DNA of 64,000 nt, taken from positions 161,278 through 225,277 of the forward strand of contig CAYZJA010000002.1 in assembly GCA_964479005.1 (NCBI GenBank), in the 5' to 3' direction. The DNA is from an uncultured Candidatus Saccharibacteria bacterium (GTDB lineage Bacteria > Patescibacteriota > Minisyncoccia > UBA6257). Shown piece after piece: positions 1-64,000 of this stretch; within the stretch, counting starts at the first letter, position 1; each line of letters begins with the position of its first letter. The notes under the pieces were generated by a model. The model saw nothing but the letters and a program-made list of their open reading frames with translations. It made no database searches and had not been told where the DNA came from. Both the position numbers and the translations under genes were made by a program.

Positions 1-2
1 TT

Positions 3-36
3 AAAAAATACGGAGGTTAGACCTCCGTATTTTTTA
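3..36. terminator. Bidirectional intrinsic terminator: 9-bp GC-rich stem (tacggaggt/acctccgta) flanked by an A-run and a T-run
   Basis: Perfect inverted repeat at 9-29 with AAAAAA upstream and TTTTTT downstream, read directly from the sequence. Confidence 0.6.
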
Positions 37-55
37 ATTATGTTATACTATTTTT

Positions 56-658
56 ATGAAAAGTATTGATGTTTTTGCTTTTATATTTATTTTTGTTATT
101 TCTTGGTTTATTTTTGGTAGGCTTAGTTTATTTTCTAATATTTTTATTCAATGGGGCATCGGAGCAATCCCTTTATTGTGCTTGATCTTTTATCCAATTT
201 TTATTACCTTAAAAAAGAAAAAAAATCTTTCAGAAATAGGATTTACTCTAAAGAATTGGCCATTAGCAATTGGTTGGGGAATAGGTATTGGTTTAATAAT
301 AGTAATTTTAGATCTATGGTTTTTTCGAGATAAACCATTGGCTGTTTTTAATAGCTTGGTTTTTGGGATGGCATATTGGGCCTTTTTAGCGTTTTCTCAA
401 GAGATTTTTTTTAGAGGATATCTTCAGAAGAATTTAGAAAAAGTATATGGTAATTTTTTAGGGTTAATCCTTGCTTCTTTTCTTTTTTCTTTATGGCATA
501 TTACTGTTCGTTTTTATCCGGGATGGGTGACACCCATTTCATTGTTAAAGGTATTTTCGGTTGGTTTACTTTGGGGTTTATCTTTTCAGAAAACAAGAAG
601 CCTGATTGCTCCTTGTTTATCTCATTTTTTGGTTGGAATCTTTCTTAGTAGTTATTAA
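56..658 (+). CDS. CPBP family intramembrane metalloprotease (CAAX protease / Abi-like)
   Basis: Multi-TM 200-aa protein with the three CPBP motifs: EIFFRGY (EExxxR-like), FSLWH (FxxxH) and SHFLVG (HxxxN/D-like). Confidence 0.7.
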   Translation: MKSIDVFAFIFIFVISWFIFGRLSLFSNIFIQWGIGAIPLLCLIFYPIFITLKKKKNLSEIGFTLKNWPLAIGWGIGIGLIIVILDLWFFRDKPLAVFNSLVFGMAYWAFLAFSQEIFFRGYLQKNLEKVYGNFLGLILASFLFSLWHITVRFYPGWVTPISLLKVFSVGLLWGLSFQKTRSLIAPCLSHFLVGIFLSSY

Positions 659-1427
659 CAAACTTTCTTCTGGAATTAATTTTGGAGAGAATTAAAAGGC
701 TTATAGTAATAATGATTAAAGCGGTTAATTGAGCATGAGTAAATGTGAAATACCATATTTTTTCTTGATAAATAAAATCTCTATGATAACGAAAATACTC
801 TGTTATAAATCTGGCGAGAGAATGAAAAATGGTTCCTATAAAAAACAAGGAACCATTTTTTAATTTTATTTTTTTGGAGTAGAAATATAATAATAAAAAA
901 ATTAAAAAATACGAGAAAGCTTCATAAAGCTGAGTTGGATGTCGCAATAAATTATCTCCTAAACTTGGAAATTTTATTGCCCAAGGAACATTTGTGGTAA
1001 TGCCATAGCAACATCCATTCAAAAAACAGCCGATTCGTCCAATAGAATGCCCTATAAGAATTCCCAAAATATAAGAATCACACCACTTTCCCAAATTTTT
1101 TTTATTATTTTTTAATACTAAGAAGAAAGTTATTAAAAAAGCTACGATGAATCCTCCTTGCCAGCTGAATCCATCTTTCCAGAATTGAAATATTTTCAAT
1201 AAATCTTTTTGGTAAGAATTGAAATTTAAGAGAACATAACCAAGCCGAGAACCAATAAACGCGCTAATAATTGTAATAAGGATTAGATTTCTGGCTTTAT
1301 GCGGATTTAAATTTTTACTCCTTGTTTCTAAATAAACAATAATTCCGCCTATAATAAATCCTAAAATCATAAAAACCCAGTACGATTCTATTGAAAAATT
1401 ACCGACTCTAAATAAAATAGGATACAT
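645..1427 (-). CDS. lgt: Prolipoprotein diacylglyceryl transferase
   Basis: 260-aa polytopic membrane protein with the Lgt signature GHSIGRIGCFLNGCCYG and an N-terminal MYPILFRVG...SYWVF. Confidence 0.85.
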   Translation of the reverse strand: MYPILFRVGNFSIESYWVFMILGFIIGGIIVYLETRSKNLNPHKARNLILITIISAFIGSRLGYVLLNFNSYQKDLLKIFQFWKDGFSWQGGFIVAFLITFFLVLKNNKKNLGKWCDSYILGILIGHSIGRIGCFLNGCCYGITTNVPWAIKFPSLGDNLLRHPTQLYEAFSYFLIFLLLYFYSKKIKLKNGSLFFIGTIFHSLARFITEYFRYHRDFIYQEKIWYFTFTHAQLTALIIITISLLILSKINSRRKFVNNY

Positions 1428-1449
1428 AATTATTTAATTATTTGATATG

Positions 1450-1533
1450 TGCCTGGGGTGGGACTCGAACCCACATGACCCAAAGGCCACAGCATTTTGA
1501 GTACTGCGCGTAAACCAATTCCGCCACCCAGGC
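1450..1533 (-). tRNA. tRNA-Leu (anticodon CAA), long variable arm, no encoded CCA
   Basis: Reverse complement folds as acceptor GCCTGGG/CCCAGGC, 3-bp D stem, anticodon stem CAGTA/TGCTG with loop CTCAAAA, 14-nt variable arm, T stem GTGGG/CCCAC with loop TTCGAGT. Confidence 0.85.
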
Positions 1534-1616
1534 ATAAAATCAGTATACATTATTTGATGCATAAAATTCAAGGGCAGAAGTTTATTAAATACCTCAACTT
1601 TGATATAATAATACTA

Positions 1617-2387
1617 ATGGCAGAAATTATTGCGATTTGTAATCAAAAAGGGGGAGTAGGAAAAACTACCACAGCCATGAATTTGGGCGCTTATCTGTCC
1701 GCTCTTGGAAAAAAGACATTGGTGGTTGATTTTGATGCTCAAGCCAATGCTACTTCTGGTTTAGGTTTTGATTATAAAAAATTACAAAAAACAGTTTATA
1801 ACAATTTGATTTCTGATTATTCTCCAAAAGAAACAATTTATAAGACATCAATTTTTGGTTTGAATATTCTTCCTGCTTCGCCAGATCTGATTGGCGCTCA
1901 AGTGGAATTAAATCGTTTTACAAACAAGGAATTCAGATTATATCAAATTCTTTCTTCAATAAAGGAATATTACGATTATATTTTAATAGACTTACCTCCC
2001 TCATTAGGCGTGCTGACAATTAATGGTTTAGTAGCTGCTGATCAAGTTTTAATTCCATTACAAACAGAATATTATGCTTTGGAAGGATTATCTCAGCTTA
2101 TCACAACAATTGATTTGATAAGGAGAAACTTAGAAAAAGATTTAAAAATATTAGGCGCAGTTTTGACTTTATATGATAGAAGGAATAAATTAGATAGAAT
2201 GGTTCTTAAACATATTAGAAGAAATTTTCCAGGATATGTTTTTGATACAATAATTCCAAGGAATGTTAGTTTGGCTGAAGCTCCAAGCTTTGGACAATCT
2301 ATTCTTCAATATAATCCTAATTCTGAAGGAGCCAGAGCTTATAAGCAATTAGCCCAAGAACTAATTAAAAAACTTGAACATTTTTAA
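1617..2387 (+). CDS. parA: Chromosome partitioning ATPase ParA/Soj
   Basis: Deviant Walker A ICNQKGGVGKTT at the N-terminus. The ORF-track start at 1497 is an artefactual extension that overlaps the tRNA-Leu; the true start is the ATG at 1617. Confidence 0.9.
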   Translation: MAEIIAICNQKGGVGKTTTAMNLGAYLSALGKKTLVVDFDAQANATSGLGFDYKKLQKTVYNNLISDYSPKETIYKTSIFGLNILPASPDLIGAQVELNRFTNKEFRLYQILSSIKEYYDYILIDLPPSLGVLTINGLVAADQVLIPLQTEYYALEGLSQLITTIDLIRRNLEKDLKILGAVLTLYDRRNKLDRMVLKHIRRNFPGYVFDTIIPRNVSLAEAPSFGQSILQYNPNSEGARAYKQLAQELIKKLEHF

Positions 2388-2393
2388 TAAACT

Positions 2394-3518
2394 ATGGATG
2401 AACAAAACTCTTTAGGGCAAGGCATTAACGCTTTAATTCCTCCTAAAAATAACCAGCCGCAATATCCATTGACTGATAATATTGATATTGTGGAGCCAAG
2501 CGAGGGCGCTTTGGAAGAAAAGATTAGCGAGAAGATAAAAAAAGACTTTCAAGAGGATTTTCAACAAACGCATACAAAAGAAGATACAATACCAGACAAT
2601 AGATTAGGTTTGCAGGAAACAATACCTGAGATAGTTCAAGACAAGCCTATTCTTGAAGATAAACCTGTTTTGTCTTCTTATCTTTTGGAAGATAAAGTTT
2701 TCTATATTGAAGTGGATAAAATTAAGCCTAATCCCCAACAACCACGAAAGGTTTTCCCTGATGAAACAATAAAAGAATTAGCTGATTCTATTCGGGAGCA
2801 TGGTATTTTAGAGCCTTTAATAGTTATCAGAGAAGAAAAAGAGACAGAACATGGCGCAGATGTTGAGTATCAATTAATTTCAGGAGAGAGAAGATTATTA
2901 GCTTCAAAAATGTTGGGATTACCAACAGTTCCGGTAATTATTAGGAAACCGATGGAAGAACGAAAAAAACTGGAATTATCTTTAATAGAAAATATTCAGC
3001 GTGAAGATTTAACTCCAATATCTAAAGCTAAAGCATTTGCGCGGTTAATCAAAGAATTTGGTCTTACTCAACAGGATTTGGCAGGAAGGATTGGAAAGAG
3101 TAGAGAAGTAATTGCGAATACTTTGCGTTTACTACAATTATCCTATGAAGCTCAAAATGCGTTAGAGCAGGGGAAAATTAATGAAGGTCATGCCCGAGCG
3201 ATTCTTCTTTTTAGTAATCCTGAAAAGAGAAGGTTATTTTTACAGGAGATTTTGTCAAAGAGTCTTTCTGGGAGGGAATCTTTAGAATTAGCACAGCACT
3301 ATTTACAAAATAATCTTAGTAATAATAAAAAAGAAACATTGTCTAGAAGGCGAAATGTTTCTTTGGATCCAGAGGACCTGGAAGTAAAAGAAAAATTGGA
3401 AGATTTTTTACAAACCCCAGTTTTAATCAAGAAAAAAGGCGGACAAGGCGCGATTGAAATCAAGTTTTTCTCACAAGAAGATTTAAGTAAAATTTTAAAT
3501 AGAATCTTTCCCCTTTAG
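2394..3518 (+). CDS. parB: Chromosome partitioning protein ParB with a long acidic N-terminal extension
   Basis: ParB/Srx box (GILEPLIVIR, LISGERRL) and an HTH (LTQQDLAGRIGKSREVIANTLRLL); sits immediately downstream of parA. Confidence 0.85.
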   Translation: MDEQNSLGQGINALIPPKNNQPQYPLTDNIDIVEPSEGALEEKISEKIKKDFQEDFQQTHTKEDTIPDNRLGLQETIPEIVQDKPILEDKPVLSSYLLEDKVFYIEVDKIKPNPQQPRKVFPDETIKELADSIREHGILEPLIVIREEKETEHGADVEYQLISGERRLLASKMLGLPTVPVIIRKPMEERKKLELSLIENIQREDLTPISKAKAFARLIKEFGLTQQDLAGRIGKSREVIANTLRLLQLSYEAQNALEQGKINEGHARAILLFSNPEKRRLFLQEILSKSLSGRESLELAQHYLQNNLSNNKKETLSRRRNVSLDPEDLEVKEKLEDFLQTPVLIKKKGGQGAIEIKFFSQEDLSKILNRIFPL

Positions 3519-4961
3519 CGCGTCTTGAATTTTCTTTCGGGTTTCACTCATTTTAACAAATTCTAACCATGAGGAAGATGGTAACTTTCTTTTTTTAGTT
3601 ATTATTTCTATTACTTCTCCTGATTGTAATTTATAATCTAATGACACCAATTTGTCGTTAACCTTAGCTCCAGCAGCTTGATTGCCCACATCTGTATGGA
3701 TTTGATAGGCAAAATCAATAGTGGTAGCTCCATCAGGAAGATCAATAATATCTCCTTTAGGCGTTAAGACAAAGATTCTGTCTTTGAAAAAATCAACTTT
3801 TAAAGAATTTAGAAATTCTTCGGAACTATAAAATTTCTTTTGCCACTCTCTCAACTGATTTATCCAATAGAAGTTTTTAGGAGGATTGAATTTTTTCCTT
3901 TTTTTATATTTTTTATCATCTTTCTGAGATCCATAAATCCAATGTGCAGCAATACCCCACTCTGCTTCTTCATCCATTTGCGGCGTTCTAATTTGGATTT
4001 CTACTATTTTTCCGTTTTTTGCAAAAACAGTAGTGTGAAGGCTTTGGTATCCATTAGGCTTTGGAAGAGCAATATAATCTTTAAAACGGCCTGGAACAGG
4101 TTTCCACATTTGATGAATAATCCCTAAAGCGCCATAGCATCCTTCTAAATTAGGCATAATAATTCTCATTGCCACCAAATCATAGATTCTTTTAATGTCC
4201 ATATCTTCTTTTTGCAGTTTGCGCCAGATACTATATAGGTGCTTAGTTCGGAATTGTATTTTTTCAGGATTTAAATTATTTTCTTTTAGTTCTTTTTGCA
4301 CCAAGGGAACTAATTCTTGAAGATAATTTTTTAATTCCTCACTTCTTTTTCCTATTATTTTTTTGGTTAACTTATATTCTTCTTCATATACATATGGAAA
4401 AGCCAAATCTTCTAATTGAGCCCCAATATCTGACATTCCCAAACGGTAAGCTAATGGGGCAAGAATTTCCAAAGTTTCTAATGATTTTTTTCTTCTCTTT
4501 TTTGGTTCCAGTGGCCACAAAGTTTTCATATTATCCAATCTGTCAGCTAATTTAATAAGAATAATCCTTAAATCTTTTGCCATGGCCAAAATCATATTCC
4601 TAAAATTTTCTTTTTCTGTGTCGTCGTCTTCTTTGTATTTAATTTTATTAACCTTTGTTAATCCGTTAACTAAAAAGAATACTTCGTCATTAAACTGGGA
4701 TTTAATTTCAGAGAGAGGGATTTCACAATCCTCAACAACATCATGAAGCACACTGGCAATCACAGCGTTGATACCTAATTTCATCTGGCTAATGGTTAGA
4801 GCTACTCGCAAAGGATGATTTACAAATGGTTCTCCTGATTTTCTTTTCTGTTCAGAATGTGATTTTTCAGCAAATTCAAAGGCTTTTTCTAATAAATCTA
4901 TTTCTCTTTCATTTGTAGAATTCTCAAGATTTTGAATTATTTTCTGCTTTAGGGACTTCAT
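3495..4961 (-). CDS. rel: Short bifunctional (p)ppGpp synthetase/hydrolase (RelA/SpoT homologue) with HD, synthetase and TGS domains and no ACT domain
   Basis: HD motif HPLRVA...LHDVVED, synthetase-domain core, and a C-terminal TGS-like segment (PKGDIIDLPDGATTIDFAY). Confidence 0.8.
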   Translation of the reverse strand: MKSLKQKIIQNLENSTNEREIDLLEKAFEFAEKSHSEQKRKSGEPFVNHPLRVALTISQMKLGINAVIASVLHDVVEDCEIPLSEIKSQFNDEVFFLVNGLTKVNKIKYKEDDDTEKENFRNMILAMAKDLRIILIKLADRLDNMKTLWPLEPKKRRKKSLETLEILAPLAYRLGMSDIGAQLEDLAFPYVYEEEYKLTKKIIGKRSEELKNYLQELVPLVQKELKENNLNPEKIQFRTKHLYSIWRKLQKEDMDIKRIYDLVAMRIIMPNLEGCYGALGIIHQMWKPVPGRFKDYIALPKPNGYQSLHTTVFAKNGKIVEIQIRTPQMDEEAEWGIAAHWIYGSQKDDKKYKKRKKFNPPKNFYWINQLREWQKKFYSSEEFLNSLKVDFFKDRIFVLTPKGDIIDLPDGATTIDFAYQIHTDVGNQAAGAKVNDKLVSLDYKLQSGEVIEIITKKRKLPSSSWLEFVKMSETRKKIQDALKGKDSI

Positions 4962-7053
4962 AATTGCAATTACGATTAGAGCATTTTATTTTAGTTTTTG
5001 TTTCCACAAGAGGTTTACTGCATTTAGGACAATTTTTCCCTGTAGGTTTATAAGAAGAAGCAAAATCACATTCAGGCCAATGCGAGCATGCATAAAACAT
5101 TTGTCTTCTTTTATTTCTTTTCATTATTATATTTCCAGTTTTACACTGTGGACATTTCATAGAGAATTCATTATTGATAGATTTAGTAAAGGAGCACTTA
5201 GGCCAATCAGAGCAGGCAAGAAATTTGCCAAATCTTCCCAATTTTAAAACTAGATTATTTCCACACTTTGGGCATTTTTCTTTTGTTTCAACAACTGGCG
5301 ATAGGTCTTCTTTAGAGACTTCTACATATTTTCTTTCTAAGTTATCCTTAAATGGTTTATAAAACTCGCCAACCATATTTACCCAGTCTAATTTTCCTTC
5401 GGCAATATCATCTAATTTTTCCTCAATTTGAGAAGTGAACTTATAATCCACAATATCTGGAAAGTGTTTTACTAAAACATTATTTACCAGAACTCCAATT
5501 TCTGTAGGTATAAAAGATTTGCTTTTGTCTCTCATAACATAACCCCTATATTCTAATACAGATATGATGGGCGTGTAAGTTGAAGGCCGTCCAATGCCAA
5601 AACTTTCCAATATTTTTACTAAAGAAGCGTCATTGTAGCGTGGAGGTGGTTGTGTTAGATGTTCTTTTGGAGTGATTTTTTTAACTTTTAGTTTTTCCTG
5701 AGGATTTAAATGCGGTTTTTTTTGCAGATCTGATGGTTTAGAATAAGGATAAATACGGAAAAATCCATCAAAATCTAAATTGTAAAGATTATTTTTAAAC
5801 AAATATTTATCTTGTTTGCCTTGGCATTCAACAGAAATTGAAGTTTTTTCTAAAATCGCAGAAGGCATTTGGCCTGCTAAGAATCTTGCCCAAATAAGAG
5901 TGTATAAAGACAATTCGTCTTTTGTTAAATATTCTTTTATTTTTTCTGGCGTATAAAACGGATCTGTGCAACGAATGGCTTCATGAGCTTCTTGGGCTAA
6001 ACGGGAACGTTTTTTAAAGATTTGCGCTTGGGGTAAGGTATATTCTTTTCCTAAGTTTATTTCTAAAAAGTCATGGGCGGCTTTGAGCGCTATTGGAGAA
6101 AGATTTGTAGAATCGGTTCTCATATAGGTAATTAACCCCACAGGCCCTTTTCCTAAATTTTTTCCTTCATAAAGCGATTGCGCTAAATACATTGTTTTTT
6201 TAGCGGAAAAGTGAAGTAATTGCCACGAGGATTGTTGTAAAGTGCTTGTAGTAAATGGAGCGGCAGAATGGCGTTTTACTTTTTTTGTTTCTATGTCCAA
6301 AACATAAGCATCTCTTTTTTCTAAATCTTTTTTAATTTTGCGTACTTCTTTTTCTGATTTAATGCCTGGCTTAGGAAGAGGTTTATTGTTAATTTTATGT
6401 AAATCAAATTCAAATTCATTATTGTTTTCTTGTTTTTCTAATATTGCGGAAATACTATAATATTTTTCTTCTTTAAAAGATTCTCTTTCTTTTTCCCTTT
6501 CAACAATTAATCTCAAAGCAGGTGATTGCACTCTGCCGGCAGATAATCCCCTAAATATTTTTTTCCATAAAAACGGTGATAATTCATATCCTACCAAACG
6601 GTCTAATATTCTCCTTGTTTGTTGAGCGTTTACTAAGTCTAAATTAATATTGCGCGGATTTTTAATAGCGTTTTCTATAGCTGGTTTGGTAATTTCATGA
6701 AAAGCAATCCTTTCAAATTTTTTTCCTTCAATCTCAAGGGCTTTGGTTAAGTGAAACGCAATAGCTTCTCCTTCTCTATCTTCATCCGGCGCTAATATTA
6801 TTTGATCGCTTTTTTTAGCGAGTTTCTTGAGCTCATTTACTTTTTTTCTTGCTCTTACCGGAATAATATAATGCGGAGCAAAATTATTTTCTATATCAAT
6901 TCCTAATTTAGATTTAGGAAGATCACGAATATGCCCATAACAAGCAACAACTTTATAACCCTTTCCCAAGAAATGGGAAATATTTTTTGCTTTTGTGGGT
7001 GATTCAACAATAACCAGTTTCATATTATTTGTTTTTAATGTAGTTTCCTCCAT
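4924..7053 (-). CDS. topA: DNA topoisomerase I with C-terminal zinc ribbons
   Basis: Toprim N-terminus (KLVIVESPTKAK...DREGEAIA), the active-site region, and three C4 zinc-ribbon repeats (CPKCGN, CPQC, CPKC). The true start may be the internal ATG near 7023. Confidence 0.9.
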   Translation of the reverse strand: MEETTLKTNNMKLVIVESPTKAKNISHFLGKGYKVVACYGHIRDLPKSKLGIDIENNFAPHYIIPVRARKKVNELKKLAKKSDQIILAPDEDREGEAIAFHLTKALEIEGKKFERIAFHEITKPAIENAIKNPRNINLDLVNAQQTRRILDRLVGYELSPFLWKKIFRGLSAGRVQSPALRLIVEREKERESFKEEKYYSISAILEKQENNNEFEFDLHKINNKPLPKPGIKSEKEVRKIKKDLEKRDAYVLDIETKKVKRHSAAPFTTSTLQQSSWQLLHFSAKKTMYLAQSLYEGKNLGKGPVGLITYMRTDSTNLSPIALKAAHDFLEINLGKEYTLPQAQIFKKRSRLAQEAHEAIRCTDPFYTPEKIKEYLTKDELSLYTLIWARFLAGQMPSAILEKTSISVECQGKQDKYLFKNNLYNLDFDGFFRIYPYSKPSDLQKKPHLNPQEKLKVKKITPKEHLTQPPPRYNDASLVKILESFGIGRPSTYTPIISVLEYRGYVMRDKSKSFIPTEIGVLVNNVLVKHFPDIVDYKFTSQIEEKLDDIAEGKLDWVNMVGEFYKPFKDNLERKYVEVSKEDLSPVVETKEKCPKCGNNLVLKLGRFGKFLACSDWPKCSFTKSINNEFSMKCPQCKTGNIIMKRNKRRQMFYACSHWPECDFASSYKPTGKNCPKCSKPLVETKTKIKCSNRNCNYEVPKAENNSKS

Positions 7054-8074
7054 CTGTATTTTTAATAAACTCTTTTAATTCTAAAGTAGTGAGAATAACA
7101 AGAGTCTCTTTAGGGGAAAGATTAGAGATTTCTATAATTTTGTCAATAGCAAGAGAATTTTCCTTAGGCAGAAGTTGGTAAATTTTTTCTTCTTGTTTAT
7201 TGTCAAATTTTAAGCTTGGAGAGTCTTTTATTATTGGTAAAGTATATTGAATATTTAATTCTTCAAAAATATCTTCAATTTGGGAAACTAACTTTGCCCC
7301 TTGCTTAATCAAATTATTGGTTCCAATAGAGTTCTTATTGAATATTGAGCCGGGAATAGCAAAAACCTCTCTGTTTTGTTCTAATGCAAATTGCGCAGTG
7401 ATTAAAGCACCGCTTTTCTCCGGAGCCTCTATTACCACAGTAGCCAAAGAAAGACCGCTGATTATTCTATTGCGCCAAGGAAAGTAACGCCTTAAAGCAG
7501 GAGCTTCTAAAGGATATTCAGTAATTATCGCGCCATGTTTGGCTATTTCTTTGGATAATCTTTTATTGCTATAAGGATAGATATTGTTTAATCCTGATCC
7601 TAAAACAGCGATTGTTTTTCCTTGGTTTTCTAAAGCAGATTTATGGGCTATAGTATCAACGCCATAAGCTAGACCGCTTACGATAATAAAATTATGACGC
7701 GTTAATTCTTGTACTAATTTTTCTGTAACCAATTTTCCGTACGCGCTTATTTTTCTTGTTCCAACAATGGCTATACGCGGCGCTTCTTCAGGAATTTCTC
7801 CTTTAATATAAAAAGATGAAGGAGAATAAGATATTTCTTTTAATAAGTCCGGATATTTATTATCCGAAGAAATAATAAAACCAATCTTTTGTTCTTCTAT
7901 TTCTTGCCATTCTTTATAAGGATCAATATCTTCTTTTTGGCTAACGCTTAATTTTTCCCAAGCGCTTTTAAAAGTTTGGCTGGAAGATAAAAGAGGAAAT
8001 AACTTAAGGAAGTTATTTTTAAAAGCTACGTTAAGGGCATTCAAATAAATCTTTTCTTCATGGTGGGGCATCAT
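7025..8074 (-). CDS. dprA: DNA processing protein DprA (Smf), natural-transformation ssDNA loader
   Basis: Rossmann-like DprA core: GSGLNNIYPYSNKRL ... ITEYPLEAPALRRYFPWRNRIISGLS. Confidence 0.85.
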   Translation of the reverse strand: MMPHHEEKIYLNALNVAFKNNFLKLFPLLSSSQTFKSAWEKLSVSQKEDIDPYKEWQEIEEQKIGFIISSDNKYPDLLKEISYSPSSFYIKGEIPEEAPRIAIVGTRKISAYGKLVTEKLVQELTRHNFIIVSGLAYGVDTIAHKSALENQGKTIAVLGSGLNNIYPYSNKRLSKEIAKHGAIITEYPLEAPALRRYFPWRNRIISGLSLATVVIEAPEKSGALITAQFALEQNREVFAIPGSIFNKNSIGTNNLIKQGAKLVSQIEDIFEELNIQYTLPIIKDSPSLKFDNKQEEKIYQLLPKENSLAIDKIIEISNLSPKETLVILTTLELKEFIKNTDGGNYIKNK

Positions 8075-8150
8075 ATATAAATTATATCACAGCATTATTA
8101 TTCTGTCATTTTTATTGTTTTTTCCTTAATGTTGAGATATACTAAATCTA

Positions 8151-8684
8151 ATGGGAGATTTCAAAAAGAGATTAATTTTAATTCTAAGCATTTCCCTATC
8201 TATCATTTTAGTCCTTGGTGGATTATTTTATTATTTTTACGATGATGTTTCGAAAAGAGTAGTAAAGATTAATTCCTACAGGCAGGAACTTGCTTCCCGA
8301 GCGTCAATTCTAAACAGGATTTATGTATTAGAACAAGAACATACAAAATCCTTGCCGTATTTTGGAAAATTGACAGAAGCTTTGCCAACTGAAACAGAAA
8401 TGGTTAACCTAGAAGAAGTTTTGAAAAATTTAGCCAGTCAAAATGATCTAAATTTAAGCTTTCGATTCGGACTGTTAAACGAAGCAACTGAACAAGAGCC
8501 AAAGAGTTATAGTTTCAATTTAATTCTTACAGGAGAGAAAAACAATGTTTTAAAATGGATGGATGGTTTGCAGAAATTAAATTATACAATTCGCGTGGAC
8601 CAAATAGAATTAAGCCAAACCAGTTCTGGCGGAGGCAAATTTTATTATAGTGTAAAAATTTTAGGAAGAGTTTATCTTCGTTGA
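8151..8684 (+). CDS. Hypothetical membrane-anchored protein (N-terminal TM, coiled coil, alpha/beta C-terminus). A PilO-like role is possible but unsupported
   Basis: One N-terminal hydrophobic helix and no recognisable catalytic motifs. Position between dprA and the tRNA pair. Confidence 0.4.
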   Translation: MGDFKKRLILILSISLSIILVLGGLFYYFYDDVSKRVVKINSYRQELASRASILNRIYVLEQEHTKSLPYFGKLTEALPTETEMVNLEEVLKNLASQNDLNLSFRFGLLNEATEQEPKSYSFNLILTGEKNNVLKWMDGLQKLNYTIRVDQIELSQTSSGGGKFYYSVKILGRVYLR

Positions 8685-8694
8685 GAATCTAAAT

Positions 8695-8910
8695 ATGTTT
8701 AAAAAGATTTACCAAAACTTAAAAAAGAAAAATTTATTTTTTTTGGCTGGAGGGTTAGTAATTATTATTGCTTGCGGTTTTCTGATAGTTTTTAGTTTGA
8801 CTTTTTTAATAAAAAATATTAATTTTGTATTAAAGCCAATTGCTCCGGAAAACTCTTCAATACATTTTGATATTTCTGAAGCAGAAAGGTTGTTTTTGCA
8901 AGATAAATAG
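8695..8910 (+). CDS. Small single-TM hypothetical protein
   Basis: 71-aa ORF with a central hydrophobic helix, ending 8 nt before tRNA-Ile. Confidence 0.35.
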   Translation: MFKKIYQNLKKKNLFFLAGGLVIIIACGFLIVFSLTFLIKNINFVLKPIAPENSSIHFDISEAERLFLQDK

Positions 8911-8917
8911 TTTTTAC

Positions 8918-8989
8918 GGGCGACTAGCTCAGTGGTAGAGCGCGTCTCTGATAAAGACGAGGTCACAAGTTCGATCCTTGTGTCGCCCA
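8918..8989 (+). tRNA. tRNA-Ile (anticodon GAT)
   Basis: Acceptor GGGCGAC/GTCGCCC, anticodon stem-loop CGTCT-CTGATAA-AGACG, T loop TTCGATC. This is the classical 16S-23S spacer tRNA. Confidence 0.9.
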
Positions 8990-9004
8990 CAATTTTCCTC
9001 CATC

Positions 9005-9080
9005 GGGCCCGTAGCTTAATTGGTAGAGCGCCTGTGTTGCATACAGGAGGTTGTCGGTTCGAGTCCGATCGGGTCCACCA
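9005..9080 (+). tRNA. tRNA-Ala (anticodon TGC) with G3:U70 identity pair and an encoded CCA
   Basis: Acceptor GGGCCCG/CGGGTCC includes the G3-U70 wobble. Anticodon stem-loop CCTGT-GTTGCAT-ACAGG. Ends ...ACCA. Confidence 0.9.
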
Positions 9081-9116
9081 CGTTAGACGTGGTCCACCAC
9101 GTTAAACGTGGTGGAC
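9076..9116 (+). repeat. Tandem palindromic hairpins (CCACG-TTAGA-CGTGG and TCCACCACG-TTAAA-CGTGGTGGA) abutting the tRNA-Ala 3' end; this family recurs at 62068, 62482 and 63473
   Basis: Perfect inverted repeats read directly from the sequence. The first stem includes the tRNA CCA. Confidence 0.7.
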
Positions 9117-9130
9117 TTCAAAATTTCTCC

Positions 9131-9159
9131 TTGCTTGACTAAGCTATATCTTATATAAT
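9131..9159 (+). promoter_or_regulatory. Sigma-70-like promoter (TTGCTT, 17 nt, TATAAT) for the 9212 gene
   Basis: -35 at 9131-9136 and a perfect -10 at 9154-9159, about 50 nt upstream of the start codon. Confidence 0.5.
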
Positions 9160-9211
9160 AGAAGTATAAAAATTAAAGGTCGATAAAACTAAAATTTAAA
9201 ATATAAAAAAT

Positions 9212-9895
9212 ATGTTTAATACTATAGCTCAAGCTAGTTCCACTGCTTTGTTTGATTTATGGAATGGATTCATTTTGTTTTTACCTACTTTAATAGGAGG
9301 GTTTATAGTTTTTATTGTAGGTGTAATAATTGGTAATGGTATTGCCCAATTAGTAGAGAAATTGATTGATCTCTTAAAAATTGATCCAATTTTGGAAAAG
9401 GTTGGATTTAAACAAGTTACTGATAAAGCTGGCATTCGTTTAGACGTAGGATTTTTTGTAGGTCAGATTGTCAAGTGGTTAATTATCCTGTCGTTCTTAG
9501 TGGCTGCTTGCAATATCTGGAATTTGTCAGCTGTTGGTGATTTTATCAGAAGCATAGTTAATTATCTTCCAAATGTTTTAGTCGCGATCTTGATTCTTTT
9601 AGCGGCTATTGTTTTGGGAGAATATTTTGCTAAGTTTGTCCGCGCTTCTGTCGCAGGAGCTGGATTAAAATATCAGCACTTTCTAAGCGGTGTATCCCGT
9701 TGGGTATTTGTTATATTTGGACTCATAGCAGCTTTATCTCAATTACAAGTTGCTCCTTATATTATCAATACCTTCTTTACGGGAATTGTGGCTATGATGG
9801 CAATAGCCGGAGGTTTGTCATTCGGTTTAGGAGGAAAAGATTTAGCACGTGAATTATTGGCAAAGTTGAAAGGAGATTTAGAAGGAGGAGAGTAA
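9212..9895 (+). CDS. Polytopic membrane protein with internally duplicated TM-helix repeats (MscS N-terminal 'conserved TM helix'-like). Inserted between the spacer tRNAs and the 23S
   Basis: 227 aa. Two homologous halves, each with GxxxG-rich hydrophobic helices (…LIGGFIVFIVGVIIGNGIAQLVEKLIDLL… and …LVAILILLAAIVLGEYFAKFVRASV…). Confidence 0.5.
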   Translation: MFNTIAQASSTALFDLWNGFILFLPTLIGGFIVFIVGVIIGNGIAQLVEKLIDLLKIDPILEKVGFKQVTDKAGIRLDVGFFVGQIVKWLIILSFLVAACNIWNLSAVGDFIRSIVNYLPNVLVAILILLAAIVLGEYFAKFVRASVAGAGLKYQHFLSGVSRWVFVIFGLIAALSQLQVAPYIINTFFTGIVAMMAIAGGLSFGLGGKDLARELLAKLKGDLEGGE

Positions 9896-9898
9896 GAC

Positions 9899-9926
9899 TT
9901 GACAAATTATTTTTCTTTGCTATAAT
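9899..9926 (+). promoter_or_regulatory. rRNA promoter P1 (TTGACA, 16 nt, TATAAT)
   Basis: Consensus hexamers read directly, about 400 nt upstream of the 23S. Confidence 0.6.
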
Positions 9927-9947
9927 GGAAGTGCTGTTGTCTTGAGG

Positions 9948-9965
9948 TATATAGCTTGCTATATA
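9948..9965. promoter_or_regulatory. Perfect 8-bp inverted repeat TATATAGC-TT-GCTATATA between rRNA promoters P1 and P2 (candidate operator)
   Basis: Exact palindrome read directly from the sequence. Confidence 0.35.
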
Positions 9966-10010
9966 TTAAAGGGCAGCAGCATTTTTTTATACACAAAACT
10001 CAATAAGGGG

Positions 10011-10038
10011 TTGACTTTTAAAAAATATTTACTATAAT
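10011..10038 (+). promoter_or_regulatory. rRNA promoter P2 (TTGACT, 16 nt, TATAAT)
   Basis: Consensus hexamers. Followed by the conserved leader box TTTTAATTGCAACGTTCTT (10053-10070), which also lies downstream of the 16S promoter. Confidence 0.6.
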
Positions 10039-10183
10039 TAAAATACTTCTATTTTAATTGCAACGTTCTTGATTTATAATCAGAAAGTTGCAATAATAAG
10101 AAGGCTGAATAAAATATGAAAATCTTTAAAGAAAACTCTCAGAAACAAAGAAGTTGGTAGGTGTATTACACACGTATTTTAAC

Positions 10184-10208
10184 GCCACCACTTCATGGTG
10201 GCTTTTTT
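10184..10208 (+). promoter_or_regulatory. Terminator-like hairpin in the 23S leader (GCCACCA-CTTCA-TGGTGGC plus T6), presumably bypassed by antitermination
   Basis: 7-bp GC-rich stem plus a U tract, inside the leader. A boxA-like AAATCTTTAAAGAAAA lies upstream at 10119-10135. Confidence 0.4.
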
Positions 10209-10852
10209 AATCCAAGATTTTCTGACAGAGAGTTCACAAGAGATGACTGAACTTTGAAAACGACTGTCTTTAGTTTGTCTTTTCACTAAAGATGGGAAAG
10301 TTGTATTAAGGGCAGATGGTGGATGCCTTGACACAGTAAGGCGATGAAGGACGCGGCGTAGCTGCGATAAGCCTCGGGAAGGTGCGTAGTAACCTTTGAT
10401 CCGGGGATTTCCGAATGGGGCAACCCATTCCGATTAATATCGGAATATCCTGATTTTAATAATTAGGAGGCGTACCTGGGGAAGTGAAACATCTCAGTAC
10501 CCAGAGGAAAAGAAAACAATAAAATACATTTTACTACTGTTGTTTAGTACTGAATAGTAGCTAAATGTATTTGTGATTCCTTGAGTAGCGGCGAGTGAAA
10601 GAGGAGAAGCCTAAACCAAGCATTCAATTTATTGAGTATTTGGGGTTATAAGGTGGATGCGCGGAAGCTTCGGCTTTCAAAATTTAAATCATAATTAATT
10701 AAATTATCTGGAAAGATAAACCACAGAGGGTGAAAGTCCCGTAGATGAAAATTATTATTGAATTTAGTATCTTTTCTTAATTACCTCGGGGACAGATAAC
10801 CTTGAGGGAAGGATCCGGAACTATACCGGAAAGGCTAAATACTTACTGTGAT

Positions 10853-10898
<46 letters not shown>

Positions 10899-12456
10899 GA
10901 GGGGAGTGAAATAGAACCTGAAACCATTTTGCCTACAAGCAATCGAAGTCGAGCACTCAGTTTTCTGAGTGCTGGATAACGGTGTGCCTATTGAAGAATG
11001 AGCCGACGAGTTTATATCTACTGCTTAGATTAATTTCGTAAATCGAAAGTAGTCATAGGGAAACCGAGTGTTAATAGCGCGTCATTAATTCTTCTTTTTA
11101 TCTCGGTTTTCGGGATAAAAAGATTAATTAAAATGTAGTGGATATGAGACCCGAAGCCAGGCGAGCTTGCCATGACCAGGATGAACCCCATAGAAATATG
11201 GGTGGAGGTCCGAACCCGTGAGCCGTTCAATACTCTGGGATGAGTTGTGGTAAGGAGTGAAAAGCTAATCGAGCCTGGGAATAGCTGGTTCTCCCCGAAA
11301 TAGCTTTAGGGCTAGCGGGCTATTTATCCTTATGGGGGTAGAGCACTGGATGGTGTGTATAGGGCGAAAGCTCAGCTCACCAATCAAACTCCGAATACCA
11401 TTAAGGTTATGATAGCCTAGTTAGACTATGGGGGCGAAGCTCCATGGTCAAAAGGCAACGAATCCAGATCGCAGTTTAAGGTCCCTAAATTTTGGTTAAG
11501 TGCTGTCAAAGGTAGTAATTTACCATAGACAATTAGTAGGTTGGCTTAGAGGTAGCCATCCTTTAAAGAGTGTGTAACAACTCACTATTCGATCTTGATC
11601 TTCGGATCAAGGTGGTAAATTGCGCCGAAAATGTATCGGGGCTAAAACCAAATACCGAAAACGCGAATTTATCCCAACTAAGGTTGGGGTGAGTGGTAGG
11701 GGAGCGTTTCTTAAGCATTGAAGTTCATAACGTGAGTTTGGATGGAGCTTAAGGAAGTGAGAATGTCGGCATGAGTAACCACAATCCTGATGAGAATTCA
11801 GGACTCCGTAAACCTAAGGTTTCTTTGGCAATGACAATCAGCCAAAGGTTAGGCGGTCCTAAGGCAATGGCGAAAGCTGCAGCCGATGGACAGCCGGTTA
11901 ATATTCCGGCCCTTCCATTTTTTTCGATGGGATGACGGAGTGTAGTAGATCGAGCATCTTAGTGGTCTGATGTCTTCGACCGAGAGTGTGTGTCAGGCAA
12001 ATCCGGCGCATGGTCCCGATTTATCGGGACAACTTTCAGGGTAGAAGCGAATTAAGGTTTTTCCTTAATAAGTTGATCGAGCGCACTTCCAAGAAAAATC
12101 TCTAAGAATAGGAAAATGGAATCCGTACCGTAAACCAACACAGGTAGGTGAGGCGAGTAGCCTCAGGAGAACGAGTGATTCCTCGTTAAGGAACTCGGCA
12201 AAAAAGCGGGCGTAACTTCGGGATAAGCCCTTCCTACCTAAATTTTGCTTGCAAAGTTTAGGCAGGGCGCAGCGAAAGTTTCCCTGGCGACTGTTTACCA
12301 AAAACACAGGTCCCTGCGAAACCGTAAGGTGATGTATAGGGGCTGATGCCTGTCCGATGCCAGAAGGTTAAGAGCGTCGGTCATTTCGATTTATCGGAAT
12401 GGCTAAGTGCTTGAAGCCCTGGTCAATGACAGCGATAACTATAATCGTTCTAAGGT

Positions 12457-13172
12457 GGGATACTGCCTTAGTAAAATTCGGCTATATGCTGGAACATCTG
12501 GTGTATCCAAGACTACTATGGTATAATATGACCATAAAAATATGAGTTATAATATACCAAGTAACAATGTTTTTGGCGCAGACAATCAGCAGGAAAGACT
12601 CAGAATTGCTTATTGGATTTTAGGCTTTACTGATGGTGAAGGATGTTTTTCAATTGCTGTGATAGAGAACAAAACTACTAAATTTGGGAAACAGATTTTT
12701 CCTGAATTTGTAATTACACAAGGAGAAAAAAGTTTAACTGCATTAAAGAAAATTAAAAAATTCTTTGGTTGCGGAAACATTTTTATCAACAAACGATATG
12801 ATAATCATAATGAGAACTTATATCGTTATTGTGTACGTTCTTTACATGACTTAGATAAGAAAATAATTCCGTTTTTTGAAAAATATCAACTCCAAACGTA
12901 TAAGCAAAATGATTTTTTAATTTTTAAAAAAGTCATAAAATTCATGATAAAGAAAGAACATTTAACTGAAAAAGGCAGAAAGAAAATTCTTGTCCTCCTC
13001 AGTAAAATGAACCATAGAAAAAAGCGATTTTGAGAATCCTCAGAGACTATATGCCGAACTCCAATATTATATTGGAGAAGATATAGTCCGAACTGCATAG
13101 CGATATGCAGAAATAAGCAGAAATGTTTATTCGACCTTTAGATTGATTTTCTAGAGGTTAGTAACAAAATTG
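12457..13172 (+). mobile_element. Group I intron in 23S at the L1931-equivalent site (between CCUAAGGU and AGCGUAAUUCC, helix 69/70 region)
   Basis: Exon homology breaks after ...CGTTCTAAGGT and resumes at AGCGTAATTCCTTGTCGGGTAA. The upstream exon ends in U and the intron ends in G. Encloses a LAGLIDADG ORF. Confidence 0.8.
12542..13033 (+). CDS. LAGLIDADG homing endonuclease (single-motif, homodimer type), encoded in intron 1
   Basis: 163 aa with motif LGFTDGEGCF near the N-terminus. Lies inside a 23S intron. Confidence 0.8.
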   Translation: MSYNIPSNNVFGADNQQERLRIAYWILGFTDGEGCFSIAVIENKTTKFGKQIFPEFVITQGEKSLTALKKIKKFFGCGNIFINKRYDNHNENLYRYCVRSLHDLDKKIIPFFEKYQLQTYKQNDFLIFKKVIKFMIKKEHLTEKGRKKILVLLSKMNHRKKRF

Positions 13173-13833
13173 AGCGTAATTCCTTGTCGGGTAATTTCCG
13201 ACGTGCATGAAAGGTATAACGACTGGGGAACTGTCTCAACGAGGAGCTCGGTGAAAATGCGTGTCCAGCGAAGACGCTGGGTACCCGCAGCAAGACGAAA
13301 AGACCCTAGAAGCTTTACTACAGCTTGGTATTGAATTTAGTTTTAATCTGCGTAGCGTAGCGGGGAGACTTTGAAGTTTCGCTTTCGGGCGAGATGGAGT
13401 CGCCAATGAAACACCCGTCTTTTTGAAGCTATGTTCTAATCCCGACGGCAAAAACGTCGTGAGACAGTGCCTGGTGGGTAGTTTTCGTGGGGCGCGATCC
13501 TCCTAAAGAGTAACGGAGGAGCCTACTAAGGTTGGCTATCTGCCAATGGAAACGGCAGAGGTAGTGTAAAGGCAAAAGCCAGCTTTATAGTGAGGGAGAC
13601 ATCCCAAACTATTGCGAAAGCAGAGCTTAGTGACCCGATACGTCATTGTAGAATGCGTAGAGACGTCGGATAAAAGCTACTCTAGGGATAACAGGCTGGT
13701 GGAGCCCGAAAGTTCATATCGACGGCTCCGCTCGGCACCTCGATGTCGGCTCATCTTATCCTGGGGCTGAAGAAGGTCCCAAGGGTTTGGCTGTTCGCCA
13801 ATTAAAAAGATACGCGAGCTGGGTTCAGACCGT

Positions 13834-14561
13834 CGATTTGGCGGCCTAGAAGAGTAATCTTCTATGGAAAAAGTTGACTCATATAGATGAAACCCTATTA
13901 CATAAATTGTATTTTAACCTGTCGTGTGGTAGGATAATATCTAGGGAAGTTTAACTTTTTTAAACGTGAAACATCTTTCAAAGACTCAATGTGCTTATAT
14001 CGCTGGGTTTTTAGATGGTGACGGAAGTCTTTATATTAGGATTAAACCTAATAAGGATTATCGGTTTAACTATCAAATAGCCCCCAATATAGTATTTTAT
14101 CAATCCCAAAAAGGATGGTTATTTCTTCAGAAAATTAAAAAAATGATTAGCGCTGGTTATATGAGAAAAAGAAATGACGGGATTGCAGAATATATTATTG
14201 GTGATGTAGCAACAATGTCTTCTTTGTTGAAGCAAATATCTTCATTTCTGATATTTAAAAAGAAACAAGCACAATTGTTTCTAAGAATTCTTCAAAAGAA
14301 AACAAAGGTAAAAACAAAAGAAGATTTTATAGCTTTAGCTATAATGATTGATAAATTGGAAAAATTAAATTATTCCAAAAAAAGGCGCATTACTTCGCAA
14401 GTTGTTATCAACACGTTAAAAAAGTTGTAACCCCTTAGAGACTTGTTCTGGTTTTTACCAGAACGGAATAGAGATTTTTAATCTCTATTAATACGTCAAC
14501 CTCCTAATAAAATATTAGGATGATGGTATAGTCCATACATAAAGTAATTTATGATTATATG
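13834..14561 (+). mobile_element. Group I intron in 23S at the L2593-equivalent site (I-CreI target: ...GACCGU^CGUGAGACAG, in the peptidyl-transferase loop)
   Basis: Exon ...GGGTTCAGACCGT | intron | CGTGAGACAGGTCGG. The junction U/G rule is satisfied with the intron ending ...ATATG. Encloses a LAGLIDADG ORF. Confidence 0.8.
13966..14430 (+). CDS. LAGLIDADG homing endonuclease (I-CreI-like size), encoded in intron 2
   Basis: 154 aa with motif IAGFLDGDGS at residues 11-20. Lies inside a 23S intron at the I-CreI homing site. Confidence 0.8.
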   Translation: MKHLSKTQCAYIAGFLDGDGSLYIRIKPNKDYRFNYQIAPNIVFYQSQKGWLFLQKIKKMISAGYMRKRNDGIAEYIIGDVATMSSLLKQISSFLIFKKKQAQLFLRILQKKTKVKTKEDFIALAIMIDKLEKLNYSKKRRITSQVVINTLKKL

Positions 14562-14703
14562 CGTGAGACAGGTCGGCCTCTATCTGCTGTGGGCGTTCGA
14601 TACTTGAGGAGAGCTGATCGCAGTACGAGAGGACCCGATTGGACGAACCTCTGGTCTACCGGTTGTCCTGCCAAGGGCATCGCCGGGTAGCTATGTTCGG
14701 AAG

Positions 14704-14736
<33 letters not shown>

Positions 14737-14898
14737 CACTCCAAGATTAGGTATCGTTTCCCATTTATGGGAGTGAGATTCCTGGAAGATGACCAGGTTG
14801 ATAGGCTCTAGGTGGAAGTCCAGTAATGGATTAAGCCGAGGAGTACTAATTATCAAAGCAACTTTCCTATCTTTAGTGAAAAGAAATATTTTAAAATT

Positions 14899-15008
14899 CC
14901 GCTGGTGTTTTACTTAATTATGGTCCACCTCTTCCCATTCCGAACAGAGAAGTGAAAGTAATTAAGCCCGATGATACTCTTTTGGGGAAAGTAGGGTATG
15001 CCAGCGGT
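14899..15008 (+). rRNA. rrf: 5S ribosomal RNA
   Basis: Helix I CCGCTGGTG...GCCAGCGG, loop motifs CCGAACAGAGAAGTGAAAG and GGGAAAGTAGGGTATGCC. Sits 38 nt after the 23S 3' end. Confidence 0.85.
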
Positions 15009-15019
15009 TTTTTATTTTT

Positions 15020-15149
15020 AAATAAGTATTTCCCCCTTCTCTCCTGCATTCCAGCAGAGACAAACAATATTCACTCGCTCTGGAAGCCTTCCGGAATTTG
15101 TTTGTATCTCTGCTTCCATTAATGTCGTTCAGGAGCAAATACTTATTTA
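15020..15149. other. About 130-nt extended imperfect hairpin directly after the 5S: outer arms AAATAAGTATTT/AAATACTTATTT, then CTCCTG/CAGGAG, then AGCAGAGACAAACAA/TTGTTTGTATCTCTGCT
   Basis: Nested inverted repeats read directly. Followed at 15194-15212 by a second copy of the 5S 3' tail plus U-tract (ACCAGCGGTTTTTTTATTT). Confidence 0.5.
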
Positions 15150-15245
15150 TCTTAATATGTTATTGGTTTAAAAATTAAAAATTGGAAATTTAAAATTATA
15201 CCAGCGGTTTTTTTATTTGTATTTCTTATGATATAATAGCTAACA

Positions 15246-16598
15246 ATGGACAAACGATTAAGAAAACAAATTGTTATTGCTTTGGTATTTTTAGGCATTT
15301 TTTCGCTTATTGGCGGGGGAATTTATTTAACTCATCGTTCAGCTCCAACTTGTTTTGATAATAAGCGCAATCAAGGAGAAGAAGACGTAGATTGCGGAGG
15401 TCCTTGTATCTTGTGTGAATTAAAATACAATCCTCCACTTTCTTTAGCTGACTCTCCTGTTTTATTAGTTAATCAAGAAAATAAAGTTGACATCCTTTTT
15501 AAAATTACTAATTTAAGCCAGGAATGGGGAGCTCAAGAATTTTTTTACAAAGTGATTCTTATAGGATCTAACCAAGAGAAACAAGAATTTATTAAATCTG
15601 GATTTATTTTTCCTCACGAGATTAGATATTTTATAGTTCCTAACATTGCGGTAGCATTTGAACCTTCAGAAGCTGATATAGAAATTTTGACAGAAACAAT
15701 TGTATGGAATAAGCCATTATCAGGCATAGATCTTAATTTAGGAGATCCTTTTATTGTTACAAATACTAAAATAATAAAACCCCAGCCTATTCCCGGGGTT
15801 GATTATAATGTTTATACTTTTACAAAAACTCTTGTATTGGGAATGAAAGATGCAGAAGTTTTTAACCTTCAGAAGGTTCTTCGCCTGGACCCCGCTATTT
15901 ATCCTGAAGGTGAAGTAACTGGATATTTTGGAAAATTAACAGAAGCTGCGGTAAAAAGATTTCAGAAAAAATATGGTATCAGGACTACTGGTCAAGTTGG
16001 TCCTCAGACAAGAGCAAAACTTCATGAACTCTATGGACCTAGTGATATGGGGCCATTTAGCTATATTTTTACTTTAACTTTAAAAAAAGGGAATCGAGGT
16101 AATGAAGTGCTTAACTTACAAAGGGCGTTAATGTTGGATTCAACAGTTAGTCCTTTAGGCTCTATTACAGGTTATTTTGGGGAAATTACTGAAAAAGCAG
16201 TAAAAGATTTTCAGAGAAAATATGGTATTAGAATTACTGGTCAAGTTGGTCCATTAACAAGGGATAAATTAAATGAACTTTTTAGTGAACCTCCTGAGAC
16301 GATAACTGGTTTACCAGGAGAACAATTAGAACCTTTTGAAGCCACTTTGGAAGTTAAAGGTGATGTTTATAATAGCACTTCATATAATTGGCGAAATGGA
16401 AATATAGCTATAATTCTTTGTGATGATAAAAGAAAACCTGTTTCTGTAGGGACGACAGTTTTAGAAGATATTTATTCTGGCAAATCTTCTCAATTTGTTA
16501 TTCAATGGCACCAGAAATTACCTGATGATATTACTATTTGTGAGAAAATTACAAATATTAATATTTTAGATGCGGAAAATGTTTTCTTAACTCCTTAG
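15246..16598 (+). CDS. Membrane-anchored protein with two peptidoglycan-binding (PG_binding_1-type) repeats
   Basis: N-terminal TM segment. Two homologous repeats ...VFNLQKVLRLDPAIYPEGEVTGYFGKLTEAAVKRFQKKYGIRTTGQVGPQT... and ...VLNLQRALMLDSTVSPLGSITGYFGEITEKAVKDFQRKYGIRITGQVGPLT... Confidence 0.7.
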   Translation: MDKRLRKQIVIALVFLGIFSLIGGGIYLTHRSAPTCFDNKRNQGEEDVDCGGPCILCELKYNPPLSLADSPVLLVNQENKVDILFKITNLSQEWGAQEFFYKVILIGSNQEKQEFIKSGFIFPHEIRYFIVPNIAVAFEPSEADIEILTETIVWNKPLSGIDLNLGDPFIVTNTKIIKPQPIPGVDYNVYTFTKTLVLGMKDAEVFNLQKVLRLDPAIYPEGEVTGYFGKLTEAAVKRFQKKYGIRTTGQVGPQTRAKLHELYGPSDMGPFSYIFTLTLKKGNRGNEVLNLQRALMLDSTVSPLGSITGYFGEITEKAVKDFQRKYGIRITGQVGPLTRDKLNELFSEPPETITGLPGEQLEPFEATLEVKGDVYNSTSYNWRNGNIAIILCDDKRKPVSVGTTVLEDIYSGKSSQFVIQWHQKLPDDITICEKITNINILDAENVFLTP

Positions 16599-16614
16599 CT
16601 TGCGCAAATAAATT

Positions 16615-17691
16615 ATGTTTAAGACTGACTCTCTTTTGTTTTTCTCTCTCTTTATTTTGATTGCCCTAGGTTTATTAGTGTTATGGAGCATATCTTCTCA
16701 AGATGCTGCTCCTTTTTTTTCTTTTAAAAAACAACTGGTTCTTTTAGCAATAAGCATTTGCGCGTTTTTTGTTTTTTCCTTTTTGGATTGGCGAATTTTT
16801 AATTCTTCCCAATTAATTCTGATTTTATATCTTTCATCCTTAGTTTTATTAGTTGTTGTATTGTTTTTTGGAGACAAGAGCAGTGGGGTGGCTGGTTGGT
16901 TTAATTTTGGATCATTTAGTTTTCAGCCAATAGAAATAGCAAAACTTTCTTTAATTATAATATTAGCTAAATATTTATCATCTCGGCATTTGGAAATTTG
17001 GCGGTTCCGTCATCTATTAACCTCTGGGTTTTTTACTTTTACTCCAATGGCTTTAATTGCCGCCCAGCCTGATTTAGGCGGCGCAATGATATTTGGAGCA
17101 ATTTGGCTTGGTTTGGTATTTATAAGTGGAATCAGATTTAAACAAATCATTCTTTTAATTATTATTTTTGGCTTAGTAGCGGGTTTGTCCTGGAGTTTTC
17201 TTTTAAAACCTTATCAGCAATCCCGAATTCTTAGCTTTATATATCCGCAAGAGGATCCTTTAGGGGTTGGATATCATAGAGAACAGGCATTGATTGCCAT
17301 TGGCTCTGGCAGAATCTTTGGCAGAGATTTGGGTTGGGGCTCTCAAACAAATTTGCGTTTTTTACCATTAGCCAAGACTGATTTTATTTTTGCCTCTTTA
17401 GCTGAATCATTGGGTCTGTTTGGCGTTTCTGTGTTATTAGTCTGTTTTTTATTTATTTTTTATCGGTTGGTTATTTGGGCTAATACATTTTCTTATAATT
17501 TTTGCAAACTTTTTACTATTGGATTTACCATTAAATTGTTAATTGGGGTTTTTGTTAATATTGGAATGAATTTGGGACTGCTTCCTATTGTGGGAATAGC
17601 CCTACCTTTTATTTCCGCAGGAGGTTCTCATCTTTTAATAGATTTTATTGGCCTGGGGATAATAAACAGTATGATAATCCACCGTGCCTAA
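16615..17691 (+). CDS. ftsW: SEDS family peptidoglycan glycosyltransferase (FtsW/RodA)
   Basis: 10-TM protein with conserved ...LPLAKTDFIFASLAESLGLFG... and ...LPFISAGGSHLL... Confidence 0.85.
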   Translation: MFKTDSLLFFSLFILIALGLLVLWSISSQDAAPFFSFKKQLVLLAISICAFFVFSFLDWRIFNSSQLILILYLSSLVLLVVVLFFGDKSSGVAGWFNFGSFSFQPIEIAKLSLIIILAKYLSSRHLEIWRFRHLLTSGFFTFTPMALIAAQPDLGGAMIFGAIWLGLVFISGIRFKQIILLIIIFGLVAGLSWSFLLKPYQQSRILSFIYPQEDPLGVGYHREQALIAIGSGRIFGRDLGWGSQTNLRFLPLAKTDFIFASLAESLGLFGVSVLLVCFLFIFYRLVIWANTFSYNFCKLFTIGFTIKLLIGVFVNIGMNLGLLPIVGIALPFISAGGSHLLIDFIGLGIINSMIIHRA

Positions 17692-17730
17692 CTTTAAACT
17701 CTTAAACTTTTACACATTAAACGTTATATA

Positions 17731-18741
17731 ATGAAACAAGTGCAATTTATCAAAATCTCATTATTCATCATTGTTTGCGTATTAGTGCTATTTTTTTATA
17801 TATTAGTTAATTTTTCATTAACTTGTCAGGGAGAGTGTAATTTTTCAATAGAGAAAGGAGAAAACTTAAAAAGTATTGCCGATCGTTTAAGAAATCAAAA
17901 ATTTGTTTCTTCATCTATGTTGTTTCAATTTTACGTAAAAATAAAAGGTCAGGAAAAAAACATCAAAGCAGGAGATTATTCATTTATTTCACCTTTAACG
18001 ATTACTAACATAACCGAGATTATTACTAATGGAAAATTAACTAATAATAGTTTCCTCATAGCAGAAGGGGAGACAATGTTAGAGATAGAGGAAAATCTAA
18101 GAGAAAAAGGTCTAATTGATGCATTTTCATCATTAAAAGAATGGAAAACAGGGGATTTTCTTGAAAAAAAATATTTTGATATTTTTTCTGAAATTCCTAC
18201 CGATGTTTCATTAGAAGGGTATTTATTTCCTGATTCTTATCATTTACCCCAGGGATTAGAAGAAGAAGAAATTCTTTCAATGTTTATAGATAATTTTGTC
18301 GCAAAAACTGAAAATGATTTATTTTTTGAGATAAAAGAGCAAAAAAGAAGTTTTTATGAAATTTTAACAATGGCTTCTTTGTTGGAAAAAGAAGTTCGCG
18401 AAGAAACAGACAAAAGAATGGTAGCAGATATTCTTTGGAGGAGATTGGATACGAATTTTCTTCTTCAAGTTGACGCAACAATTTGTTATGCTGAATTTCA
18501 ATCATTTAAAAAATGTTCTCTTACCCGTGAATTATTTAAATTAGATTCTCCTTATAACACTTATCTTTATAAAGGATTACCGCCTACACCTATTAATAAT
18601 CCTGGAATAGAATCAATACAAGCAGCTTTAAATCCATTAGTAAATGATTATTGGTATTATATGACTGACAGAGAAACAGGAAAAACTATTTTTTCTGAAA
18701 CATTTGATGAACACTTAGAATCCCGCGGGAAATATCTATAG
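17731..18741 (+). CDS. mltG: Endolytic murein transglycosylase MltG (YceG family), full length
   Basis: N-terminal TM, KAGDYSF, LTMASLLEKE, LQVDATICYA, SPYNTYLYKGLPPTPINNPG. Confidence 0.85.
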   Translation: MKQVQFIKISLFIIVCVLVLFFYILVNFSLTCQGECNFSIEKGENLKSIADRLRNQKFVSSSMLFQFYVKIKGQEKNIKAGDYSFISPLTITNITEIITNGKLTNNSFLIAEGETMLEIEENLREKGLIDAFSSLKEWKTGDFLEKKYFDIFSEIPTDVSLEGYLFPDSYHLPQGLEEEEILSMFIDNFVAKTENDLFFEIKEQKRSFYEILTMASLLEKEVREETDKRMVADILWRRLDTNFLLQVDATICYAEFQSFKKCSLTRELFKLDSPYNTYLYKGLPPTPINNPGIESIQAALNPLVNDYWYYMTDRETGKTIFSETFDEHLESRGKYL

Positions 18742-18997
18742 GAATTTTTATTTGATTTAAATAGTTTGCTATGATATATTTCAGTTGAGGGACAATATCG
18801 TCCCCTAACTGAAATAACTATTTAATTAAAAATGGCTAAAAAAACAGAAAAGTTAAATATTACTAAGATCCAAGAAAAGATTACTCGGGCTAATTTGAAA
18901 TTATTTACTTCTTTGGATTATCAAAGAATACTTAATTTAGATTATCAGGCGGCAAAGAGAAGCATTACTCGCTACATTCACGCAGGGTTTTTAGTAA

Positions 18998-19483
18998 AAG
19001 CCAGAAAAGCTTATCCCATTGATTATTAAAAATATCTTGGAAGGGAAAAGTTTGCCAGTGTATGGAGATGGAAAGAATGTTAGAGATTGGATTTATGTTG
19101 AAGATCATTGCAAGGCAATAGATTTGGTTTTGGATAAAGGTAAATTAAGTGAAGTATATAATATAGGTGGATGTGATGAAAAACAAAATATAGAAATAGT
19201 TAAAATTCTTATAGACACAATCAAAGATTTGATAAAGAAAAATTCGGAATATCAGTTTATTTTAAAAACTGATTTATCTAATATTAATTATAATTTAATA
19301 GAATATGTAAAAGACAGAAAGGGTCATGATAAAAGATATGCTATAGATTCTACAAAAATAAAAAATGAACTCGGGTGGTTTCCCGAAACAAAATTTGGAG
19401 ATGGTATAGTTAAAACAATTAAATGGTATTTTGAAAATCAAGATTGGGTAGAAAACAAGCACGAGCTCTTCAAAAATATATAA
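18998..19483 (+). pseudogene. 3' fragment (about 160 codons) of a dTDP-glucose 4,6-dehydratase (rfbB) paralogue; a remnant with no N-terminal half
   Basis: The open frame begins right after a stop codon with ...[38 protein letters not shown]..., collinear with residues from about 190 onward of the intact RfbB at 30482-31501 ([38 protein letters not shown]). Apparent TTG start. Confidence 0.7.
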
Positions 19484-19595
19484 ATAATAAAGATACAGTG
19501 GCTGACCTTAGTTGTGGTATTGGAAGAGCACTAACTTTTCTTAAAGTTAAAAAAATTGTCGATTATTATAAAAATTTTAAGGAGGCAAAGAATTT

Positions 19596-20744
19596 ATGAA
19601 AATAGGAATATTAACATTTAATTGGGCACTTAATTATGGAGCTGTATTACAAATGTATACATTATATAAGTATTTGAGTAAAAACAATGAGGTTTTTGTT
19701 ATAAATTATGTTCCAGATTACTTAGCTAATCTATATAGTACAAAGATTTTTGATAAACCCTTGAGAATTAAATCAGTAATGGAAAAAATGCTGCAAAAAC
19801 TAATAAAACATAAACAATATAAAAAATTCAAGGAATTTATTGATAAAGATATTACTTTAACAGAAAAGGCTAAAAATAGTGCTGAGTTATTAAAAATAAT
19901 AAACAAACTTGATTTAGTTGCAGTAGGAAGTGACCAAGTTTGGAATTATGATATAACAAAAGACCATTTAAAGGATTATCTTTTAAGTAATATAAATTGT
20001 AACAAGATAAGTTATGCTGCTAGTCTTGGTAAAAATGAAATTAAAAGTGAAGTTGTAGGTTTATTTAAAAAATCTCTAAAAAATTTTGATTTTGTTTCTT
20101 TAAGGGAAGAAGCATCAATAAGTTATCTTAATAAAATTTGTAAAAGAAAAAATTACAAATTGTGTATTGATCCTGTTTTCTTGTTTAAAAAGGAGGAATG
20201 GGAAATCATTGCCGAAAAAAGTTATTGTAAATTGCCGAATAAAGAATATATACTTGTATATATGTTAGAATATAATGCTAATTTAATCAAAGTGGCTAAA
20301 TATTTATCTAAAATATATAATATATCTGTGGTTAGTATAGAAATTCCTTTTTTAACACTTGAAAGAATAACAAAAATGAAAAAAATTAAAAAACTACATG
20401 ATGTAGGGCCAATAGACTTTGTTAAATTATTTTCAAATGCAAAATATATTTTAACAAATTCTTTTCATGGGACAGCTTTTTCATTAATTTTTAATAAGCA
20501 GTTTATTTCGTTTGCTCATTCAACTGTAAATTTAAGGATGGAAAATCTTTTGAAGCTGTATGGTTTAGAAAATAATCAAATAGCTAATTCGTTTAAGGAT
20601 ATTGAAGTTGTTAAAAAAATTTTAGAAAAGAGTAAACAAGCATATAATAACCAAAATAAAGAAATAGATAATGTTATTGAAGTTTCAAAAAAATATTTAG
20701 ATGATGTTGTAAAAGAAATTACAAATAAGAAGGGAAAATTATGA
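19596..20744 (+). CDS. Polysaccharide pyruvyl transferase family protein (CsaB/WcaK-like)
   Basis: N-terminus MKIGILTFNWALNYGAVLQMYTLYKYL is typical of the family (…HxxNYGAxLQxYAL…). 382 aa. Confidence 0.55.
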   Translation: MKIGILTFNWALNYGAVLQMYTLYKYLSKNNEVFVINYVPDYLANLYSTKIFDKPLRIKSVMEKMLQKLIKHKQYKKFKEFIDKDITLTEKAKNSAELLKIINKLDLVAVGSDQVWNYDITKDHLKDYLLSNINCNKISYAASLGKNEIKSEVVGLFKKSLKNFDFVSLREEASISYLNKICKRKNYKLCIDPVFLFKKEEWEIIAEKSYCKLPNKEYILVYMLEYNANLIKVAKYLSKIYNISVVSIEIPFLTLERITKMKKIKKLHDVGPIDFVKLFSNAKYILTNSFHGTAFSLIFNKQFISFAHSTVNLRMENLLKLYGLENNQIANSFKDIEVVKKILEKSKQAYNNQNKEIDNVIEVSKKYLDDVVKEITNKKGKL

Positions 20745-20828
20745 AAAATAATGTTTTTAAAAAAATTAAGCTAAGTTATTTTATATATTACAATTATTTT
20801 TGTCGTAATACTACATGGGGGAAGAATT

Positions 20829-21092
20829 ATGTTATACTGTTATAATAATACAATTTGCGATATAAGTTCTACTGCTAAAATTATATTAAATGGAAATTTA
20901 ATTCTCAATTCCTATAAGCTAAAAAAATCAAAGGCTGAAATGTTACTTAGAATGAAAGAAAATACAAAATTAGTTGTAAATGGAAATTTTTCTTTTTACT
21001 ACAATTGTGATATTAATATTTTTGACGGTGGAAGATTAACAATAGGTTCAGGATATGCTAATTGTGGTACACATTGCCTCTTACCCCATTGA
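20829..21092 (+). pseudogene. Short hexapeptide-repeat (left-handed beta-helix acyltransferase-like) fragment, possibly frameshift-disrupted
   Basis: 87-aa ORF with an isoleucine/glycine hexad pattern (NGNLILNS…VVNGNFSF…GGRLTIGSG). An out-of-frame continuation (PIEEKGLAENKHWNLMK) follows the stop. Confidence 0.3.
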
Positions 21093-21261
21093 GGAAAAAG
21101 GTCTTGCAGAAAACAAGCATTGGAATTTGATGAAGTAGAATACACTCTCAGCTAGCTGGTTAAACCAGACGGAGTAATTGAATATGTGAAAAATACGTTA
21201 TAGTACTCTTTGTTAATTTGGTAAATGAAATAAAATATAATTATGTAATGGTGGTGATATT

Positions 21262-22326
21262 ATGAAAATAATACTTTTAGGTGGTACAGGTGCTATAGGA
21301 AGTCATTTGACAAACCTTTTATCTGATAGAAAAGATAAGGTTGTAGTAACTTCTCGAAGCCGTAATGAATCGAAAGAATTAGTTGAATATCGACAAGGAA
21401 ATGCTAAAAACATAGATTTTTTGAGTGATGTTTTACGGGAACAATGGGATGCAATCGTTGATTTTATGGTCTATTCTGAAGATGAATTTCGTGAACGGGT
21501 AGATTTATTGCTGAGTTCTACATCTCAATATGTTTTCTTAAGTTCAGCTAGAGTTTATAATGAAAGTCAAGAGGCTATAACAGAGGAATCTGCAAGACTA
21601 TTAGATTCTTCTTCTGATTATGATTTTTTAGCTACAAGCGAATATTCTCTTTCAAAAGCTCGACAAGAAAATATGTTACGTTCATCAAATAAGAAAAACT
21701 GGACTATTGTACGTCCGTATATTACGTACAGCGAAAAGCGTTTGCAACTTGGAACTCTAGAAAAAGAAAATTGGCTTTATAGAGCATTACAAGGAAGATC
21801 CATAGTATTTTCTGAAGATATTAGGAACCACTTAACTACTCTAACCTATGGTTTAGATGTGGCAACTGGAATTGCAAGTCTTATCAATAATCCAAAATCT
21901 TTTGGGGAAACATATCATATTACAAACGAATGTGCATGCAAATGGAGCGATATTTTAAACATATATTTAGATGTATTAGAGAATAAATTAGGAAATCGAC
22001 CTAAAGTAATCTACCAAAATTTACCTGATTTTCTAGTGTGGAATCCAGGAAAATACCCAATTATTTATGATCGGCTTTTTGATAGAAAATTTGATAATAC
22101 AAAAATCAATAAATTAATAAACGCAAAAGAATTTGTACAAGTTCAGAATGGATTGAGAAAGAGTTTAAATACGTTTTTAATAAGCCCAGAATTTAGTAGT
22201 ATAAGCTGGAAAAATGAAGCGATAAAAGACAGATACGCTAAAGAAAGAACTCCATTAAAAGAAATCAGTGGCTTTAAGCAAAAAGTTAAATATTTGGCTT
22301 TTAGATATTTCATTAAAATTAAATAG
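21262..22326 (+). CDS. NAD(P)-dependent epimerase/dehydratase (SDR/NmrA-like) family protein
   Basis: N-terminal Rossmann GxxGxxG (MKIILLGGTGAIGSHL). 354 aa. Glycan-cluster context. Confidence 0.55.
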   Translation: MKIILLGGTGAIGSHLTNLLSDRKDKVVVTSRSRNESKELVEYRQGNAKNIDFLSDVLREQWDAIVDFMVYSEDEFRERVDLLLSSTSQYVFLSSARVYNESQEAITEESARLLDSSSDYDFLATSEYSLSKARQENMLRSSNKKNWTIVRPYITYSEKRLQLGTLEKENWLYRALQGRSIVFSEDIRNHLTTLTYGLDVATGIASLINNPKSFGETYHITNECACKWSDILNIYLDVLENKLGNRPKVIYQNLPDFLVWNPGKYPIIYDRLFDRKFDNTKINKLINAKEFVQVQNGLRKSLNTFLISPEFSSISWKNEAIKDRYAKERTPLKEISGFKQKVKYLAFRYFIKIK

Positions 22327-22356
22327 TACAAAATATAAATTTAGAGAGGTAATAAA

Positions 22357-24099
22357 ATGAAAACATATTATACAGACGAAAAAAATATACAGATTTTGAT
22401 TGCATTACTTAAAGGACATGGAATTAGAAAAGTAGTCGCATCTCCTGGAACAGCAAATATGACTTTTGTTAGAAGCCTGCAAAATGATTCTTTTTTTGAA
22501 ATATACTCATCTATTGACGAGCATTCAGCAGCTTATATGGCTTGCGGATTGGCAGCTGAATCAGGAGAACCTGTAGTTTTAAGTTGTACTGGTGCAACTG
22601 CATCAAGAAACTATATGCCGGGATTGACAGAAGCTTACTATCGTAAATTACCAATACTTTCTGTTACAGCTACTCAAGAAATTGCAAAAGTTGGTCATCA
22701 CATTCCTCAGGTTTTAGATCGTAGCTCTATGCCTAATGATGTTGTAAAACACAGTGTTCAACTGCCATTAGTTAAAGATGATACTGATTGGTGGAGTTGT
22801 GAGGTTAAGGTAAATAATGCCCTATTAGAATTAAGTCGGCATGGAGGCGGACCTGTGCACATTAATTTAAGTATGGATTGTAGATTTTCGTTCAAAACTG
22901 TAGAATTACCAAAAGTTCGTGTAATTAAGCGCATTAAAACACAATCAAGTGAGTATCCTTCTATGCCTGAAGGTAAAGTTGCGGTATTTGTTGGATCGCA
23001 TGCAGAAATGACTAAAGATCAAATAAGTGCACTTGAACATTTTTGTGAATCCAATAATGCAGTAGTGTTCTGTGACCACACAAGTGGATACAAAGGGAAA
23101 TATTGTGTTGTTCATTCGCTTAGTTCTTCTCAAAGACTATCGGACTTTGATGGATTACGCCCTGATTTGTTAATTCATATTGGAGAAATTACCGGAGACT
23201 ATTCTGTTAGTAGTATAGTTGGAAAACAGATTTGGAGAGTTAGCGAAGATGGCGAGTTACGAGATACTTATCGTAAACTTCAGTATGTTTTTGAAATGCC
23301 CGAACAAGTTTTTTTTAAACATTATACTAAAAACGATATAAATAGTGGACTTTATTTACAAGTATGTCGTGATTATCTTGAACAATTGCTCAATAAAATA
23401 CCAGAACTTCCATTCTCTAATCTTTGGATAGCAAAAAAAATACATAAGCTAATTCCAGAAAATTCTACTATTCATTTCGCAATTTTAAATAGTCTTCGTT
23501 CATGGAATTTTTTTGAATTACCAAAAACAGTTGAATCTAATTCCAATGTTGGAGGATTCGGAATCGATGGTTGTCTTTCTTCTTTAGTAGGAGCTTCGTT
23601 GGCAAAAAAAGATAGATTATATTTCGGTATCATCGGTGACTTAGCATTCTTTTATGATATAAATTCTATAGGTAATCGTCATGTAGGAAATAATTTACGA
23701 ATTCTTCTAGTCAATAACGGAAAAGGCACAGAATTTAGAAATTTCAATCAGCCAGCGGCACAATTTGGAGAATCAGCAGATGAATTTATAGCAGCCGGAG
23801 GCCATTTTGGAAACAAGTCACAAACCCTAGTAAAAAATTATAGCGAGAGTCTTGGTTTTGAATATTTATCTGCATCAAATAAAGCAGAGTTTGAGCAAGT
23901 CTATGAAAGATTTCTAACTGACCAGATGCTCGATAAACCTATATTATTAGAGGTATTTACAAATAGTGTAGATGAAAGTAAGGCTTTGGAAATGATAACA
24001 TCAATTAGTACAACAGTTAAAATGAAAACGAAAGATGTTATAAGAAATGTTGTAGGTAAGAATAATATTAGAAAAATCAAAAAATTTATTAAAGGTTAA
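22357..24099 (+). CDS. Thiamine-pyrophosphate-dependent enzyme of the acetolactate-synthase/2-ketoacid decarboxylase superfamily (candidate sugar-branching or acyloin-forming enzyme)
   Basis: 580 aa. N-terminal Pyr domain (…SPGTANMTF…EHSAAYMACGLA…) and C-terminal TPP-binding motif IIGDLAFFYDINSIG…NLRILLVNNGKG (GDG…NN). Confidence 0.65.
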   Translation: MKTYYTDEKNIQILIALLKGHGIRKVVASPGTANMTFVRSLQNDSFFEIYSSIDEHSAAYMACGLAAESGEPVVLSCTGATASRNYMPGLTEAYYRKLPILSVTATQEIAKVGHHIPQVLDRSSMPNDVVKHSVQLPLVKDDTDWWSCEVKVNNALLELSRHGGGPVHINLSMDCRFSFKTVELPKVRVIKRIKTQSSEYPSMPEGKVAVFVGSHAEMTKDQISALEHFCESNNAVVFCDHTSGYKGKYCVVHSLSSSQRLSDFDGLRPDLLIHIGEITGDYSVSSIVGKQIWRVSEDGELRDTYRKLQYVFEMPEQVFFKHYTKNDINSGLYLQVCRDYLEQLLNKIPELPFSNLWIAKKIHKLIPENSTIHFAILNSLRSWNFFELPKTVESNSNVGGFGIDGCLSSLVGASLAKKDRLYFGIIGDLAFFYDINSIGNRHVGNNLRILLVNNGKGTEFRNFNQPAAQFGESADEFIAAGGHFGNKSQTLVKNYSESLGFEYLSASNKAEFEQVYERFLTDQMLDKPILLEVFTNSVDESKALEMITSISTTVKMKTKDVIRNVVGKNNIRKIKKFIKG

Positions 24100-24113
24100 T
24101 ATAAAATTAAAAT

Positions 24114-24431
24114 ATGAAAATACTTACCAAAATTAAATCTATAGGAAAGCACTTGCCTAAACCAATTAAGCATATTATTAGACCTTTCTACATTAAAGTA
24201 AAAGGGAAAGAAAGAATAATAGTATACAAAGAATTACTACAAGATACAGCTGAATTTCACAATAGAATTGATGATTCTAGAATTAATTATCAAGAGCTCG
24301 ATAAAATTGATAGAATACTTAAACAATTAAATCCTTTAGATGTGAGAAATTATATGTATTTAATAGTTTCTCTTTTTGGTTCGAAATGTTATTATAGATT
24401 AAGTAAGTTGAAACATAGTCTAAATAATTAA
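24114..24431 (+). CDS. Hypothetical basic 105-aa protein
   Basis: ORF only; no recognisable motif. Confidence 0.3.
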   Translation: MKILTKIKSIGKHLPKPIKHIIRPFYIKVKGKERIIVYKELLQDTAEFHNRIDDSRINYQELDKIDRILKQLNPLDVRNYMYLIVSLFGSKCYYRLSKLKHSLNN

Positions 24432-24526
24432 TTCACTTTATCCCTATGTTTTAAATAAGGTGAGAGAAGCTTTTTGTAATTATTGTATTCTTATTGTTTC
24501 TCTTAAACTAATGTTGATAAAAAACT

Positions 24527-24730
24527 ATGAATCCACAGCAATTGTACCATAAACAGTATGCCGAGCATGCCTTAATAATTAATCATGAATCTTTTTTCAA
24601 GAAAACCTTTCATAAGTTTAATGTCCATAGAAGAAATGTAGCAATTTCTTTACTAGAGAGAGGAAATAATTTACTTGATATTGGTTGTGGAGAAGGGTCA
24701 CTTTTATTAAAGGCAAGAAATAAATATTAA
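24527..24730 (+). pseudogene. 5' fragment of a class I SAM-dependent methyltransferase, cut off at the mltG-duplication junction
   Basis: 67-aa ORF ending …LLDIGCGEGSLLLKARNKY* (motif I only), abutting the duplicated mltG 3' segment. Confidence 0.5.
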
Positions 24731-25532
24731 AGCGGGGGATTATCGATTTATTTCGCCGCTAACAATTGCCAAAATAACCGAGGCTATTACTAATGGAAAA
24801 TTAAGCAATAATCATAGTTTTCTCATAACAGAAGGGGAAACAATGCTGGAGATAGAGGAAAATTTAAAAGAGAAAGGTTTAATTGACAAATCTGCCTCAT
24901 TAAAAGAATGGAAAATAGGAGATTTTCTTGAGAAAAAACATTTTGATATTTTTTCTCAAATTCCTTCAGATGCTTCATTAGAGGGCTTTTTATTTCCTGA
25001 TTCTTATCATTTACCCCAAGGATTGGAAGAAAAAGAAATTCTTTCAATACTTATTGATAATTTTGTCGCAAAAGCCCGTGGTGAGTTTAGTCAAACCACT
25101 AAAAATGATTTATTTTTTGATATTAAGGAGCAAAAAAGAAGTTTTTATGAAATTTTAATAATAGCTTCTTTGTTGGAAAAAGAAGTTCGTGTAGAGACAG
25201 ATAAAAGAATGGTGGCAGATATTCTTTGGAGGAGATTGGATACAAATTTTCCTCTTCAGGTAGATGCAACAATATGCTATGCAAAATATGAATCATTTAA
25301 AAATTGTTCTCTTACCCGTGAATTATTTAAATTAGATTCTCCGTACAATACTTATATTTATAAAGGATTGCCTCCTACGCCTATTAATAATCCCGGAATA
25401 GAATCAATACAAGCGGCTTTAAATCCATTGGCAAATGATCATTGGTATTATATGACTGACAGAAAAACAGGAAGAACAGTCTTTTCTGAAACATTTGACG
25501 AGCATTTAGAATTTCGCGGAAAATATCTATAA
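24729..25532 (+). pseudogene. 5'-truncated second copy of the mltG 3' portion (about residue 80 to the C-terminus) with no N-terminal TM or start context
   Basis: In-frame translation from 24729 (KAGDYRFISPLTIAKITEAITNGKLSNNHSFLITEGETMLEIEE…SPYNTYIYKGLPPTPINNPG…) is collinear with MltG 17968-18741, with near-identical stretches at the nucleotide level. Confidence 0.7.
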
Positions 25533-25553
25533 AAACCAAAAACAGAGAATATT

Positions 25554-26639
25554 ATGAAAATTTTTATAATTTTAGGTACTCGTCCAGAGATTATTAAAAT
25601 GTCTCCTGTTATAAGGGAATGTATTAAAAAAAGGCTGAATTTTTCGATTTTGCATACAAATCAGCATTACTCGGAAAATTTGGATAAGGTATTTTTTAAA
25701 GAATTAAATTTACCTCGACCAAAATATAATCTGAATGTTGGTTCTGGAACTCATGCTGAGCAAACAGCGAAAATTCTTGTTGGAGTGGAAAAGATTTTAC
25801 TAAAAGAAAGGCCAGATATTGTTTTAGTTGAGGGCGATACTAATACAGTATTAGCAGGCGCTTTAGCAGCTGCTAAACTTCATATTAAAGTAGGGCATAT
25901 TGAAGCGGGATTGAGGTCTTATTATAGGGAAATGCCAGAAGAAATTAATAGAATTTTAGTTGATCATTGTTCTGATTTGCTTTTTACTCCAACAAAAGAA
26001 ACGAAAGACATACTCTTAAATGAAGGGATTCCTCGTAATAAAATATTTGTTACAGGCAATACTATAATTGACGCTGTTTTTCAGAATCTTAAATTAGCTG
26101 AGAAAAAATCAAAAATATTGGAAAAACTTAATTTATCAAAAAGAGGATATTTTTTAATGACTGCCCATCGCGCAGAGAATGTTGATAATGAAAGTAGGCT
26201 AAGAGGTATTTTAAAAGGTGTTGAGATGACTTCTGAAAAATTTTCTTTGCCTGTAATTTATCCCATTCATCCGAGAACAAGAAAGATGATGAAAAAATTT
26301 AAACTTAAGGTTTCAAATAAGGTTAGATTACTCGAACCAATAGGCTATTTGGATTTTTTAAAACTTGAAAATAGTGCTAAACTAATACTTACTGATTCAG
26401 GGGGAATACAAGAAGAAGCTTGCGCAATGCGAGTTCCTTGCGTAACTTTGAGAGATAATACTGAAAGGCCAGAAACAATAGATGTAGGTAGTAATCTGTT
26501 GTCAGGTGCTAATCCTTTAAGAATCTTAAAATCTGTTTCAAAAATGATGAATAAAAACAGAAAATGGAAAAATCCATTTGGTTCTGGCAAAACAGCGGAA
26601 AAAATAATCAAAATTATCCAGAAAAATGAAAAAGCATAA
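25554..26639 (+). CDS. wecB: UDP-N-acetylglucosamine 2-epimerase (non-hydrolysing)
   Basis: MKIFIILGTRPEIIKMSPV…HTNQHYS…GDTNTVLAGALAA…HIEAGLRS…. Confidence 0.9.
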   Translation: MKIFIILGTRPEIIKMSPVIRECIKKRLNFSILHTNQHYSENLDKVFFKELNLPRPKYNLNVGSGTHAEQTAKILVGVEKILLKERPDIVLVEGDTNTVLAGALAAAKLHIKVGHIEAGLRSYYREMPEEINRILVDHCSDLLFTPTKETKDILLNEGIPRNKIFVTGNTIIDAVFQNLKLAEKKSKILEKLNLSKRGYFLMTAHRAENVDNESRLRGILKGVEMTSEKFSLPVIYPIHPRTRKMMKKFKLKVSNKVRLLEPIGYLDFLKLENSAKLILTDSGGIQEEACAMRVPCVTLRDNTERPETIDVGSNLLSGANPLRILKSVSKMMNKNRKWKNPFGSGKTAEKIIKIIQKNEKA

Positions 26640-26790
26640 GGCAATATGTGTAATAGGCCTTGGTTATATTGGTTTGCCAACTGGCTGTTGTTTAGCTAAA
26701 GCTGGTTATGAAGTAATCGGCTTTTATTTAAATGAAGAGAAAATTAAGACTCTAAAATCGAAATTAAAAATTAACCAAGATGGATCTTAA
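26626..26790 (+). pseudogene. N-terminal remnant (54 codons) of a UDP-ManNAc/UDP-sugar dehydrogenase (wecC-like), truncated where the flippase gene begins
   Basis: MKKHKAICVIGLGYIGLPTGCCLAKAGYEVIGFYLNEEKIKTLKSKLKINQDGS*, the dinucleotide-binding N-terminus of WecC/Ugd. Overlaps the wecB stop and the wzx start. Confidence 0.65.
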
Positions 26791-28261
26791 AGATACAATC
26801 AAAAATATTGTTTTAAACCCAAGCGCTTTTTTTCTTAAAAACTCAGGAACTAAGCAGACTATTGCTAAAAACACTTTTTGGTTGGCAATAGCGGAAGGTA
26901 TATCCAAGTTTTTAAAATTAATTTTAATTATTTATATTGCCCGAATTTTAGGGGCTACTGAATACGGAAAATTCACTTTTGCTTTAGCTTTTGTTTCTTT
27001 ATTTGCCATTTTTTCTGATTTTGGTGTTTCTTCAATCACTACTCGCGAACTTGCCCGGGAAAAAGAGAAAGAAAAAGAATTTCCCAATATTCTTTCTTTA
27101 AAACTCGTTTTGGGTATAGGAGCTTTATTTTTAATTTGTCTTGGTTCTTTTTTTATTACCACTGACCCCTTGATTCGCGCGATAATCTGGATTTTAGGAA
27201 TTTATATTATAGTAAGCAGTTTCTCGGGGATTATTTATGCTTTTCTAAGGGCTTGTCAGCAAATGGAATACGAGGCCTGGACTAAAATTCTACAAGCGAT
27301 GGTTGTAACCGGGGCTGGTTTTTTTGTTCTTTTTAATTTTCCCTCGGTTCAAAGTTTAAGTTTAGCTTATTTGTTTGCCGTCTCAATTGCTTTGATTGCT
27401 ATATTGACTTTTTTTCACTTCAAGATTTATCAACTGAAATTAAGTTTTAATAAAAATATATGGCGAAATGTTTTATTAATGTCTTGGCCTCTGGCTTTAG
27501 CAGGGATATTCGGAACGATTTATAGCCAAACTGATTCGATAATGATGGGTTATTTTGGCCAAATTACCCAAGTTGGTTGGTATAATGCCGCTTATAAAAT
27601 TATCGGAGCAACTTTGATTCCAGTAGGTCTTATCTCCATAAGTTTTTTTCCACTATTTAGTAAATTATTCAAAGAATCAAAAGAAAAACTTCAGAAATCT
27701 TGGGATTATTATATGCAGTTGATGATTTTTTTATCCGTGCCTTTAATAGTAGGAGGTATAGTTTTAGCCCCAAAAATTATTGATTTTGTTTACAATTCAA
27801 GTTATTTTCCATCAATTTTAGCCTTTCAAATTTTACTAATAATGGCAGCACTTTCTTATATTTGCAATCCTTTTGGCCAGGCATTAATTGTTTCAAATCA
27901 GCAAAAAAGACTTTTTTGGATAACTTTATCAGGAGCAATCGTCAATGTTGGGCTAAACTTAATTCTAATTCCAAAATACAGCCTTTATGGAGCAGCTTTC
28001 ACCACAGTTGTTACTTTGTTTTTAATTCTCTTTTTGCTTTACAAATTCACGTCAAAATTTACTCCAATCAAACCATTTAATTTAAAATTTCTTTTTAGTT
28101 TTCTTGGCGCTACTTTTTCTAGTATTCTAATGTATCTTGTAATTTCTCAACCGAATGTTTATAATTTAAATATCTTTCTTTCCATCCTTATAGGAAGTTT
28201 AATCTACTTTTTGTGTTTTTTTCTTCTTAGAAAAATCACAAATTTGCTTAAATTTTTATAA
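26780..28261 (+). CDS. wzx: Wzx-type oligosaccharide flippase (MOP superfamily polysaccharide biosynthesis protein)
   Basis: 493 aa with about 12-14 TM helices. Typical Wzx N-terminal region (…KNTFWLAIAEGISK…ILGATEYGKF…). Confidence 0.75.
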   Translation: MDLKDTIKNIVLNPSAFFLKNSGTKQTIAKNTFWLAIAEGISKFLKLILIIYIARILGATEYGKFTFALAFVSLFAIFSDFGVSSITTRELAREKEKEKEFPNILSLKLVLGIGALFLICLGSFFITTDPLIRAIIWILGIYIIVSSFSGIIYAFLRACQQMEYEAWTKILQAMVVTGAGFFVLFNFPSVQSLSLAYLFAVSIALIAILTFFHFKIYQLKLSFNKNIWRNVLLMSWPLALAGIFGTIYSQTDSIMMGYFGQITQVGWYNAAYKIIGATLIPVGLISISFFPLFSKLFKESKEKLQKSWDYYMQLMIFLSVPLIVGGIVLAPKIIDFVYNSSYFPSILAFQILLIMAALSYICNPFGQALIVSNQQKRLFWITLSGAIVNVGLNLILIPKYSLYGAAFTTVVTLFLILFLLYKFTSKFTPIKPFNLKFLFSFLGATFSSILMYLVISQPNVYNLNIFLSILIGSLIYFLCFFLLRKITNLLKFL

Positions 28262-28326
28262 CATATGAAAAATTTTATATTCAATCAATTTATGGGATAC
28301 CATATAATTATTAATAAAAAAGTAAA

Positions 28327-29064
28327 ATGAAAGGCATAGTTTTAGCAGGTGGCACGGGTTCAAGGTTAAAACCTTTAACAAATGTTACAAACAAGCATCT
28401 TTTACCTGTTGGTAAGTACCCAATGATTTTTTATCCGATTTATCAATTGAAACAATCAGGTATTACGGAAATTCTTATTGTAACTAGTAGAGGACATATG
28501 GGAGACGTTATTGAACTTCTTGGAAGTGGGTATGAATTTGGTGTTCAGTTTACTTTTAAAGTTCAAGATCAAGCAGGAGGAATTGCTCAGGCGCTAGGTT
28601 TAGCAGAGCATTTTGTTGACGGGGATCGTTGCGTTGTTATTCTTGGAGATAATATTTTTGAAAATGATATTACTCCTTTTGTTGAATCATTTGAAAAACA
28701 AGAAAAAGGAGCAAAAATACTTCTAAAAGAAGTTTCAGATCCCCAGAGATTTGGTGTAGCTGAGCTTAGAGATAGAAAAATTATTTTGATTGAAGAAAAA
28801 CCAAAACGACCAAAAAGCAATTTTGCCGTTACTGGTATTTATATGTATGACTCTAAAGTATTTGATATTATTAAAACAATAAAACCTTCGGAAAGAGAGG
28901 AACTTGAAATAACGGATGTAAATAATAATTATATTCAACAAGGCACGTTAACTTATGATATTTTAAAAGGTTGGTGGACTGATGCAGGGACTTCCGAATC
29001 TTTATTTCGAGCAAATGAATTTTGTAAAGATATAATCTTGAATTTTAAAAATGGAAAAGTTTAA
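28327..29064 (+). CDS. rfbA: Glucose-1-phosphate thymidylyltransferase (short form)
   Basis: MKGIVLAGGTGSRLKPLT…KHLLPV…ILGDNIF…. Confidence 0.85.
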   Translation: MKGIVLAGGTGSRLKPLTNVTNKHLLPVGKYPMIFYPIYQLKQSGITEILIVTSRGHMGDVIELLGSGYEFGVQFTFKVQDQAGGIAQALGLAEHFVDGDRCVVILGDNIFENDITPFVESFEKQEKGAKILLKEVSDPQRFGVAELRDRKIILIEEKPKRPKSNFAVTGIYMYDSKVFDIIKTIKPSEREELEITDVNNNYIQQGTLTYDILKGWWTDAGTSESLFRANEFCKDIILNFKNGKV

Positions 29065-29623
29065 AGTAATTAAAACTCCAATTAAAGATCTTGTAATAAT
29101 AGAAACGAAAATATTCAAAGATGATAGGGGATTTTTTATAGAAAGTTATAATTCAAAAGATTTTACTGATATTGGAGTTAATGGTCACTTTGTGCAAGAT
29201 AATCATTCGATGTCAAAAAAAGGAGTTTTGAGAGGGTTACATTTTCAGTTTAAACATTCTCAAGGGAAGCTTGTTCGGGTAATTTCAGGAAAGGTATTTG
29301 ATGTTGCAGTTGATTTAAGGTTAAACTCGTCAACTTTTGGGAAATGGTATGGAGTGGAACTTTCTGGTAATAATGGACTTCAATTTTATATACCTTCTGA
29401 CTTTGCTCACGGTTTTCTTACCCTTCAAGAAAATACACATTTCTTTTATAAATGTACTGATTTTTACTGTCCTGATGATGAATTGGGAATTATATGGGAT
29501 GATAAAGATATAGGTATCCAGTGGCCTTTATCTCAAGTTGAGAAGATTATAATTTCCAAGAAAGACAGTCAGTTACCCCCTTTTAGTGAAGTGAGGAGGA
29601 TATTAGAAAAAGAAAATTCTTGA
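29051..29623 (+). CDS. rfbC: dTDP-4-dehydrorhamnose 3,5-epimerase
   Basis: Cupin fold with RGFFIESYN…RGLHFQ…QGKLVRV…HGF. Confidence 0.9.
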   Translation: MEKFKVIKTPIKDLVIIETKIFKDDRGFFIESYNSKDFTDIGVNGHFVQDNHSMSKKGVLRGLHFQFKHSQGKLVRVISGKVFDVAVDLRLNSSTFGKWYGVELSGNNGLQFYIPSDFAHGFLTLQENTHFFYKCTDFYCPDDELGIIWDDKDIGIQWPLSQVEKIIISKKDSQLPPFSEVRRILEKENS

Positions 29624-30489
29624 AGAAAATTATGAAAGTTTTAATACTTGGTGCAAATGGTCAATTGGGGAGTGAATTTAAGACTTTTTTGAAAGATAAA
29701 GCAGAAGTTTTTGCTTTTAATCATAATGAGCTTGATATCCTTGATTTTAAAGGACTTATCAATAAATTCTTTGAATTATCTCCCGATGTTATCATAAATT
29801 GTGCAGCTTATACTAAAGTTGACCAAGCAGAGGAAGAAGAAAATCTTGCTTATCAAGTAAATGCTGTAGGGGCAAAAAATATTTCCTTTGCTTCTTTTAA
29901 AATCAAGGCAAAAGTTGTTTATTTTAGCACTGATTATGTTTTTGATGGCACTCAAAATTCACCCTATAATGAATTTGACAAGCCCAACCCATTATCTATT
30001 TATGGTAGGTCAAAACTTTTTGGAGAAGAGTTTACAAAACAGTTTAATCCGAACCACTTAATTTTAAGAATTTCCTGGCTTTATGGAATAAATGGTTCAA
30101 ACTTTGTAAAGAGTATTATAAGACTTGCAAAAGAAAAAGGTGAATTAAAAGTTGTGAATGATCAATTTGGGACACCTACCTATACGCTTGATGTAGCAAA
30201 GCAAACTTGGAAACTTATTCAAGATGATAATGTTGGTTTGTATCATTCTTCAAATACTGAGCAAACGACTTGGTTTGAATTTGCAAAAAAGATTGTTGAG
30301 CAACTTAACCTTGATGCAAAAGTCTTTCCGATAAAGACTGATAAGTTTCCAGTATTAGCAAAAAGACCAAGCTTTTCTGTACTGGAGGACTATTTACTTA
30401 AAATTGAAAATAAAAATATAATGCGTTCTTGGGAAGAAGCGTTTAACGATTTCGTAAACAAATATAAAAAGAAACTTATAAATGAATAA
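29620..30489 (+). CDS. rfbD: dTDP-4-dehydrorhamnose reductase
   Basis: MKVLILGANGQLG…CAAYTKVDQAE…YSTDYVFDG…. Confidence 0.9.
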   Translation: MKKIMKVLILGANGQLGSEFKTFLKDKAEVFAFNHNELDILDFKGLINKFFELSPDVIINCAAYTKVDQAEEEENLAYQVNAVGAKNISFASFKIKAKVVYFSTDYVFDGTQNSPYNEFDKPNPLSIYGRSKLFGEEFTKQFNPNHLILRISWLYGINGSNFVKSIIRLAKEKGELKVVNDQFGTPTYTLDVAKQTWKLIQDDNVGLYHSSNTEQTTWFEFAKKIVEQLNLDAKVFPIKTDKFPVLAKRPSFSVLEDYLLKIENKNIMRSWEEAFNDFVNKYKKKLINE

Positions 30490-31501
30490 AACAATTTTAA
30501 TAACAGGTGGAGCAGGTTTTATTGGCTCAAACTTCATCCATTATTTTGTAAAAGAATATCCTGATTACAGAATCGTAAACCTTGATAAGTTGACTTATGC
30601 AGGAAACCTTGAAAATCTAAAAGAAGTTGATGATAATCCGAATTACCATTTTGTAAAAGGGGATATTGTAAACAGGGAACTTGTTGAGTATATATTTGAA
30701 AAGTTTAATCCTTGTTATGTAGTGAATTTTGCTGCAGAATCACATGTTGATAGAAGCATTGAAGGACCAGAGATATTTATAAAATCAAATGTTTATGGCG
30801 CACAAATTTTGCTTGATGTTGCAAAGGAGTTTTGGTTAAAAAACAAAATGTTTGGAGAAACAAGATTTCTTCAAATAAGCACCGACGAAATTTATGGCTC
30901 TTTGCCTTTGGAAAGCACCGCGAAGTTTACTGAGGAATTATCTCTTAAACCAAACAGTCCTTACTCTGCATCAAAGGCCGCAGCCGATTTATTAGTGAAA
31001 TCCTATCATTCAACATATAATATGCCCATATTAATTACTCGTTCCTCTAATAATTTTGGCCCAAGGCAATATCCAGAAAAACTTATTCCTTTAATGATTA
31101 CCAATGCTTTACAAGGAAAACCTTTGCCAGTTTATGGAGATGGTTTGAACGTGAGAGATTGGATATATGTTGAAGATAACTGCGGAGGTATTGATTTAGT
31201 GCTTCATAAAGGAAAAATTGGAGAAATTTATAATATTGGAGGCGGTAATGAAAGGAAAAACATTGACCTTGTAAACTTGATTTGCGAGATGCTTGCCGAA
31301 GTTACAGGAAAACCTGTTGAAGAATATAAAAAATTGATAATTTTCGTGAAAGATAGACCCGGACATGACAGAAGGTATGCATTGAGTATTGAAAAAATGA
31401 AAAGAGAACTGGGATGGAGCCCAACTACAGATTTCAAGAAAGGAATGGAAGAAACCGTTAAGTGGTTTATTGATAAATTTTCAATTGAAAGTAATAATTA
31501 A
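30482..31501 (+). CDS. rfbB: dTDP-glucose 4,6-dehydratase
   Basis: [14 protein letters not shown]…TDEIYGS…YSASKAAAD…[18 protein letters not shown]…. Confidence 0.9.
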   Translation: [339 protein letters not shown]

Positions 31502-31521
31502 TAAAAATTTACAACTTAAAC

Positions 31522-32535
31522 ATGATTTCAGTAGTCGTTGTTTATAACAATCAACGAACTTTAAACGAGATTTTATTAAAGAGCTTAAAAAATCAGACAG
31601 TTAAATATGAACTTATTGCTCTTGATAATACTAAAGGACAGTTTAAATCAGCGGCTGAAGCATTAAATTTTGGTGGGGAAAAAGCAACTGGAAAATATAT
31701 AATGTTTGTCCATCAGGACGTAGAGTTAGGTTCTGATTCATGGTTAGAAAAAGTTGAAAAGCTCTTGGATAATATACCTGATCTTGGAATTGCTGGTGTA
31801 GCGGGAATGAGTGAAAAAGGAAAAAGTAACAAGGAAAGGGGAAGGGGGTATATTAGTGATTCTGGCGAAATATGGCAATGGAGCAACTCTGTACAAAAGC
31901 CAGAAGAAGTCCAAACTTTAGATGAGTGTCTTCTAATAGTGCCAAAGGCTGTATTTGATAATATAAAATTTGATGAAAAAATATTTGATAATTGGCACTG
32001 TTATGGTGCCGATTATTCTTTATGCGTTAGAGAAAAAGGATTAAAAGCCTATGTAATCCCAGCTTTTATTTATCATAGGTCTTTAAGAGTAAATATAAAT
32101 GGGTTATTAAAATATCAAAAAATGTTATATAAAAAGTATCAAAAAAATTATAAACACATTTTTTTGACAACTGGTGAAATTTCTTGGGTAAAACTTATGT
32201 TGCGAACCATAGGAGCATTTTTACACCCTTTTTATAAGAAATTTTTTCCGACTTGGATAGAGAAACTAAAAAGAAAGCTTTCCGATTGCAAAACGGTTTT
32301 AGATTTAGGATGTGGTTACAATTCTCCAATTCAATATTGTAAAGTATCTTTTTCAGTTGGAGTTGAATTATTTGAACCTTATTTGCAAGAAAGCAAAAAA
32401 AGGGGCATTCATAACCAATATATAAAAGCAGACATTAGAAAAGTTGAATTCGGATCGAAATCTTTTGATGCTGTTCTATGTTTGGAAATTCTTGAACATT
32501 TACCAAATGATAATTTTATATTTATAAAAAAATGA
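31522..32535 (+). CDS. Two-domain protein: N-terminal GT-A (family 2-like) glycosyltransferase fused to a C-terminal class I SAM methyltransferase domain
   Basis: N-terminus VVVVYNN…LIALDNT…FVHQDVEL (DxD-like). C-terminus VLDLGCGYNSPI…AVLCLEILEHLPND (MTase motifs I and post-II). Confidence 0.55.
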   Translation: MISVVVVYNNQRTLNEILLKSLKNQTVKYELIALDNTKGQFKSAAEALNFGGEKATGKYIMFVHQDVELGSDSWLEKVEKLLDNIPDLGIAGVAGMSEKGKSNKERGRGYISDSGEIWQWSNSVQKPEEVQTLDECLLIVPKAVFDNIKFDEKIFDNWHCYGADYSLCVREKGLKAYVIPAFIYHRSLRVNINGLLKYQKMLYKKYQKNYKHIFLTTGEISWVKLMLRTIGAFLHPFYKKFFPTWIEKLKRKLSDCKTVLDLGCGYNSPIQYCKVSFSVGVELFEPYLQESKKRGIHNQYIKADIRKVEFGSKSFDAVLCLEILEHLPNDNFIFIKK

Positions 32536-33674
32536 AAATTTTATTCGTATCGCATTCCTCTAATTTATACGGAGCTGAGAGAGTTTTATTAGATCTAGTA
32601 ATAGGGTTGAGGGGTAAAAAGATAGAATCAATGGTAATACTACCATCTTTTGGTCCTTTATGTGAAAAATTAAAAAAAGAACAAATAAAATACAAAATCA
32701 TTCCTTTTAAAGGATGGGCATCAGGATCATCATCATTTTTTAAAAGAATTTTAAGGATTATCTTTAATATTTTTGCAGTACCTCGTTTTTATTTACTTAT
32801 TCGTAAAGAAAAGCCAGATCTTATTGTTACAAGCTCTGCCGTTACCCCTCCCATAGGAGCAATAGTTGCTTACATTTTTCACATACCTCATTTTTGGTAT
32901 ATCCATGAGCTTGTTGAAAAGAAGCAAGGCCTTAGCTATAATTTAGGTATTAATTTTTCAACTAAGTTAATTAATAAATTTTCTAAGTTAGTTATTGTTA
33001 ATTCCATTGCGGTAAAAAATAAATATAAAAATTATATTCCAGAAGGTAAGTTAAAGTTAATTTATTGCGGAATTGAATTAAAAGAAAAAGAGAGAGGTGA
33101 AATTGGAAACATTATTTTGAACCATTACGAAGATTACTTTCAACTTTGTACTGTTGCTTACATCAGCTCAGGCAAGGGCCAAATGGATGCGGTACGAACC
33201 ATCAACTTATTGGTGAAAGAAGGATATAAAGTTGTTTTGTTCATAGTTGGTGGTGGCGACTCAGACTATATTGCTGAAATAAAACAATTTATCAATATTC
33301 ACCACTTAGAAAATAATATATTTTTAAGCGGTTTTTTGGAAAATCCTAAAAAAATTTATGAAATAAGTGATGTTTCATTGATGTGCTCTCGGATGGAAGC
33401 ATTTGGGAGAGTGACGGTTGAAGCTATGTTGCACAAAAAACCGATTATAGGAGCCCGAAGTGGTGGTACCCTTGAATTAATCAAGGAAGGTTTTAATGGT
33501 TTTTTCTATGAACCAGGTAATTTTACAGAACTCGCAGAAAAGATAAAATATTTAATAAATAATAAAACAGAAAGACTGAAGATGGGTGAAAATGCTTATT
33601 GGTGGGCGAAGGAAAAGTTTTCTCTACAAAAGTTTATAGAAGAGTTTTATAAAATATGCCAAAAGTTTCTATAA
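32532..33674 (+). CDS. Glycosyltransferase family 4 (GT-B, group 1)
   Basis: C-terminal EAFGRVTVEAMLHKKPIIGARSGGTLELIKEGFNGF (E-x7-E region). Confidence 0.8.
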   Translation: MKILFVSHSSNLYGAERVLLDLVIGLRGKKIESMVILPSFGPLCEKLKKEQIKYKIIPFKGWASGSSSFFKRILRIIFNIFAVPRFYLLIRKEKPDLIVTSSAVTPPIGAIVAYIFHIPHFWYIHELVEKKQGLSYNLGINFSTKLINKFSKLVIVNSIAVKNKYKNYIPEGKLKLIYCGIELKEKERGEIGNIILNHYEDYFQLCTVAYISSGKGQMDAVRTINLLVKEGYKVVLFIVGGGDSDYIAEIKQFINIHHLENNIFLSGFLENPKKIYEISDVSLMCSRMEAFGRVTVEAMLHKKPIIGARSGGTLELIKEGFNGFFYEPGNFTELAEKIKYLINNKTERLKMGENAYWWAKEKFSLQKFIEEFYKICQKFL

Positions 33675-33763
33675 TAATTCTTAATTGGAATAGATATAAA
33701 AATAAAGAAATTATGAAAGACTCAAATCAAAACTGGGCTGGTACAGGTATACTATATATATGA
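33656..33763 (+). pseudogene. N-terminal stub (35 codons) of a GT2 glycosyltransferase (MPKVSIIILNWNR…), first of two repeated stubs
   Basis: Shares about 45 bp (CCAAAAGTTTCTATAATAATTCTTAATTGGAAT.GAT) with the second stub at 34641. Overlaps the GT4 stop. Confidence 0.55.
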
Positions 33764-33924
33764 ATATAGCAGTATTAGAATTTTTTTAGATAACTTTAAG
33801 AAGCAAGAATTTGCAAAAATGAAAAATGTCAGAAGATTTTTTTACTCGTTAAGAGAAGTAGGTTTTAAAAAAAACGATATCTAAGCTTATTTTAAAATTT
33901 ATAGAACACAGCGTTTATACGCAA

Positions 33925-34635
33925 ATGAATAATTTTAAAAGCGTTGAAGAATATTTTCAGAATAAAATAGGATTAGAAATAGGCGGACCAAGCAACTTCT
34001 TTACTAAAAATGGTTGCATGCCGATTTATCAGATTGTATCAAGATTAGATGGAGTAAATTTTTCCTCAACGACTGTTTGGACAGGGAGCATTGATTCGTC
34101 AAAAGGGTATTTGGTAGGGGGAAAATGTTTTGGAAAACAGTTTATTTTAGACGCAACTGATTTGTCAAAATTGGATAAAGGAACATATGATTTTGTTTTG
34201 TCTTGCAATAATATTGAGCATGTGGCTAATCCATTAAGGGCTATTGAACAATGGGTGTCTATGTTAAAATCAAATGGGGTTATCGTTATCGTTGCCCTTA
34301 GGAAAGAATCAAATTTTGATCATAATCGCAATATTGTAAAATTTACTCATCTTCTTGAAGATTATAATAATAATATTCAGGAAAACGATCTCGGACATTT
34401 GGAAGAAATATTGAAACTACATGATTTAACATTAGACCCACCGGCTGGCACGATAGAACAGCTTAAAGAAAGAAGTTTGAAAAATTTTGAAAATTGTTGT
34501 TTGCATCAACATATTTTTGATTTAAATGTTTTGTCTGAAATTTATATTTATTTCAAATTGTCAATTGTTGCAAAATTTGAGATTCAGACCGATTATGTGA
34601 TAATTGGCGTGAAAGATATCTTTATTAAAGGATAA
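33925..34635 (+). CDS. Class I SAM-dependent methyltransferase (type 11-like), candidate sugar O-methyltransferase
   Basis: …LEIGGPSNFF…VLSCNNIEHVANPLRAIEQWVSMLKSNGVIVI…. Confidence 0.6.
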   Translation: MNNFKSVEEYFQNKIGLEIGGPSNFFTKNGCMPIYQIVSRLDGVNFSSTTVWTGSIDSSKGYLVGGKCFGKQFILDATDLSKLDKGTYDFVLSCNNIEHVANPLRAIEQWVSMLKSNGVIVIVALRKESNFDHNRNIVKFTHLLEDYNNNIQENDLGHLEEILKLHDLTLDPPAGTIEQLKERSLKNFENCCLHQHIFDLNVLSEIYIYFKLSIVAKFEIQTDYVIIGVKDIFIKG

Positions 34636-34640
34636 AAAAG

Positions 34641-34715
34641 ATGACTCCAAAAGTTTCTATAATAATTCTTAATTGGAATGGATGGAAAGATGATAAATTT
34701 TTTTTTGAAATATAA
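34641..34715 (+). pseudogene. Second GT2 N-terminal stub (MTPKVSIIILNWNGWKDDKFFFEI*), ending in a T9 homopolymer just before the intact GT2 gene
   Basis: Near-identical 45-bp repeat of 33658-33703. Followed by the poly-T tract and the next start codon. Confidence 0.55.
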
Positions 34716-34717
34716 TT

Positions 34718-35623
34718 ATGAATCAATTTAAGGTTACAGCAATCGTAGTGGCTTACTTCCCGGAGAGTCAAATTATTACTGAGACTATACAAAGTATTTA
34801 TAAACAAGTAAGCCAGGTGTTGATTATAGATAATACTCCAAATGGCAGTAATGTGTTTCAAAATCTTAAATTATTAAGAGAAGATAATAACATTAAGCTT
34901 ATTACGCTTAACCAAAATACTGGTATAGCTCATGCTCAAAATGTTGGCATAAAAAAAGCGTTAGAGGATAAAGCTGATTTTGTTTTATTAAGCGATCAAG
35001 ATACTTTTTATCCAAGTGATTATGTGGATGAAATGCTCGAGGCATATTATAAGCTTGCTAATAGAGAAAAAGTAGCTGCCATTGCTCCTAATGTTTCTAA
35101 TGTAAATTGTGAGGGTAGAAAACAAATATTTATACAATTTAACGGTATTTTTAATAAAAGAATATATTTCCAAAATGGTTGCCATGAAATAACTGAAGTT
35201 ATGGCATCTGGCATGATTATTCCATCAAGAGTGTTCAATGATATTGGTTTTATGGATGAAGAGTTATTTATAGATTGGGTTGATTTAGAATGGGGCTGGA
35301 GAGCAAAGGCGAAAGGTTATAAATTAATTGGTTGCAATGACGTTGTTATTAGACACCATTCAGGGGAAGTGGTGATAAAGATTGGACGGCGTTTATATAC
35401 TACCTGGCCTCCGATCAGACATTATTATATAGTCCGTAACATGATTCATTTAGCTTTAAGAAGTAAATATATAACATTCGGGAGGAGATTAAACCTTTTT
35501 ATCAAATCTGTAAAATATATTGTTGGATATACTATTTTGGGTAAGCCCCACTGGAAATACTTTGCATATTCTCTAAAAGGTTTTTATCATGGAATTACAA
35601 AACAGTTAGGCCCTTATAAGTAA
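34718..35623 (+). CDS. Glycosyltransferase family 2 (rhamnosyltransferase-like)
   Basis: VTAIVVAYFPE…IIDNTPNG…LSDQD (DxD)…. Confidence 0.7.
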   Translation: MNQFKVTAIVVAYFPESQIITETIQSIYKQVSQVLIIDNTPNGSNVFQNLKLLREDNNIKLITLNQNTGIAHAQNVGIKKALEDKADFVLLSDQDTFYPSDYVDEMLEAYYKLANREKVAAIAPNVSNVNCEGRKQIFIQFNGIFNKRIYFQNGCHEITEVMASGMIIPSRVFNDIGFMDEELFIDWVDLEWGWRAKAKGYKLIGCNDVVIRHHSGEVVIKIGRRLYTTWPPIRHYYIVRNMIHLALRSKYITFGRRLNLFIKSVKYIVGYTILGKPHWKYFAYSLKGFYHGITKQLGPYK

Positions 35624-35646
35624 TAATTCTATAATTATCCTAAATT

Positions 35647-36678
35647 ATGTCTTATAATTTTTACACATTTTTTGATAAAAATTTCTTTTATAAAGGATTG
35701 ACTTTATACCGTTCTTTACAAAAAACTTGTAGCGATTTTGTTTTATTTGTTTTATGCGGTGACGAAATTACTTTTGATCTTTTGTATAAAATGAATTTGA
35801 ACAATGTTAAATTAATTACTTTACAAGAACTTGAAAAAGAAGATACTGATTTGTTGTTAATTAAAAATACTCGTACCCATATAGAATATTTGTGGACAAC
35901 CAAAGCTTCCCTATCATTATTTCTATTTAAAAAGTATCCTCAATTGGAAACATTATCATATCTAGATGCTGATTTATATTTTTTTAACAATCCTCAAGTT
36001 TTTTTTGATGAATTAAATAATGATTCTATTTTAATAATAAAAAGCGATCTTTCAATAGAGTATGAAAGATTATTATCACAAGCGCCATATAATACTCAAT
36101 TTATTATTTTCAAGAATAATCCAGAGAGTATTAAAGTTTTAGAATGGTGGCGTAAAAAACTTATTGAACGATGTTATGGAAGACCTAGTAGCTTGTTGTT
36201 TTGGAGGAATTATAGAAACAAAAAGATGCAAGGCGCAGATCAAATATATTTAAGTGATTGGACGACAAGATTCAAAGGAATTCACGTTTTACAAAATAAA
36301 AAATTTTGTTTAGGGCCTTGGAATGTAACTAAATACCATATTTTTTTGAAAGATAATATGATTTATGCAGAAGATACAAAATTGATATTTTATCATTTTC
36401 ATAGTTTTGAAATTAATAATGCGAATAGATTCACTTTAGCGGATGGTGCTTATAGAATCAATAAATCAGTGAAAGAATTGATATATCGTCCTTATATCGC
36501 AGAAATTAAATCAATACTCGAAGGTATCAAGAAACTAGATCCTAATTTTCACTATGGTATCATAAAGAAAACTCTCAAAAAGAGAATGAGATTCTTTGCC
36601 AAAAGAATATTCTATGATTATTATCGTTTTTTAAATTTATTTTCGAAAAATATAAATTATAAAAAGATTAATCTTTGA
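35647..36678 (+). CDS. Putative GT-A-fold glycosyltransferase with DxD motif (nucleotide-diphospho-sugar transferase-like)
   Basis: …LSYLDADLYFFNNPQ… (DxD). No TM segment. Glycan-cluster context. Confidence 0.4.
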   Translation: MSYNFYTFFDKNFFYKGLTLYRSLQKTCSDFVLFVLCGDEITFDLLYKMNLNNVKLITLQELEKEDTDLLLIKNTRTHIEYLWTTKASLSLFLFKKYPQLETLSYLDADLYFFNNPQVFFDELNNDSILIIKSDLSIEYERLLSQAPYNTQFIIFKNNPESIKVLEWWRKKLIERCYGRPSSLLFWRNYRNKKMQGADQIYLSDWTTRFKGIHVLQNKKFCLGPWNVTKYHIFLKDNMIYAEDTKLIFYHFHSFEINNANRFTLADGAYRINKSVKELIYRPYIAEIKSILEGIKKLDPNFHYGIIKKTLKKRMRFFAKRIFYDYYRFLNLFSKNINYKKINL

Positions 36679-36717
36679 TTAGTGAGTTCAATAAAAAATT
36701 ATTTTACTTGAATATTT

Positions 36718-38337
36718 ATGAAAATATTAACTGGTAAAAAGTGGCAAAATGGGTTTTTGGATTATTATCGTATAAGGAAAGAATACCGTATCCAGGTTTT
36801 AGCTTGGAAAAATTTGGAAAAAATAGAAGATGCATATTATATTAGGCCAAAAAGCTTAAAAATGGCTCTGAGATATTTACCAATAGTTGGCCCTTATGGA
36901 TTATTTACAAAAGCTTGGTCTCGATGGCGCGAACAAAGACGTAATGACAAATATGTTTCATGTGGCATAGGAAAAATTACCGAAATAGGGAATAATTCAG
37001 AATTTAAAGTTAATGATGTGGTGGCTTTTATTGCACCACTTCATCCTCCTTTAGTGGAACGCTTGACTCTGCCTAAAGAGTTTATTTTTAATATTGACAA
37101 AACAATTTTGCCTCAACTACCGCCTAAAGAAATTCTACTTTATCCCTTAGGGCAAAAAAATAAATCAAATCAATGGTGGGAAGAAGTTATTAGTTGGAGC
37201 ATTTATTCGGGAATAGATGTTTCAGAAGAATTAAGAAAAAAATTAGAGGAAGGTTTGATTAAGGAAATTCAAAATACTAAGTGGAATAATTGCGAAAAGT
37301 TTGATATTGAAACTCCAACAAAAATAAGAGAAATAAAGGGCGAGGTGAAAAAATTGGATCCCCAGAGAAAGACCGGAGTTCTTTTTGGTTTTGGCAATTA
37401 TGCCAAAACGAATATTGTTACTTTCATGAAATCTTTTGTTAATATTACTACTATCCATGAGATTGACCCCACAGAAATTTGGGAAAGAAGCGCCCAAAAA
37501 TGGGATTCAAGCCCTTTTCCTCGGAATAATGAAAAATACGATGTTTATTTTATAGCTAGCTATAATCACACCCATACCCCAATAGCGCTTTATGCCTTAA
37601 AACAGGGAGCATATGCGGTTGTTGAAAAACCAGTAGCAATGGATTATAAGGAATTAGAAGAAATTGAAAAAACATTAAGAGAGGTTGGGCCTAAGATTTT
37701 TATTGGTTTTCATAAAAGATATTCAGTTTTTAATGAATGGGCTTTTGAAGATTTAAATGCAAAACATGGTGAGCCAATTTCTTATCATTCTATTGTTTAT
37801 GAAATAAGCCAGCCTAAATATTTTTGGTATACATGGCCTGTTTCACGAAGTACTTTTCTTGCCAACGGTTGTCATCAGATTGATCATTTCTTGTGCCTTA
37901 ATAATTTTAGCAAACCTAAAGATTTTGATATTAAATTATTACAAGATAATGCAATTGAAGTATGGATAGAATTAGAAAATGGGGCAGTTTTTACCACAAC
38001 CTTTAGTGAAAAAGGTAGTACTAGAGTAGGACCAAGAGATCATGTCGAATTAAAAGTTCCTGGTAGAAATGTAAGAATAACTGATAATATTTTGTATCTT
38101 TCAGAAGATGAATCAAGGATTATTAGAAAAAAGAGAATGTTTAAGACAAACAGTTATCGAAATATGTATTTGAAAATTGGTGCTAAGATAGCTAATAACG
38201 AAGATGGGGATTCAATTGAATCAATTTTAGTTTCTACAAAATTAATGTTGGATTTAGAAGAAAGATTACAGAAAATGAAAGGTTGGGGTGATAGATATAT
38301 AAAGGCTAAAGAAAAATTTTGGGGATACTTTAAATAA
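36718..38337 (+). CDS. Gfo/Idh/MocA-family NAD(P)-dependent sugar oxidoreductase with an uncharacterised N-terminal extension of about 215 aa
   Basis: Rossmann core …GVLFGFGNYAKTN…YDVYFIASYNHTHTPIALYALKQGAYAVVEKPVA… begins near residue 218. The N-terminal part has no recognisable motif. Confidence 0.6.
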   Translation: MKILTGKKWQNGFLDYYRIRKEYRIQVLAWKNLEKIEDAYYIRPKSLKMALRYLPIVGPYGLFTKAWSRWREQRRNDKYVSCGIGKITEIGNNSEFKVNDVVAFIAPLHPPLVERLTLPKEFIFNIDKTILPQLPPKEILLYPLGQKNKSNQWWEEVISWSIYSGIDVSEELRKKLEEGLIKEIQNTKWNNCEKFDIETPTKIREIKGEVKKLDPQRKTGVLFGFGNYAKTNIVTFMKSFVNITTIHEIDPTEIWERSAQKWDSSPFPRNNEKYDVYFIASYNHTHTPIALYALKQGAYAVVEKPVAMDYKELEEIEKTLREVGPKIFIGFHKRYSVFNEWAFEDLNAKHGEPISYHSIVYEISQPKYFWYTWPVSRSTFLANGCHQIDHFLCLNNFSKPKDFDIKLLQDNAIEVWIELENGAVFTTTFSEKGSTRVGPRDHVELKVPGRNVRITDNILYLSEDESRIIRKKRMFKTNSYRNMYLKIGAKIANNEDGDSIESILVSTKLMLDLEERLQKMKGWGDRYIKAKEKFWGYFK

Positions 38338-38354
38338 CTGAATTTATCTTCTTT

Positions 38355-39569
38355 ATGAAGAAAAATATATTAATTATTTCAGATTCTTACCCCCCAGAAA
38401 TTCGTTCAGCAGCACAATTGATGAAAGATTTGGCCGAAGGTCTACGCGGCAAGGGATATAATATTTGGGTTGCTACTTCTTATCCAAAATACAACTTAGT
38501 GGATTCAGGAGATAGTGTTTGGCCTAAAATTGCAGATGAGGATGGAGTAAAGGTGTTACGTATTAAAACCCTATCCCACCACAAGGTAAATTTTATTATT
38601 AGAGGGATAGCTCAGCTTTTGATGCCCTATATTTTTTTTCGCGAGATTAAAAAAAATATTAAAGAAAAAATTGATATTACGATTGTGCACAGTCCGCCTC
38701 TACCATTAACAATTGTTGCTTCTAAAATAAAGAGATTTTATAAGGCAAAATATATCCTTAATCTTCATGATATATTCCCGCAAAATGCGATTGATCTGGG
38801 AATTTTAAGGAATAAATTTCTTATTAAGTTTTTTGAATGGATGGAAAGTAAGGCATATCAAAACCCTGATTTAATTGTTGTCCCTTCAAATGCGCATAAA
38901 AGATTTATTGAGGAAAAGAGAAATGTTCCAAAACAAAAAGTACACGTTATATATCACTGGATAGATATTGGTCCATTTTTGCAATTAAAAAAAACAGGCA
39001 AATTTAGAAAATTATATGATATAGAAGACAAATTTGTATTTTTATTTGGAGGGGTGATTGGACCGTCTCAAGGACTAGATTTATTAATTAGAATAGCAAA
39101 TAGAGTAAAAGAAAATAAAGATATAGTTTTTCTCTTAGTTGGTGATGGTTCGGCTAAAGATAGCTTAGTTAAGATGGCAGAAAAATTGAAGCTTAAAAAT
39201 ATTATTTTCAAGTCATTTGTTTCTTCAGAAGAATATCCAGAATTGGTTAAAGATTGTAATATTGGCGTAGCTTGTCTTACAGATAAAAATACAACGCCAG
39301 CAGTTCCAGCAAAGATTTTAGGATATATGGCGGCTAACATTCCAGTTGTTGGTTTTTTACATAAGGAAAGTGATGGTTTTGAAGTAATTTGGGAAGCCAA
39401 ATGTGGTTATGCCGTAAATGTTGGCGATCTTGATAAAGCAGTAGAAATCGTCAGAAAAATTTACAACGAGAAAGATAAATTAAAAGAATTAGGCAATAAT
39501 GGCTTTCAATATGCCTTAAATAATTTTACAATCGATGTTTGTTTAAATAAATTAGAAAAGCTATTTTAG
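38355..39569 (+). CDS. Glycosyltransferase family 4 (WbuB-like)
   Basis: MKKNILIISDSYPPE… N-terminus and a GT-B C-terminal domain (…FLFGGVIGPSQGLDLLI…VGDGS…). Confidence 0.75.
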   Translation: MKKNILIISDSYPPEIRSAAQLMKDLAEGLRGKGYNIWVATSYPKYNLVDSGDSVWPKIADEDGVKVLRIKTLSHHKVNFIIRGIAQLLMPYIFFREIKKNIKEKIDITIVHSPPLPLTIVASKIKRFYKAKYILNLHDIFPQNAIDLGILRNKFLIKFFEWMESKAYQNPDLIVVPSNAHKRFIEEKRNVPKQKVHVIYHWIDIGPFLQLKKTGKFRKLYDIEDKFVFLFGGVIGPSQGLDLLIRIANRVKENKDIVFLLVGDGSAKDSLVKMAEKLKLKNIIFKSFVSSEEYPELVKDCNIGVACLTDKNTTPAVPAKILGYMAANIPVVGFLHKESDGFEVIWEAKCGYAVNVGDLDKAVEIVRKIYNEKDKLKELGNNGFQYALNNFTIDVCLNKLEKLF

Positions 39570-39676
39570 AGTTTTATGATGTTTTTGTACCTAGAAAAGC
39601 TGAAATTAAAAGTATTTTTGATAGAGTAAATGGATTTTTGAGAAAAAATATCAAAAATAATGTATAATATAATTAT

Positions 39677-40228
39677 ATGAAAACTATTTATTATTTATTT
39701 CAAAGTTTTCGAATAAGGGATTGGATTGGAAATCTTTTTGTTTTTATTCCTTTAATTTTTGCTGGATTAATATTTGATTGTGGGTTTTTTCTCAAGGCAG
39801 CAGAGGCATTCTTCTTATTTAGTTTATCTGCTAGCGCAGTTTCTATTTTGAATGATGTTTTGGATATAGAAAAAGATAAAAAACATCCAGAAAAATCTAA
39901 AAGGCCTATTGCTTCAGGTAAATTAAATTCCGGCATTGCTTTATTTGTTAGCTTGATTTTAATAGTTTTAAGCCTATGGCTTGCCATACAGATTAATTTA
40001 AAGTTTACACTTTTATTTTCTTTATTTATTATCTTAGATATTGTTTATAGTTTATGGCTAGCAAAAGTGCGTTTTGTTAATTCTATTTTCGTGGCATTAA
40101 CTTATGCATTGAGAGTTTATGCAGGTGGGGCCATTATTAATCTATCTTTAAACATTTGGTATTTTATTTTTAGTTTTCTATTTGGTTTATTTCATTTCTT
40201 TTATAAAAAGAAAAAAGAGCATCAATAA
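39677..40228 (+). CDS. UbiA-superfamily prenyl/phosphoribosyl-transferase, N-terminal half only (first Asp-rich motif present, second absent); possibly a truncated gene
   Basis: …ILNDVLDIEKDKKHPEKSKRPIASGKL… is the UbiA NDxxDxxxD…RP(I/L)xSG motif. The protein stops at 183 aa, before the expected second DxxxD motif, and pgpA starts at its stop codon. Confidence 0.5.
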   Translation: MKTIYYLFQSFRIRDWIGNLFVFIPLIFAGLIFDCGFFLKAAEAFFLFSLSASAVSILNDVLDIEKDKKHPEKSKRPIASGKLNSGIALFVSLILIVLSLWLAIQINLKFTLLFSLFIILDIVYSLWLAKVRFVNSIFVALTYALRVYAGGAIINLSLNIWYFIFSFLFGLFHFFYKKKKEHQ

Positions 40229-40698
40229 TGGATTTTAAAAGTAATTACAAAAACTTTTTTGTAAAATTTTTTGCAACATGTTTTGGTCTAGGTTATAGCC
40301 CTATCTTTCCTGGAGCGTTAGGAGTGGCTTTTGGGGCTCTAATCGCGTATTTAGTTCATCCATTACCTTTCTTTATTAAAATTCTAATAACATTATCTTT
40401 AATTGTTTTTGCTGTTCCTTTAAGCACTAAAGCTGAAAAACTTTTTCAGAAAAAAGACTGTAAAAAGATTATTATTGATGAGGTTGTTGGTGTATTAATA
40501 GCTACAATTTGGTTTACAAATCTATCTATAATTATGTTTATTCCCATTTTGTTTATTTATGGCTTATTTGATGCCATAAAAATATATCCCGCTAATGTGA
40601 GTGAAAATCTTTATGGCGGATGGGGGATTGTAATTGATGACATTATCGCAGGTCTTTATACAGCATTAACAGTTTTTATGTTATTAAAATTTGTTTAA
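40228..40698 (+). CDS. pgpA: Phosphatidylglycerophosphatase A family protein
   Basis: GLGYSPIFPGALGVAFGA, DEVVGVLIA and GGWGIVIDDIIAGL match PgpA's conserved GSGLSPxxPGTxGS, DEFxG and GGxGIMxDDxxAG blocks. Confidence 0.75.
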   Translation: MDFKSNYKNFFVKFFATCFGLGYSPIFPGALGVAFGALIAYLVHPLPFFIKILITLSLIVFAVPLSTKAEKLFQKKDCKKIIIDEVVGVLIATIWFTNLSIIMFIPILFIYGLFDAIKIYPANVSENLYGGWGIVIDDIIAGLYTALTVFMLLKFV

Positions 40699-40701
40699 AT
40701 T

Positions 40702-42666
40702 ATGATAACAATTAATTTAGGAAGAATTAAAAAAGCTTTTTTTCATCCAAAAGCGGCTTTTTTGTATTTTAGAGAATATTTAGAAGGCAAGTTTTTAAGA
40801 TTTATATCTAAGAGAAAAATTGATTTAAGAAAAGAATTATCCAAGAGGGTTTATAAACATTTAAGAAAGCATTTTATTAGAAGAAAAGAACCAAGATTTT
40901 TTAATGCAAATTTTTTAGAAGAGTTAGCTAATCAGAATTTTATTATAGATAATGCTGATAGAATTTGTAATCAGGAATTTACTTTTTTAGGTATAAATCC
41001 TAAAATCTTAAAAAACATTAAGTGGAATCAAGACATTAAATCAGGCCATATTTGGCCTAATTTGTTTTATTTAGATTTAAGAAAAAAATTTATTCATTCT
41101 TACAACAGGGGGTGGGAGATAAAAATGGTATGGGAATTATCCCGTTTCCAATATGTAATTCCTTTGGCTTTAGCTTTTTATAAGACTGGAGATGAAAAAT
41201 ATTTAAGAAAATGGCAGGAATTGATTTTAGATTGGATAAAAAAAAACCCTGTTTATTTTGGTCCTAATTGGATTAATGCTATGGAAGTTGCAATAAGAGC
41301 TTGTAACTGGATTTTCAGTTGGGAAATAATAATAGCAAGAAACAAAAAACAAAAAACAAGAAACAAACTGGGGAAGGAATTTATAGAGAAGTTTTTAGGT
41401 TCTTTGGTTGAACATGGAAAGTTTATTTATAGAAATTTGGAATATGCTCCAATTAGGTCAAATCATTATTTGTCTGATATTGTCGGTTTGGTTTATTTAG
41501 GAATAATGTTTCCAGAATTTAAAGAGTCAAAGAAATGGTTGAAGAAAGGTTTGAGGGCTTTAGAAGAAGAAATGAAGTTCCAGGTTTATAATGATGGCGT
41601 GGATTATGAACTTTCAATTGCTTATCATCGTTATGTAACGGAGCTCTTTTTATGGGCAGGGAGGCTATGTAAGGAGAATCCTTCGGCATGCTCAGGATTT
41701 AATTTATCTTTAGAATTTTGGGAAAAATTAGAAAAAATGATGGAATTTTCCAAGCACTATGCAAAGCCTAATGGCTTGGCGCCGCAAATAGGGGACGCAG
41801 ATGACGGGAGGTTGCATATTGTTTGGGAAGATTTTTATAATTGGGAAAAAAGAAATCATTTTGCTTTGTTTGAGCTTTATGAGAGGGTATTTAAATCTAA
41901 TGAAGCCCTTCGACAAGCTCAGGGTATAAATAGTAAATCTTTTTCTAAATCAGGATTTTATATTATGAGGGATAAAGATTTTTATTTAATTACAGGCAGA
42001 AATAAATGCTGTTATGGAAAAGGGGGAAGTCATGTACATAATGATATTTTAAGTTTTGAATTATCAATGCTTGGAAATGATTTTATTATTGATCCAGGTA
42101 CTTATGTTTATACTTCCGATTTTAAAGCAAGGAATAAATTTCGTAAAACAAGAGCTCATAATACAGTTATGATAGATAATGAGGAACAGAATCCTATATC
42201 TGAAGATCCGTTTTATATAGAACAAACAGGGGAATTAACAGTAAACCAATGGGAAACAAAAGGAGAAGGGATTATCTTAGAGGCAGAACATAATTGTTAT
42301 GAAAGATTAAGATGTTCTGTTATTCATAATCGTACATTCTCTTTTAATAAAAAAGAGAGGGCTTTGTATATCAAAGATAAATTTAAAGGTAGAGGTGATC
42401 ATGAATTAGAATGGAATTTTCATCTTTCCCCTAAAATCAAGATTTGGGTTAAAGAAAACAAAGCAGAGTGCAAAGAAGCTATTCTTATTGGGAATAACGG
42501 TTCTTTAATATTTTCTGTTCCTAAGATTTTAAATTGTGTTATTATAGAAGATAGAGTTTCTTTGTCTTATGGAAATAGAATTCCAGCAAAAACTATTCGT
42601 TTTACAGGATTTCTAAAGCAGGGCTTTCCAAGAGAATATAAGTTTAGTTTTAGGCCTTTAAAATAA
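40702..42666 (+). CDS. Heparinase II/III-like protein (alginate-lyase-like N-terminal domain plus Hepar_II_III C-terminal domain)
   Basis: …APIRSNHYLSDIVGLVYLG… and …GGSHVHNDILSFELSMLGNDFIIDPGTYVYT…. Confidence 0.65.
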   Translation: MITINLGRIKKAFFHPKAAFLYFREYLEGKFLRFISKRKIDLRKELSKRVYKHLRKHFIRRKEPRFFNANFLEELANQNFIIDNADRICNQEFTFLGINPKILKNIKWNQDIKSGHIWPNLFYLDLRKKFIHSYNRGWEIKMVWELSRFQYVIPLALAFYKTGDEKYLRKWQELILDWIKKNPVYFGPNWINAMEVAIRACNWIFSWEIIIARNKKQKTRNKLGKEFIEKFLGSLVEHGKFIYRNLEYAPIRSNHYLSDIVGLVYLGIMFPEFKESKKWLKKGLRALEEEMKFQVYNDGVDYELSIAYHRYVTELFLWAGRLCKENPSACSGFNLSLEFWEKLEKMMEFSKHYAKPNGLAPQIGDADDGRLHIVWEDFYNWEKRNHFALFELYERVFKSNEALRQAQGINSKSFSKSGFYIMRDKDFYLITGRNKCCYGKGGSHVHNDILSFELSMLGNDFIIDPGTYVYTSDFKARNKFRKTRAHNTVMIDNEEQNPISEDPFYIEQTGELTVNQWETKGEGIILEAEHNCYERLRCSVIHNRTFSFNKKERALYIKDKFKGRGDHELEWNFHLSPKIKIWVKENKAECKEAILIGNNGSLIFSVPKILNCVIIEDRVSLSYGNRIPAKTIRFTGFLKQGFPREYKFSFRPLK

Positions 42667-42684
42667 TGGAAACAATTTTAGAAA

Positions 42685-43995
42685 ATGTTGCAAAATAAAA
42701 TAAAATCTACATTTTTAATAATAGGGGATTTGCTCGTTTTCTATTTATCTCTGTATCTGGCAATATTATTAAGGCATAGTTTGCCCTTTAATAAAGAGAT
42801 ATTTTTCCAGTGTTTTTTGCCTTTTTCTTTTATTTTCTTAATTTGGATTATTTTATTCTCTATAAGCCATCTTTATGAATTAAGGCACGCAGCTAACAGG
42901 AAAAAGTTTTTTGAAATGGTTTTTAAGCTGTTTAGCTTTGCGGCTATTATTTCCGTTATCTATTTTTATTTATTTGTTCCTTCTTTTGCTCCAAAAAAGG
43001 TTTTGTTTTTAACTCTTACTTTTTCTTTTATCCTTTTTCTAATCTGGAGAATTATTTTCAACCGTATTATAAAAATTCCCAGAATTAATGTTTTAATCAT
43101 TTCTAAAATAAAAGAAGCCAGTGAAATAAATATGTTTTTGAAAAAACATCCTCAGATTGGATATGATGTAATTAAGATTTTGCCTCCAGAAGAAATAAAC
43201 CAAACAGCAAAAGAATTAAAAGAAAGTGATATTGATTTGTTTGTGCTTGATTCTAATTTATTTGATTCTTTGCTTTCTTATGTCCCTGACGCCAGACTCA
43301 AATTAAAAGTCGTTGATATTATTGATTTTTACGAATCTGTTTTACAAAAAACTCCGGTTGATCTTCTTCCATCATCATGGTTTTTGGAAAATTATTACAG
43401 TAAGAATTGGGAGTTATACAAGACATTAAAAAGGGTCTCTGATATTTTCGGTGGCATTATATTATTTATTCTTTCTTTACCGCTTTGGCCGATTATTGCG
43501 TTGTTAGTTAAATTGAATTCAAATGGGCCTGTTTTGCACAAATCTGTACGCATTGGGTCAAAGGACAAAGAGTTTCATATCTATAAATTTAGAACTATGT
43601 TTGATAAAGCAGATAAGATTGGGCCTTCCTGGACATTAGAAAACGATCCTCGTGTAACTCGGATTGGAAAGATTCTTAGATTTTTGCATTTAGACGAGAT
43701 TCCTCAAGTTTTAAATATTATCAAAGGCGATGTTTCTTTTGTTGGTCCTAGGCCAGAGGAAAAGAAATTAGTCGGTTTATTCAAGAAGAAGATTCCATTT
43801 TACCAGTTTCGTCTGTTAATTAAACCAGGAGTGATTGGTTGGGCGCAGATTAATTATCCACACAGCGCTTCAGTAGAGGATGCGCAGGAGAAATTGAAAT
43901 ACGATTTTTATTATTTGAAAAATAGGAATATATTTTTTGATGTTATTATTGCTTTAAAGGCATGGCGGATACCTTTTGAGATTCCTACGCATTAA
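42685..43995 (+). CDS. Polyprenyl-phosphate hexose-1-phosphate transferase (WbaP/CpsE-type 'bacterial sugar transferase'), the priming enzyme
   Basis: N-terminal TM helices. C-terminal …GPVLHKSVRIGSKDKEFHIYKFRTM…RVTRIGKILRFLHLDEIPQVLNIIKGDVSFVGPRP…. Confidence 0.85.
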   Translation: MLQNKIKSTFLIIGDLLVFYLSLYLAILLRHSLPFNKEIFFQCFLPFSFIFLIWIILFSISHLYELRHAANRKKFFEMVFKLFSFAAIISVIYFYLFVPSFAPKKVLFLTLTFSFILFLIWRIIFNRIIKIPRINVLIISKIKEASEINMFLKKHPQIGYDVIKILPPEEINQTAKELKESDIDLFVLDSNLFDSLLSYVPDARLKLKVVDIIDFYESVLQKTPVDLLPSSWFLENYYSKNWELYKTLKRVSDIFGGIILFILSLPLWPIIALLVKLNSNGPVLHKSVRIGSKDKEFHIYKFRTMFDKADKIGPSWTLENDPRVTRIGKILRFLHLDEIPQVLNIIKGDVSFVGPRPEEKKLVGLFKKKIPFYQFRLLIKPGVIGWAQINYPHSASVEDAQEKLKYDFYYLKNRNIFFDVIIALKAWRIPFEIPTH

Positions 43996-44100
43996 GGCTT
44001 GATTTTTGAGGGAAAATGGAGTATAATAAGAATCAAGTGGGTGTTTGTTGTTTTAATAAAAAACTTTGTTTTTCATCAAAACAACCCAACTATTTGTTGC

Positions 44101-44135
44101 ATTTCCGCTCTGTTTACAGAGCGGAAATTTTTTAT
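44101..44135 (+). terminator. Intrinsic terminator after the glycan operon (ATTTCCGCTCTG-TTTA-CAGAGCGGAAAT plus T-tract)
   Basis: 12-bp perfect stem followed by TTTTTTA. Lies inside the spurious ORF 44016-44255. Confidence 0.7.
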
Positions 44136-44251
44136 TCTGTTATTGGGTTGACTTTTGATTTAATATGTTTACACTTTATTTGGGGTCTGGAGGCTGAGCA
44201 CTCACTTATAACAAATAGTATAGGAGTATACCCTTCCAGGCCCCACTTCTT

Positions 44252-45190
44252 ATGAAAACTCCCCGTTGGATAAAAGAAAATATTTCTTTAAAAGAATACA
44301 ACACTTTTCGTATTAACGGAAAGACGAAATATTTTACAAAAATATCTTCAAAAGATAAATTGATAAGAACTTTACATTGGGCAAAAGAGAATTCTTTGCC
44401 TGTTTTTATTTTGGGAAATGGTTCAAACATTTTATTTTCTGATAAAGAATATCAGGGAATAATAATTAAGATAGAAAATAATAAAATAAAAAAGATAAAT
44501 AAAAAAACAATTGTTGTCGGAGCCGGAATGATGTTGATGGAATTATTGCAAAAATTTTTAAATAAAGGGTTTGAAGGTTTAGAATGGGCTAATGGAATTC
44601 CAGCAACAGTTGGCGGAGCAGTTTTTTGTAATGCTGGCGGCTTTGGATATGATTTTGGAAAATTTGTAAAAAAAGTTAGAACTATAGATTTAAAAACATG
44701 TAAAGAAAGAATATATTCACAAAAGGATTGTAAATTTCAATACAGGGGAAGTATCTTTAAGAAGAATCAAGAAATCATCTGGGAAGTTGAAATCTTTATT
44801 AAGAAAGGGGATAAAGCAAAAACAGGCAATATATTAAGGGAAAAAACAAAGAATTATTGGCAGTATAAGCTTAAGATAGGCTTATTTAGATATCCTTCAG
44901 CCGGGAGTATTTTTAAAAATATTTTTGCCAAAGATGTTCCTTCAAAATATAGAAAAGGGGCGACTATAAAAAAAGGAAAGATTTCTACTGGTTGGTTTAT
45001 TCAAAAATGCAATCTAAAAGGGAAAAAATATGGCGGAGCAATGATTTCTGATTTCCATGCTAATGTAATTATTAATATTAAAAACGCAAAAGCAAAAGAT
45101 GTGTTACATTTGATCAATCTTTGCAAGAAAAAAGTTTATAAAAAATTTAAGATTGAATTAAAAGAAGAAATTATTGTTATTGACTATTGA
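44252..45190 (+). CDS. murB: UDP-N-acetylenolpyruvoylglucosamine reductase
   Basis: …FRINGKTKYF…ILGNGSNILFSD… and GGAVFCNAGGFGYDFG. Confidence 0.85.
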   Translation: MKTPRWIKENISLKEYNTFRINGKTKYFTKISSKDKLIRTLHWAKENSLPVFILGNGSNILFSDKEYQGIIIKIENNKIKKINKKTIVVGAGMMLMELLQKFLNKGFEGLEWANGIPATVGGAVFCNAGGFGYDFGKFVKKVRTIDLKTCKERIYSQKDCKFQYRGSIFKKNQEIIWEVEIFIKKGDKAKTGNILREKTKNYWQYKLKIGLFRYPSAGSIFKNIFAKDVPSKYRKGATIKKGKISTGWFIQKCNLKGKKYGGAMISDFHANVIINIKNAKAKDVLHLINLCKKKVYKKFKIELKEEIIVIDY

Positions 45191-45406
45191 CATATTCTTT
45201 TTTAGAGTTAAAATTATAACAGTGGACAACTAACAACTAACAAATAACAATAAATAATAATTATAAATCTTTTTATTAATCGTTTTTTTGTTAATTGTTG
45301 ATTGATTTGGAAATTAAATAATAAAAACAAGCAGTGTCCATTTATGGATAACCTGTTATTACTTCTTAAGGTTGGTCGTCTGCTTGATTTAAAAAAATAA
45401 AAAAAC

Positions 45407-45637
45407 ATGGCCAAAAGAAAAGTTAAAAAAACCAGGAAAGTTAAAAAAGTTGTAAGAAGAAAAGTTAGAAAGGTTGTTAAGAGAAAAGTTGTAAAGAGAA
45501 AAGTTAGAAAGGTTGCAAAGAGAAGAGTTAAGAAAGTTGCTAAAAAGAGAGTAAAAAAGGTTAAAAAACCCGCTAGAAGAAAGAGAAAAGCCACGAAGAA
45601 GGTTAAAAGAACGAAAAGAGCTAAAAGGAGAAGATAG
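45407..45637 (+). CDS. Extremely basic (about 60% Lys/Arg) tandem-repeat protein (RKV/KKV repeats); candidate histone H1-like nucleoid or RNA-binding protein
   Basis: 76 aa, MAKRKVKKTRKVKKVVRRKVRKVVKRKVVKRKVRKVAKRRVKKVAKKRVKKVKK…. The DNA shows tandem 21-24-nt units (gagaaaagtt[a/g]…aaggttg…). Followed by a strong compound hairpin. The opposite-strand ORF is a mirror artefact. Confidence 0.6.
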   Translation: MAKRKVKKTRKVKKVVRRKVRKVVKRKVVKRKVRKVAKRRVKKVAKKRVKKVKKPARRKRKATKKVKRTKRAKRRR

Positions 45638-45641
45638 TTTT

Positions 45642-45713
45642 CACCCCCACACCATAACGAGCACTAAGCACTTTGCGCTAAATACGAAGTATGTGCTCAT
45701 TTGGTGTGGGGGT
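45642..45713 (+). terminator. Compound hairpin (outer CACCCCCACACC/GGTGTGGGGGTG, inner GAGCAC/GTGCTC) downstream of the basic-protein gene
   Basis: 12-bp GC-rich outer stem enclosing a second stem-loop. Weak U tract (TTTGCTTT) after it. Confidence 0.5.
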
Positions 45714-45767
45714 TTGCTTTATAACCTCTTTTTAGGTAAGATTTAGGTGGATATTTATTAAATATTT

Positions 45768-46124
45768 ATGAATATTAAAATCGTACCAAAAGATGTTGAA
45801 TTATTAAACCAACAAAGGGGGAATATAGAACAAAAATTAAAAGATTTAGAAAAAATAGGCCAACGTTATGGAGAAAGGTCTTTATTAACAATCACAATAG
45901 GTAAAATTATTTCTAACCAAGAAACAGGTGAGATTTTCTTTGCTGAGGCTAATTTTGCCATTCCAGGAAAAGATATAATATGTAAAGTGCAGGGAAGTAA
46001 TATTGAAGAAACCATAGATAGATTAAAAGATAAATTAAAAAGTTTAATGATTAAAAGTAAAGAATTAAGAAAAGGTCGTTTCAGAAGATTAGCGCGCGCC
46101 TTGAAAGACAAATTGCATTTTTAA
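45768..46124 (+). CDS. hpf: Ribosome hibernation promoting factor / ribosome-associated inhibitor (YvyD/RaiA family, short form)
   Basis: 118 aa with beta-alpha-beta-beta-beta-alpha layout. N-terminus MNIKIVPKDVELLNQQRGNIEQKLKDLEK resembles HPF. Immediately upstream of secA, as in Bacillus yvyD-secA. Confidence 0.6.
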   Translation: MNIKIVPKDVELLNQQRGNIEQKLKDLEKIGQRYGERSLLTITIGKIISNQETGEIFFAEANFAIPGKDIICKVQGSNIEETIDRLKDKLKSLMIKSKELRKGRFRRLARALKDKLHF

Positions 46125-46163
46125 TTTTATAATTGAAATACACTTATTTCAATTTCAACATAT

Positions 46164-48506
46164 ATGTCTTTATTAGATATTTTTTTTCCTGATTCCAGTA
46201 TTCGTTATCAAAAGCAAAAAGCAAATGTTATTGCTGAGATTAACGAAAAAGAGAAAGAGATTCATCAATTATCTCAAGAAGAATTTTCTAAAAGAATTAA
46301 TGAATTAAAAAAAGAAGTTGAACAAGAAGCTTTTTTAGATAAAATTCTTCCAGAGGTTTTTTCTTTAACACGGGAAGCAAGTTTACGCACTTTAAAGCAA
46401 CGGCATTTTGATGTTCAGCTATTGGGTGGTATTGGATTACATGAAGGAAAGATAATTGAAATGAAAACCGGTGAAGGTAAAACCTTGGCTGCTACTTTGC
46501 CAGTAGTATTAAATGCTATAGAAGACAAGGGTGTGCATGTTGTTACTGTTAATGATTATTTGTCCAAAAGAGATACTGTTTGGATGGGACAGATTTATCA
46601 TTATTTAGGATTAACAGTAGGATGCTTAAGTCATAATACAGCCTATATTTATGATCCTAAATACAAATTAGAAAACCAAAAAGAAAAAGAAGAATTGGAT
46701 CGGAAAAGGGATGAATTAGGTGGATTTAAAGTATTTGAAGAATTTTTGCGCCCTGTGGATAGAAAAGAAGCGTATTTGGCAGATATTACCTATGGAACTA
46801 ATACTGAATTTGGATTTGATTATTTGCGCGATCACCTGGCTTATTCTTTAAAAGAAAGAGTTCAGAGAGGACATCATTATGTTATTATTGATGAAGTTGA
46901 CAGTGTTTTAATTGACGAAGCCAGAACTCCGCTTATTATATCTGTGCCAGACCAACAAGCGGCAAAATTATATCAGGAGTTCACCCAAATAGTCCCAAAG
47001 CTTAAAAAAGATTGGGATTTTATAATAGATAAAAAAGACAAATCAGTAAATTTAACAGAAGAAGGGCTTGATAAAGTAGAAAAGATTTTTGGGTTTAATA
47101 TTTTTGACGAGAAAGGATTATTATATGTGCATCATTTAGAAACAGCTTTGAAGGCTAATTATCTTTTTTTAAAAGACCGTGATTATTTGGTAAAAGATGG
47201 AAAAGTAATGATTATTGATGAATTTACAGGTCGGCTTTTGCCTGGACGAAGATATTCTGGCGGACTTCATCAGGCTTTAGAAGCAAAAGAGAGGGTTCAA
47301 ATAGAAAAAGAAAGTAGGACAGTGGCGACAATTACTTTGCAAAATTATTTTCGTATGTATAAAAAACTATCAGGAATGACTGGAACTGCTTTCACTTCAG
47401 CAGAAGAATTTAAAAAAGTTTATAACGCAGAAGTTATAGTTGTCCCAACTAACAAGCTAATGATAAGAAAAGGCTTGCCTGATAGAATTTATGGCACAGA
47501 AGAAGGCAAATTAAAAGCTATTGCCAGAGAAGTAAAAGAAAGAAATGAAAAAGGTCAGCCAATATTAATCGGAACTCCTTCAGTGGAGAAAAATGAATTA
47601 TTAAGCTTATATTTAAAAAGAGAAGGCGTTTCCCATAATATTTTAAATGCTAAAAACAATGAAAAAGAAGGGGAAATAATTGCTCAAGCTGGTAGATTAA
47701 ATACTGTTACAGTGGCTACTAATATGGCTGGTCGAGGGGTAGATATCGTTTTAGGTGGTAATCCTCCTGACGAGGAACAAAAAGTAAAAGTTTTAGAATT
47801 AGGCGGCCTTTATGTTTTAGCAACTGAACGGCATGAAGCCAGGCGAATTGACAATCAGTTGAGAGGAAGATCTGGCCGACAAGGAGACCCAGGTTCTTCG
47901 CAGTTTTTTATTTCTCTGGAAGATGATTTAATGCGTGTTTTTGCTCCAAAATATTTATCTGGTATGATGAAAAAATTAGGATGGCCAGAAGACGAGCCAA
48001 TTGAACATAAAATGGTTACCAAGGCGATAGAAATGTCCCAATCAAAAATTGAAGGATTTTATTTTGATATTAGAAAACATATCTTGGAATATGATGATGT
48101 TATTAATAAACAACGAGCGGCGTTTTATAAAATAAGAGACGAAGTATTAGAAAAAGCTGAGGGCAACAAATTAAAAGATTATATAATAAATCTTTTCTTG
48201 GAGATAAACGAAAAATTCCCAGAAAGAGATTTTCAAGAAAAAGTGTCTGTTGTTGAAGAAGAAAAACTACAGGAAATATTAAAAGCTGTTTCCTTAAGAT
48301 TGTTAGACACTTTATGGCTGGAACATATTGAGAAAATGGAATTTTTGCGGGACGCTACATCTCTTCGGGCTTATGGGGGGAAAGATTCTTTAGTGGAATA
48401 CAAGAAAGAGAGTTATTATTTTTATAAAGAGTTAGAGCAGAGATTTAAAGCATTACTTGTAAATAATGTTAAAAAGATACTTTCAACAGAGATAAAGGTG
48501 AAGTAA
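46164..48506 (+). CDS. secA: Preprotein translocase ATPase SecA (short form, 780 aa)
   Basis: DEAD motor (…GEGKTLAATLPVVLNA…, …IIDEVDSVLIDEARTPLIIS…), preprotein-binding domain, helical scaffold domain. Confidence 0.95.
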   Translation: MSLLDIFFPDSSIRYQKQKANVIAEINEKEKEIHQLSQEEFSKRINELKKEVEQEAFLDKILPEVFSLTREASLRTLKQRHFDVQLLGGIGLHEGKIIEMKTGEGKTLAATLPVVLNAIEDKGVHVVTVNDYLSKRDTVWMGQIYHYLGLTVGCLSHNTAYIYDPKYKLENQKEKEELDRKRDELGGFKVFEEFLRPVDRKEAYLADITYGTNTEFGFDYLRDHLAYSLKERVQRGHHYVIIDEVDSVLIDEARTPLIISVPDQQAAKLYQEFTQIVPKLKKDWDFIIDKKDKSVNLTEEGLDKVEKIFGFNIFDEKGLLYVHHLETALKANYLFLKDRDYLVKDGKVMIIDEFTGRLLPGRRYSGGLHQALEAKERVQIEKESRTVATITLQNYFRMYKKLSGMTGTAFTSAEEFKKVYNAEVIVVPTNKLMIRKGLPDRIYGTEEGKLKAIAREVKERNEKGQPILIGTPSVEKNELLSLYLKREGVSHNILNAKNNEKEGEIIAQAGRLNTVTVATNMAGRGVDIVLGGNPPDEEQKVKVLELGGLYVLATERHEARRIDNQLRGRSGRQGDPGSSQFFISLEDDLMRVFAPKYLSGMMKKLGWPEDEPIEHKMVTKAIEMSQSKIEGFYFDIRKHILEYDDVINKQRAAFYKIRDEVLEKAEGNKLKDYIINLFLEINEKFPERDFQEKVSVVEEEKLQEILKAVSLRLLDTLWLEHIEKMEFLRDATSLRAYGGKDSLVEYKKESYYFYKELEQRFKALLVNNVKKILSTEIKVK

Positions 48507-48507
48507 T

Positions 48508-49203
48508 ATGTATAATGTTTCTACCCAACAATTTACTGGGCCATTAGACCTTCTTTTGCAATTGGTAGAAAAGAAAAATTTGGAAATTACTGAAATTTCT
48601 TTGGCTCAAGTCACTCAGGATTATATGAATTACGTTGGCGATCAAACATTGGTTCATCCTGAGGAATTAGCGGATTTTTTAGTTATTGCCTCTACGCTTC
48701 TTTTGATAAAATCAAAATCTCTCCTACCAACATTAGAACTGGAAACCGAGGAGCAAGAAGAGATCTTAGATTTAGAAAATCGCCTTCAATTATACAAAGT
48801 ATATAAAGAACAAGGGGTAAAAATGTATGAATTATGGAATAAGCATTCTTATCTTTTTATCCGTCCACCTTGGAAAGACACAGAAGTTAAATTTTCTCCG
48901 TCCAAAAATCTTTCCCTTTCTTCTTTGCCCCAATCTTTTAAAAAGATTTTAGAATCTTTTGAAGAAGAAATTCCTCTTAAAGAAAAGAAAATAGTTAAAA
49001 TAATGACGCTTAAACAAAGAATTAAAGGATTGGTTCAGAAGTTAACTCAAGGAAAAGATTATAGTTTGGAAGAATTAGTGCCTGATAAAAACAAAAGAAT
49101 TGAATTAGTTCTCACATTTTTAGCGGTTCTTTATTTAGTTAAAGAAAATATAGTAAAAATAAAACAAGAGAAAAATTTTGGATCAATATGGATATCAAAT
49201 TAA
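48508..49203 (+). CDS. scpA: Segregation and condensation protein A
   Basis: …FTGPLDLLLQLVEKKNLEITEISLAQVTQDYMNY…. Confidence 0.8.
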   Translation: MYNVSTQQFTGPLDLLLQLVEKKNLEITEISLAQVTQDYMNYVGDQTLVHPEELADFLVIASTLLLIKSKSLLPTLELETEEQEEILDLENRLQLYKVYKEQGVKMYELWNKHSYLFIRPPWKDTEVKFSPSKNLSLSSLPQSFKKILESFEEEIPLKEKKIVKIMTLKQRIKGLVQKLTQGKDYSLEELVPDKNKRIELVLTFLAVLYLVKENIVKIKQEKNFGSIWISN

Positions 49204-49718
49204 CAATAGAAAGTTTGCTTTTTGCTGCTGGGGAACCTCTTTCTGTAAAGAGGTTAAGTAAAATTATTAATGCAAAGGAAGAAAAAATAAAAGAAACCTT
49301 AAACGAATTAAAAGAAGAATTTCAAAATCAAAACAGAGGAATGAGATTGATTAATAAGAAGAGTACTAATAGAAATGAAGAATGGTTGATGGTTACAGCT
49401 CCAGAATCAGCTTCTTTTATTCAAAAATTAAAAAAGGAAGTTATTGAAGGGGATCTTAGTCCAGCCAGTCAGGAAACATTGGCAATTATAGCGTACAGAG
49501 GACCGATAACGCGCGCCAGTATAAATGAAATCAGAGGAGTGGATTCTAGCTACATACTTCATCAACTCCTTTTAAGAGGATTAATTGAACGGTCTATACA
49601 TACTGAAAAATACAAAGCCTATCTTTACAATGTCTCTTTTGAGTTTCTTCAGCATTTAGGAATTAGTAATGTTCAGGAATTATCTCAATATGAAGAATTT
49701 AGTAAGAAAAATAGGTAG
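49188..49718 (+). CDS. scpB: Segregation and condensation protein B
   Basis: …ESLLFAAGEPLSVKRL…ETLAIIAYRGPITRASINEIRGV…. Confidence 0.8.
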   Translation: MDIKLTIESLLFAAGEPLSVKRLSKIINAKEEKIKETLNELKEEFQNQNRGMRLINKKSTNRNEEWLMVTAPESASFIQKLKKEVIEGDLSPASQETLAIIAYRGPITRASINEIRGVDSSYILHQLLLRGLIERSIHTEKYKAYLYNVSFEFLQHLGISNVQELSQYEEFSKKNR

Positions 49719-50601
49719 GATCCATTTTTTTTGGACGATTTTTGCTCTTTGTTTATTTTTAGTGATTTACGGCTTTCTTTTGGAACAGCAAAAAGAGAAT
49801 TTATTAGTCAATGTTCCTTTTGAAATTAATAATCTTCATGATGATATAAGCGCTATCTCTTATCTTATCGGAGATGTTGGCTCAGGCAAATTATTGGCTA
49901 AAAAAAATGGAAACCTTCATTTTTTTTCCGCTTCTCTTAGTAAATTAATGGCGGCAATAATCGCTTTGGAGAATTTTTCTCCAGGTGAAGAAATTCTTAT
50001 TAGTCCTTACGCAGTTAGCATTGAAGGAGAAGAGGGAGGATTGGTTGCTAATGAAAAGATCAGCGCAGGTGATTTATTAAAAATTCTTTTAATTTCTTCT
50101 TCCAATGATGCGGCCATTGCTTTTGAAGAAGCATTGGAGAAAAAAGATGGAAATTTTGTTGGCTTAATGAATCAAAAAGCTCGTGAATTTGGATTATTTA
50201 ACAGCGCATTTTTTGATGCCAGCGGATTGGATAGAAAAGGAAATTTTACCAGTATTGAAGATTTGTTTAAGTTGAGCCGGAAAATTTATCAAGAACATCC
50301 ATATATAGGGGAAATTACGAGAATGGAAGAAGATATTGTTTATTCAATTGATAAAGAAACAATTCATAGCTTAAAAAATACTAATATTCTGGTTGGTGAA
50401 ATTGATAATTTATGGGGCGGAAAAACAGGATCAACCCCTGAAGCGAAAGATTGCCTTTTAACTATTTATGAATTTTCTTTTCCTGAAAAAGATGATAAAA
50501 TGGTTATATCAATTATAGTTTTAAATTCCTCAGATCATTTTGGGGATACAATGAAACTTTACGATTGGGTAAAACAGCAAATAGCAAATGACAAACAATA
50601 A
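49669..50601 (+). CDS. Serine-type D-alanyl-D-alanine carboxypeptidase (PBP5/DacA class, low-molecular-weight PBP)
   Basis: SxxK (SASLSKLM), SxN (SSSND) and KTG (GKTGST) motifs in the correct order. N-terminal signal/TM. The true start may be the internal Met at 49690. Confidence 0.75.
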   Translation: MFRNYLNMKNLVRKIGRIHFFWTIFALCLFLVIYGFLLEQQKENLLVNVPFEINNLHDDISAISYLIGDVGSGKLLAKKNGNLHFFSASLSKLMAAIIALENFSPGEEILISPYAVSIEGEEGGLVANEKISAGDLLKILLISSSNDAAIAFEEALEKKDGNFVGLMNQKAREFGLFNSAFFDASGLDRKGNFTSIEDLFKLSRKIYQEHPYIGEITRMEEDIVYSIDKETIHSLKNTNILVGEIDNLWGGKTGSTPEAKDCLLTIYEFSFPEKDDKMVISIIVLNSSDHFGDTMKLYDWVKQQIANDKQ

Positions 50602-50610
50602 TAAGATTTT

Positions 50611-51669
50611 ATGATTTTTGCTTCTCCGGCTTTTCAAATTATTCGCATTTTATTTTTAGGTGTATTTTCTTCGGTTTTGACTGTTTTTTTAACCCCAATT
50701 CTTTCTCATTTTCTTTATAAATATCATTTAGGAAAACAAATCCGCGAAGACAAAAATACTCCCGTATATACCTCTTTACATAAGAAAAAAGAAGGTACTC
50801 CAACTATGGGAGGTATTCTTATGTGGGGGTGCACATTAGTTGTTGCGTTTTTATTTTTTTGTTTTTCCAAAATAACCAATGGGTTTTTTGGAGCTTTAAA
50901 TTTTCTTTCACGTTCTCAAACATGGCTGCCATTAGGAGCAATGGCTGGGGCTGCTATTGTAGGTTTAGCTGATGATTTGCTGGGGATTTTTCATATCGGG
51001 ATAAAGGGCGGAGGATTAAGGGTGAGAGAAAAAATCATTATTTATACTTCAATTTCTTTAATCGGCGCATGGTGGTTTTGGGCCAAGCTTGGAAGAGATG
51101 CGATATATATCCCTTTTTATGGAGAAGCGAGTTTGGGAGTTTGGTACATTCTTTTTTTTGTTTTTGTTTTAGTAGCTACTACGCTTTCTATGAATGAGAC
51201 AGATGGATTGGATGGTTTGGCAGGCGGGATATCTTTAATCGGGTTTGTTTGTTTATTAATTGTTGCTTTTTCCCAAGGCATGTATAATTTAGCCGCTTTT
51301 CTTGGTGTGCTTATTGGGACTATTGTAGCTTTTCTTTGGTTTAATGTTTACCCAGCTCGTTTTTTTATGGGTGATACTGGCGCTATGGCTCTGGGAATTA
51401 CCATGGGTGTTGTGGCAATGATAACTGATACGGTATTATTTCTTCCATTTTTCGCTTTTATTTTAGTTGTGGAGTCAATATCTGTAATAATTCAAAAAAT
51501 TTACCGAAGGATAAAACATAAAAAACTTTTTCTTTCTTCTCCACTTCATCATCATTTTGAAGCCAAGGGTTGGCCAGAAACCAAAGTAACAATGCGTTTC
51601 TGGCTCATTTCTGGTGTGGTTGCCGCTTTTGGTTTGGCCCTATACTTTCTTGATGTTTTTTTGGTATAA
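50611..51669 (+). CDS. mraY: Phospho-N-acetylmuramoyl-pentapeptide transferase
   Basis: …NETDGLDGLAGG…NVYPARFFMGDTGAMALG…. Confidence 0.9.
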   Translation: MIFASPAFQIIRILFLGVFSSVLTVFLTPILSHFLYKYHLGKQIREDKNTPVYTSLHKKKEGTPTMGGILMWGCTLVVAFLFFCFSKITNGFFGALNFLSRSQTWLPLGAMAGAAIVGLADDLLGIFHIGIKGGGLRVREKIIIYTSISLIGAWWFWAKLGRDAIYIPFYGEASLGVWYILFFVFVLVATTLSMNETDGLDGLAGGISLIGFVCLLIVAFSQGMYNLAAFLGVLIGTIVAFLWFNVYPARFFMGDTGAMALGITMGVVAMITDTVLFLPFFAFILVVESISVIIQKIYRRIKHKKLFLSSPLHHHFEAKGWPETKVTMRFWLISGVVAAFGLALYFLDVFLV

Positions 51670-51846
51670 TATATGGGGATAGCTTGAAAAATTATATATA
51701 AAGAGTTAAAATTGAATTAAATACAAAGGTTCGGAGAATTGTTCAAAAACACGCTAATCGCTACGGTTTTTTCAACAATTCCTCCTCACCTTATTGCTTA
51801 ATAGTTTTAAAAATTAAAAATTGGAAATTAAAAATTATTAAAACGT

Positions 51847-52917
51847 ATGCCCATTGATTATCAAAATAAATTAGCAGAATTAATGATTTTAGCTGCTCAA
51901 CAAGGAGCGTCTGATTTGCATTTAAGTGTAGGCAAACATCCAACTGTAAGAATTGACGGGAACTTAGTGCCAGTTTCCAATGAACCAATTTTAACTCCAG
52001 AAATGACAGCCGGTTTAATCGGAGCTTTATTAACAACAGACCAACAGGAAAATTTGATTACTGAAAAAGAAATTGATTTTGCCTTTTCCTATGAAGACAA
52101 GATTCGTTTTAGGATTAATGTTTATTTCCAAAAAGGGTATCTTTCTGCTGCCTTGAGGTTAATCCCTGTAAACATTAGAACAGTTGAAGAATTAAATTTG
52201 CCTCCAGTGCTTCATGAATTTACTAAATCTCAGCAGGGATTTTTCTTGGCAGTAGGGCCTGCTGGACATGGAAAAACAACTACATTAGCCGCTTTAATAG
52301 ATGAAATCAATCATAAAAGAATGGAACATATTCTTACGATTGAAGATCCAATCGAATATGCCTTTATTCAGGACAGGGCGTTAATTGATCAAAGGGAAGT
52401 TGGGACCGATACATTAAGTTTTCATCGCGGATTGCGTTCAGTGCTTCGTCAGGATCCTGATGTGATTATGATTGGAGAGATGCGCGATCCTGAATCTATA
52501 TCAATTGCTTTAACAGCTGCAGAAACCGGGCATTTAGTTTTTTCTACCTTGCATACTAATTCTGTTAGCCAAACAATAGATCGAATTGTAGATAGTTTTC
52601 CAGGATCCCAGCAAGGGCAAATTCGTTCTCAGTTAGCTACCACCTTGATAGGAATTGTCTCACAAAGGCTTATTCCAAGAATTGCCGGTGGTAGAATTCC
52701 TGCTTGTGAAATAATGTTTGTTAATTCCGCTATAAAAAATCTTATTCGTGAAAAGAAGACTTATCAAATTGATTTAGTTATTGATACAAGCGTCCAAGAG
52801 GGAATGACGTCATTAAATCGTTCTTTGGTAGAGTTGGTTCGCAAAAGAGAAATTTCTTTGGAATCAGCAGAAACTTATTCATTAAATCCTTCAGAATTAA
52901 GGCAACTACTTGGATAA
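51847..52917 (+). CDS. pilT: Type IV pilus retraction ATPase PilT
   Basis: 356 aa. Walker A VGPAGHGKTTTLAA, Asp box (TIEDPIEY), Walker B/His box (…VIMIGEMRD…HLVFSTLHT…). Confidence 0.85.
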   Translation: MPIDYQNKLAELMILAAQQGASDLHLSVGKHPTVRIDGNLVPVSNEPILTPEMTAGLIGALLTTDQQENLITEKEIDFAFSYEDKIRFRINVYFQKGYLSAALRLIPVNIRTVEELNLPPVLHEFTKSQQGFFLAVGPAGHGKTTTLAALIDEINHKRMEHILTIEDPIEYAFIQDRALIDQREVGTDTLSFHRGLRSVLRQDPDVIMIGEMRDPESISIALTAAETGHLVFSTLHTNSVSQTIDRIVDSFPGSQQGQIRSQLATTLIGIVSQRLIPRIAGGRIPACEIMFVNSAIKNLIREKKTYQIDLVIDTSVQEGMTSLNRSLVELVRKREISLESAETYSLNPSELRQLLG

Positions 52918-54127
52918 TATGAAATTTATTTATAGAGCCAAAGACAAACAAGGAAATGTCCGTACGGGAAGAGTTGAAGCCCGTTCTTTAGATACCGCAA
53001 TTGGTATTCTTCAGGGCTATGATTTGATTGTTTTAGAAATTTCACCTGAAAAGAAGGTTACTATTTTTGATGAAATTTTTGGTAGAAAGGCGCGTATTTC
53101 AAAAAAAGATTTGGCGATTTTTATGCGTCAGTTTGCCACTTTATTAGAATCACAAGTTCCTTTGGGAGAAGCCCTAAGAACTCTTTATCTTCAAGCAGCT
53201 ACTCCTGCTATTAAGGATTTGGTTTTTGATTTAGTATCAGATTTAGATTCTGGCTTGCCTCTTTCCAAGTCAATAGAAAAGAAAAGTGATATATTTGGAG
53301 AATTTTATATGCAAATGATAAAATCAGGCGAAATATCCGGTCGATTGGAGGAAGTTTTATCTTATTTAGCTGATTATGCTGAGCATGAATATGATTTAAT
53401 AAATAAAACAAAATCCGCTGCTGCTTATCCAATATTTTTATTTGGAACTTTTTTGTTAGTATCTGTTGTAATTACTGTTGCTTTGGCTCCTCAAATGATT
53501 TCTATTTTTGAAGAATTTGGGGCAACTCCTCCATTAGGGACAAAAATTTTAATTTTTATTGGGGAATTTTTCAGAAGCTGGGGTATTTTAGCAGCAGTTC
53601 TTGTCTTGGGAATGATTTGGTTTTTGATAAATTATTTTCGTTCTACTGAAGGAAGAAGGATTGGTGGCGTGTATATTTTAAAAATTCCTATATTGGGGGA
53701 AATCTATAAAAAGATATTTATTTCTCGTTTTTGTGAGACAGCTGGAACTTTAATCCATGGAGGTATTCCTGTAGTTACCGCTTTTCAAGTTGCTGGGGAT
53801 GCTACTGGTAATTATACTTACCAAAAGATTGGATATAAAGTGGCTGAGGCTGTAAAAGAAGGTAAGAGCATAAGCAGTATTTTAAAAAAATATTATGAAT
53901 ATTTGCCGCCATTAGTTAGCCAAATGGTAGCTGTTGGGGAAGGAACTGGTCGTTTGGATTCAATTTTAAAAAAAGTGGCCGGTTATTTTCAAAAAGAAGT
54001 GGATAGGGCTTTTAGTACGATGATTGATTTATTACAGCCAATTTTAGTGGTAATAATAGGTATCTTGGTGGCATTTCTGGTGTCGGCAGTTTTGCTTCCA
54101 ATATATCAGTTAGCCCAAAGTGTATAA
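52910..54127 (+). CDS. pilC: Type IV pilus platform protein PilC (GspF family)
   Basis: Two GspF repeats with three TM helices. 405 aa. Confidence 0.85.
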   Translation: MDNMKFIYRAKDKQGNVRTGRVEARSLDTAIGILQGYDLIVLEISPEKKVTIFDEIFGRKARISKKDLAIFMRQFATLLESQVPLGEALRTLYLQAATPAIKDLVFDLVSDLDSGLPLSKSIEKKSDIFGEFYMQMIKSGEISGRLEEVLSYLADYAEHEYDLINKTKSAAAYPIFLFGTFLLVSVVITVALAPQMISIFEEFGATPPLGTKILIFIGEFFRSWGILAAVLVLGMIWFLINYFRSTEGRRIGGVYILKIPILGEIYKKIFISRFCETAGTLIHGGIPVVTAFQVAGDATGNYTYQKIGYKVAEAVKEGKSISSILKKYYEYLPPLVSQMVAVGEGTGRLDSILKKVAGYFQKEVDRAFSTMIDLLQPILVVIIGILVAFLVSAVLLPIYQLAQSV

Positions 54128-54162
54128 ATAACAAATAACAATTAATAAATAATAAAAAAACA

Positions 54163-54615
54163 ATGAAAAAATATAGGAAAGGTTTTACTCTAATTGAAAT
54201 GTTAATAGTAATAACTATTATCGCTCTTTTAGCCTCCTTGATTTTAGTAGGAATGGGCGGGGCTAGGGCAAAAACCAGAGATTCAAGGAGGATAGCAGAT
54301 TTGCATAATGTTATGAATGCTTTAGAACTTTATTATGCTAAAGATTATTCTTATCCTGATGCTAGTAACTGGGATGGTTTAATAACTGCTTTAACTACTG
54401 GAGGCATTGGTGTTACACGAGTTCCTAAGGATCCTCTATCACCCAATAAAACTTATGAATATGGAGTATCAGGAGATAATCAAGATTATGTATTAAAGGC
54501 CGCTTTAGAAACAGAAGATCATACTTTAGATGATGATATTGATGGCTCTGTTTATGGATTAGATTGTGGCAGTGGTGGTTCTAGTACTGATGAGTTTTAT
54601 TGTATCCGACCATAA
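54163..54615 (+). CDS. Type IV major pilin (class III signal peptide, C-terminal disulfide loop)
   Basis: MKKYRKG^FTLIEMLIVITIIALLASLIL with the invariant E5. C-terminal Cys pair (…LDCGSGG…FYC). Confidence 0.85.
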   Translation: MKKYRKGFTLIEMLIVITIIALLASLILVGMGGARAKTRDSRRIADLHNVMNALELYYAKDYSYPDASNWDGLITALTTGGIGVTRVPKDPLSPNKTYEYGVSGDNQDYVLKAALETEDHTLDDDIDGSVYGLDCGSGGSSTDEFYCIRP

Positions 54616-54627
54616 TAAATAATATTA

Positions 54628-55524
54628 ATGATATTTCCATTGACCTTTTTGGTTTTTATTTTTGGAACCATAATTGGCAGTTTTTTAAATGTTGTCATTG
54701 ATAGAGCTGATATGAAAGAGTCCCCTGTAAAGGGGCATTCTTTTTGTCCTTATTGTCATAAGATTCTATTTTGGTGGGAATTGATTCCAGTTTTTAGTTT
54801 TTTTGCGCTAAAAGGCAAATGTTTTTCTTGCAAGCATAAACTTTCTTGGCAATACCCTTTAGTGGAAGTGGGAACAGGTTTGTCTTTTGTGTTTCTTTTT
54901 TGGCGTTTTTTCCGTTTTCCATTTGTAAATTTTTCTTTATTGCAAAATATTACTTTTGAGAATTTGTTTATTTTTCTTACTTTCTTTATTTGGTTGTACT
55001 GGATTGCTGTTTTAATTATCATTTCTGTCTATGATTTTAAAAAATATTTGATTTTAAATGAAGTATTAATTCCGGCAATAATTTTTAGTTTTTTTTGGAA
55101 AATAATCTTGGGGTTTTTAATCCAGAAAGAATTTTTTTATTTTATTCCATATCTCACTCATTTTCTAGGTGAAAAAAGTTTTATTTTTGGTTACTATTCA
55201 TATTTTATTTGTATGTTTTTTGGAATCATTTTTGCATGCGGAATTATTTCTTTCTTGGTATGGGCAACTAAAGAGAAAGCTATGGGATGGGGTGATGCTA
55301 TTTTAGCTTTGTTTTTAGGCATTATTTTAGGATGGCCAGAAGTATTAGTAGCATTCATCATTGCTTTTTTATCAGGAGGAGTTGTGGCTTTAACGCTTCT
55401 TTTTTTAAAGAGAAAAACCATGAAAAGCTATCTTCCATTTGCGCCATTTTTATCTTTTGGAGCCCTGACAGTTATGTTTTTTGGTGATATAATAATAGAG
55501 AGGTATTTATCGCTGTTGTTTTAG
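54628..55524 (+). CDS. pilD: Prepilin peptidase / N-methyltransferase PilD
   Basis: Tetracysteine motif (CPYC…CFSC), polytopic membrane domain, conserved Asp in …GWGDAI…. Confidence 0.85.
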   Translation: MIFPLTFLVFIFGTIIGSFLNVVIDRADMKESPVKGHSFCPYCHKILFWWELIPVFSFFALKGKCFSCKHKLSWQYPLVEVGTGLSFVFLFWRFFRFPFVNFSLLQNITFENLFIFLTFFIWLYWIAVLIIISVYDFKKYLILNEVLIPAIIFSFFWKIILGFLIQKEFFYFIPYLTHFLGEKSFIFGYYSYFICMFFGIIFACGIISFLVWATKEKAMGWGDAILALFLGIILGWPEVLVAFIIAFLSGGVVALTLLFLKRKTMKSYLPFAPFLSFGALTVMFFGDIIIERYLSLLF

Positions 55525-55543
55525 CAAGTATTTCCTCTAAATT

Positions 55544-56101
55544 ATGAAATTAAAAATTACAAAACTCAAAAGCAGGGCCTTTACTCTTATTGAAATGTTG
55601 GTAACTTTAGGGATTATTACAGCGTTGTGTTCTATGATTTTGGTTTATTCAAGAAAAAGCGAAACCGTTAGTAATCTTATACGCGAAGGCGACCATGTAG
55701 CATTTGAATTACGAAGAGCTCAAAGTCAGGCAATGTTAGTATTGCAACAAGGTTCTGGTAGTGAGCAAATTTGCGGTTGGGGGATTTATTTAGACCAAAC
55801 AAATCTTCCACAAGAGCAATTCTTATTATTTGCAGATTTATGTTTACCAGATCAATCAATAGGAAATGAAAAATATGATCCAGATGAAGAAGTTGAAATA
55901 ATTTCTCTTTTAAAAGGGGTGGAAATTTTTGAAAGCAATATTTCTTCTATTGCATTTATTCCTCCAGAGCCGAGAATAAAATTTTATCCTGATTTAAATG
56001 ATGGGACTAATGCAAGTATTAAAATTCAATTAAAGAACCAACCTGGAGCATATTACGAAATACAAGTTTCTGAAGCAGGACAAATTTATAAAGAATTATA
56101 A
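55544..56101 (+). CDS. Minor pilin / pseudopilin (GspH/FimT-like)
   Basis: Prepilin signal …RAFTLIEMLVTLGII…. Confidence 0.7.
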   Translation: MKLKITKLKSRAFTLIEMLVTLGIITALCSMILVYSRKSETVSNLIREGDHVAFELRRAQSQAMLVLQQGSGSEQICGWGIYLDQTNLPQEQFLLFADLCLPDQSIGNEKYDPDEEVEIISLLKGVEIFESNISSIAFIPPEPRIKFYPDLNDGTNASIKIQLKNQPGAYYEIQVSEAGQIYKEL

Positions 56102-56106
56102 AGAAT

Positions 56107-56631
56107 ATGATAAAAAAAAGACAAAAAGCTTTCACTCTTATTGAGGTTTTAATTGCTATTACGATTTTGATTATTGGAATTCTTTCCGCGTTTATTCTTG
56201 TTACAAGAGCTCTTTATAACGTTGCTGTTATTAAGGATAGATTAACAGCCAGTTTTTTAGCTCAAGAGGGAATAGAATTAACGCGGCAAATTAGAGACTC
56301 TAATTTTTTACGTATGCTTGGTGAAGAATCTGCAGGCTGGGAAGATGGACTAGAAGATGGTACATATATCATTGAGTCAAAAGTTGATAGCGAAGAGTCT
56401 ATAAAATTAGTTCCTATTGCAGAAGACGAAAATCGTTTTTTCCTTTATAATGATACTCTTAAAATCTATAATTATAGTACTGGAGAACCAACGACTTTTA
56501 ATAGGAAAATAAAAATTACAACTATTAATAATGATGAAATTCGTGTAGAGGCTATAATGCAATGGAAAACCAAAAGAATTGATTTTGATTTAACTGTTGA
56601 AGACCATTTATATAATTGGCTAAAACTGTGA
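56107..56631 (+). CDS. Minor pilin (PilV/PilW-like)
   Basis: Prepilin signal MIKKRQKAFTLIEVLIAITIL. Confidence 0.7.
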   Translation: MIKKRQKAFTLIEVLIAITILIIGILSAFILVTRALYNVAVIKDRLTASFLAQEGIELTRQIRDSNFLRMLGEESAGWEDGLEDGTYIIESKVDSEESIKLVPIAEDENRFFLYNDTLKIYNYSTGEPTTFNRKIKITTINNDEIRVEAIMQWKTKRIDFDLTVEDHLYNWLKL

Positions 56632-56662
56632 ATAACAAACAAATAACAGGAAATAATAAACA

Positions 56663-57181
56663 ATGAATTTCAAAAAAGAGCAAAAAGCTTTCACTCTTGT
56701 GGAAGTATTGGTTTCAATAAGCCTTTTTGTAATGGCTATAACAGTTCTTTCGCAGGTATATATATCAGTTATACGCTCAGAAAGAATTGCTTACGCTCTT
56801 TTAAATAGTGAAAATAACATAAGGAATAGCTTGGAGGTTATGGCGCGTTCAATTAGGATTGGAAAGAATTTTGAGGTTTCACCAAATAACAAAGAATTAT
56901 GTTTTGATTATTATTTAGAAGGAACCTGGGAAAGATGTTGTTATCGTTTTAATGTTGATGATTATATCTTAGAAAAATCGAGCAAGGGTGGTTCTTATAT
57001 GTCCATGTTTGATCCATCGTTAAAAGTTAATTATGGACAATTTTATAATAAAGGAGGTTTGTCTGATTCTCAACCGGTAATGATTATTGTTTTAGAAGTT
57101 TCTACCAGTGTCAGGCAACAGGAATATTTATTTAATTTACAAACCGCTGTAACTCCAAGGTATTTAGGAAAAGAAATATAA
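56663..57181 (+). CDS. Minor pilin
   Basis: Prepilin signal MNFKKEQKAFTLVEVLVSISLF. Confidence 0.7.
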   Translation: MNFKKEQKAFTLVEVLVSISLFVMAITVLSQVYISVIRSERIAYALLNSENNIRNSLEVMARSIRIGKNFEVSPNNKELCFDYYLEGTWERCCYRFNVDDYILEKSSKGGSYMSMFDPSLKVNYGQFYNKGGLSDSQPVMIIVLEVSTSVRQQEYLFNLQTAVTPRYLGKEI

Positions 57182-57183
57182 TT

Positions 57184-57546
57184 ATGAAAAATTCAAATAC
57201 ACAATACACAATACACAATATGAGATACAAACCATCTGGCCAGATATTTTTAATGAGTATTTTAATTTTGGGCGCCGTGATGGCATCTGCTCTATTTTTA
57301 ATGGCTATTTTCATTAAAGATTTTCGTCAATCTGTAGAAACATCAGAGTCTGTTAAAGCATTCTATGCCGCTGATTCAGCTATGGAGTGGCAGATTTACA
57401 ATAGCTTAAATGATCCAGACGCCTCTACGCCGGTGATGATGAATAATACCATCTACAGTTACCAAAATAATTTTGATGAAAGCAAGAATATAAAAACAAT
57501 TGGAGTTTCAAAAAAAGTGAGGCGCGGACTTGAAGTTAACTTCTAA
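57184..57546 (+). CDS. PilX-like pilus-associated protein (N-terminal TM without canonical prepilin cleavage motif)
   Basis: …GQIFLMSILILGAVMASALFLMAI… hydrophobic anchor. Position at the end of the minor-pilin operon. Confidence 0.4.
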   Translation: MKNSNTQYTIHNMRYKPSGQIFLMSILILGAVMASALFLMAIFIKDFRQSVETSESVKAFYAADSAMEWQIYNSLNDPDASTPVMMNNTIYSYQNNFDESKNIKTIGVSKKVRRGLEVNF

Positions 57547-57552
57547 AGGGCT

Positions 57553-59646
57553 ATGAATAAATTGGAAGTTAAAAAGAGGGTTGAGAAGCTTAGGGAGGCA
57601 ATACGAAGATACCGTTATGCTTATCATGTTTTAAACCAATCAATAATTTCAGATGAAGCGTTAGATTCTTTAAAAAAAGAATTATTTGATTTAGAACAGC
57701 AATATCCAGAATTTATTACTCCTGATTCTCCCACTCAAAGAGTAGGTGGAAAGCCATTAAAGAATTTTAAAAAAACGGAACATAAAGTTCCGATGTTTTC
57801 ATTAAATGATGCTTTTAGTGAAGAAGATATGTATGATTGGCATGAAAGGATAAAAAAACTTCTTCCATCTTCAGCTAAAATAGATTTTTATTGCGAGTAT
57901 AAATTTGATGGTTTGGCGATTTCTTTAGAATACAAGGACAGAATTTTAAAAATTGGTTCAACTCGAGGAAATGGGAAGGTAGGTGAGGATGTAACGCAAA
58001 ATCTTAAAACCATTAATGCTATTCCTTTGCGCTTATTAAAAAACGAAGAGATTATTGACAATTTAATTCAAGCAGGAATGGAAAAAATAGCTAAACGCTT
58101 GGAAAAAGATTTTCCTCGCAATTTAGAAGTGAGAGGAGAAGTGCTTTTGGATAAAAAAGAATTTGAGCGAATTAACAAAGAGCGAATAAAACAAGGATTT
58201 TCCCCTTATGCTAATCCTCGTAATGTCGCCGCTGGTTCAATACGGCAGTTAGACGCAAAAATTACATCAAGCCGCCGTTTGGATTCTTATATCTATGAAT
58301 TAGTAACAGATTTAGGTCAGGAAACACATGAACAAGCGCATTTAATTTTAAAAGCATTTGGTTTTAAGACTCATAATGACAATAAAAAAGTTGATTCTTT
58401 AGAAGAGATTTTTTCTATTCATAAACAAATAAAAAAACAAAGGGACAATTTGTCCTATGAAATTGATGGAGTAGTTGTTATAGTAAATAACAATGAGTAT
58501 TTTGAAAAATTAGGAGTAGTTGGCAAAGCTCCACGTGGCGCAATAGCTTATAAATTTCCTTCTAAAGAAGCCATAACAATGATAGAGGATATTATTATTC
58601 AAGTAGGGAGAACAGGTGTTTTAACTCCAGTAGCGATTTTGAAACCAGTTCAAATAAGCGGGGTAACTGTTACTCGCGCTACTCTTCATAATAAAGAAGA
58701 AATAAAAAGATTGGGAATAAAAATAGGCGATACTGTGATAGTAAATCGGGCTGGTGATGTTATTCCCCAGGTTGTGAAAGTTCTAAAGGATTTACGGACT
58801 GGAGAGGAAAAGGGTTTTCAGATGCCTAAAAAATGTCCGGTTTGTGGATATTCTACTAAAGAAGACGATGGTGGAATTTTAGTTCGTTGTCCTAACAAAA
58901 ATTGTTCTGCTCGTTCTCAGAAAAGACTCTATCATTTTATTGGAAAAGGGGCATTTGATATTAAGAGTATTGGTCCAAAATTGATTGATAGATTTTTGGA
59001 TGAAGGGCTAATTCAAGATGCTGCTGATTTATTTGATTTAAAAGAAGGGGATATTGTTCCATTGGAAAGATACGGGGAAAAATCTAGCCAGAATATTATT
59101 TCTGCAATTCAAGCAAATAAAAATATATTATTAAACCGGTTTTTGTTTGCTTTAGGCATTCTTCATATTGGAGAAGAAACAGCATTGCTTTTAGCTAAAT
59201 ATTTTCAAAGAAGACTTCATCCAGGTAAAGTTTCAATCCACAATTTAATCAAAATCGGTTCTAATTTAGAACAAGAAGAATTAGAAAGAATTCCTTCTAT
59301 TGGTCCCAAAGTAGGGCAGGCAGTATATGAGTGGTTTAATAATAAAAAGAATATTAAGTTTCTTAAAAACTTTGAACAAAAAAACATAAAATTGTTACCC
59401 ATAGCTATTCCAAAAGAAAAGAGAAAATTAAAAGATTTGGTTTTTGTAATTACCGGGGTTTTAAAATCAATGTCTCGCGAGCAAGCAAAAGAGAAAATAG
59501 TAGATCAAGGCGGTAAAGTGAACAAAGCTCTTTCCTCAAAGACAGATTATCTAATTGCAGGAGAAAACCCAGGCACTAAGTATGGCAAGGCAAAAAGATT
59601 AGGGATAATGGTTATCAATGAAAAGGAATTTCTAAAAATGATTTAA
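57553..59646 (+). CDS. ligA: NAD-dependent DNA ligase
   Basis: Adenylation motif (CEYKFDGLAIS), OB fold, Cys4 zinc finger (CPVCG…CPNKNC), HhH and BRCT domains. Confidence 0.95.
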   Translation: MNKLEVKKRVEKLREAIRRYRYAYHVLNQSIISDEALDSLKKELFDLEQQYPEFITPDSPTQRVGGKPLKNFKKTEHKVPMFSLNDAFSEEDMYDWHERIKKLLPSSAKIDFYCEYKFDGLAISLEYKDRILKIGSTRGNGKVGEDVTQNLKTINAIPLRLLKNEEIIDNLIQAGMEKIAKRLEKDFPRNLEVRGEVLLDKKEFERINKERIKQGFSPYANPRNVAAGSIRQLDAKITSSRRLDSYIYELVTDLGQETHEQAHLILKAFGFKTHNDNKKVDSLEEIFSIHKQIKKQRDNLSYEIDGVVVIVNNNEYFEKLGVVGKAPRGAIAYKFPSKEAITMIEDIIIQVGRTGVLTPVAILKPVQISGVTVTRATLHNKEEIKRLGIKIGDTVIVNRAGDVIPQVVKVLKDLRTGEEKGFQMPKKCPVCGYSTKEDDGGILVRCPNKNCSARSQKRLYHFIGKGAFDIKSIGPKLIDRFLDEGLIQDAADLFDLKEGDIVPLERYGEKSSQNIISAIQANKNILLNRFLFALGILHIGEETALLLAKYFQRRLHPGKVSIHNLIKIGSNLEQEELERIPSIGPKVGQAVYEWFNNKKNIKFLKNFEQKNIKLLPIAIPKEKRKLKDLVFVITGVLKSMSREQAKEKIVDQGGKVNKALSSKTDYLIAGENPGTKYGKAKRLGIMVINEKEFLKMI

Positions 59647-59760
59647 AATTTTAAAACTTGAAACTTGTAACTTGAAACCCAAGAATTTATTTTTTAAACT
59701 TGCGTTATATCAAACTTCTAGTTTGTTATAAGTTATAAGCTACAGGTTACAAGAATAATT

Positions 59761-60045
59761 ATGGATTTTACAGAAATAGATCATTTACTAAAATTAGCAA
59801 GAATAGAATTATCTTCTCAAGAAAAAGAGAGGATTGCTTTAGACCTTGAGAATATTTTAGATTATGTAAAACAATTGCAAAAAGTAAATACTGATGGTGT
59901 GGAACCAATGACAGGCGGTACTTTACTTGAAAATATTTGTCGCGAAGACAAAATTGATAAACAAAAGCAAGATATAAGTAAAGAATTAAAAAAATCAGCT
60001 CCTTCTTTGAAGGATGATCATTTTAAAATACCACCAATATTTTAA
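59761..60045 (+). CDS. gatC: Glu/Asp-tRNA amidotransferase subunit C
   Basis: …IDHLLKLARIELSSQEKERIALDLENILDYVKQL…. Confidence 0.85.
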   Translation: MDFTEIDHLLKLARIELSSQEKERIALDLENILDYVKQLQKVNTDGVEPMTGGTLLENICREDKIDKQKQDISKELKKSAPSLKDDHFKIPPIF

Positions 60046-60049
60046 AATT

Positions 60050-61465
60050 ATGATTAAAGAACTTCATAACAAGTTAATAAATCGCGAAATTACTGCTGCT
60101 GAATTAATCAGTGGTTATTTTCAAGTAATTAATAAAAAAGACAGTGGGATTAAAGCATTTTTGACTTTGACTAAAGACAAGGCATTACAACAAGCAGAAA
60201 AAATAGATGAGAAGATTAAGAAAGGAAAGAAAATTAATATTTTAGAAGGGATTCCTTACGCAGTTAAAGATAATATGTTGGTTAATGGAATAAAGGCTAC
60301 TGCAGGTTCAAAGATATTAGAAAATTATACAGCTTCTTTTGACGCGACAGTGATAAAAAAATTAAAAGAACAAGGAGCAATTTTATTAGGAAAAACAAAT
60401 ATGGATGAATTTGCTATGGGATCTTCAACAGAAAATTCAGCTTTTTTTACAACAAAAAATCCATGTGATTTAGAAAGAGTTCCTGGCGGGTCTTCAGGAG
60501 GTTCTGCAGCAGCTGTAGCAAGTAAAATGTCTGTTTTTGCCTTGGGGTCAGATACCGGAGGATCAATTAGGCAACCAGCTAGTTTTTGTGGAGTGGTTGG
60601 ATTTAAACCAAGCTATGGTTCAGTTTCTCGTTACGGGCTTATTGCATTGGCTTCGTCCTTGGACATTATAGGTCCATTAACTCAAAGCGTGGAAGATGCG
60701 GAAATAATTTTCAAAACCATTGCTGGTAAAGACCAAATGGATTCCACTTCTCAAGATATTCCTATGCTTTCAAACAAGTTACAAGTTACAAGTTATAAGT
60801 TACAAGGTTTAAAGTTTGGTTTGCCTAAAGAATATTTTCAAAAAGGGCTGGATGGGAAAATTAAAAAAACTATTGAAGAGGTAATTGAAAAAATTAAATC
60901 TCAAGGGGCGGCAATTAAAGAAGTTAGTTTGCCTTCTACTTCTTATGCTTTGTCTTGTTATTATATAATAATGCCTGCTGAAGCAAGTTCTAATGTAGCC
61001 CGTTTTGATGGTATTCGTTATTCCTCAATTAACAATTATCCTAATTTGCATGATTTATATTTTAAAACCCGGGGAGAAGGGTTTGGAGCAGAAGTGCGCA
61101 GAAGAATAGTTTTGGGAACTTATGTTTTATCAAGCGGATATTATGAAGCTTATTATAAAAAAGCTCAGCAGGTAAGGAGATTAATTGCTGAAGAATTTGA
61201 TAAAGTTTTTCAGGAAGTTGATTTTCTCATTACTCCCACTTCCCCAACGTTTCCTTTCAAGATTGGCGAGAAAATTGATAATCCATTATCAATGTATCTT
61301 TCTGATATTTTTACAGTGGGCGCTAATATTGCTGGTGTGCCAGCAATTAATTTGCCTTGCGGGCAAGCAGACAATTTGCCTATAAATATGCAGATTATTG
61401 GACCATATCTTTCCGATTTTTCATTATTAAATATAACAAAAACAATTAAAGATATTATTTCATAA
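60050..61465 (+). CDS. gatA: Glu/Asp-tRNA amidotransferase subunit A (amidase signature enzyme)
   Basis: Amidase signature GGSSGGSAAAVAS…GSDTGGSIRQPASFCGVVG. The start is moved to MIKELHNK (60050), 4 nt after the gatC stop. Contains an in-frame TTACAAG heptamer-repeat tract at 60775-60807. Confidence 0.9.
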   Translation: MIKELHNKLINREITAAELISGYFQVINKKDSGIKAFLTLTKDKALQQAEKIDEKIKKGKKINILEGIPYAVKDNMLVNGIKATAGSKILENYTASFDATVIKKLKEQGAILLGKTNMDEFAMGSSTENSAFFTTKNPCDLERVPGGSSGGSAAAVASKMSVFALGSDTGGSIRQPASFCGVVGFKPSYGSVSRYGLIALASSLDIIGPLTQSVEDAEIIFKTIAGKDQMDSTSQDIPMLSNKLQVTSYKLQGLKFGLPKEYFQKGLDGKIKKTIEEVIEKIKSQGAAIKEVSLPSTSYALSCYYIIMPAEASSNVARFDGIRYSSINNYPNLHDLYFKTRGEGFGAEVRRRIVLGTYVLSSGYYEAYYKKAQQVRRLIAEEFDKVFQEVDFLITPTSPTFPFKIGEKIDNPLSMYLSDIFTVGANIAGVPAINLPCGQADNLPINMQIIGPYLSDFSLLNITKTIKDIIS

Positions 61466-61956
61466 TGACAGAATCTATTATTGTTTATTTCTTTTATTTT
61501 AAATTCTTTTGCCTTGCAATGTGTTGCTGGCTATTGATCGGAATTATTTATTATTTTTGGAAATTACGCCTTTTTACTAAATGGGTAGAAAGATGGCAAA
61601 ATTGGTGGGGGATTGTTCCTGTTTTTTCTTTATCTGGTAAAAGTCGTAAAGAATGGAAAAAAATTGAGGAACTTTTAAAAGAACCATATCAATCTTCATG
61701 GAAATTAGCAGTACTTAAGGCAGAAGCGATAGCGAAAAAAACATTAAATTTTATGGGGTATGCTGGAGATGATTTTACAAAGATTTTAGATGAATTAAAA
61801 TTGAGAGGATATCAAAATTTGGAAGTTTTGTTTCAGCTCCATAATATTAGAGAAAAGATTATTGGAGACAAAAATTTTTCTTTGAGCCAAAATAGGGCAA
61901 AAGAGATAGTACACATATATAAGAAATTTTGGGATGAATTATTAAATACTCTGTGA
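61465..61956 (+). CDS. Hypothetical membrane-anchored protein
   Basis: 163 aa. N-terminal hydrophobic segment, Trp-rich, no recognisable motif. Confidence 0.4.
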   Translation: MTESIIVYFFYFKFFCLAMCCWLLIGIIYYFWKLRLFTKWVERWQNWWGIVPVFSLSGKSRKEWKKIEELLKEPYQSSWKLAVLKAEAIAKKTLNFMGYAGDDFTKILDELKLRGYQNLEVLFQLHNIREKIIGDKNFSLSQNRAKEIVHIYKKFWDELLNTL

Positions 61957-61959
61957 GGG

Positions 61960-61988
61960 TTGCATTTAACCTACTTTTCTTCTATAAT
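61960..61988 (+). promoter_or_regulatory. Consensus sigma-70 promoter (TTGCAT, 17 nt, TATAAT) driving the tRNA-Met/GIY-YIG/tRNA cluster
   Basis: Perfect -10 and near-perfect -35 with 17-nt spacing. The tRNA starts 10 nt downstream. Confidence 0.65.
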
Positions 61989-61997
61989 AATAAAATC

Positions 61998-62071
61998 CGC
62001 GGGGTGGAGAAGTAGTATCTCACGAGGCCCATAACCTCGAGACGCTGGTGCAATTCCAGCCCCCGCAACCA
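61998..62071 (+). tRNA. tRNA-Met (anticodon CAT), probably the initiator tRNA(fMet): C1 x A72 mismatch, encoded CCA, anticodon loop CCCAUAA (C33)
   Basis: Acceptor CGCGGGG/CCCCGCA with position 1 unpaired (C-A). D stem GAGA/TCTC. Anticodon stem-loop CGAGG-CCCATAA-CCTCG. T stem GCTGG/CCAGC. Ends A-CCA. Confidence 0.75.
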
Positions 62072-62105
62072 CGTTAAACGTGGTTAAGGCACGTTTTACG
62101 TGCCA
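62068..62105 (+). repeat. Tandem palindromic hairpins ACCACG-TTAAA-CGTGGT and GGCACG-TTTTA-CGTGCC overlapping the tRNA-Met CCA end
   Basis: Perfect 6-bp stems. Same family as 9076-9116, 62482-62518 and 63473-63495. Confidence 0.7.
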
Positions 62106-62125
62106 ACCATTTAGCCCCATCGTTT

Positions 62126-62395
62126 ATGTTTTATATTTATATTTTGTACAGCGAAAAAGATAAAAAACTTTATACAGGTTTTGCAGGTGATTTACGAAAA
62201 AGAATAACAAAGCACAAAAAAGGATTTGTGAAAAGCACTAAAGATCGTCGACCATTAAATCTGATTCATTACGAAGCATTTATTAATGAAAGTGATGCTA
62301 AGCGAAGAGAAATATTTTTAAAAAGTGGGTATGGGGAAAAAGAAATTGCTATATTGTTACAAAATTATTTTCAATCAAATTATTGGAATAAATAA
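62126..62395 (+). CDS. Small GIY-YIG nuclease superfamily protein (YhbQ/UPF0213-like)
   Basis: MFYIYILYSEKDKKLYTGFAGDLRKRITKHKKG… (GIY…YTG…R…H). 89 aa, embedded in the tRNA cluster. Confidence 0.7.
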   Translation: MFYIYILYSEKDKKLYTGFAGDLRKRITKHKKGFVKSTKDRRPLNLIHYEAFINESDAKRREIFLKSGYGEKEIAILLQNYFQSNYWNK

Positions 62396-62407
62396 TTAAA
62401 AATATTT

Positions 62408-62481
62408 GCCAGGGTAGCTCAGTCGGTTAGAGCATAGCACTCATAAAGCTAAGGTCGTGGGTTCAATTCCCACCCCTGGCA
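62408..62481 (+). tRNA. tRNA with CAT anticodon and a G1-C72 acceptor: elongator tRNA-Met or lysidine-modified tRNA-Ile2; no encoded CCA
   Basis: Acceptor GCCAGGG/CCCTGGC. D arm GCTC-AGTCGGTTA-GAGC. Anticodon stem-loop TAGCA-CTCATAA-AGCTA (A31 x A39). T arm GTGGG-TTCAATT-CCCAC. Confidence 0.8.
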
Positions 62482-62518
62482 CACCGTTAAACGGTGTTGA
62501 GGCACGTTTGACGTGCCA
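62482..62518 (+). repeat. Tandem palindromic hairpins CACCG-TTAAA-CGGTG and GGCACG-TTTGA-CGTGCC directly after the tRNA discriminator base
   Basis: Perfect stems read directly. Confidence 0.7.
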
Positions 62519-62524
62519 CCCAAA

Positions 62525-62600
62525 GCGGGTGTAGTTCAGTCTGGTTTAGAACGCCTGCCTGTCACGCAGGAGGTCGCCGGTTCAAATCCGGTCGCCCGCG
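62525..62600 (+). tRNA. tRNA-Asp (anticodon GTC), discriminator G
   Basis: Acceptor GCGGGTG/CGCCCGC (one G-U). Anticodon stem-loop CCTGC-CTGTCAC-GCAGG. T arm GCCGG-TTCAAAT-CCGGT. Confidence 0.85.
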
Positions 62601-62613
62601 CTTTATTAATTTT

Positions 62614-62688
62614 GCCCTCGTAGTTCAACGGATAGAACAAGGGACTCCTAAGCCCTAGATACAGGTTCGATTCCTGTCGAGGGCACCA
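62614..62688 (+). tRNA. tRNA-Arg (anticodon CCT) with an encoded CCA
   Basis: Acceptor GCCCTCG/CGAGGGC. D arm GTTC-AACGGATA-GAAC. Anticodon stem-loop AGGGA-CTCCTAA-GCCCT (weak 31-39 pair). T arm ACAGG-TTCGATT-CCTGT. Ends A-CCA. Confidence 0.65.
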
Positions 62689-62741
62689 TTTAAAAGATTT
62701 TTATAAGAAACACTTAACTTAAATTTATATATTATTAAATT

Positions 62742-63095
62742 ATGGAGAAAATAGGAGCAGAACAATTACAACCAAAGAATAATGTAGAAAAGAATAATGT
62801 AGAGAAGAAGGAATCTATGGAAAAGAAAGTATGTTTTGTTTGCGGGAATTGTGAATTTTATACAGATAAAATTGAAGATATTCATCAAGAAACATCAAGG
62901 GGTGTATCCCATGAATGTCCTAATTGTGCTAGTAGTCTCAAACAATGCTCTTTCGAAGAAATGGATGAATTACATTGTAAATTAGAGAAATTACATCGTA
63001 AATTAGAGAAAAAGTATAAGCTTGAATTTTTGGATACAAGCTGTACGATAAGAGAAGATTGTGAAAAGTGTCGCGCATTGAAAAAAGATCAATAG
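62742..63095 (+). CDS. Small Cys-rich zinc-ribbon protein with a Lys/Glu-rich N-terminus
   Basis: Two CxxC pairs (CFVCGNC…CPNC) plus further Cys. 117 aa. Confidence 0.4.
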   Translation: MEKIGAEQLQPKNNVEKNNVEKKESMEKKVCFVCGNCEFYTDKIEDIHQETSRGVSHECPNCASSLKQCSFEEMDELHCKLEKLHRKLEKKYKLEFLDTSCTIREDCEKCRALKKDQ

Positions 63096-63216
63096 TAATT
63101 TAGTTGTAGATATGCGTGGTTTAGCTCCCAGAGCTATTAAAAAATCGTCAGCAAGGCGATTTTTTGTTAGAATATAGATAAATATTTAAAAGGTTGCAAA
63201 AATTCATTTTTTTTCT

Positions 63217-63456
63217 ATGGTAAACAACAAATTAAAAATCGGAGTTTGCGGATTAGTTTGTAGCAAATGCCCAAAATATGTAACAAAAGAATGCCCTGGA
63301 TGTCAGCCAAACGAAGTCTGCCCTCTTCCTGCTTGTGCCAAAGAGAAAGGTTTAGATTATTGTTTTGACTGCAAAGAATTTCCTTGCCAAAAGAACTATA
63401 AAAAAGGACCTATAGTTTCTGAACTTTTAGATCATTGGAAAGGGAAAAAGAAATAA
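63217..63456 (+). CDS. Small Cys-rich protein resembling the DUF3795 family (CGL.C..CP.Y…C.GC…C…C…C.DC.EFPC)
   Basis: 79 aa with 12 Cys spaced CGLVCSKCPKY…CPGC…CPLPAC…YCFDCKEFPC. Confidence 0.45.
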   Translation: MVNNKLKIGVCGLVCSKCPKYVTKECPGCQPNEVCPLPACAKEKGLDYCFDCKEFPCQKNYKKGPIVSELLDHWKGKKK

Positions 63457-63472
63457 GATTATAAAATTCGGT

Positions 63473-63495
63473 TGACCACGTTAAACGTGGTTGAC
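63473..63495. repeat. Fourth copy of the CCACG-TTAAA-CGTGG palindrome, overlapping the -35 region of the 16S promoter
   Basis: GACCACG-TTAAA-CGTGGTTGAC. Perfect palindrome core. Confidence 0.65.
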
Positions 63496-63518
63496 AAACA
63501 GAATTTTTCCTTTATAAT
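63491..63518 (+). promoter_or_regulatory. 16S rRNA promoter (TTGACA, 16 nt, TATAAT). Followed by a 15-bp perfect inverted repeat (63521-63555), the conserved leader box TTTTAATTTCAACGTTCTC (63553-63570) and a boxA-like TGCTCTTTGATAATTTA (63619-63635)
   Basis: Consensus hexamers read directly. The leader box is 18 of 19 identical to the one downstream of 23S promoter P2. boxA resembles E. coli TGCTCTTTAACAATTTA. Confidence 0.6.
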
Positions 63519-63679
63519 TAAAACACGTTTATTTTAAGGTAAATAAACGTGTTTTAATTTCAACGTTCTCGAGCGAAGCGAGAGGTTGTTATAATATCTA
63601 TTACCTTACTTTATAAGGTGCTCTTTGATAATTTAATAGTTAATAAGTTCAATCTTTTCTGGTTATTCCAAGATCTTAA

Positions 63680-64000
63680 ATGAGGATTTGATCCTGGTCC
63701 AGGATGAACGCTAGCGGTGTGGATAAGGCATACAAGTCGTACGATTCCGATTTATCGGAATAGTGGCAAACGGGTTAGTAATACCTTGGTAACTTACCGT
63801 CAAGATGGGGATAGTTCGTTGAAAGACGAAGTAATACCCAATAGTTCCCAATTTTCTATGAAGATTGGGATAAAGGAGCAATCCGCTTGATGATAGACCT
63901 AGGTCCTATCAGCTTGTTGGTGAGGTAACTGCTCACCAAGGCTATGACGGGTAGGGGGTGTGAGAGCATGGCCCCCAACAAGGGCACTGAGACACGGGCC
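63680..64000 (+). rRNA. rrs: 16S ribosomal RNA, 5' portion (continues beyond the window); not linked to the 23S-5S unit
   Basis: GGATTTGATCCTGGTCCAGGATGAACGCTAGCGG…, the 5' end of the 16S. Ends …CACTGAGACACGGGCC (the 315-330 region). Confidence 0.9.

Follow-up and report, generated by a model that had tools for sequence, protein, structure and literature searches.

Mitochondrial tRNA genes of Neurospora are reportedly flanked by PstI palindromes, and double-hairpin elements (DHEs) are said to occur in the mitochondrial DNA of Allomyces. Rickettsia carries palindromic elements (RPEs) of 100–150 bp, which are conserved in sequence over their full length and insert in-frame in protein genes as well as near or into stable RNA genes of a reduced genome. 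We know of no phasing of RPEs to tRNA ends and of no nuclease partner. RPEs are mentioned in PMC1779305 and DHEs in PMC7218506. The GC clusters of mitochondria, such as those of yeast, are short GC-rich palindromes that occur sporadically near tRNA and rRNA genes of compact, AT-rich genomes (PMC4478555). Putative short target-site duplications, stems conserved in structure, arrays and occasional in-frame insertions have been described for them, and a link to mobile endonuclease genes was proposed (PMC4478555). In phage T4, the gene for the free-standing GIY-YIG nuclease SegB is located among tRNA genes as a selfish insert (PMC2330249).

Here we describe short palindromes of a bacterial genome that, by analogy, appear closest in behavior to the fungal mitochondrial GC clusters and double-hairpin elements, and next to the REP/RAYT system and the Rickettsia RPEs. 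Judged from sequence comparison, they probably represent a dispersed, insertion-competent family of double-hairpin repeats in genomes of Paceibacteria/Parcubacteria (CPR), and the best reading is that they are neither terminators nor operators. The roles in tRNA and rRNA control that a preliminary description of this DNA had proposed are not what defines the palindromes and were largely replaced.

Palindromes at tRNA genes and at the 16S promoter

The window, i.e. the whole stretch of 64,000 nucleotides that was analyzed, is AT-rich (~31% GC) with a strongly positive GC skew. Its rRNA genes are unlinked, with the 23S gene at positions 10296–13864, the 5S gene at 14900–15007 and the 16S gene starting at 63676. 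Seven perfect palindromes at four loci, mostly arranged as tandem pairs, had been reported for this stretch, and all of them were found. The sequence CACGTTNNACGTG occurs at 6 sites compared to 0.00 expected (100 shuffles), and GGCACGTTTNACGTGCC at 2 sites compared to 0 expected. The four loci are non-coding, and all seven palindromes are located on the + strand, like the tRNA and rRNA genes, and outside long ORFs. The TTAAA that had been described as a hairpin loop is present as a sequence, but this "loop" reads T-T-N-A-A and the whole unit is palindromic. The unit is thus an odd-length perfect palindrome.

Hairpins accompany three of the seven tRNA genes in the window. The calls for these genes agree with the earlier ones: tRNA-Ala at 9005–9080, initiator tRNA-Met at 61998–62071 and the second CAT tRNA at 62408–62482. 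In each tRNA-linked pair the discriminator (nt 73) is the start of the first palindrome, so that the first stem has nt 73–76 as its 5' arm. A start at the tRNA 3' end including the encoded CCA, as proposed before, holds for the position at all three tRNAs; nt 74–76 are CCA in tRNA-Ala and tRNA-fMet, but CAC in the second CAT tRNA.

At tRNA-Ala the first palindrome is ACCACG-TTAGA-CGTGGT (17 bp, 9077–9093, + strand), the 5' arm of which consists of A73 and CCA of the tRNA. The second unit is a 25-bp palindrome, GTCCACCACG-TTAAA-CGTGGTGGAC (9092–9116, + strand), with a 10-bp stem. The 3' end of tRNA-Ala (GTCCACCA) is directly repeated in the 5' arm of this unit, and the stem re-uses the duplicated end. 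As an alternative to two separate hairpins, both units are predicted to fold into a single nested hairpin of -33.6 kcal/mol, which competes with the acceptor stem. The initiator tRNA-Met is followed by AACCACG-TTAAA-CGTGGTT (62067–62085, + strand), which takes its 5' arm from A72, A73 and CCA of the tRNA, and by GGCACG-TTTTA-CGTGCC (62088–62104, + strand). The sequence AACCA directly after this pair (62105–62109, + strand) repeats the 3' end of tRNA-fMet (62067–62071) in direct orientation. Thus AACCA brackets the pair at both ends, like a target-site duplication. An ORF for a GIY-YIG protein of 89 amino acids (62126–62395, + strand) begins 21 nt 3' of the hairpins on the same strand as the tRNAs. 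The third pair consists of ACACCG-TTAAA-CGGTGT (62481–62497, + strand), which begins at the discriminator of the second CAT tRNA, and GGCACG-TTTGA-CGTGCC (62501–62517, + strand). The GGCACG variant that had been named as the second hairpin of each pair is thus found in two of the three pairs and is replaced by the 10-bp stem at tRNA-Ala.

The only single palindrome of the window, ACCACG-TTAAA-CGTGGT (63475–63491, + strand), lies 19 nt past the stop codon of a DUF3795 ORF. It had been described as touching the -35 region of the 16S promoter, and it does so by one base, the first of the hexamer TTGACA. The promoter itself (TTGACA-16-TATAAT, 63491–63518, + strand, 12/12 consensus) is context and stands outside the repeat family. 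GGTTGAC direct repeats at 63470–63476 and 63489–63495 bracket the palindrome, and the second copy includes TTGAC, the first five bases of the -35 hexamer. This arrangement is more reminiscent of an insertion with target duplication than of a purpose-built operator. Among the fetched loci there was no orthologous 16S promoter without the palindrome. An eighth copy, ACCCCG-TTAAA-CGGGGT, lies beyond the window on the same contig (L090, 13279–13295), directly 3' of the strand that pairs with the 16S 5' flank, i.e. at the 3' foot of the processing stem. An ordinary hairpin with a T-tract follows after ~10 nt. A long hairpin at 63521–63557 also shares CACGTTTA with the family. It was rejected as a member because it is a boxB-like part of the rRNA leader, which occurs three times with different stems.

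A conserved 17-bp unit in Paceibacteria and Parcubacteria

A check for conservation in related genomes had been suggested, and a metagenome scan for the tandem form (CGTTARACG, 7–10 nt, CACGTTNNACGTG) yielded at least 81 loci with a total of 520 kb. Nearly all of these loci have a GC content of 31–38%, long contigs contain several matches, and the protein names on the contigs point to Paceibacteria/Parcubacteria/Minisyncoccia (CPR). Frequencies of contexts among these related loci are biased because the motif served to select them. To define the unit, every CG-T.N.A-CG was counted irrespective of its flanks. In 584 kb, complementarity continues for at least three more bases beyond 198 of 241 such cores, and the distribution peaks sharply at exactly four. 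The control consisted of 1.33 Mb of unrelated bacterial loci, which were genome contigs from a GatA search that returned no close relatives (best match 56% identical, matches across phyla). Here only 3 of 139 cores have three or more further complementary bases, the numbers fall off as chance predicts (104, 27, 5, 3), and no hairpin of the family was found.

Among 116 unique cores, arm positions 1–4 are Watson-Crick paired in 91, 94, 89 and 78%, respectively, with three to four different pair types at each position, and positions 5–8 are paired in 18–38%, on the whole ~25%. This profile indicates that the conserved object is a 17-bp palindrome, N4-CGTT-N-AACG-N4', with a constant 9-nt center and free but complementary arms. 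To distinguish pairing in RNA from pairing in DNA, defects in the arms were compared. They comprise 5 G-T, 9 A-C and 12 other mismatches, with no excess of G-T in a set of only 26 in which the orientation of transcripts is not fixed. The unit usually occurs in tandem pairs. Of 72 pairs, 45 have 11 nt and 16 have 12 nt between their two cores, which places the centers 20–21 bp apart.

In ~35 kb of sequence from relatives that were picked without the motif (L259–L263) no copy was present, which indicates a low density of copies outside hot spots. Rfam searches at gathering and relaxed thresholds placed no family on the hairpins, and full-text literature searches found no description of these elements. 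Viral sequences were scanned as well. Matches to ACCACGTTNNACGTGGT were almost all in GC-rich coding sequence and chance-like, and the tandem pattern occurred on only two contigs of 44–46% GC, where it looks coincidental.

Phasing with mature RNA ends

The proposed link to tRNA 3' ends proved sharper than claimed. In the motif-enriched loci a core abuts 19 of 82 unique tRNAs, and 63 are without one. In 16 of the 19 hairpin-bearing tRNAs exactly 3 nt lie between the discriminator and the core, so that the palindrome runs from nt 73; this count includes two corrected off-by-one calls of the acceptor. Nucleotides 74–76 of these tRNAs are CCA in eight cases and CAC, CCC or CTG in most others, and only 11 of the 63 tRNAs without hairpins encode CCA. 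The same phase was found at a tmRNA (L266) and a tRNA-Lys (L276), where the loops differ (TCATA and TCAAA, respectively). In a further lineage with CTNAG loops the core starts 4 nt after the discriminator, i.e. one base later.

Copies also occur in other positions, most of them outside promoters. They overlap tRNA 5' ends in L189 and L207, and in L210 and L224 they are located in 5' leaders just 3' of promoter-like sequences. Pairs lie between adjacent tRNAs with 7–12 further bases before the second tRNA, as between the second CAT tRNA and tRNA-Asp in the window (from 62525, a gap of 7 nt), between tRNA-Ile and tRNA-Ala in L178 and between tRNA-Tyr and tRNA-Thr in L186. Some arrays hold three or more pairs, and in the array of L254 the stop codon of the gene for ribosomal protein S9 is inside the first core.

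The phasing at nt 73 is the strongest argument for some logic at the level of RNA or structure. A position set by the mature RNA end would have its natural explanation in a function of the RNA, and this would count against a mobile element. The main alternative is thus a selected RNA element, with trailer or leader hairpins that pair nt 73–76 or the foot of the rRNA processing stem and with only secondary spread. Such hairpins would guide or protect 3' processing as an exonuclease stop, as a determinant for RNase Z or RNase P, or as an insulator between the tRNA and the GIY-YIG mRNA. Beyond the exact start at the discriminator, which is kept in lineages with different loops, this explanation is supported by copies that adjoin the 16S processing stem or the 5' end of a tRNA. 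It also agrees with a predicted stability of -20 to -34 kcal/mol (z-scores -2.5 to -8.4) and with arms that co-vary with the particular tRNA sequence and are kept across diverged orthologous loci. At the fMet locus the pairs persist with compensatory changes in the arms although the adjacent GIY-YIG proteins are only 61–88% identical, which could reflect selection for function. The related proposal that the hairpins mask the CCA end is borne out in so far as the predicted RNA fold sequesters nt 73–76, which makes a secondary, co-opted role in processing or insulation possible. It fails for the 63 of 82 tRNAs without hairpins, and nt 74–76 are often not CCA.

Filled and empty sites

Evidence for insertion at the DNA level comes from orthologous sites that differ in the presence of the hairpins. 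One such site is in a conserved membrane-protein gene, located between dnaK and dnaJ, in which a pair is translated as GALNAPRPTLNVG in the proteins P0001 and P0009, the latter allele being present on 28 contigs. Orthologues with 87% identity lack the pair. In the DNA alignment the empty genes read ...TTTGGGGGAACA... and the filled gene reads ...TTGGGGG, insert TGCGTTAGACGCACCTAGACCCACGTTAAACGTGGGAGG, AACG... The insert comprises 39 nt, is in frame and has GGRGG at each end. A second in-frame pair, read on the other strand, was found in a LigT-like ORF of L187. Different states were also observed for the spacer between tRNA-fMet and the next tRNA-Met. In L197 it is empty, with 16 nt and neither hairpin nor ORF; in the window, L232 and L225 it consists of a pair and the GIY-YIG ORF; and in L217 a pair is fused to a half-deleted GIY-YIG gene.

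The flanks of the pairs share longer direct repeats than expected. For 53 isolated unique pairs the longest direct repeat between the flanks has a mean length of 4.57 nt compared to 3.15 ± 0.15 nt in permuted controls. These repeats and the GGRGG ends of the membrane-protein insert correspond to a target-site duplication, which is a feature of MITEs and non-autonomous DNA transposons. At tRNAs the flank repeat is the 3' end of the tRNA itself, which reads, for example, AACCA at the window's tRNA-fMet, CCGACCA at L230 and CAACCC at L232. In L232 both copies read CAACCC and nt 76 is a C, and the repeat co-varies in the orthologues L232 and L225. From presence/absence and flanking repeats we infer that the hairpin pairs are mobile.

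These observations weigh against an RNA element as the primary explanation. The same units that abut tRNAs occur in-frame in proteins, in 5' leaders and in arrays without a stable RNA nearby. Relatives differ in the member of the same tRNA cluster that is followed by the pair, which is tRNA-Ile in L178 and tRNA-Ala in the window. Moreover, most tRNAs lack hairpins, both in the window and in the motif-enriched loci, and Rfam holds no matching family. A selected RNA element therefore seems rather unlikely to account for the family, and an insertion-competent repeat is preferred.

The adjacent GIY-YIG gene

The only recurrent neighbor noted beside the hairpins is the GIY-YIG gene. The protein encoded at 62126–62395 consists of the GIY-YIG catalytic domain only (PF01541, 1.2e-13), and no DNA-binding domain was recognizable in its 89 residues. 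Its nearest solved relatives are UPF0213 proteins, and it scores 21 bits against TIGR01453, far below the cut-off of 56. In a tblastn search with this protein seven of eight matches were less than 400 bp from hairpins, a proportion that applies to loci selected by the motif. A less biased test of the context was based on six homologues (54–61% identity) that were picked by protein search only and whose contigs were then fetched. In five of these six contexts a tRNA or tmRNA is followed by one or more hairpins from nt 73 and then, after 20–120 nt and in the same orientation, by the GIY-YIG gene. The window adds one more example. The RNA gene is an intron-containing tRNA in L264, a tmRNA in L266, a tRNA-His in L272, a tmRNA-like 3' end beside smpB in L273 and a tRNA-Lys in L276. 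L272 has two flanking GIY-YIG genes. The sixth context, L284, does not show the arrangement, and most hairpin pairs have no GIY-YIG gene nearby.

Together with the empty, filled and decaying states of the fMet locus, the module of tRNA, hairpins and GIY-YIG gene is similar to the life cycle of homing-endonuclease genes of the free-standing type. By this analogy we infer that the GIY-YIG nuclease may act on the hairpin sites.

Regulatory roles of the palindromes

Two regulatory roles had been suggested for the palindromes, and neither fits their distribution. As an operator, CGTT-N-AACG would be recognized by a dimeric regulator or a roadblock protein at sites two helical turns apart, which would couple the expression of tRNAs and rRNA. 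The strict conservation of the 9-bp core and the spacing of tandem sites by 20–21 bp are consistent with this, as are the copy that contacts the -35 region of the 16S promoter and the copies just 3' of promoters. In addition, two unrelated AT-rich phage contigs carry ACCACGT-N3-ACGTGGT in the spacer of a consensus promoter beside a small HTH gene. However, the window contains no homologue of this HTH protein and no regulator was identified, and the phage palindromes were thus treated as unrelated. Recognition of a duplex does not need complementarity that extends exactly 4 bp past the core through many different base pairs; only the core is conserved, and the arms are free but complementary. 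Copies also lie in coding regions and between tRNAs without a promoter, and the copy at the 16S promoter, with most of the -35 hexamer in the second GGTTGAC repeat, is insertion-like. An operator is therefore highly improbable.

The palindromes were further proposed to terminate transcription intrinsically, or to pause it, in a manner that is specific to this lineage and needs no U-tract. The absence of the tract was confirmed, as none of the seven copies in the window is followed by a T-tract, and the palindromes were not called in a terminator scan of the window. Although stable GC-rich hairpins at gene 3' ends of an AT-rich genome would suit such a role, and a T-tract follows the second hairpin in a few relatives (e.g. 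at tRNA-Val in L199), termination is very unlikely: tRNA-Asp begins 7 nt past the pair without room for a promoter, and the arrangement recurs in L178 and L186, so that these tRNAs must be co-transcribed and the pairs read through, copies lie inside ORFs and 5' leaders, and the genome has ordinary terminators of hairpin and T-tract at the 5S end, at 10184–10202 and after the 16S-distal copy.

Proposed mechanism

As a mobile double-hairpin repeat, the element would consist of units with the invariant center CGTT-N-AACG and four variable, GC-rich, complementary positions per side, arranged in pairs 3–4 nt apart. It would be gained and lost in DNA, as suggested by orthologous sites with and without it and by direct repeats of 4–9 nt of the target around inserts. 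The outer bases of the arms would be taken from, or matched to, the flanking sequence. The favored site would be the 3' boundary of tRNA and tmRNA genes, with the palindrome beginning at nt 73 and the terminal bases of the tRNA repeated after the pair; tRNA 5' ends, the foot of the 16S processing stem, leaders and in-frame coding positions would be tolerated. Insertion would be driven by a trans-acting nuclease, for which the small GIY-YIG protein (62126–62395 in the window) is the best candidate, and solo pairs would be spread copies or relics of GIY-YIG cassettes. Transcripts of the window would contain the units as stable stem-loops that are removed with the tRNA trailers, and transcription would read through the units, which would not be binding sites of a regulator.

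It is conceivable, and proposed here only tentatively, that the small GIY-YIG protein and the hairpins are the two components of one mobile system, a counterpart of REP/RAYT based on a structure-specific nuclease. This enzyme would cleave DNA where extruded stems have their foot, for example at nt 72/73–76 of the tRNA or tmRNA acceptor or at the bottom of the 16S processing stem, and the subsequent repair would leave a hairpin pair, with arms templated from the broken end and with or without the nuclease gene. Since only 9 nt are constant, the arms would be either locally re-templated or evolving under a pairing constraint.

If the family is mobile, Paceibacteria genomes of ~0.5 Mb support an active family of miniature palindromic elements. 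Their insertion points at the ends of tRNA and tmRNA genes would be exact to the base, and in-frame insertions could make proteins longer. The family would offer a bacterial parallel, tractable in metagenomes, to the mobility of mitochondrial GC clusters. The widespread domain-only GIY-YIG (UPF0213-like) proteins would become candidates for a role in mobility. It would also follow that hairpins at stable RNA ends of CPR bacteria should be annotated neither as terminators or operators nor as encoded CCA tails. A two-part system, if it exists, would be a new class of elements that home to the 3' boundary of CPR tRNA genes, and would provide a mechanistic model for the spread of palindromic GC clusters.

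Comparison with known systems

The GIY-YIG gene resembles that of SegB in its location among tRNA genes and in behaving as a selfish insert. However, SegB-type enzymes have a C-terminal DNA-binding region, and homing endonucleases of the Seg/I-Tev type owe their site specificity to such an additional domain, whereas the protein of the window is restricted to the catalytic domain and is UPF0213/YhbQ-like. No hairpin repeats have been described for Seg genes, in contrast to the hairpins that adjoin the GIY-YIG gene of the window.

With RPEs the family shares palindromic repeats that occur in-frame in protein genes and at stable RNA genes of a reduced genome. The unit is short, compared to RPEs of 100–150 bp that are conserved throughout, and it is phased to nt 73.

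REP/BIME sequences and their RAYT partners are similar in that palindromes of high copy number, often paired and with compensatory changes in the stems, lie adjacent to a nuclease gene. REPs are extragenic imperfect palindromes of 20–40 nt, whereas the units described here are perfect, measure 17 bp and occur also in ORFs. A tetranucleotide of the GTAG type at the 5' foot of the stem is typical of REPs and absent here, where positions beyond the 4-bp arms are random and conservation is found only at the apex, CGTT-N-AACG. REP doublets are inverted, in contrast to the pairs of this family, which are direct neighbors 3–4 nt apart. The partner of REPs is a Y1 (IS200/IS605-like) RAYT; no such gene was noted beside the hairpins, and the neighboring gene here encodes a GIY-YIG protein. 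Unlike classical MITEs, the copies share neither a common internal sequence nor terminal inverted repeats but only the 9-nt cores; arms and spacers vary from copy to copy and correspond to the sequence around them. As the family lacks the defining sequence features of both REPs and classical MITEs, it is set apart as a variant.

The similarity to mitochondrial GC clusters and DHEs is more extensive. It comprises GC-rich double hairpins in an AT-rich genome, presence/absence, putative target duplications and structural stems, as well as the proximity of the window family to tRNA and rRNA genes, the merging into arrays, in-frame inserts and a suspected dependence on an endonuclease. This likeness is one of behavior only and does not imply common descent. 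In contrast to the mitochondrial clusters, the palindromes described here are bacterial (CPR), have a shorter and stricter unit of 17 bp with an invariant 9-nt center and are phased to nt 73 with single-base precision, and their candidate partner is a free-standing protein that consists of the GIY-YIG domain only.

Possible tRNA fragments and breakage at the hairpins, and other repeats

Instead of a whole tRNA, some of the double hairpins follow a piece resembling its 3' half, as in the Paceibacteria-like metagenome loci L185 (about 8150-8205), L223 and L186. This piece, which comprises a T-arm and the 3' strand of an acceptor stem ending in CCACCA, received no tRNA call from ARAGORN. Its occurrence ahead of hairpin pairs suggests that pieces of tRNA genes move along with the hairpin element. 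At L217 (1459-1480), the GIY-YIG gene, a small nuclease gene often located 3' of a tRNA and its hairpins, has lost its 5' half through a deletion that stops exactly within the core of the second hairpin, with CACGTTTAACG joined to ATTTGTG at the junction. This hints that the hairpin core is a hot spot of breakage or recombination.

A second GC-rich repeat family with CTCGGC/GCTCGG motifs was located 3' of several tRNAs that lack double hairpins (trailers in L178, L179, L199 and L211). The same repeat forms two in-frame insertions of 25 amino acids (NPST.LRIGHSAELSRSHGEQSRTI) at residues about 50-110 of P0009 (L179), the membrane protein encoded between dnaK and dnaJ. P0009 harbors these insertions as well as an in-frame hairpin pair.

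Palindromes of the form ACCACGT-N3-ACGTGGT also occur in AT-rich phage contigs, where they exactly fill the 17-bp spacer between TTGACA and TATAAT promoter boxes (L023 7603-7619 and 9480-9496; L032 687-703). Both contigs also have a gene for a small, XRE-like HTH protein (...IPIRTxEDWD...). The spacer palindrome is probably a phage operator that is unrelated to the CPR repeats.

At positions 1-37 of the window, a 16-bp stem (TTAAAAAATACGGAGG-TTAGA-CCTCCGTATTTTTTAA) is flanked by A- and T-tracts on either side. A closing pair other than CG excludes it from the hairpin family, and it looks like an ordinary bidirectional terminator that has the TTAGA loop in common with the family by chance.

Organization of the rRNA genes

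The rRNA genes are unlinked, with the 16S gene (window 63676-64000) located about 50 kb away from 23S-5S, which lies in the region 8918-15007 together with two tRNA genes. The 23S gene is preceded by tRNA-Ile and tRNA-Ala without a 16S gene ahead of them, and a gene for an MscS-like membrane protein of 227 amino acids (9212-9895) lies between tRNA-Ala and 23S. Three promoters have one leader in common (window 63516-63600 and 10033-10110; 13350-13440 of L090, the source-contig sequence reaching past the window), in which the -10 box is followed by a variable AT-rich hairpin and then by TTTTAATTTCAACGTTCTTGA and GAGAGGTTGTTATAAT. This arrangement looks like an antitermination leader of the boxB/boxA type; the third copy is situated upstream of a response-regulator gene and not of rRNA. 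The 23S leader also contains a hairpin, GCCACCA-CTTCA-TGGTGGC followed by TTTTTT (10184-10202), about 95 nt ahead of the mature 23S 5' end, which is a terminator-like signal inside an rRNA operon. Its stem is similar to a tRNA 3' end (GCCACCA).

The 23S and 16S genes are both interrupted (window 13864-14560 and L090 12366-12989, respectively). The ORF carried by 16S matches LAGLIDADG_2. The 23S match spans 3.57 kb, with more 23S-like sequence past an insert, whose ORF of 154 amino acids (13966-14430) we suspect, by analogy with that in 16S, to be a candidate homing endonuclease. The 5S 3' end with its T-tract (GCCAGCGGTTTTTTATTT) recurs at about 15201-15220 as ACCAGCGGTTTTTTTATTT, and the approximately 180 nt separating the two copies contain inverted repeats. 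This region (15000-15215) may represent another small RNA or the remnant of a duplication.

Strand composition

Nearly all genes of the window are located on the + strand, and the GC skew is about +0.18 across its whole length. An unusual disparity in strand composition has been reported for a published Microgenomates genome (PMC7143001).

Follow-up and report, generated by a model that had tools for sequence, protein, structure and literature searches.

The combination of two group I introns with LAGLIDADG genes in one 23S rRNA gene is already well documented in bacteria of the candidate phyla radiation (CPR) and in cyanobacteria. Synechococcus lividus C1 has both an L1931 and an L2593 intron in its 23S rRNA gene. 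The LSU introns described from this strain and from Synechococcus sp. C9 measure 666-675 nt (L1931) and 744-748 nt (L2593) and encode single-motif LAGLIDADG proteins of 159-189 aa, and the L1931 intron is without P2, has a complex P5 and carries an ORF reaching into the core (Haugen 2007, PMC1995217). Further group I introns in bacterial 23S genes are known from L1931 of Thermotoga and Simkania, a site shared with intron 1 described below; they are 654-700 nt long with single-motif LAGLIDADG ORFs of 143-162 aa (PMC1995217, Table 1). The Thermotoga introns reportedly self-splice (Nesbo and Doolittle 2003) and the Simkania intron reportedly stays unspliced (Everett et al. 1999). Among CPR bacteria, 82% of 23S genes carry insertions, LAGLIDADG_1 genes predominate in those at positions 1917, 1931, 1952, 2593, 2604 and 2657, and the Rfam group I model classed only 45% of the CPR 23S insertions (Tsurumaki 2024, PMC11270868). 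The CPR enzyme I-ShaI forms dimers and cleaves targets containing the L1931 rDNA region (PMC11270868); its 30+30 nt target oligonucleotide is centred 8 nt upstream of L1931 (ACUGU/UCUAAGG, near 1923), whereas for the Kazan target the centre is 1931. The L2593 enzyme I-CreI is encoded by the Cr.LSU intron of the Chlamydomonas reinhardtii chloroplast.

Here, the 23S rRNA gene in a window of 64,000 nt (the whole stretch of DNA analysed) from a small, CPR/Patescibacteria-type genome, so assigned by the taxonomy of the homologues, was aligned by MAFFT with an E. coli rrl copy (L001 571-3473, 2903 nt). Exactly two insertions longer than 54 nt were found (12457-13172 and 13834-14561), besides smaller ones of 20-54 nt. 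The numbering of the rrl copy, set by landmark motifs, equals the canonical numbering minus 1, and the insertion sites therefore lie after U1931 and U2593. The features listed above for the Synechococcus L1931 and L2593 introns, as taken from the published description, are all present in the window introns, whereas the host in that case is a thermophilic cyanobacterium. Both exon breaks postulated in the original prediction proved exact, but the 5' exon at intron 1 reads UCUAAGGU and not CCUAAGGU. The flanking bases are T12456/G12457 and G13172/A13173 for intron 1 and T13833/C13834 and G14561/C14562 for intron 2; thus, an exon U precedes both introns and the final nucleotide of both is G, as the group I U/G junction rule invoked beforehand demands. 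The expected ligated exon junctions are UCUAAGGU-AGCGUAAU at L1931 and GACCGU-CGUGAGAC at L2593, and the 23S rRNA would measure ~3.1 kb after splicing. Regarding annotation, rRNA predictors truncate this gene: the Rfam LSU match ends at 13864, whereas the gene itself extends to ~14860. The coordinates of all features are collected in Table 1.

Table 1. Position of the rRNA genes, predicted introns, ribozyme helices and ORFs in the window.
Feature	Position	Strand	Basis and description
23S rRNA gene	10296..~14860	+	Rfam LSU_rRNA_bacteria, 1852.9 bits, and E. coli rrl alignment; 3' end approximate
23S exons	10296-12456, 13173-13833, 14562 to ~14860	+	
Intron 1, predicted group I, L1931	12457..13172	+	716 nt; insertion after U1931; covariation in 52 distinct relatives
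Intron 1 P1	12450..12471	+	Exon CUAAGGU 12450-12456 / guide GCCUUAG 12465-12471; read from sequence
Intron 1 core, 5' half	12477..12594	+	Pair counts and family alignment
Intron 1 P3 5' strand; P4; P5	12477-12482; 12487-12492 / 12586-12591; 12497-12500 / 12579-12582		
Intron 1 P5a; P5b hairpin; P6 5' strand	12507-12510 / 12573-12576; 12517-12536; 12592-12594		
ORF1, single-motif LAGLIDADG protein	12542..13033	+	163 aa; motif ILGFTDGEGCF; Pfam PF00961
Intron 1 core, 3' half	13037..13172	+	Rfam alignment and covariation in P3, P7, P8, P9
Intron 1 P6 3' strand; P7; P3 3' strand	13037-13039; 13045-13049 / 13084-13088; 13053-13058		
Intron 1 P8; P9; P9.1; P9.2	13059-13077; 13093-13110; 13112-13131; 13134-13158		P9 with GCGA loop
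Intron 2, predicted group I, L2593	13834..14561	+	728 nt; insertion after U2593; covariation in 69 distinct relatives
Intron 2, 5' half	13827..13951	+	Rfam alignment, family alignment and pair counts
Intron 2 P1; P2 hairpin	13827-13835 / 13839-13847; 13847-13864		P2 with GUAA loop
Intron 2 P3 5' strand; P4	13873-13878; 13884-13889 / 13938-13943		
Intron 2 P5; P6 5' strand	13894-13901 / 13926-13933; 13944-13951		
ORF2, single-motif LAGLIDADG protein, I-CreI/I-MsoI family	13966..14430	+	154 aa; motif IAGFLDGDGS; PF00961
Intron 2, 3' half	14429..14561	+	Family alignment and pair counts
Intron 2 P6 3' strand; P7; P7.1; P7.2	14429-14434; 14440-14443 / 14530-14533; 14445-14464; 14468-14488		
Intron 2 P3 3' strand; P8; P9	14495-14500; 14502-14520; 14538-14553		P9 with GUAA loop
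5S rRNA gene	14900..15007	+	Rfam 5S_rRNA, 57.9 bits; downstream of 23S

Checking the inserts against the group I covariance model, as had been suggested, gave partial Rfam matches, none of which reaches the gathering score; a full core is supported by comparison with relatives. At this threshold (RF00028, 50 bits) no group I intron match was found in either insert, and the sub-threshold matches were obtained in E-value mode. That the matches are partial and sub-threshold is due to the ORFs, which split the ribozyme cores over 460-490 nt. For the core test, a covariance model spanning the ORF was avoided because a 460-nt loop insertion exceeds the search span; instead, fixed-length core segments were used together with our own pair counts across relatives from the same site. 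In intron 1, the Rfam Intron_gpI match (12973-13110, 26.6 bits, E 1.2e-4) was aligned to J6/7-P7-P3'-P8-P7'-P9, and in intron 2 two partial matches were obtained (14440-14554, 32.1 bits; 13823-14006, 22.0 bits). The P7 region of both introns, the putative guanosine-binding site, reads AGAGACU...GAUAUAGUC or GGUAUAGUC, comparable to the Rfam consensus aAGACUA...AAGAUAUAGUC. The generic Rfam model misses or under-scores ORF-containing L1931 and L2593 introns, and improved covariance models for both families could be seeded with the family alignments from this analysis.

Intron 1 is without P2 and has an extended P5. Its splice-site wobble is U12456.G12465, and the guide GCCUUA is kept among its relatives. 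In 52 distinct same-site introns, 96.2% of the cells of the named helices pair, as compared to 31-41% with slid partners, and both-sided changes occur in 22 of 37 pairs. Covariation extends over P3, P5, P6, P7, P8 and P9 of the family, including a G-C pair of P7 that is A-U in eight members, and it is visible in P5a in the alignment of the relatives, whereas P4 is invariant and therefore uninformative in this respect. An alternative location of P7 at CCAAGACUAC (~12506-12515) was dropped; the helix was instead placed at the post-ORF AGAGACUAUAU, which has UAUAGUC as its partner and precedes the covarying P3' strand. Intron 2 has a short P2 hairpin capped by a GNRA-type loop, the ORF inside the P6 loop, and both P7.1 and P7.2. 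Its P1 is formed by AGACCGU(CG) with (UG)GCGGCCU, placing U13833 in a wobble with G13841. Here, 93.1% of the cells of the named helices pair in 69 distinct same-site introns (30-45% when slid) and both-sided changes were observed for 21 of 35 pairs, while the invariance of P7 makes covariation uninformative on this helix. The P7 placement on GACU at the start of ORF2, as given by the Rfam match 13823-14006, was dropped since in the family alignment the conserved J6/7-P7 (GUAGAGACU) directly follows the stop codon. Taken together, the alignment boundaries, the wobble pair at the splice site, the G at the intron end and the covariation within P3-P9 agree with one another, and sequence comparison supports assigning the L1931 and L2593 inserts to the group I introns, each with a single-motif LAGLIDADG gene.

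It is hardly conceivable, given these data, that the inserts are instead group II introns or intervening sequences of the kind that RNase III excises. Other sites of CPR 23S genes do carry short intervening sequences (PMC11270868), and the window 23S has the 20-54 nt insertions noted above. The two inserts discussed here, however, are of a different kind than RNase III-type intervening sequences: they are 716 and 728 nt long, carry ORFs, are located at the classic group I sites 1931 and 2593 and contain a group I core with covarying P1-P9. [quoted passage not shown] (PMC11270868).

A different question is whether introns of group I origin are still spliced. They could be retained in the mature 23S rRNA or be excised without ligation, yielding a fragmented 23S rRNA, as would be in line with the unspliced L1931 group I intron on record in Simkania (Everett 1999, as cited in PMC11270868). 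Moreover, P10 is weak in both introns, amounting to 2 bp only, and a considerable share of the L1931 relatives, forming a subfamily, is without the terminal G: by our own boundary assignment it is present in 38 of 60 and lacking in 22, so that canonical splicing is not required of every member of this family. By contrast, nearly all 74 L2593 relatives listed have a terminal G. Both window introns retain the U.G pair, the terminal G (G13172 and G14561) and a full core under compensatory selection, and some 700 extra nt in helix 69-71 or in the peptidyl-transferase loop would be hard to tolerate. Furthermore, CPR rRNA insertions are reportedly removed from transcripts (PMC11270868, introduction). 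Unspliced inserts are therefore considered very unlikely, and splicing remains the favoured reading; the original statement that mature 23S rRNA can form only after two self-splicing events nonetheless reaches further than the evidence.

The expectation of one single-motif LAGLIDADG protein of about 160 aa per insert was borne out, as both ORFs passed the Pfam LAGLIDADG_1 (PF00961) cut-off of 23.1 bits. ORF1 scored 86.9 bits (E 1.9e-24); its PDB matches (E 1e-44 to 1e-30) are to the two halves, taken singly, of I-PanMI, I-SmaMI and I-OnuI. With I-ShaI, a CPR enzyme already characterised, it shares 38% identity, and the NQQER stretch is common to both. The gene begins in the P5 extension and then spans P5', P4' and P6 of intron 1, with the invariant peptide ADNQQER overlying the RNA core. 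Due to this overlap, part of the conservation of ORF1 is RNA constraint. ORF2 scored 41.9 bits (E 2e-10) and starts with GTG, before which no obvious ribosome-binding site was seen, and it terminates at a UAA (14428-14430) that overlaps the 3' strand of P6. The predicted targets are the intron-less rDNA insertion sites TAATCGTTCTAAGGT / AGCGTAATTCCTTGT for ORF1 and TCAGACCGT / CGTGAGACAGGTCGG for ORF2.

Sequence comparison places ORF2 in the I-CreI family, and its intron sits at the I-CreI site L2593, as originally predicted. Its PDB matches are I-CreI (phmmer E ~2e-26, residues 6-151), I-MsoI and I-CvuI, and the identity with I-CreI is 37% (BLASTP, E 7e-33). In an alignment made by eye, K28, N30, Y33, Q38, R68, R70, D20 and K98 of I-CreI, presumably DNA-contact and catalytic residues, correspond to K27, N29, Y32, Q37, R67, R69, D19 and K98 of ORF2, whereas Q26, S32 and Q44 are not kept. 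The I-CreI ORF likewise sits in the P6 loop, in an intron of subgroup IA3. One difference lies in the host, which is a Chlamydomonas chloroplast for I-CreI and bacterial for ORF2. The native site of ORF2, TCAGACCGTCGTGAGACAGGTCGG, matches the I-CreI target TCAAAACGTCGTGAGACAGTTTGG at 20 of 24 positions and differs at four. To regard ORF2 as a bacterial I-CreI isoschizomer thus goes beyond the evidence that the sequences provide. On a less likely reading, ORF2 and its same-site relatives, at least 548 in number, would make up a naturally occurring set of I-CreI-like enzymes whose specificity has shifted at -9, -7, +8 and +10.

The distribution bears a signature of mobility: at least 548 species genomes encode a relative of ORF2, which lies at exactly L2593 in 74 of the 80 loci fetched, and occupancy of L1931 and L2593 is independent of each other. 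ORF1 has ~3000 homologues, and intact homologues number in the thousands. For loci titled Gammaproteobacteria, Bdellovibrionales or Draconibacterium, exon identity did not discriminate mis-binning. The intron ORFs are mostly nameless in public records.

It may be asked whether the ORFs are still, or exclusively, active endonucleases, because under the homing cycle an endonuclease gene is expected to decay after fixation of its intron (PMC1995217), and endonuclease and maturase functions are combined in some LAGLIDADG proteins (Belfort 2003, as cited in PMC11270868). The ORFs could accordingly be decaying remnants or maturases aiding the folding of the intron RNA, and the partial RNA constraint on ORF1 weakens conservation as an argument for the protein. 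This is judged unlikely: neither ORF is shortened and each retains the acidic residue of the motif, D19, Q46 and K98 of ORF2 (the catalytic-site equivalents) are invariant in 12 diverse relatives, the intact homologues are as numerous as stated, and the related I-ShaI cuts its target in vitro (PMC11270868). We consider it about 90% probable that both inserts in the 23S rRNA gene are mobile group I introns with a LAGLIDADG homing endonuclease each.

By analogy with the intron and protein families, from which we infer splicing, dimerisation, DNA cleavage and homing, the following mechanism is proposed. Either intron RNA most probably adopts the fold of a group I ribozyme: P1 would present the last U of the exon as part of a U.G wobble and the P3/P7 pseudoknot core would bind guanosine, after which the terminal G would define the 3' splice site. 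The introns would thereby be removed from the pre-23S RNA, and the exons of helix 69-71 and of the peptidyl-transferase loop would be joined. The single-motif LAGLIDADG endonuclease presumably acts as a homodimer. Alleles of the rDNA that have no intron would be cleaved by it where the intron inserts, and repair could then copy the intron in.

The locus is one more case of a documented pattern, namely that CPR rRNA genes are rich in homing-endonuclease introns, and as such raises no new question. A more far-reaching view would hold that in this reduced genome the endonucleases double as maturases and the introns are more than selfish passengers, and, separately, that the ORF2 relatives form the I-CreI-like series of shifted specificity, which we regard as quite improbable. 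If the maturase role were true, maturation of the 23S rRNA and the supply of ribosomes would depend on the translation of intron-encoded proteins, which would provide ribosome biogenesis with a built-in feedback.

Alignment of window positions 10296-14870 with the annotated E. coli rrl copy (2903 nt) detected only two insertions longer than 54 nt, intron 1 and intron 2 (see table), and the originally predicted interval 12457-14561 runs exactly from the first base of the former to the last base of the latter. In the E. coli copy the landmarks CCUAAGGUAGCG, GGAUAACAGG, the sarcin-ricin loop and GAACGUCGUGAGACAG each lie one position below their canonical numbers, by which both sites were placed; hence the insertions come after canonical U1931 and U2593, i.e., at L1931 and L2593 as proposed. 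The border bases are T/G and G/A for intron 1 and T/C and G/C for intron 2, so that a U precedes and a G ends each insert, as the invoked group I junction rule states. The Rfam LSU match is listed as full length (model positions 1-2925), yet it stops at 13864 inside intron 2, whereas 23S homology, read from the sequence, picks up again at 14562 and continues to ~14860; automatic annotation would consequently cut ~300 nt of exon off the gene. The spliced 23S rRNA would measure ~3.1 kb. Five smaller insertions in domains I-III may represent expansion segments or short intervening sequences. The 16S and 23S genes are unlinked, and a protein gene lies between the upstream tRNA genes and the 23S gene.

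Features of the 23S rRNA region and its two introns (window positions)
Feature	Position	Strand	Basis or content
tRNA-Ile and tRNA-Ala	8918-9080		
Protein gene	9212-9895		mechanosensitive-channel transmembrane domain
Bacterial LSU (23S) rRNA gene	10296 to ~14860	+	Rfam match, E. coli alignment, sequence reading
Smaller 23S insertions	10520-10570, 10640-10693, 11082-11127, 11593-11613, 12011-12035		20-54 nt relative to E. coli
Intron 1 (L1931)	12457-13172		716 nt
ORF1	12542-13033	+	163 aa, one LAGLIDADG motif, Pfam LAGLIDADG_1 passed
ADNQQER-coding segment	12573-12597		UUGGCGCAGACAAUCAGCAGGAAAG
Intron 2 (L2593)	13834-14561		728 nt
P5 loop, intron 2	13902-13925		region equivalent to the family's conserved AACCUGUCGUAUG stretch
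P6 strands, intron 2	13944-13951 / 14428-14434		stop codon in 3' strand
ORF2	13966-14430	+	154 aa, GTG start, one LAGLIDADG motif, Pfam LAGLIDADG_1 passed
5S rRNA	14900-15007	+	Rfam
16S rRNA	start at 63676		

ORF1 and ORF2 are the only long plus-strand ORFs within the inserts, and their lengths and domain matches bear out the single-motif LAGLIDADG proteins of ~160 aa that had been predicted. ORF2 matches the solved structures of I-CreI (E ~2e-26, residues 6-151), I-MsoI and I-CvuI, with 37% identity to I-CreI. Its D19, Q46 and K98, invariant in an alignment of 12 relatives, align with I-CreI D20, Q47 and K98, presumably catalytic-site residues. The intron-less L2593 site in this genome reads TCAGACCGTCGTGAGACAGGTCGG, and by this site sequence ORF2 is a plausible candidate I-CreI isoschizomer. 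ORF1 aligns with both of the two halves of monomeric I-PanMI, I-SmaMI and I-OnuI and shows 38% identity to I-ShaI, the sole biochemically characterised CPR rRNA-intron endonuclease, with demonstrated activity (Tsurumaki et al., 2024, PMC11270868). It is possible that the endonuclease genes have decayed or serve as maturases only, but both ORFs are intact and conserved.

With the generic Rfam group I model (gathering score 50 bits), all matches were partial and sub-threshold: 32.1 and 22.0 bits at the two ends of intron 2 and 26.6 bits for the 3' part of intron 1. Such scores are expected because an ORF of 460-490 nt divides each ribozyme, and relatives were therefore gathered by scanning the ORF2 alignment against species-representative genomes and ORF1 against metagenomes. 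ORF2 relatives were confirmed in at least 548 stretches (548 of the 600 candidates listed), with hosts that, among the matches listed, are almost all Patescibacteria/CPR. The gene was flanked by ...ACCGU and CGUGAGACAG (L2593) in 74 of 80 fetched loci, and ORF1 relatives by ...CUAAGGU and AGCGAAAUUCC (L1931) in 64 of 80 metagenome loci. About 20 of the 80 loci with the L2593 intron bear the assembly title 'uncultured Candidatus Saccharibacteria', and a few have titles naming Gammaproteobacteria, Bdellovibrionales or Draconibacterium; loci with these various titles include L014, L017, L020, L021, L036, L041 and L060. Saccharibacteria 23S genes are without insertions in the 2024 survey (Tsurumaki et al., 2024, PMC11270868). 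Labelling, mis-binning or real spread could account for these titles, among which an exon-identity check on the oddly titled loci did not discriminate.

Family alignments of these relatives support a group I core in both introns. Intron 2 opens with P1 and a short P2 hairpin capped by a GNRA loop, continues with P3, P4, P5 and a P6 that encloses the ORF, and is followed on the 3' side by the conserved GUAGAGACU (J6/7-P7) immediately 3' of the stop codon, the variable hairpins P7.1 and P7.2, P3', P8, GGUAUAGUCC (J8/7-P7'), P9 with a GNRA loop and the terminal G. Standard pairs occupy 93.1% of cells (69 distinct sequences, 35 named pairs), as compared to 30-45% with the 3' partner shifted by 1-3 positions; both sides change in 21 of the 35 pairs, with covariation in P3, P4, P6 and P8 and an invariant P7. 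Across the L2593 family (loci L009-L088) the stop codon lies within the P6 3' strand and UGA, UAA or UAG varies in step with GUC, GUU or GCU in the 5' strand, so the same nucleotides are constrained twice, as stop codon and as helix. The P5 loop of these loci holds a strongly conserved AACCUGUCGUAUG that the assigned helices do not explain and that may form a tertiary contact.

In intron 1, the guide GCCUUAG pairs with exon CUAAGGU in P1, P2 is absent, and P3 (UUCGGC/GCCGAA), P4 (UGCUGG/UCAGCA) and P5 (UCUG/CAGA, lengthened by P5a and P5b) follow. ORF1 starts inside the P5 extension and reads on through P5a', P5', J5/4, P4' and P6; because it runs through the ribozyme core, the N-terminal peptide ADNQQER, encoded by these elements, is invariant in the L1931 family, and its conservation reflects, at least in part, a constraint on the RNA. 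NQQER is also present in I-ShaI. Downstream of the stop codon the order is P6', AGAGACU (P7), P3', P8, AAGAUAUAGUCC (P7'), P9 with a GCGA loop, two further hairpins and the terminal G. Pairing reaches 96.2% of cells (52 distinct sequences, 37 pairs) versus 31-41% with slid partners, and both sides change in 22 of 37 pairs, P7 G-C to A-U among them. This P1-P9 pairing and the both-side changes in same-site relatives support the predicted group I identity and contradict intervening sequences or group II introns, which we consider of negligible probability.

Most likely, by analogy with known systems, both introns splice and home. Each would fold within the pre-23S RNA, guanosine would attack after the wobble-paired U, and the terminal G would dock in P7 before exon ligation, as known for group I introns; the encoded proteins would, as known for LAGLIDADG enzymes, act as homodimers and make a cut spanning the insertion site in rDNA that lacks the intron, and repair would copy the intron into the cut allele. 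Alternatively, the 23S rRNA might retain the inserts or be fragmented, for which Simkania offers a precedent, to judge from a paper's title, and some L1931 relatives lack the terminal G; we regard this as improbable, since both window introns keep all splice-site features and a constrained core. Under our boundary assignment, the terminal-G-equivalent position is A or U in 22 of 60 distinct L1931 introns (loci L089-L168, e.g., L108, L109 and L116), most of which carry an extra ~100 nt at the 5' end that includes a segment of complementarity to the 5' exon (UCGUCCUAA / UUGGGACGA). Such introns may be spliced at a non-canonical 3' site or may remain unspliced; a Coxiella L1917 intron without omega-G is, by the title of its paper, a precedent.

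With five exon-variant sequences moved into the uninterrupted class, site 1931, where visible in L2593-bearing loci, was uninterrupted in ~29 and interrupted in 12, and site 2593 in L1931-bearing loci in ~23 and 14, respectively, a patchy distribution that fits mobile elements. Both architectures agree with those described for Synechococcus introns at L1931 and L2593; S. lividus C1 carries the same pair with single-motif LAGLIDADG genes, and the same study also lists introns at L1931 in Thermotoga and Simkania and one at L2593 in Thermosynechococcus (Haugen et al., 2007, PMC1995217). Insertions occur in 82% of CPR 23S genes, with LAGLIDADG_1 genes concentrated at 1917, 1931, 1952, 2593, 2604 and 2657 (Tsurumaki et al., 2024, PMC11270868). 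The 23S introns of the window are a typical case of this documented pattern, already known rather than new.

What the first reader, a model, noticed from the sequence alone, without database searches (positions are those of the whole stretch)
17968..25532. About 6-kb alternative sugar-modification module bracketed by a duplicated mltG 3' end; signature of cassette exchange in the glycan locus
The last ~780 bp of mltG (17968-18741) recur at 24729-25532 as a 5'-truncated, startless copy that is highly similar at the nucleotide level. The ~6 kb between the copies holds a pyruvyl transferase, an SDR-like epimerase and a TPP-dependent enzyme. Both junctions carry gene debris: an rfbB 3' fragment (18998-19483) and a methyltransferase cut off after motif I (24527-24730). 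An imperfect 15-bp inverted repeat (18779-18814) sits at the left junction. This is the footprint expected if a homologous crossover inside mltG imported a foreign glycan module from a relative, that is, a variable surface-glycan island.
Basis: seen in the sequence. Interest (0 to 1): 0.7.

Follow-up and report, generated by a model that had tools for sequence, protein, structure and literature searches.

The report
Recombination scar in variable glycan locus
A small uncultured (CPR-type) bacterium has a leftover second copy of the end of its cell-wall gene mltG, stranded when pieces of other strains' sugar-coat gene clusters were spliced in next to it; this is a clear but ordinary example of how bacterial surface-sugar loci get reshuffled.

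Summary
The 3' ~800 bp of mltG (17941-18741) recurs at 24706-25532 at ~87% nucleotide identity, in frame, without the gene's 5' part. An independent assembly from another sample spans both junctions. The two copies diverged as working genes in different lineages (dN/dS 0.14, dS 0.49), so this is not an in-place duplication.

The site just downstream of the conserved PG-binding/ftsW/mltG genes is hypervariable in ~30 relatives. It carries different glycan clusters, toxin-antitoxin pairs or an ATPase. Variants with mltG directly followed by wecB exist.

However, the "island" is not one cassette brought in by a crossover inside mltG. It is a patchwork of at least six blocks of different ancestry. 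They are joined at short microhomologies and leave five gene fragments (AbiEi-like 5', rfbB 3', methyltransferase 5', mltG 3', wecC 5'). The truncated mltG belongs to a 2-kb 'mltG-wecB-wecC' block from a lineage where mltG is followed by wecB. One relative (L013) has an independent mltG 3' relic with a different breakpoint and cargo.

The best mechanism is serial illegitimate or homology-facilitated illegitimate recombination, plausibly by natural transformation (inferred). This is a new member of a known kind, of moderate-to-low interest.

The parts
15246..17691 (+). Conserved left flank: PG_binding_1 protein (15246-16598) and FtsW/RodA (16615-17691)
   Evidence: Present in the same order upstream of mltG in every relative long enough to show it. 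It is 92-99% nt identical to L017.
17731..18741 (+). mltG_L: full-length MltG/YceG (336 aa), probably the resident gene
   Evidence: Pfam YceG, E = 1e-71, profile 1-272 of 275. Its 3' part is 88-93% identical to L017, the closest relative on both flanks.
18743..19009 (+). 5' part of an AbiEi-like gene module: promoter-like site 18752-18780, palindrome 18777-18816, and the first ~59 codons (18832-19009) of a 213-aa-type protein
   Evidence: 69% nt and 57% aa identity to L031 10921-11167, where the gene is full length. That protein is homologous (E = 2e-13) to the upstream partner of a Pfam-confirmed AbiEii toxin. Its own AbiEi Pfam hit is below threshold. Promoter scan, hairpin fold.
19001..19009 (.). 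Joint 1: AbiEi-like 5' fragment joined to rfbB 3' fragment, with about 9 nt of overlap (CCAGAAAAG)
   Evidence: AbiEi-type homology (L031) reads through 19009, and rfbB-type homology (L007) starts at 19001.
18998..19483 (+). rfbB (dTDP-glucose 4,6-dehydratase) 3' fragment
   Evidence: Pfam GDP_Man_Dehyd, profile 201-331 of 332. 88% nt identical to rfbB of L007/L009/L029, but 73% to the window's own rfbB at 30482-31501.
19596..20744 (+). Polysaccharide pyruvyl transferase, intact, in a low-GC block (22-25%) of unknown source (about 19455-20734)
   Evidence: Pfam PS_pyruv_trans, E = 1e-36. GC profile. No nucleotide-level relative among the fetched loci.
20735..24236 (+). L036-type block: small ORF (20829-21092), SDR (21262-22326), MenD-like TPP enzyme (22357-24099), and the first 41 codons of the 105-aa ORF (24114-24431)
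   Evidence: 95-97% nt identical to L036 and 92% to L037. The SDR-TPP part is 81.8% nt identical to the Defluviitalea saccharophila chromosome. NCBIfam menD E = 1e-48, below the cut-off. Nearest solved structures are MenD at E = 5e-26.
24527..24727 (+). Methyltransferase 5' fragment, ending just after motif I
   Evidence: 61% aa and 80% nt identity to residues 1-69 of the 239-aa methyltransferase of L028.
24714..24727 (.). Joint 2: methyltransferase fragment joined to mltG_R, with a 6-14 nt microhomology
   Evidence: Methyltransferase-parent homology runs through 24727. In-frame mltG homology starts at 24714, with patchy matches from 24709. The unusual K-to-I codon in this stretch comes from the methyltransferase parent.
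24709..25532 (+). mltG_R: orphaned 3' fragment of a different mltG allele (codons ~70 to the end)
   Evidence: Pfam YceG, profile 40-271. dN/dS 0.137 and dS 0.485 against mltG_L. It carries the ancestral 8-residue segment RGEFSQT, also present in P0017, P0042, P0045 and P0047. Its closest full-length relative, L040 (87% aa), is followed by wecB.
25554..26639 (+). wecB (UDP-GlcNAc 2-epimerase), intact, in the same block as mltG_R
   Evidence: NCBIfam wecB, E = 3e-132. The mltG-wecB adjacency is continuous with L030, L023 and L034 at about 85% nt.
26626..26790 (+). wecC 5' fragment (about 46 codons) and Joint 3 with the wzx start (about 26746-26777)
   Evidence: Pfam UDPG_MGDP_dh_N, profile 2-42 of 187. 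L023/L034 homology ends at 26746, and L017/L013/L028 wzx homology starts at 26777.
26780..31501 (+). The L017-like backbone resumes: wzx, rfbA, rfbC, rfbD, rfbB. The glycan locus continues to the priming transferase at 42685-43995.
   Evidence: 84-93% aa identity to L017, and mostly 84-97% nt. Pfam assignments.

Best explanation
This is a recombination scar in a hypervariable cell-surface glycan and accessory-gene hotspot. The hotspot starts directly after the stop codon of the conserved cell-wall gene mltG in a population of related small-genome (CPR/Patescibacteria-type) bacteria.

The backbone on both sides (PG-binding protein, ftsW and mltG_L on the left; wzx and rfbACDB on the right) resembles relative L017. 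In L017 only an AbiE toxin-antitoxin pair sits between mltG and wzx.

In this genome, the 8 kb between mltG_L and wzx (18742-26776) was assembled from fragments of several other strains' loci:
- the 5' part of an AbiEi-like module
- an rfbB 3' end
- a pyruvyl-transferase block
- an SDR plus MenD-like TPP enzyme cassette that also circulates in other phyla
- a methyltransferase 5' end
- a 2-kb 'mltG-wecB-wecC' fragment from a lineage in which mltG is followed directly by wecB

The fragments were joined end to end by illegitimate recombination at short microhomologies. That cut genes wherever the ends fell and left five gene fragments. The second mltG copy is one of those fragments: a non-functional relic, not a boundary repeat made by the integration.

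Shown: the repeat, its origin as an orthologue from another lineage, the block structure, two microhomology joints, the variability of the site, and an independent second relic in L013.

Inferred: DNA entered by natural transformation, with one homologous anchor in the conserved flanks and one illegitimate end (homology-facilitated illegitimate recombination). Also inferred: the order of events, and in which genome each joint arose. The intact pyruvyl transferase, SDR, TPP enzyme and wecB genes probably alter the sugar repeat unit that the rest of the locus builds.
For: - Repeat and frame.
- Divergence under purifying selection (dN/dS 0.137, 58 of 97 differences at third codon positions, p = 2e-7).
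- The right copy keeps an ancestral, polymorphic 8-residue segment.
- Independent assemblies span both junctions, and contig breaks fall at the shared 38-mer.
- Conserved left flank and variable content after mltG in about 30 loci, including island-free mltG-wecB variants.
- Blocks with different closest relatives.
- Joint sequences with parental overlaps of 9 nt and 6-14 nt.
- wecC truncation.
- Backbone similarity to L017 on both sides, mltG_L fitting it and mltG_R not.
- Second, independent relic in L013. It has a different breakpoint (codon ~190) and different cargo (AAA_14/DUF4143 ATPase plus a phosphoesterase). Its copies are 85% identical to each other, and its relic is contiguous with wzx as in L028 at 92%.
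- No integrase or transposase among the island ORFs.
- The window encodes DprA and type IV pilus ATPase and platform proteins.
- Natural competence has been shown experimentally in Saccharibacteria: PMC10633639.
- HFIR and displacement models that leave orphaned 3' pieces are established elsewhere: PMC3240628, PMC5361080.
Against: - No near-identical donor was found for either mltG copy (best 87-88% aa) or for the pyruvyl-transferase block. Donors are therefore inferred from types, not identified.
- Which mltG copy is resident rests on parsimony from one close relative (L017). L017 is itself mosaic in its mltG 5' part (70% nt).
- The microhomologies are A-rich in a 30% GC genome, so part of each overlap could be chance. 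The third joint (wecC'|wzx) shows no clear overlap.
- The test for relaxed selection on the relic's own branch is inconclusive: 12 nonsynonymous to 6 synonymous private changes, within the range of intact relatives.
- Transformation is only inferred. Transduction, or the conjugation-like systems reported in this group, cannot be excluded.
- The patchwork may have been assembled in other genomes and then moved here as one piece by ordinary homologous exchange.
Confidence: 0.7

Rival explanations
1. Sequential displacement, with mltG_R as the resident relic. The ancestor had ftsW-mltG_R-wecB-wecC. Incoming DNA paired homologously in the conserved ftsW/mltG 5' region. It brought a complete foreign mltG_L plus its downstream cargo, and its non-homologous far end joined illegitimately inside the resident mltG at codon ~70, orphaning the resident 3' end. 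A separate event replaced the locus from wecC onward.
For: - The relic keeps its natural adjacency to wecB, as in L030, L023, L034 and L040.
- L013 shows the same geometry, with its relic contiguous with wzx as in L028.
- The anchor-plus-illegitimate-end geometry is the classic HFIR and Rhs/T6SS displacement pattern (PMC5361080).
- The microhomology joint lies exactly at the mltG_R 5' end.
Against: - Both outer flanks are L017-like, and mltG_L fits that backbone better than mltG_R does.
- Only 2 kb would remain of the supposed resident locus.
- Two separate L017-like replacements, one on each side, would be needed.
Confidence: 0.2
2. A single homologous crossover inside mltG (Campbell-type integration of a circular fragment, or a double crossover) imported one ~6-kb glycan cassette, and the two mltG copies are the duplicated crossover target.
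For: A full copy plus a 5'-truncated copy flanking foreign DNA is the geometry a single-crossover integration would give. The copies are homologous along about 800 bp.
Against: - The interval is not one cassette. It holds at least four blocks with different closest relatives and an internal joint.
- The mltG_R 5' end is fused to a methyltransferase gene at a microhomology, not at a homologous crossover.
- mltG_R is continuous with a wecB-wecC' block that is itself cut at its far end.
- The copies differ uniformly by about 12%, with no identity step marking a crossover.
Confidence: 0.06
3. An integrative element that targets the 3' end of mltG by site-specific recombination and carries a replacement 3' end, leaving the displaced original end at its far border.
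For: Insertions start right after the mltG stop in many relatives. Two genomes have a displaced mltG 3' end.
Against: - No integrase, recombinase, transposase or relaxase lies in the island or in L013's insert.
- The repeats are about 800 bp and 440 bp at 85-87% identity, with different breakpoints, rather than a short shared core.
- The cargo is unrelated between the two cases.
Confidence: 0.02
4. In-place tandem or segmental duplication of mltG followed by decay, or an assembly chimera of two strains.
For: Two copies lie on one contig. The metagenomic origin of the sequence makes a chimera conceivable.
Against: - dN/dS of 0.14 at dS of 0.49 means the divergence accrued in functional genes.
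- The copies differ by a family-polymorphic 8-codon segment.
- The same sequence was assembled from a second sample across both junctions, and short-read graphs branch at the shared 38-mer in four runs.
- A chimera would switch inside the repeat and would not create a methyltransferase|mltG joint.
Confidence: 0.02

Closest known systems
Homology-facilitated illegitimate recombination during natural transformation (Acinetobacter, Streptococcus pneumoniae, Pseudomonas stutzeri; reviewed in PMC3240628)
   Same: Foreign DNA is fixed next to a conserved homologous stretch. The far junctions fall at microhomologies of a few to about 14 nt between unrelated genes, and genes are cut at arbitrary positions. 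The host has DprA and type IV pilus genes.
   Different: Here it is inferred from natural sequence, not observed experimentally. Several joints are stacked in 8 kb. The homologous crossover itself was not located. The joint may have arisen in another genome of the population.
Sequential or C-terminal displacement at Rhs, CDI and T6SS effector loci, which leaves orphan 3' fragments (PMC5361080 and references there)
   Same: A conserved upstream gene acts as an anchor, new downstream cargo arrives, and the old 3' end is shifted downstream as an orphan. The pattern recurs in independent genomes (window and L013).
   Different: The anchor is a housekeeping cell-wall gene. The cargo is glycan-biosynthesis, toxin-antitoxin or ATPase genes rather than toxin tips and immunity genes. 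There is no evidence that the orphan is ever reused.
Variable O-antigen and capsule loci flanked by conserved genes, such as galF/gnd in enterobacteria and dexB/aliA in pneumococcus (own knowledge)
   Same: The flanks are conserved while the content is highly variable. It includes Wzx, glycosyltransferases, an rfb/rml set and a priming transferase. Composition is atypical, gene remnants are present, and cassettes are shared across taxa.
   Different: The host is a small-genome CPR-type bacterium. The left anchor is mltG and the right border is near murB. Non-glycan cargo (AbiE toxin-antitoxin pair, AAA_14/DUF4143 ATPase) uses the same site.

Membership tests
MltG/YceG endolytic transglycosylase | Full YceG domain | tested here: met
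   mltG_L matches Pfam YceG at E = 1e-71 over profile 1-272 of 275. mltG_R matches at E = 3e-62 but only from profile position 40.
MltG/YceG endolytic transglycosylase | N-terminal membrane anchor and a start codon, i.e. a functional gene | tested here: not met
   This applies to mltG_R only. Homology begins at codon ~70 of the family, and a stop codon lies at 24708-10 in that frame. The sequence upstream is a methyltransferase gene. mltG_R is therefore a gene fragment, not a second mltG.
Variable surface-glycan (O-antigen/capsule-type) locus | Conserved flanking genes with variable content between them across relatives | tested here: met
   PGb-ftsW-mltG is conserved in all relatives, and at least six different content types follow mltG.
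Variable surface-glycan (O-antigen/capsule-type) locus | Wzx flippase, nucleotide-sugar genes, glycosyltransferases and a priming transferase | tested here: met
   The locus contains Wzx, wecB, rfbACDB, GT2/GT4 glycosyltransferases and a Bac_transf priming enzyme at 42685-43995.
Homology-facilitated illegitimate recombination scar | A junction between unrelated sequences at a short microhomology | tested here: met
   The methyltransferase|mltG overlap is 24714-24727, and the AbiEi-like|rfbB overlap is 19001-19009. In both, each parental type was read across the joint. The third joint (wecC|wzx) shows no clear overlap.
Homology-facilitated illegitimate recombination scar | An identifiable homologous crossover (anchor) on the other side | tested here: inconclusive
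   Sliding-window identity shows an L017-like backbone through ftsW and again from wzx, but no sharp step that can be assigned to this event.
Homology-facilitated illegitimate recombination scar | DNA uptake by natural transformation in the host | not testable with these tools
   DprA, a PilB/T-like ATPase and PilC are encoded in the window. Competence has been shown only for cultured Saccharibacteria (PMC10633639).
Site-specific integrative island (integrase plus att repeats) | A linked integrase or recombinase | tested here: not met
   None was found among the island ORFs or in L013's insert.
Site-specific integrative island (integrase plus att repeats) | A short, near-identical core repeat at both borders, shared between occurrences | tested here: not met
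   The repeats are about 800 bp at 87% identity (window) and about 440 bp at 85% (L013), with different breakpoints.
In-place gene duplication | Copies nearly identical, or diverged neutrally after duplication | tested here: not met
   dN/dS is 0.137 at dS of 0.485. The copies also differ by a family-polymorphic 8-codon segment.
AbiEi antitoxin (for the 65-aa ORF at 18832-19029) | A match to an AbiEi profile | tested here: inconclusive
   The fragment has no Pfam hit. Its full-length homologue in L031 has none either. That homologue is related (E = 2e-13) to the partner of a Pfam-confirmed AbiEii toxin, and the partner has AbiEi_4 at E = 0.0012, below the cut-off.
MenD (SEPHCHC synthase), for the TPP enzyme | Reaches the NCBIfam equivalog cut-off, in a menaquinone gene context | tested here: not met
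   TIGR00173 scores 166.8 bits against a cut-off of 244.2. In all four genomes the context is a polysaccharide locus next to an SDR. It is MenD-like in fold family only.

The most novel reading that the evidence does not exclude
The stop codon of mltG marks a recurrent landing site where naturally transformed DNA is fixed by one-sided homology plus microhomology joining in CPR/Patescibacteria populations. This would produce stacked orphan gene fragments (an Rhs/T6SS-style 'displacement array', but for surface glycans and defence genes). It would also let cassettes such as the SDR plus MenD-like TPP pair, 82% nt identical to a Firmicute, cross phylum boundaries. That would be the first natural-population evidence for HFIR-type gene acquisition in this group.
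Probability: 0.3. Interest if true: 0.5.

Novelty: new member of a known kind. Interest (0 to 1): 0.33.

Why it matters
Surface glycans are likely to shape how these ultra-small bacteria attach to hosts and evade phages, and very little is known about how their genomes acquire new genes.

This locus gives a base-resolved record of at least three illegitimate joints. It also provides a conserved anchor gene that can be used to find the hotspot in other genomes, and a second independent relic. These point to recombination between diverged strains, and occasionally with other phyla, as the way the glycan locus is rebuilt.

It also flags a conserved, uncharacterised SDR plus MenD-like TPP enzyme pair in polysaccharide loci across phyla as a target for biochemistry.

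The phenomenon itself, a variable glycan locus containing gene remnants, is well known in other bacteria.

Tried and rejected
(1) The methyltransferase ORF at 33925-34635 as the missing 3' half of the fragment cut at 24727. That would have meant a 9-kb insertion into one gene. Rejected: the full-length L028 homologue matches only 24527-24727, and the 33925 ORF is unrelated.

(2) Short mltG proteins P0044, P0121, P0123 and P0058 as further truncated relics. Rejected: L033, L035, L041 and L025 are single copies with frameshifts, or lie at contig ends. Only L013 is a true second case.

(3) Relaxed selection on the relic's own branch. Inconclusive: 12 nonsynonymous to 6 synonymous private changes, two of them inside the joint.

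(4) A near-identical donor for either mltG copy. None found in the protein database, the metagenome contigs or the genome contigs. The best hits are 87-88% aa.

(5) The rfbB fragment as an internal copy of the window's own rfbB. Rejected: 73% identity, against 88% to other strains.

(6) The promoter and terminator scan gave no enrichment over shuffles. Only the site at 18752-18780 is noteworthy, because of its position.

(7) Literature searches for the SDR/MenD-like/pyruvyl-transferase trio returned nothing relevant.

(8) The pyruvyl transferases near the SDR-TPP pair in other genomes are only 25-29% identical to the window's. A conserved "trio" is therefore not established, only the pair.

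Full report
**Observation.** The window is a JGI metagenome contig. A full-length mltG (17731-18741, 336 aa, Pfam YceG E = 1e-71) lies downstream of a PG-binding protein and ftsW/rodA.

Its 3' ~800 bp recur 6.8 kb downstream. Local alignment pairs 17941-18740 with 24706-25531. Ungapped blocks of 300, 265 and 104 nt are 90, 88 and 80% identical. The codon alignment has 97 differences in 789 sites, and there are three in-frame indels of 3, 3 and 24 bp. Homology stops at both stop codons and at 17941/24706.

The second copy is an open frame from 24711 to 25532. It lacks the first ~70 codons, including the membrane anchor, and a stop codon lies in its frame at 24708-10.

**Not an artefact.** A contig from another sample (L002) is an exact substring of the window (18333-27162) and spans both junctions. 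Four short-read contigs begin exactly at the longest exact run shared by the two copies (38 nt at 25305-25342). That is what a k=31 assembly graph does at a true repeat.

**Nature of the duplication.** Differences between the copies are concentrated at third codon positions (22/17/58, p = 2e-7). dN/dS is 0.137 at dS of 0.485. The divergence therefore accumulated while both sequences were functional genes, that is, in separate lineages, and not after an in-place duplication.

The 24-bp "insertion" in the right copy encodes RGEFSQT. This is a natural polymorphism of the family: RGEFSRT in P0017, with variants in P0042, P0045 and P0047 and in the more distant members.

The right copy's private changes (12 nonsynonymous, 6 synonymous, two of them inside the joint) are within the range seen in intact relatives. 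Decay since truncation is therefore not demonstrable, and the relic is probably young.

**The site is a hotspot.** Thirty-odd related loci were fetched. All keep PG-binding protein, ftsW and mltG, but differ immediately after the mltG stop:
- a distant wecB type followed by SDRs (L007, L008, L009, L012, L019, L033, L035)
- an SDR-first type (L010, L011, L014, L015, L024, L027)
- mltG directly followed by wecB, with wecB 76-93% aa identical to the window's (L030, L023, L034, L040, L020)
- mltG directly followed by wzx (L028)
- an AbiEi-like plus AbiEii toxin-antitoxin pair (L017, L031; AbiEii is Pfam-confirmed)
- an AAA_14/DUF4143 ATPase (L013, L041)

L013 is a second, independent two-copy case. 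It has a full mltG, then an ATPase and a phosphoesterase, then a 440-bp mltG 3' relic starting at codon ~190, then wzx. Its copies are 85% identical to each other. The relic plus wzx is contiguous with L028 at 92% over 1.9 kb.

**The "island" is a patchwork.** Using relatives as stand-ins for the parental sequences, the blocks are:
- 18743-19009: the promoter region, palindrome and first ~59 codons of an AbiEi-like gene that is full length in L031 (69% nt)
- 19001-19454: 88% identical to the rfbB 3' end of L007/L009/L029, but only 73% to the window's own rfbB
- about 19455-20734: the pyruvyl transferase, a low-GC block (22-25%) with no nucleotide relative among the fetched loci
- 20735-24236: small ORF, SDR and TPP enzyme, 95-97% identical to L036 from another sample and 92% to L037. 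The SDR-TPP part, exactly gene start to gene stop, is 81.8% nt identical to the Firmicute Defluviitalea saccharophila
- 24573-24727: 80% identical to the 5' end of a 239-aa methyltransferase in L028
- 24709-26746: 'mltG-wecB-wecC', about 85% identical to L030/L023/L034, where these genes are adjacent and wecC is long
- from 26777: the wzx-rfb backbone resumes

wecC is cut after about 46 codons.

**Joints.** At the methyltransferase|mltG_R joint, methyltransferase homology reads through 24727 and in-frame mltG homology starts at 24714. That gives a 6-14 nt overlap, and the odd K-to-I codon there is inherited from the methyltransferase parent.

At the AbiEi-like|rfbB joint the parental homologies overlap at 19001-19009, CCAGAAAAG. 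The wecC|wzx joint shows no clear overlap.

These are illegitimate joints at microhomologies, not homologous crossovers. The caveat is that the overlaps are A-rich in a 30% GC genome, so part of each could be chance.

**Which copy is resident?** Sliding-window identity shows that the left flank is L017-like (92-99% through ftsW). The right flank from wzx onward is also L017-like (mostly 84-97%). The mltG_L 3' part is 88-93% identical to L017, whereas mltG_R is about 86% and has no relative close to it along its whole length. The closest full-length relative of mltG_R, L040 at 87% aa, is followed by wecB.

Parsimony therefore favours an L017-like ancestor, with mltG, a small insert and then wzx, into which foreign fragments were spliced. 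On this reading mltG_R arrived as the left end of the wecB fragment.

The alternative is that mltG_R is the resident gene's orphaned end after displacement from the left. This remains possible at about 0.2, and it is the simpler reading of L013.

**Mechanism.** No integrase, transposase or relaxase is present in the island or in L013's insert. The two cases have different breakpoints and different cargo. Both points argue against site-specific integration.

The geometry is a conserved anchor next to foreign DNA, far ends joined at microhomologies, and genes cut arbitrarily. This matches homology-facilitated illegitimate recombination (PMC3240628). It also matches the displacement model proposed for T6SS and Rhs loci, which likewise strands 3' fragments (PMC5361080).

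The window encodes DprA, a PilB/T-like ATPase and PilC, and natural competence has been demonstrated in cultured Saccharibacteria (PMC10633639). Transformation is therefore plausible but inferred. The joints may also have formed in other genomes and been moved here by ordinary homologous exchange between conserved flanks.

**Function of the cargo.** The pyruvyl transferase, SDR, TPP enzyme and wecB are intact and co-oriented with the 25-kb glycan locus, which ends at the priming transferase (42685-43995) before murB.

SDR followed by a MenD-like TPP enzyme is a fixed pair in all four genomic contexts examined, always in polysaccharide loci. Homologues at 65-86% aa occur in several phyla. The TPP enzyme is below the menD cut-off and only distantly related to solved MenD structures. 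Its chemistry is unknown; a TPP-dependent modification of a keto-sugar is a guess.

Pyruvyl transferases lie nearby in three of the four contexts, but they are only 25-29% identical to the window's. A conserved trio is therefore not established.

**Verdict.** It is wrong in mechanism and unit: this is not one cassette, not a crossover inside mltG, and the inverted repeat belongs to the truncated AbiEi-like module.

The finding is a well-resolved recombination scar of a known kind in an under-studied group. The novelty class is "new member of a known kind", with interest of about 0.33.

Noticed in passing
window 21262-24099; L036 1942-4779; L037 2129-4966; L038 6916-9743: An SDR followed by a MenD-like TPP enzyme is a fixed gene pair in polysaccharide loci. 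It is 97% and 92% nt identical in two other CPR-like contigs. It is 81.8% nt identical, exactly from gene start to gene stop, in the Firmicute Defluviitalea saccharophila. TPP homologues at 65-86% aa occur in Cloacimonadota, Actinomycetota, Sulfurimonas and Bacteroidota. The family is uncharacterised, and no paper was found.
   Followed up: partly
first ~45 nt after the mltG stop in L007, L012, L014, L015, L016, L024, L027, L029, L033: A conserved promoter-like motif (TTTTTAATTTAGGTTTATTCGTGATATTATAAGATTAAAT) follows the mltG stop whatever gene comes next. It may be a shared locus promoter or leader, comparable in position to JUMPstart in enterobacteria.
   Followed up: no
window 18752-18816; L031 ~10930-10965: A stable palindrome (fold -21.3 kcal/mol, z -6.7) lies directly after a TTGATT-17-TATATT promoter-like site. 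It is conserved upstream of the full-length AbiEi-like gene in L031, with one compensatory base-pair change. It is probably an operator or attenuator of that module.
   Followed up: partly
window 26626-26790: wecC (UDP-ManNAc dehydrogenase) is cut after about 46 codons and abuts the wzx start, while relatives L023 and L034 have a long wecC after wecB.
   Followed up: yes
window 10296-15007 and 63676-64000: The 23S rRNA is about 640 nt longer than the model and contains a LAGLIDADG endonuclease ORF (12542-13033). A second LAGLIDADG ORF (13966-14430) lies between the 23S and 5S genes. The 16S gene is unlinked, about 49 kb away.
   Followed up: no
window 7025-8074 (-), 51847-52917, 52910-54127: DprA, a PilB/PilT-like ATPase and PilC are encoded in the window, which is consistent with a DNA-uptake capability.
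   Followed up: no
L017 2797-3200: The closest relative has a 188-bp insert between ftsW and mltG, and an mltG 5' part only 70% nt identical to the window's. The anchor gene itself is therefore mosaic in this population.
   Followed up: partly
L033 3124-3207, L035 ~117, L025 ~1015, L041 ~270: Several relatives have a frameshift inside their single mltG copy. Whether these are assembly errors or real pseudogenes was not resolved.
   Followed up: no
window 19486-19595 and 20829-21092: A short frame with a methyltransferase-motif-I-like string (DLSCGIGR) follows the rfbB fragment, and there is an 87-aa ORF with no family match (69% aa to a 78-aa ORF in L036). Both may be further debris, but this was not verified.
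   Followed up: no
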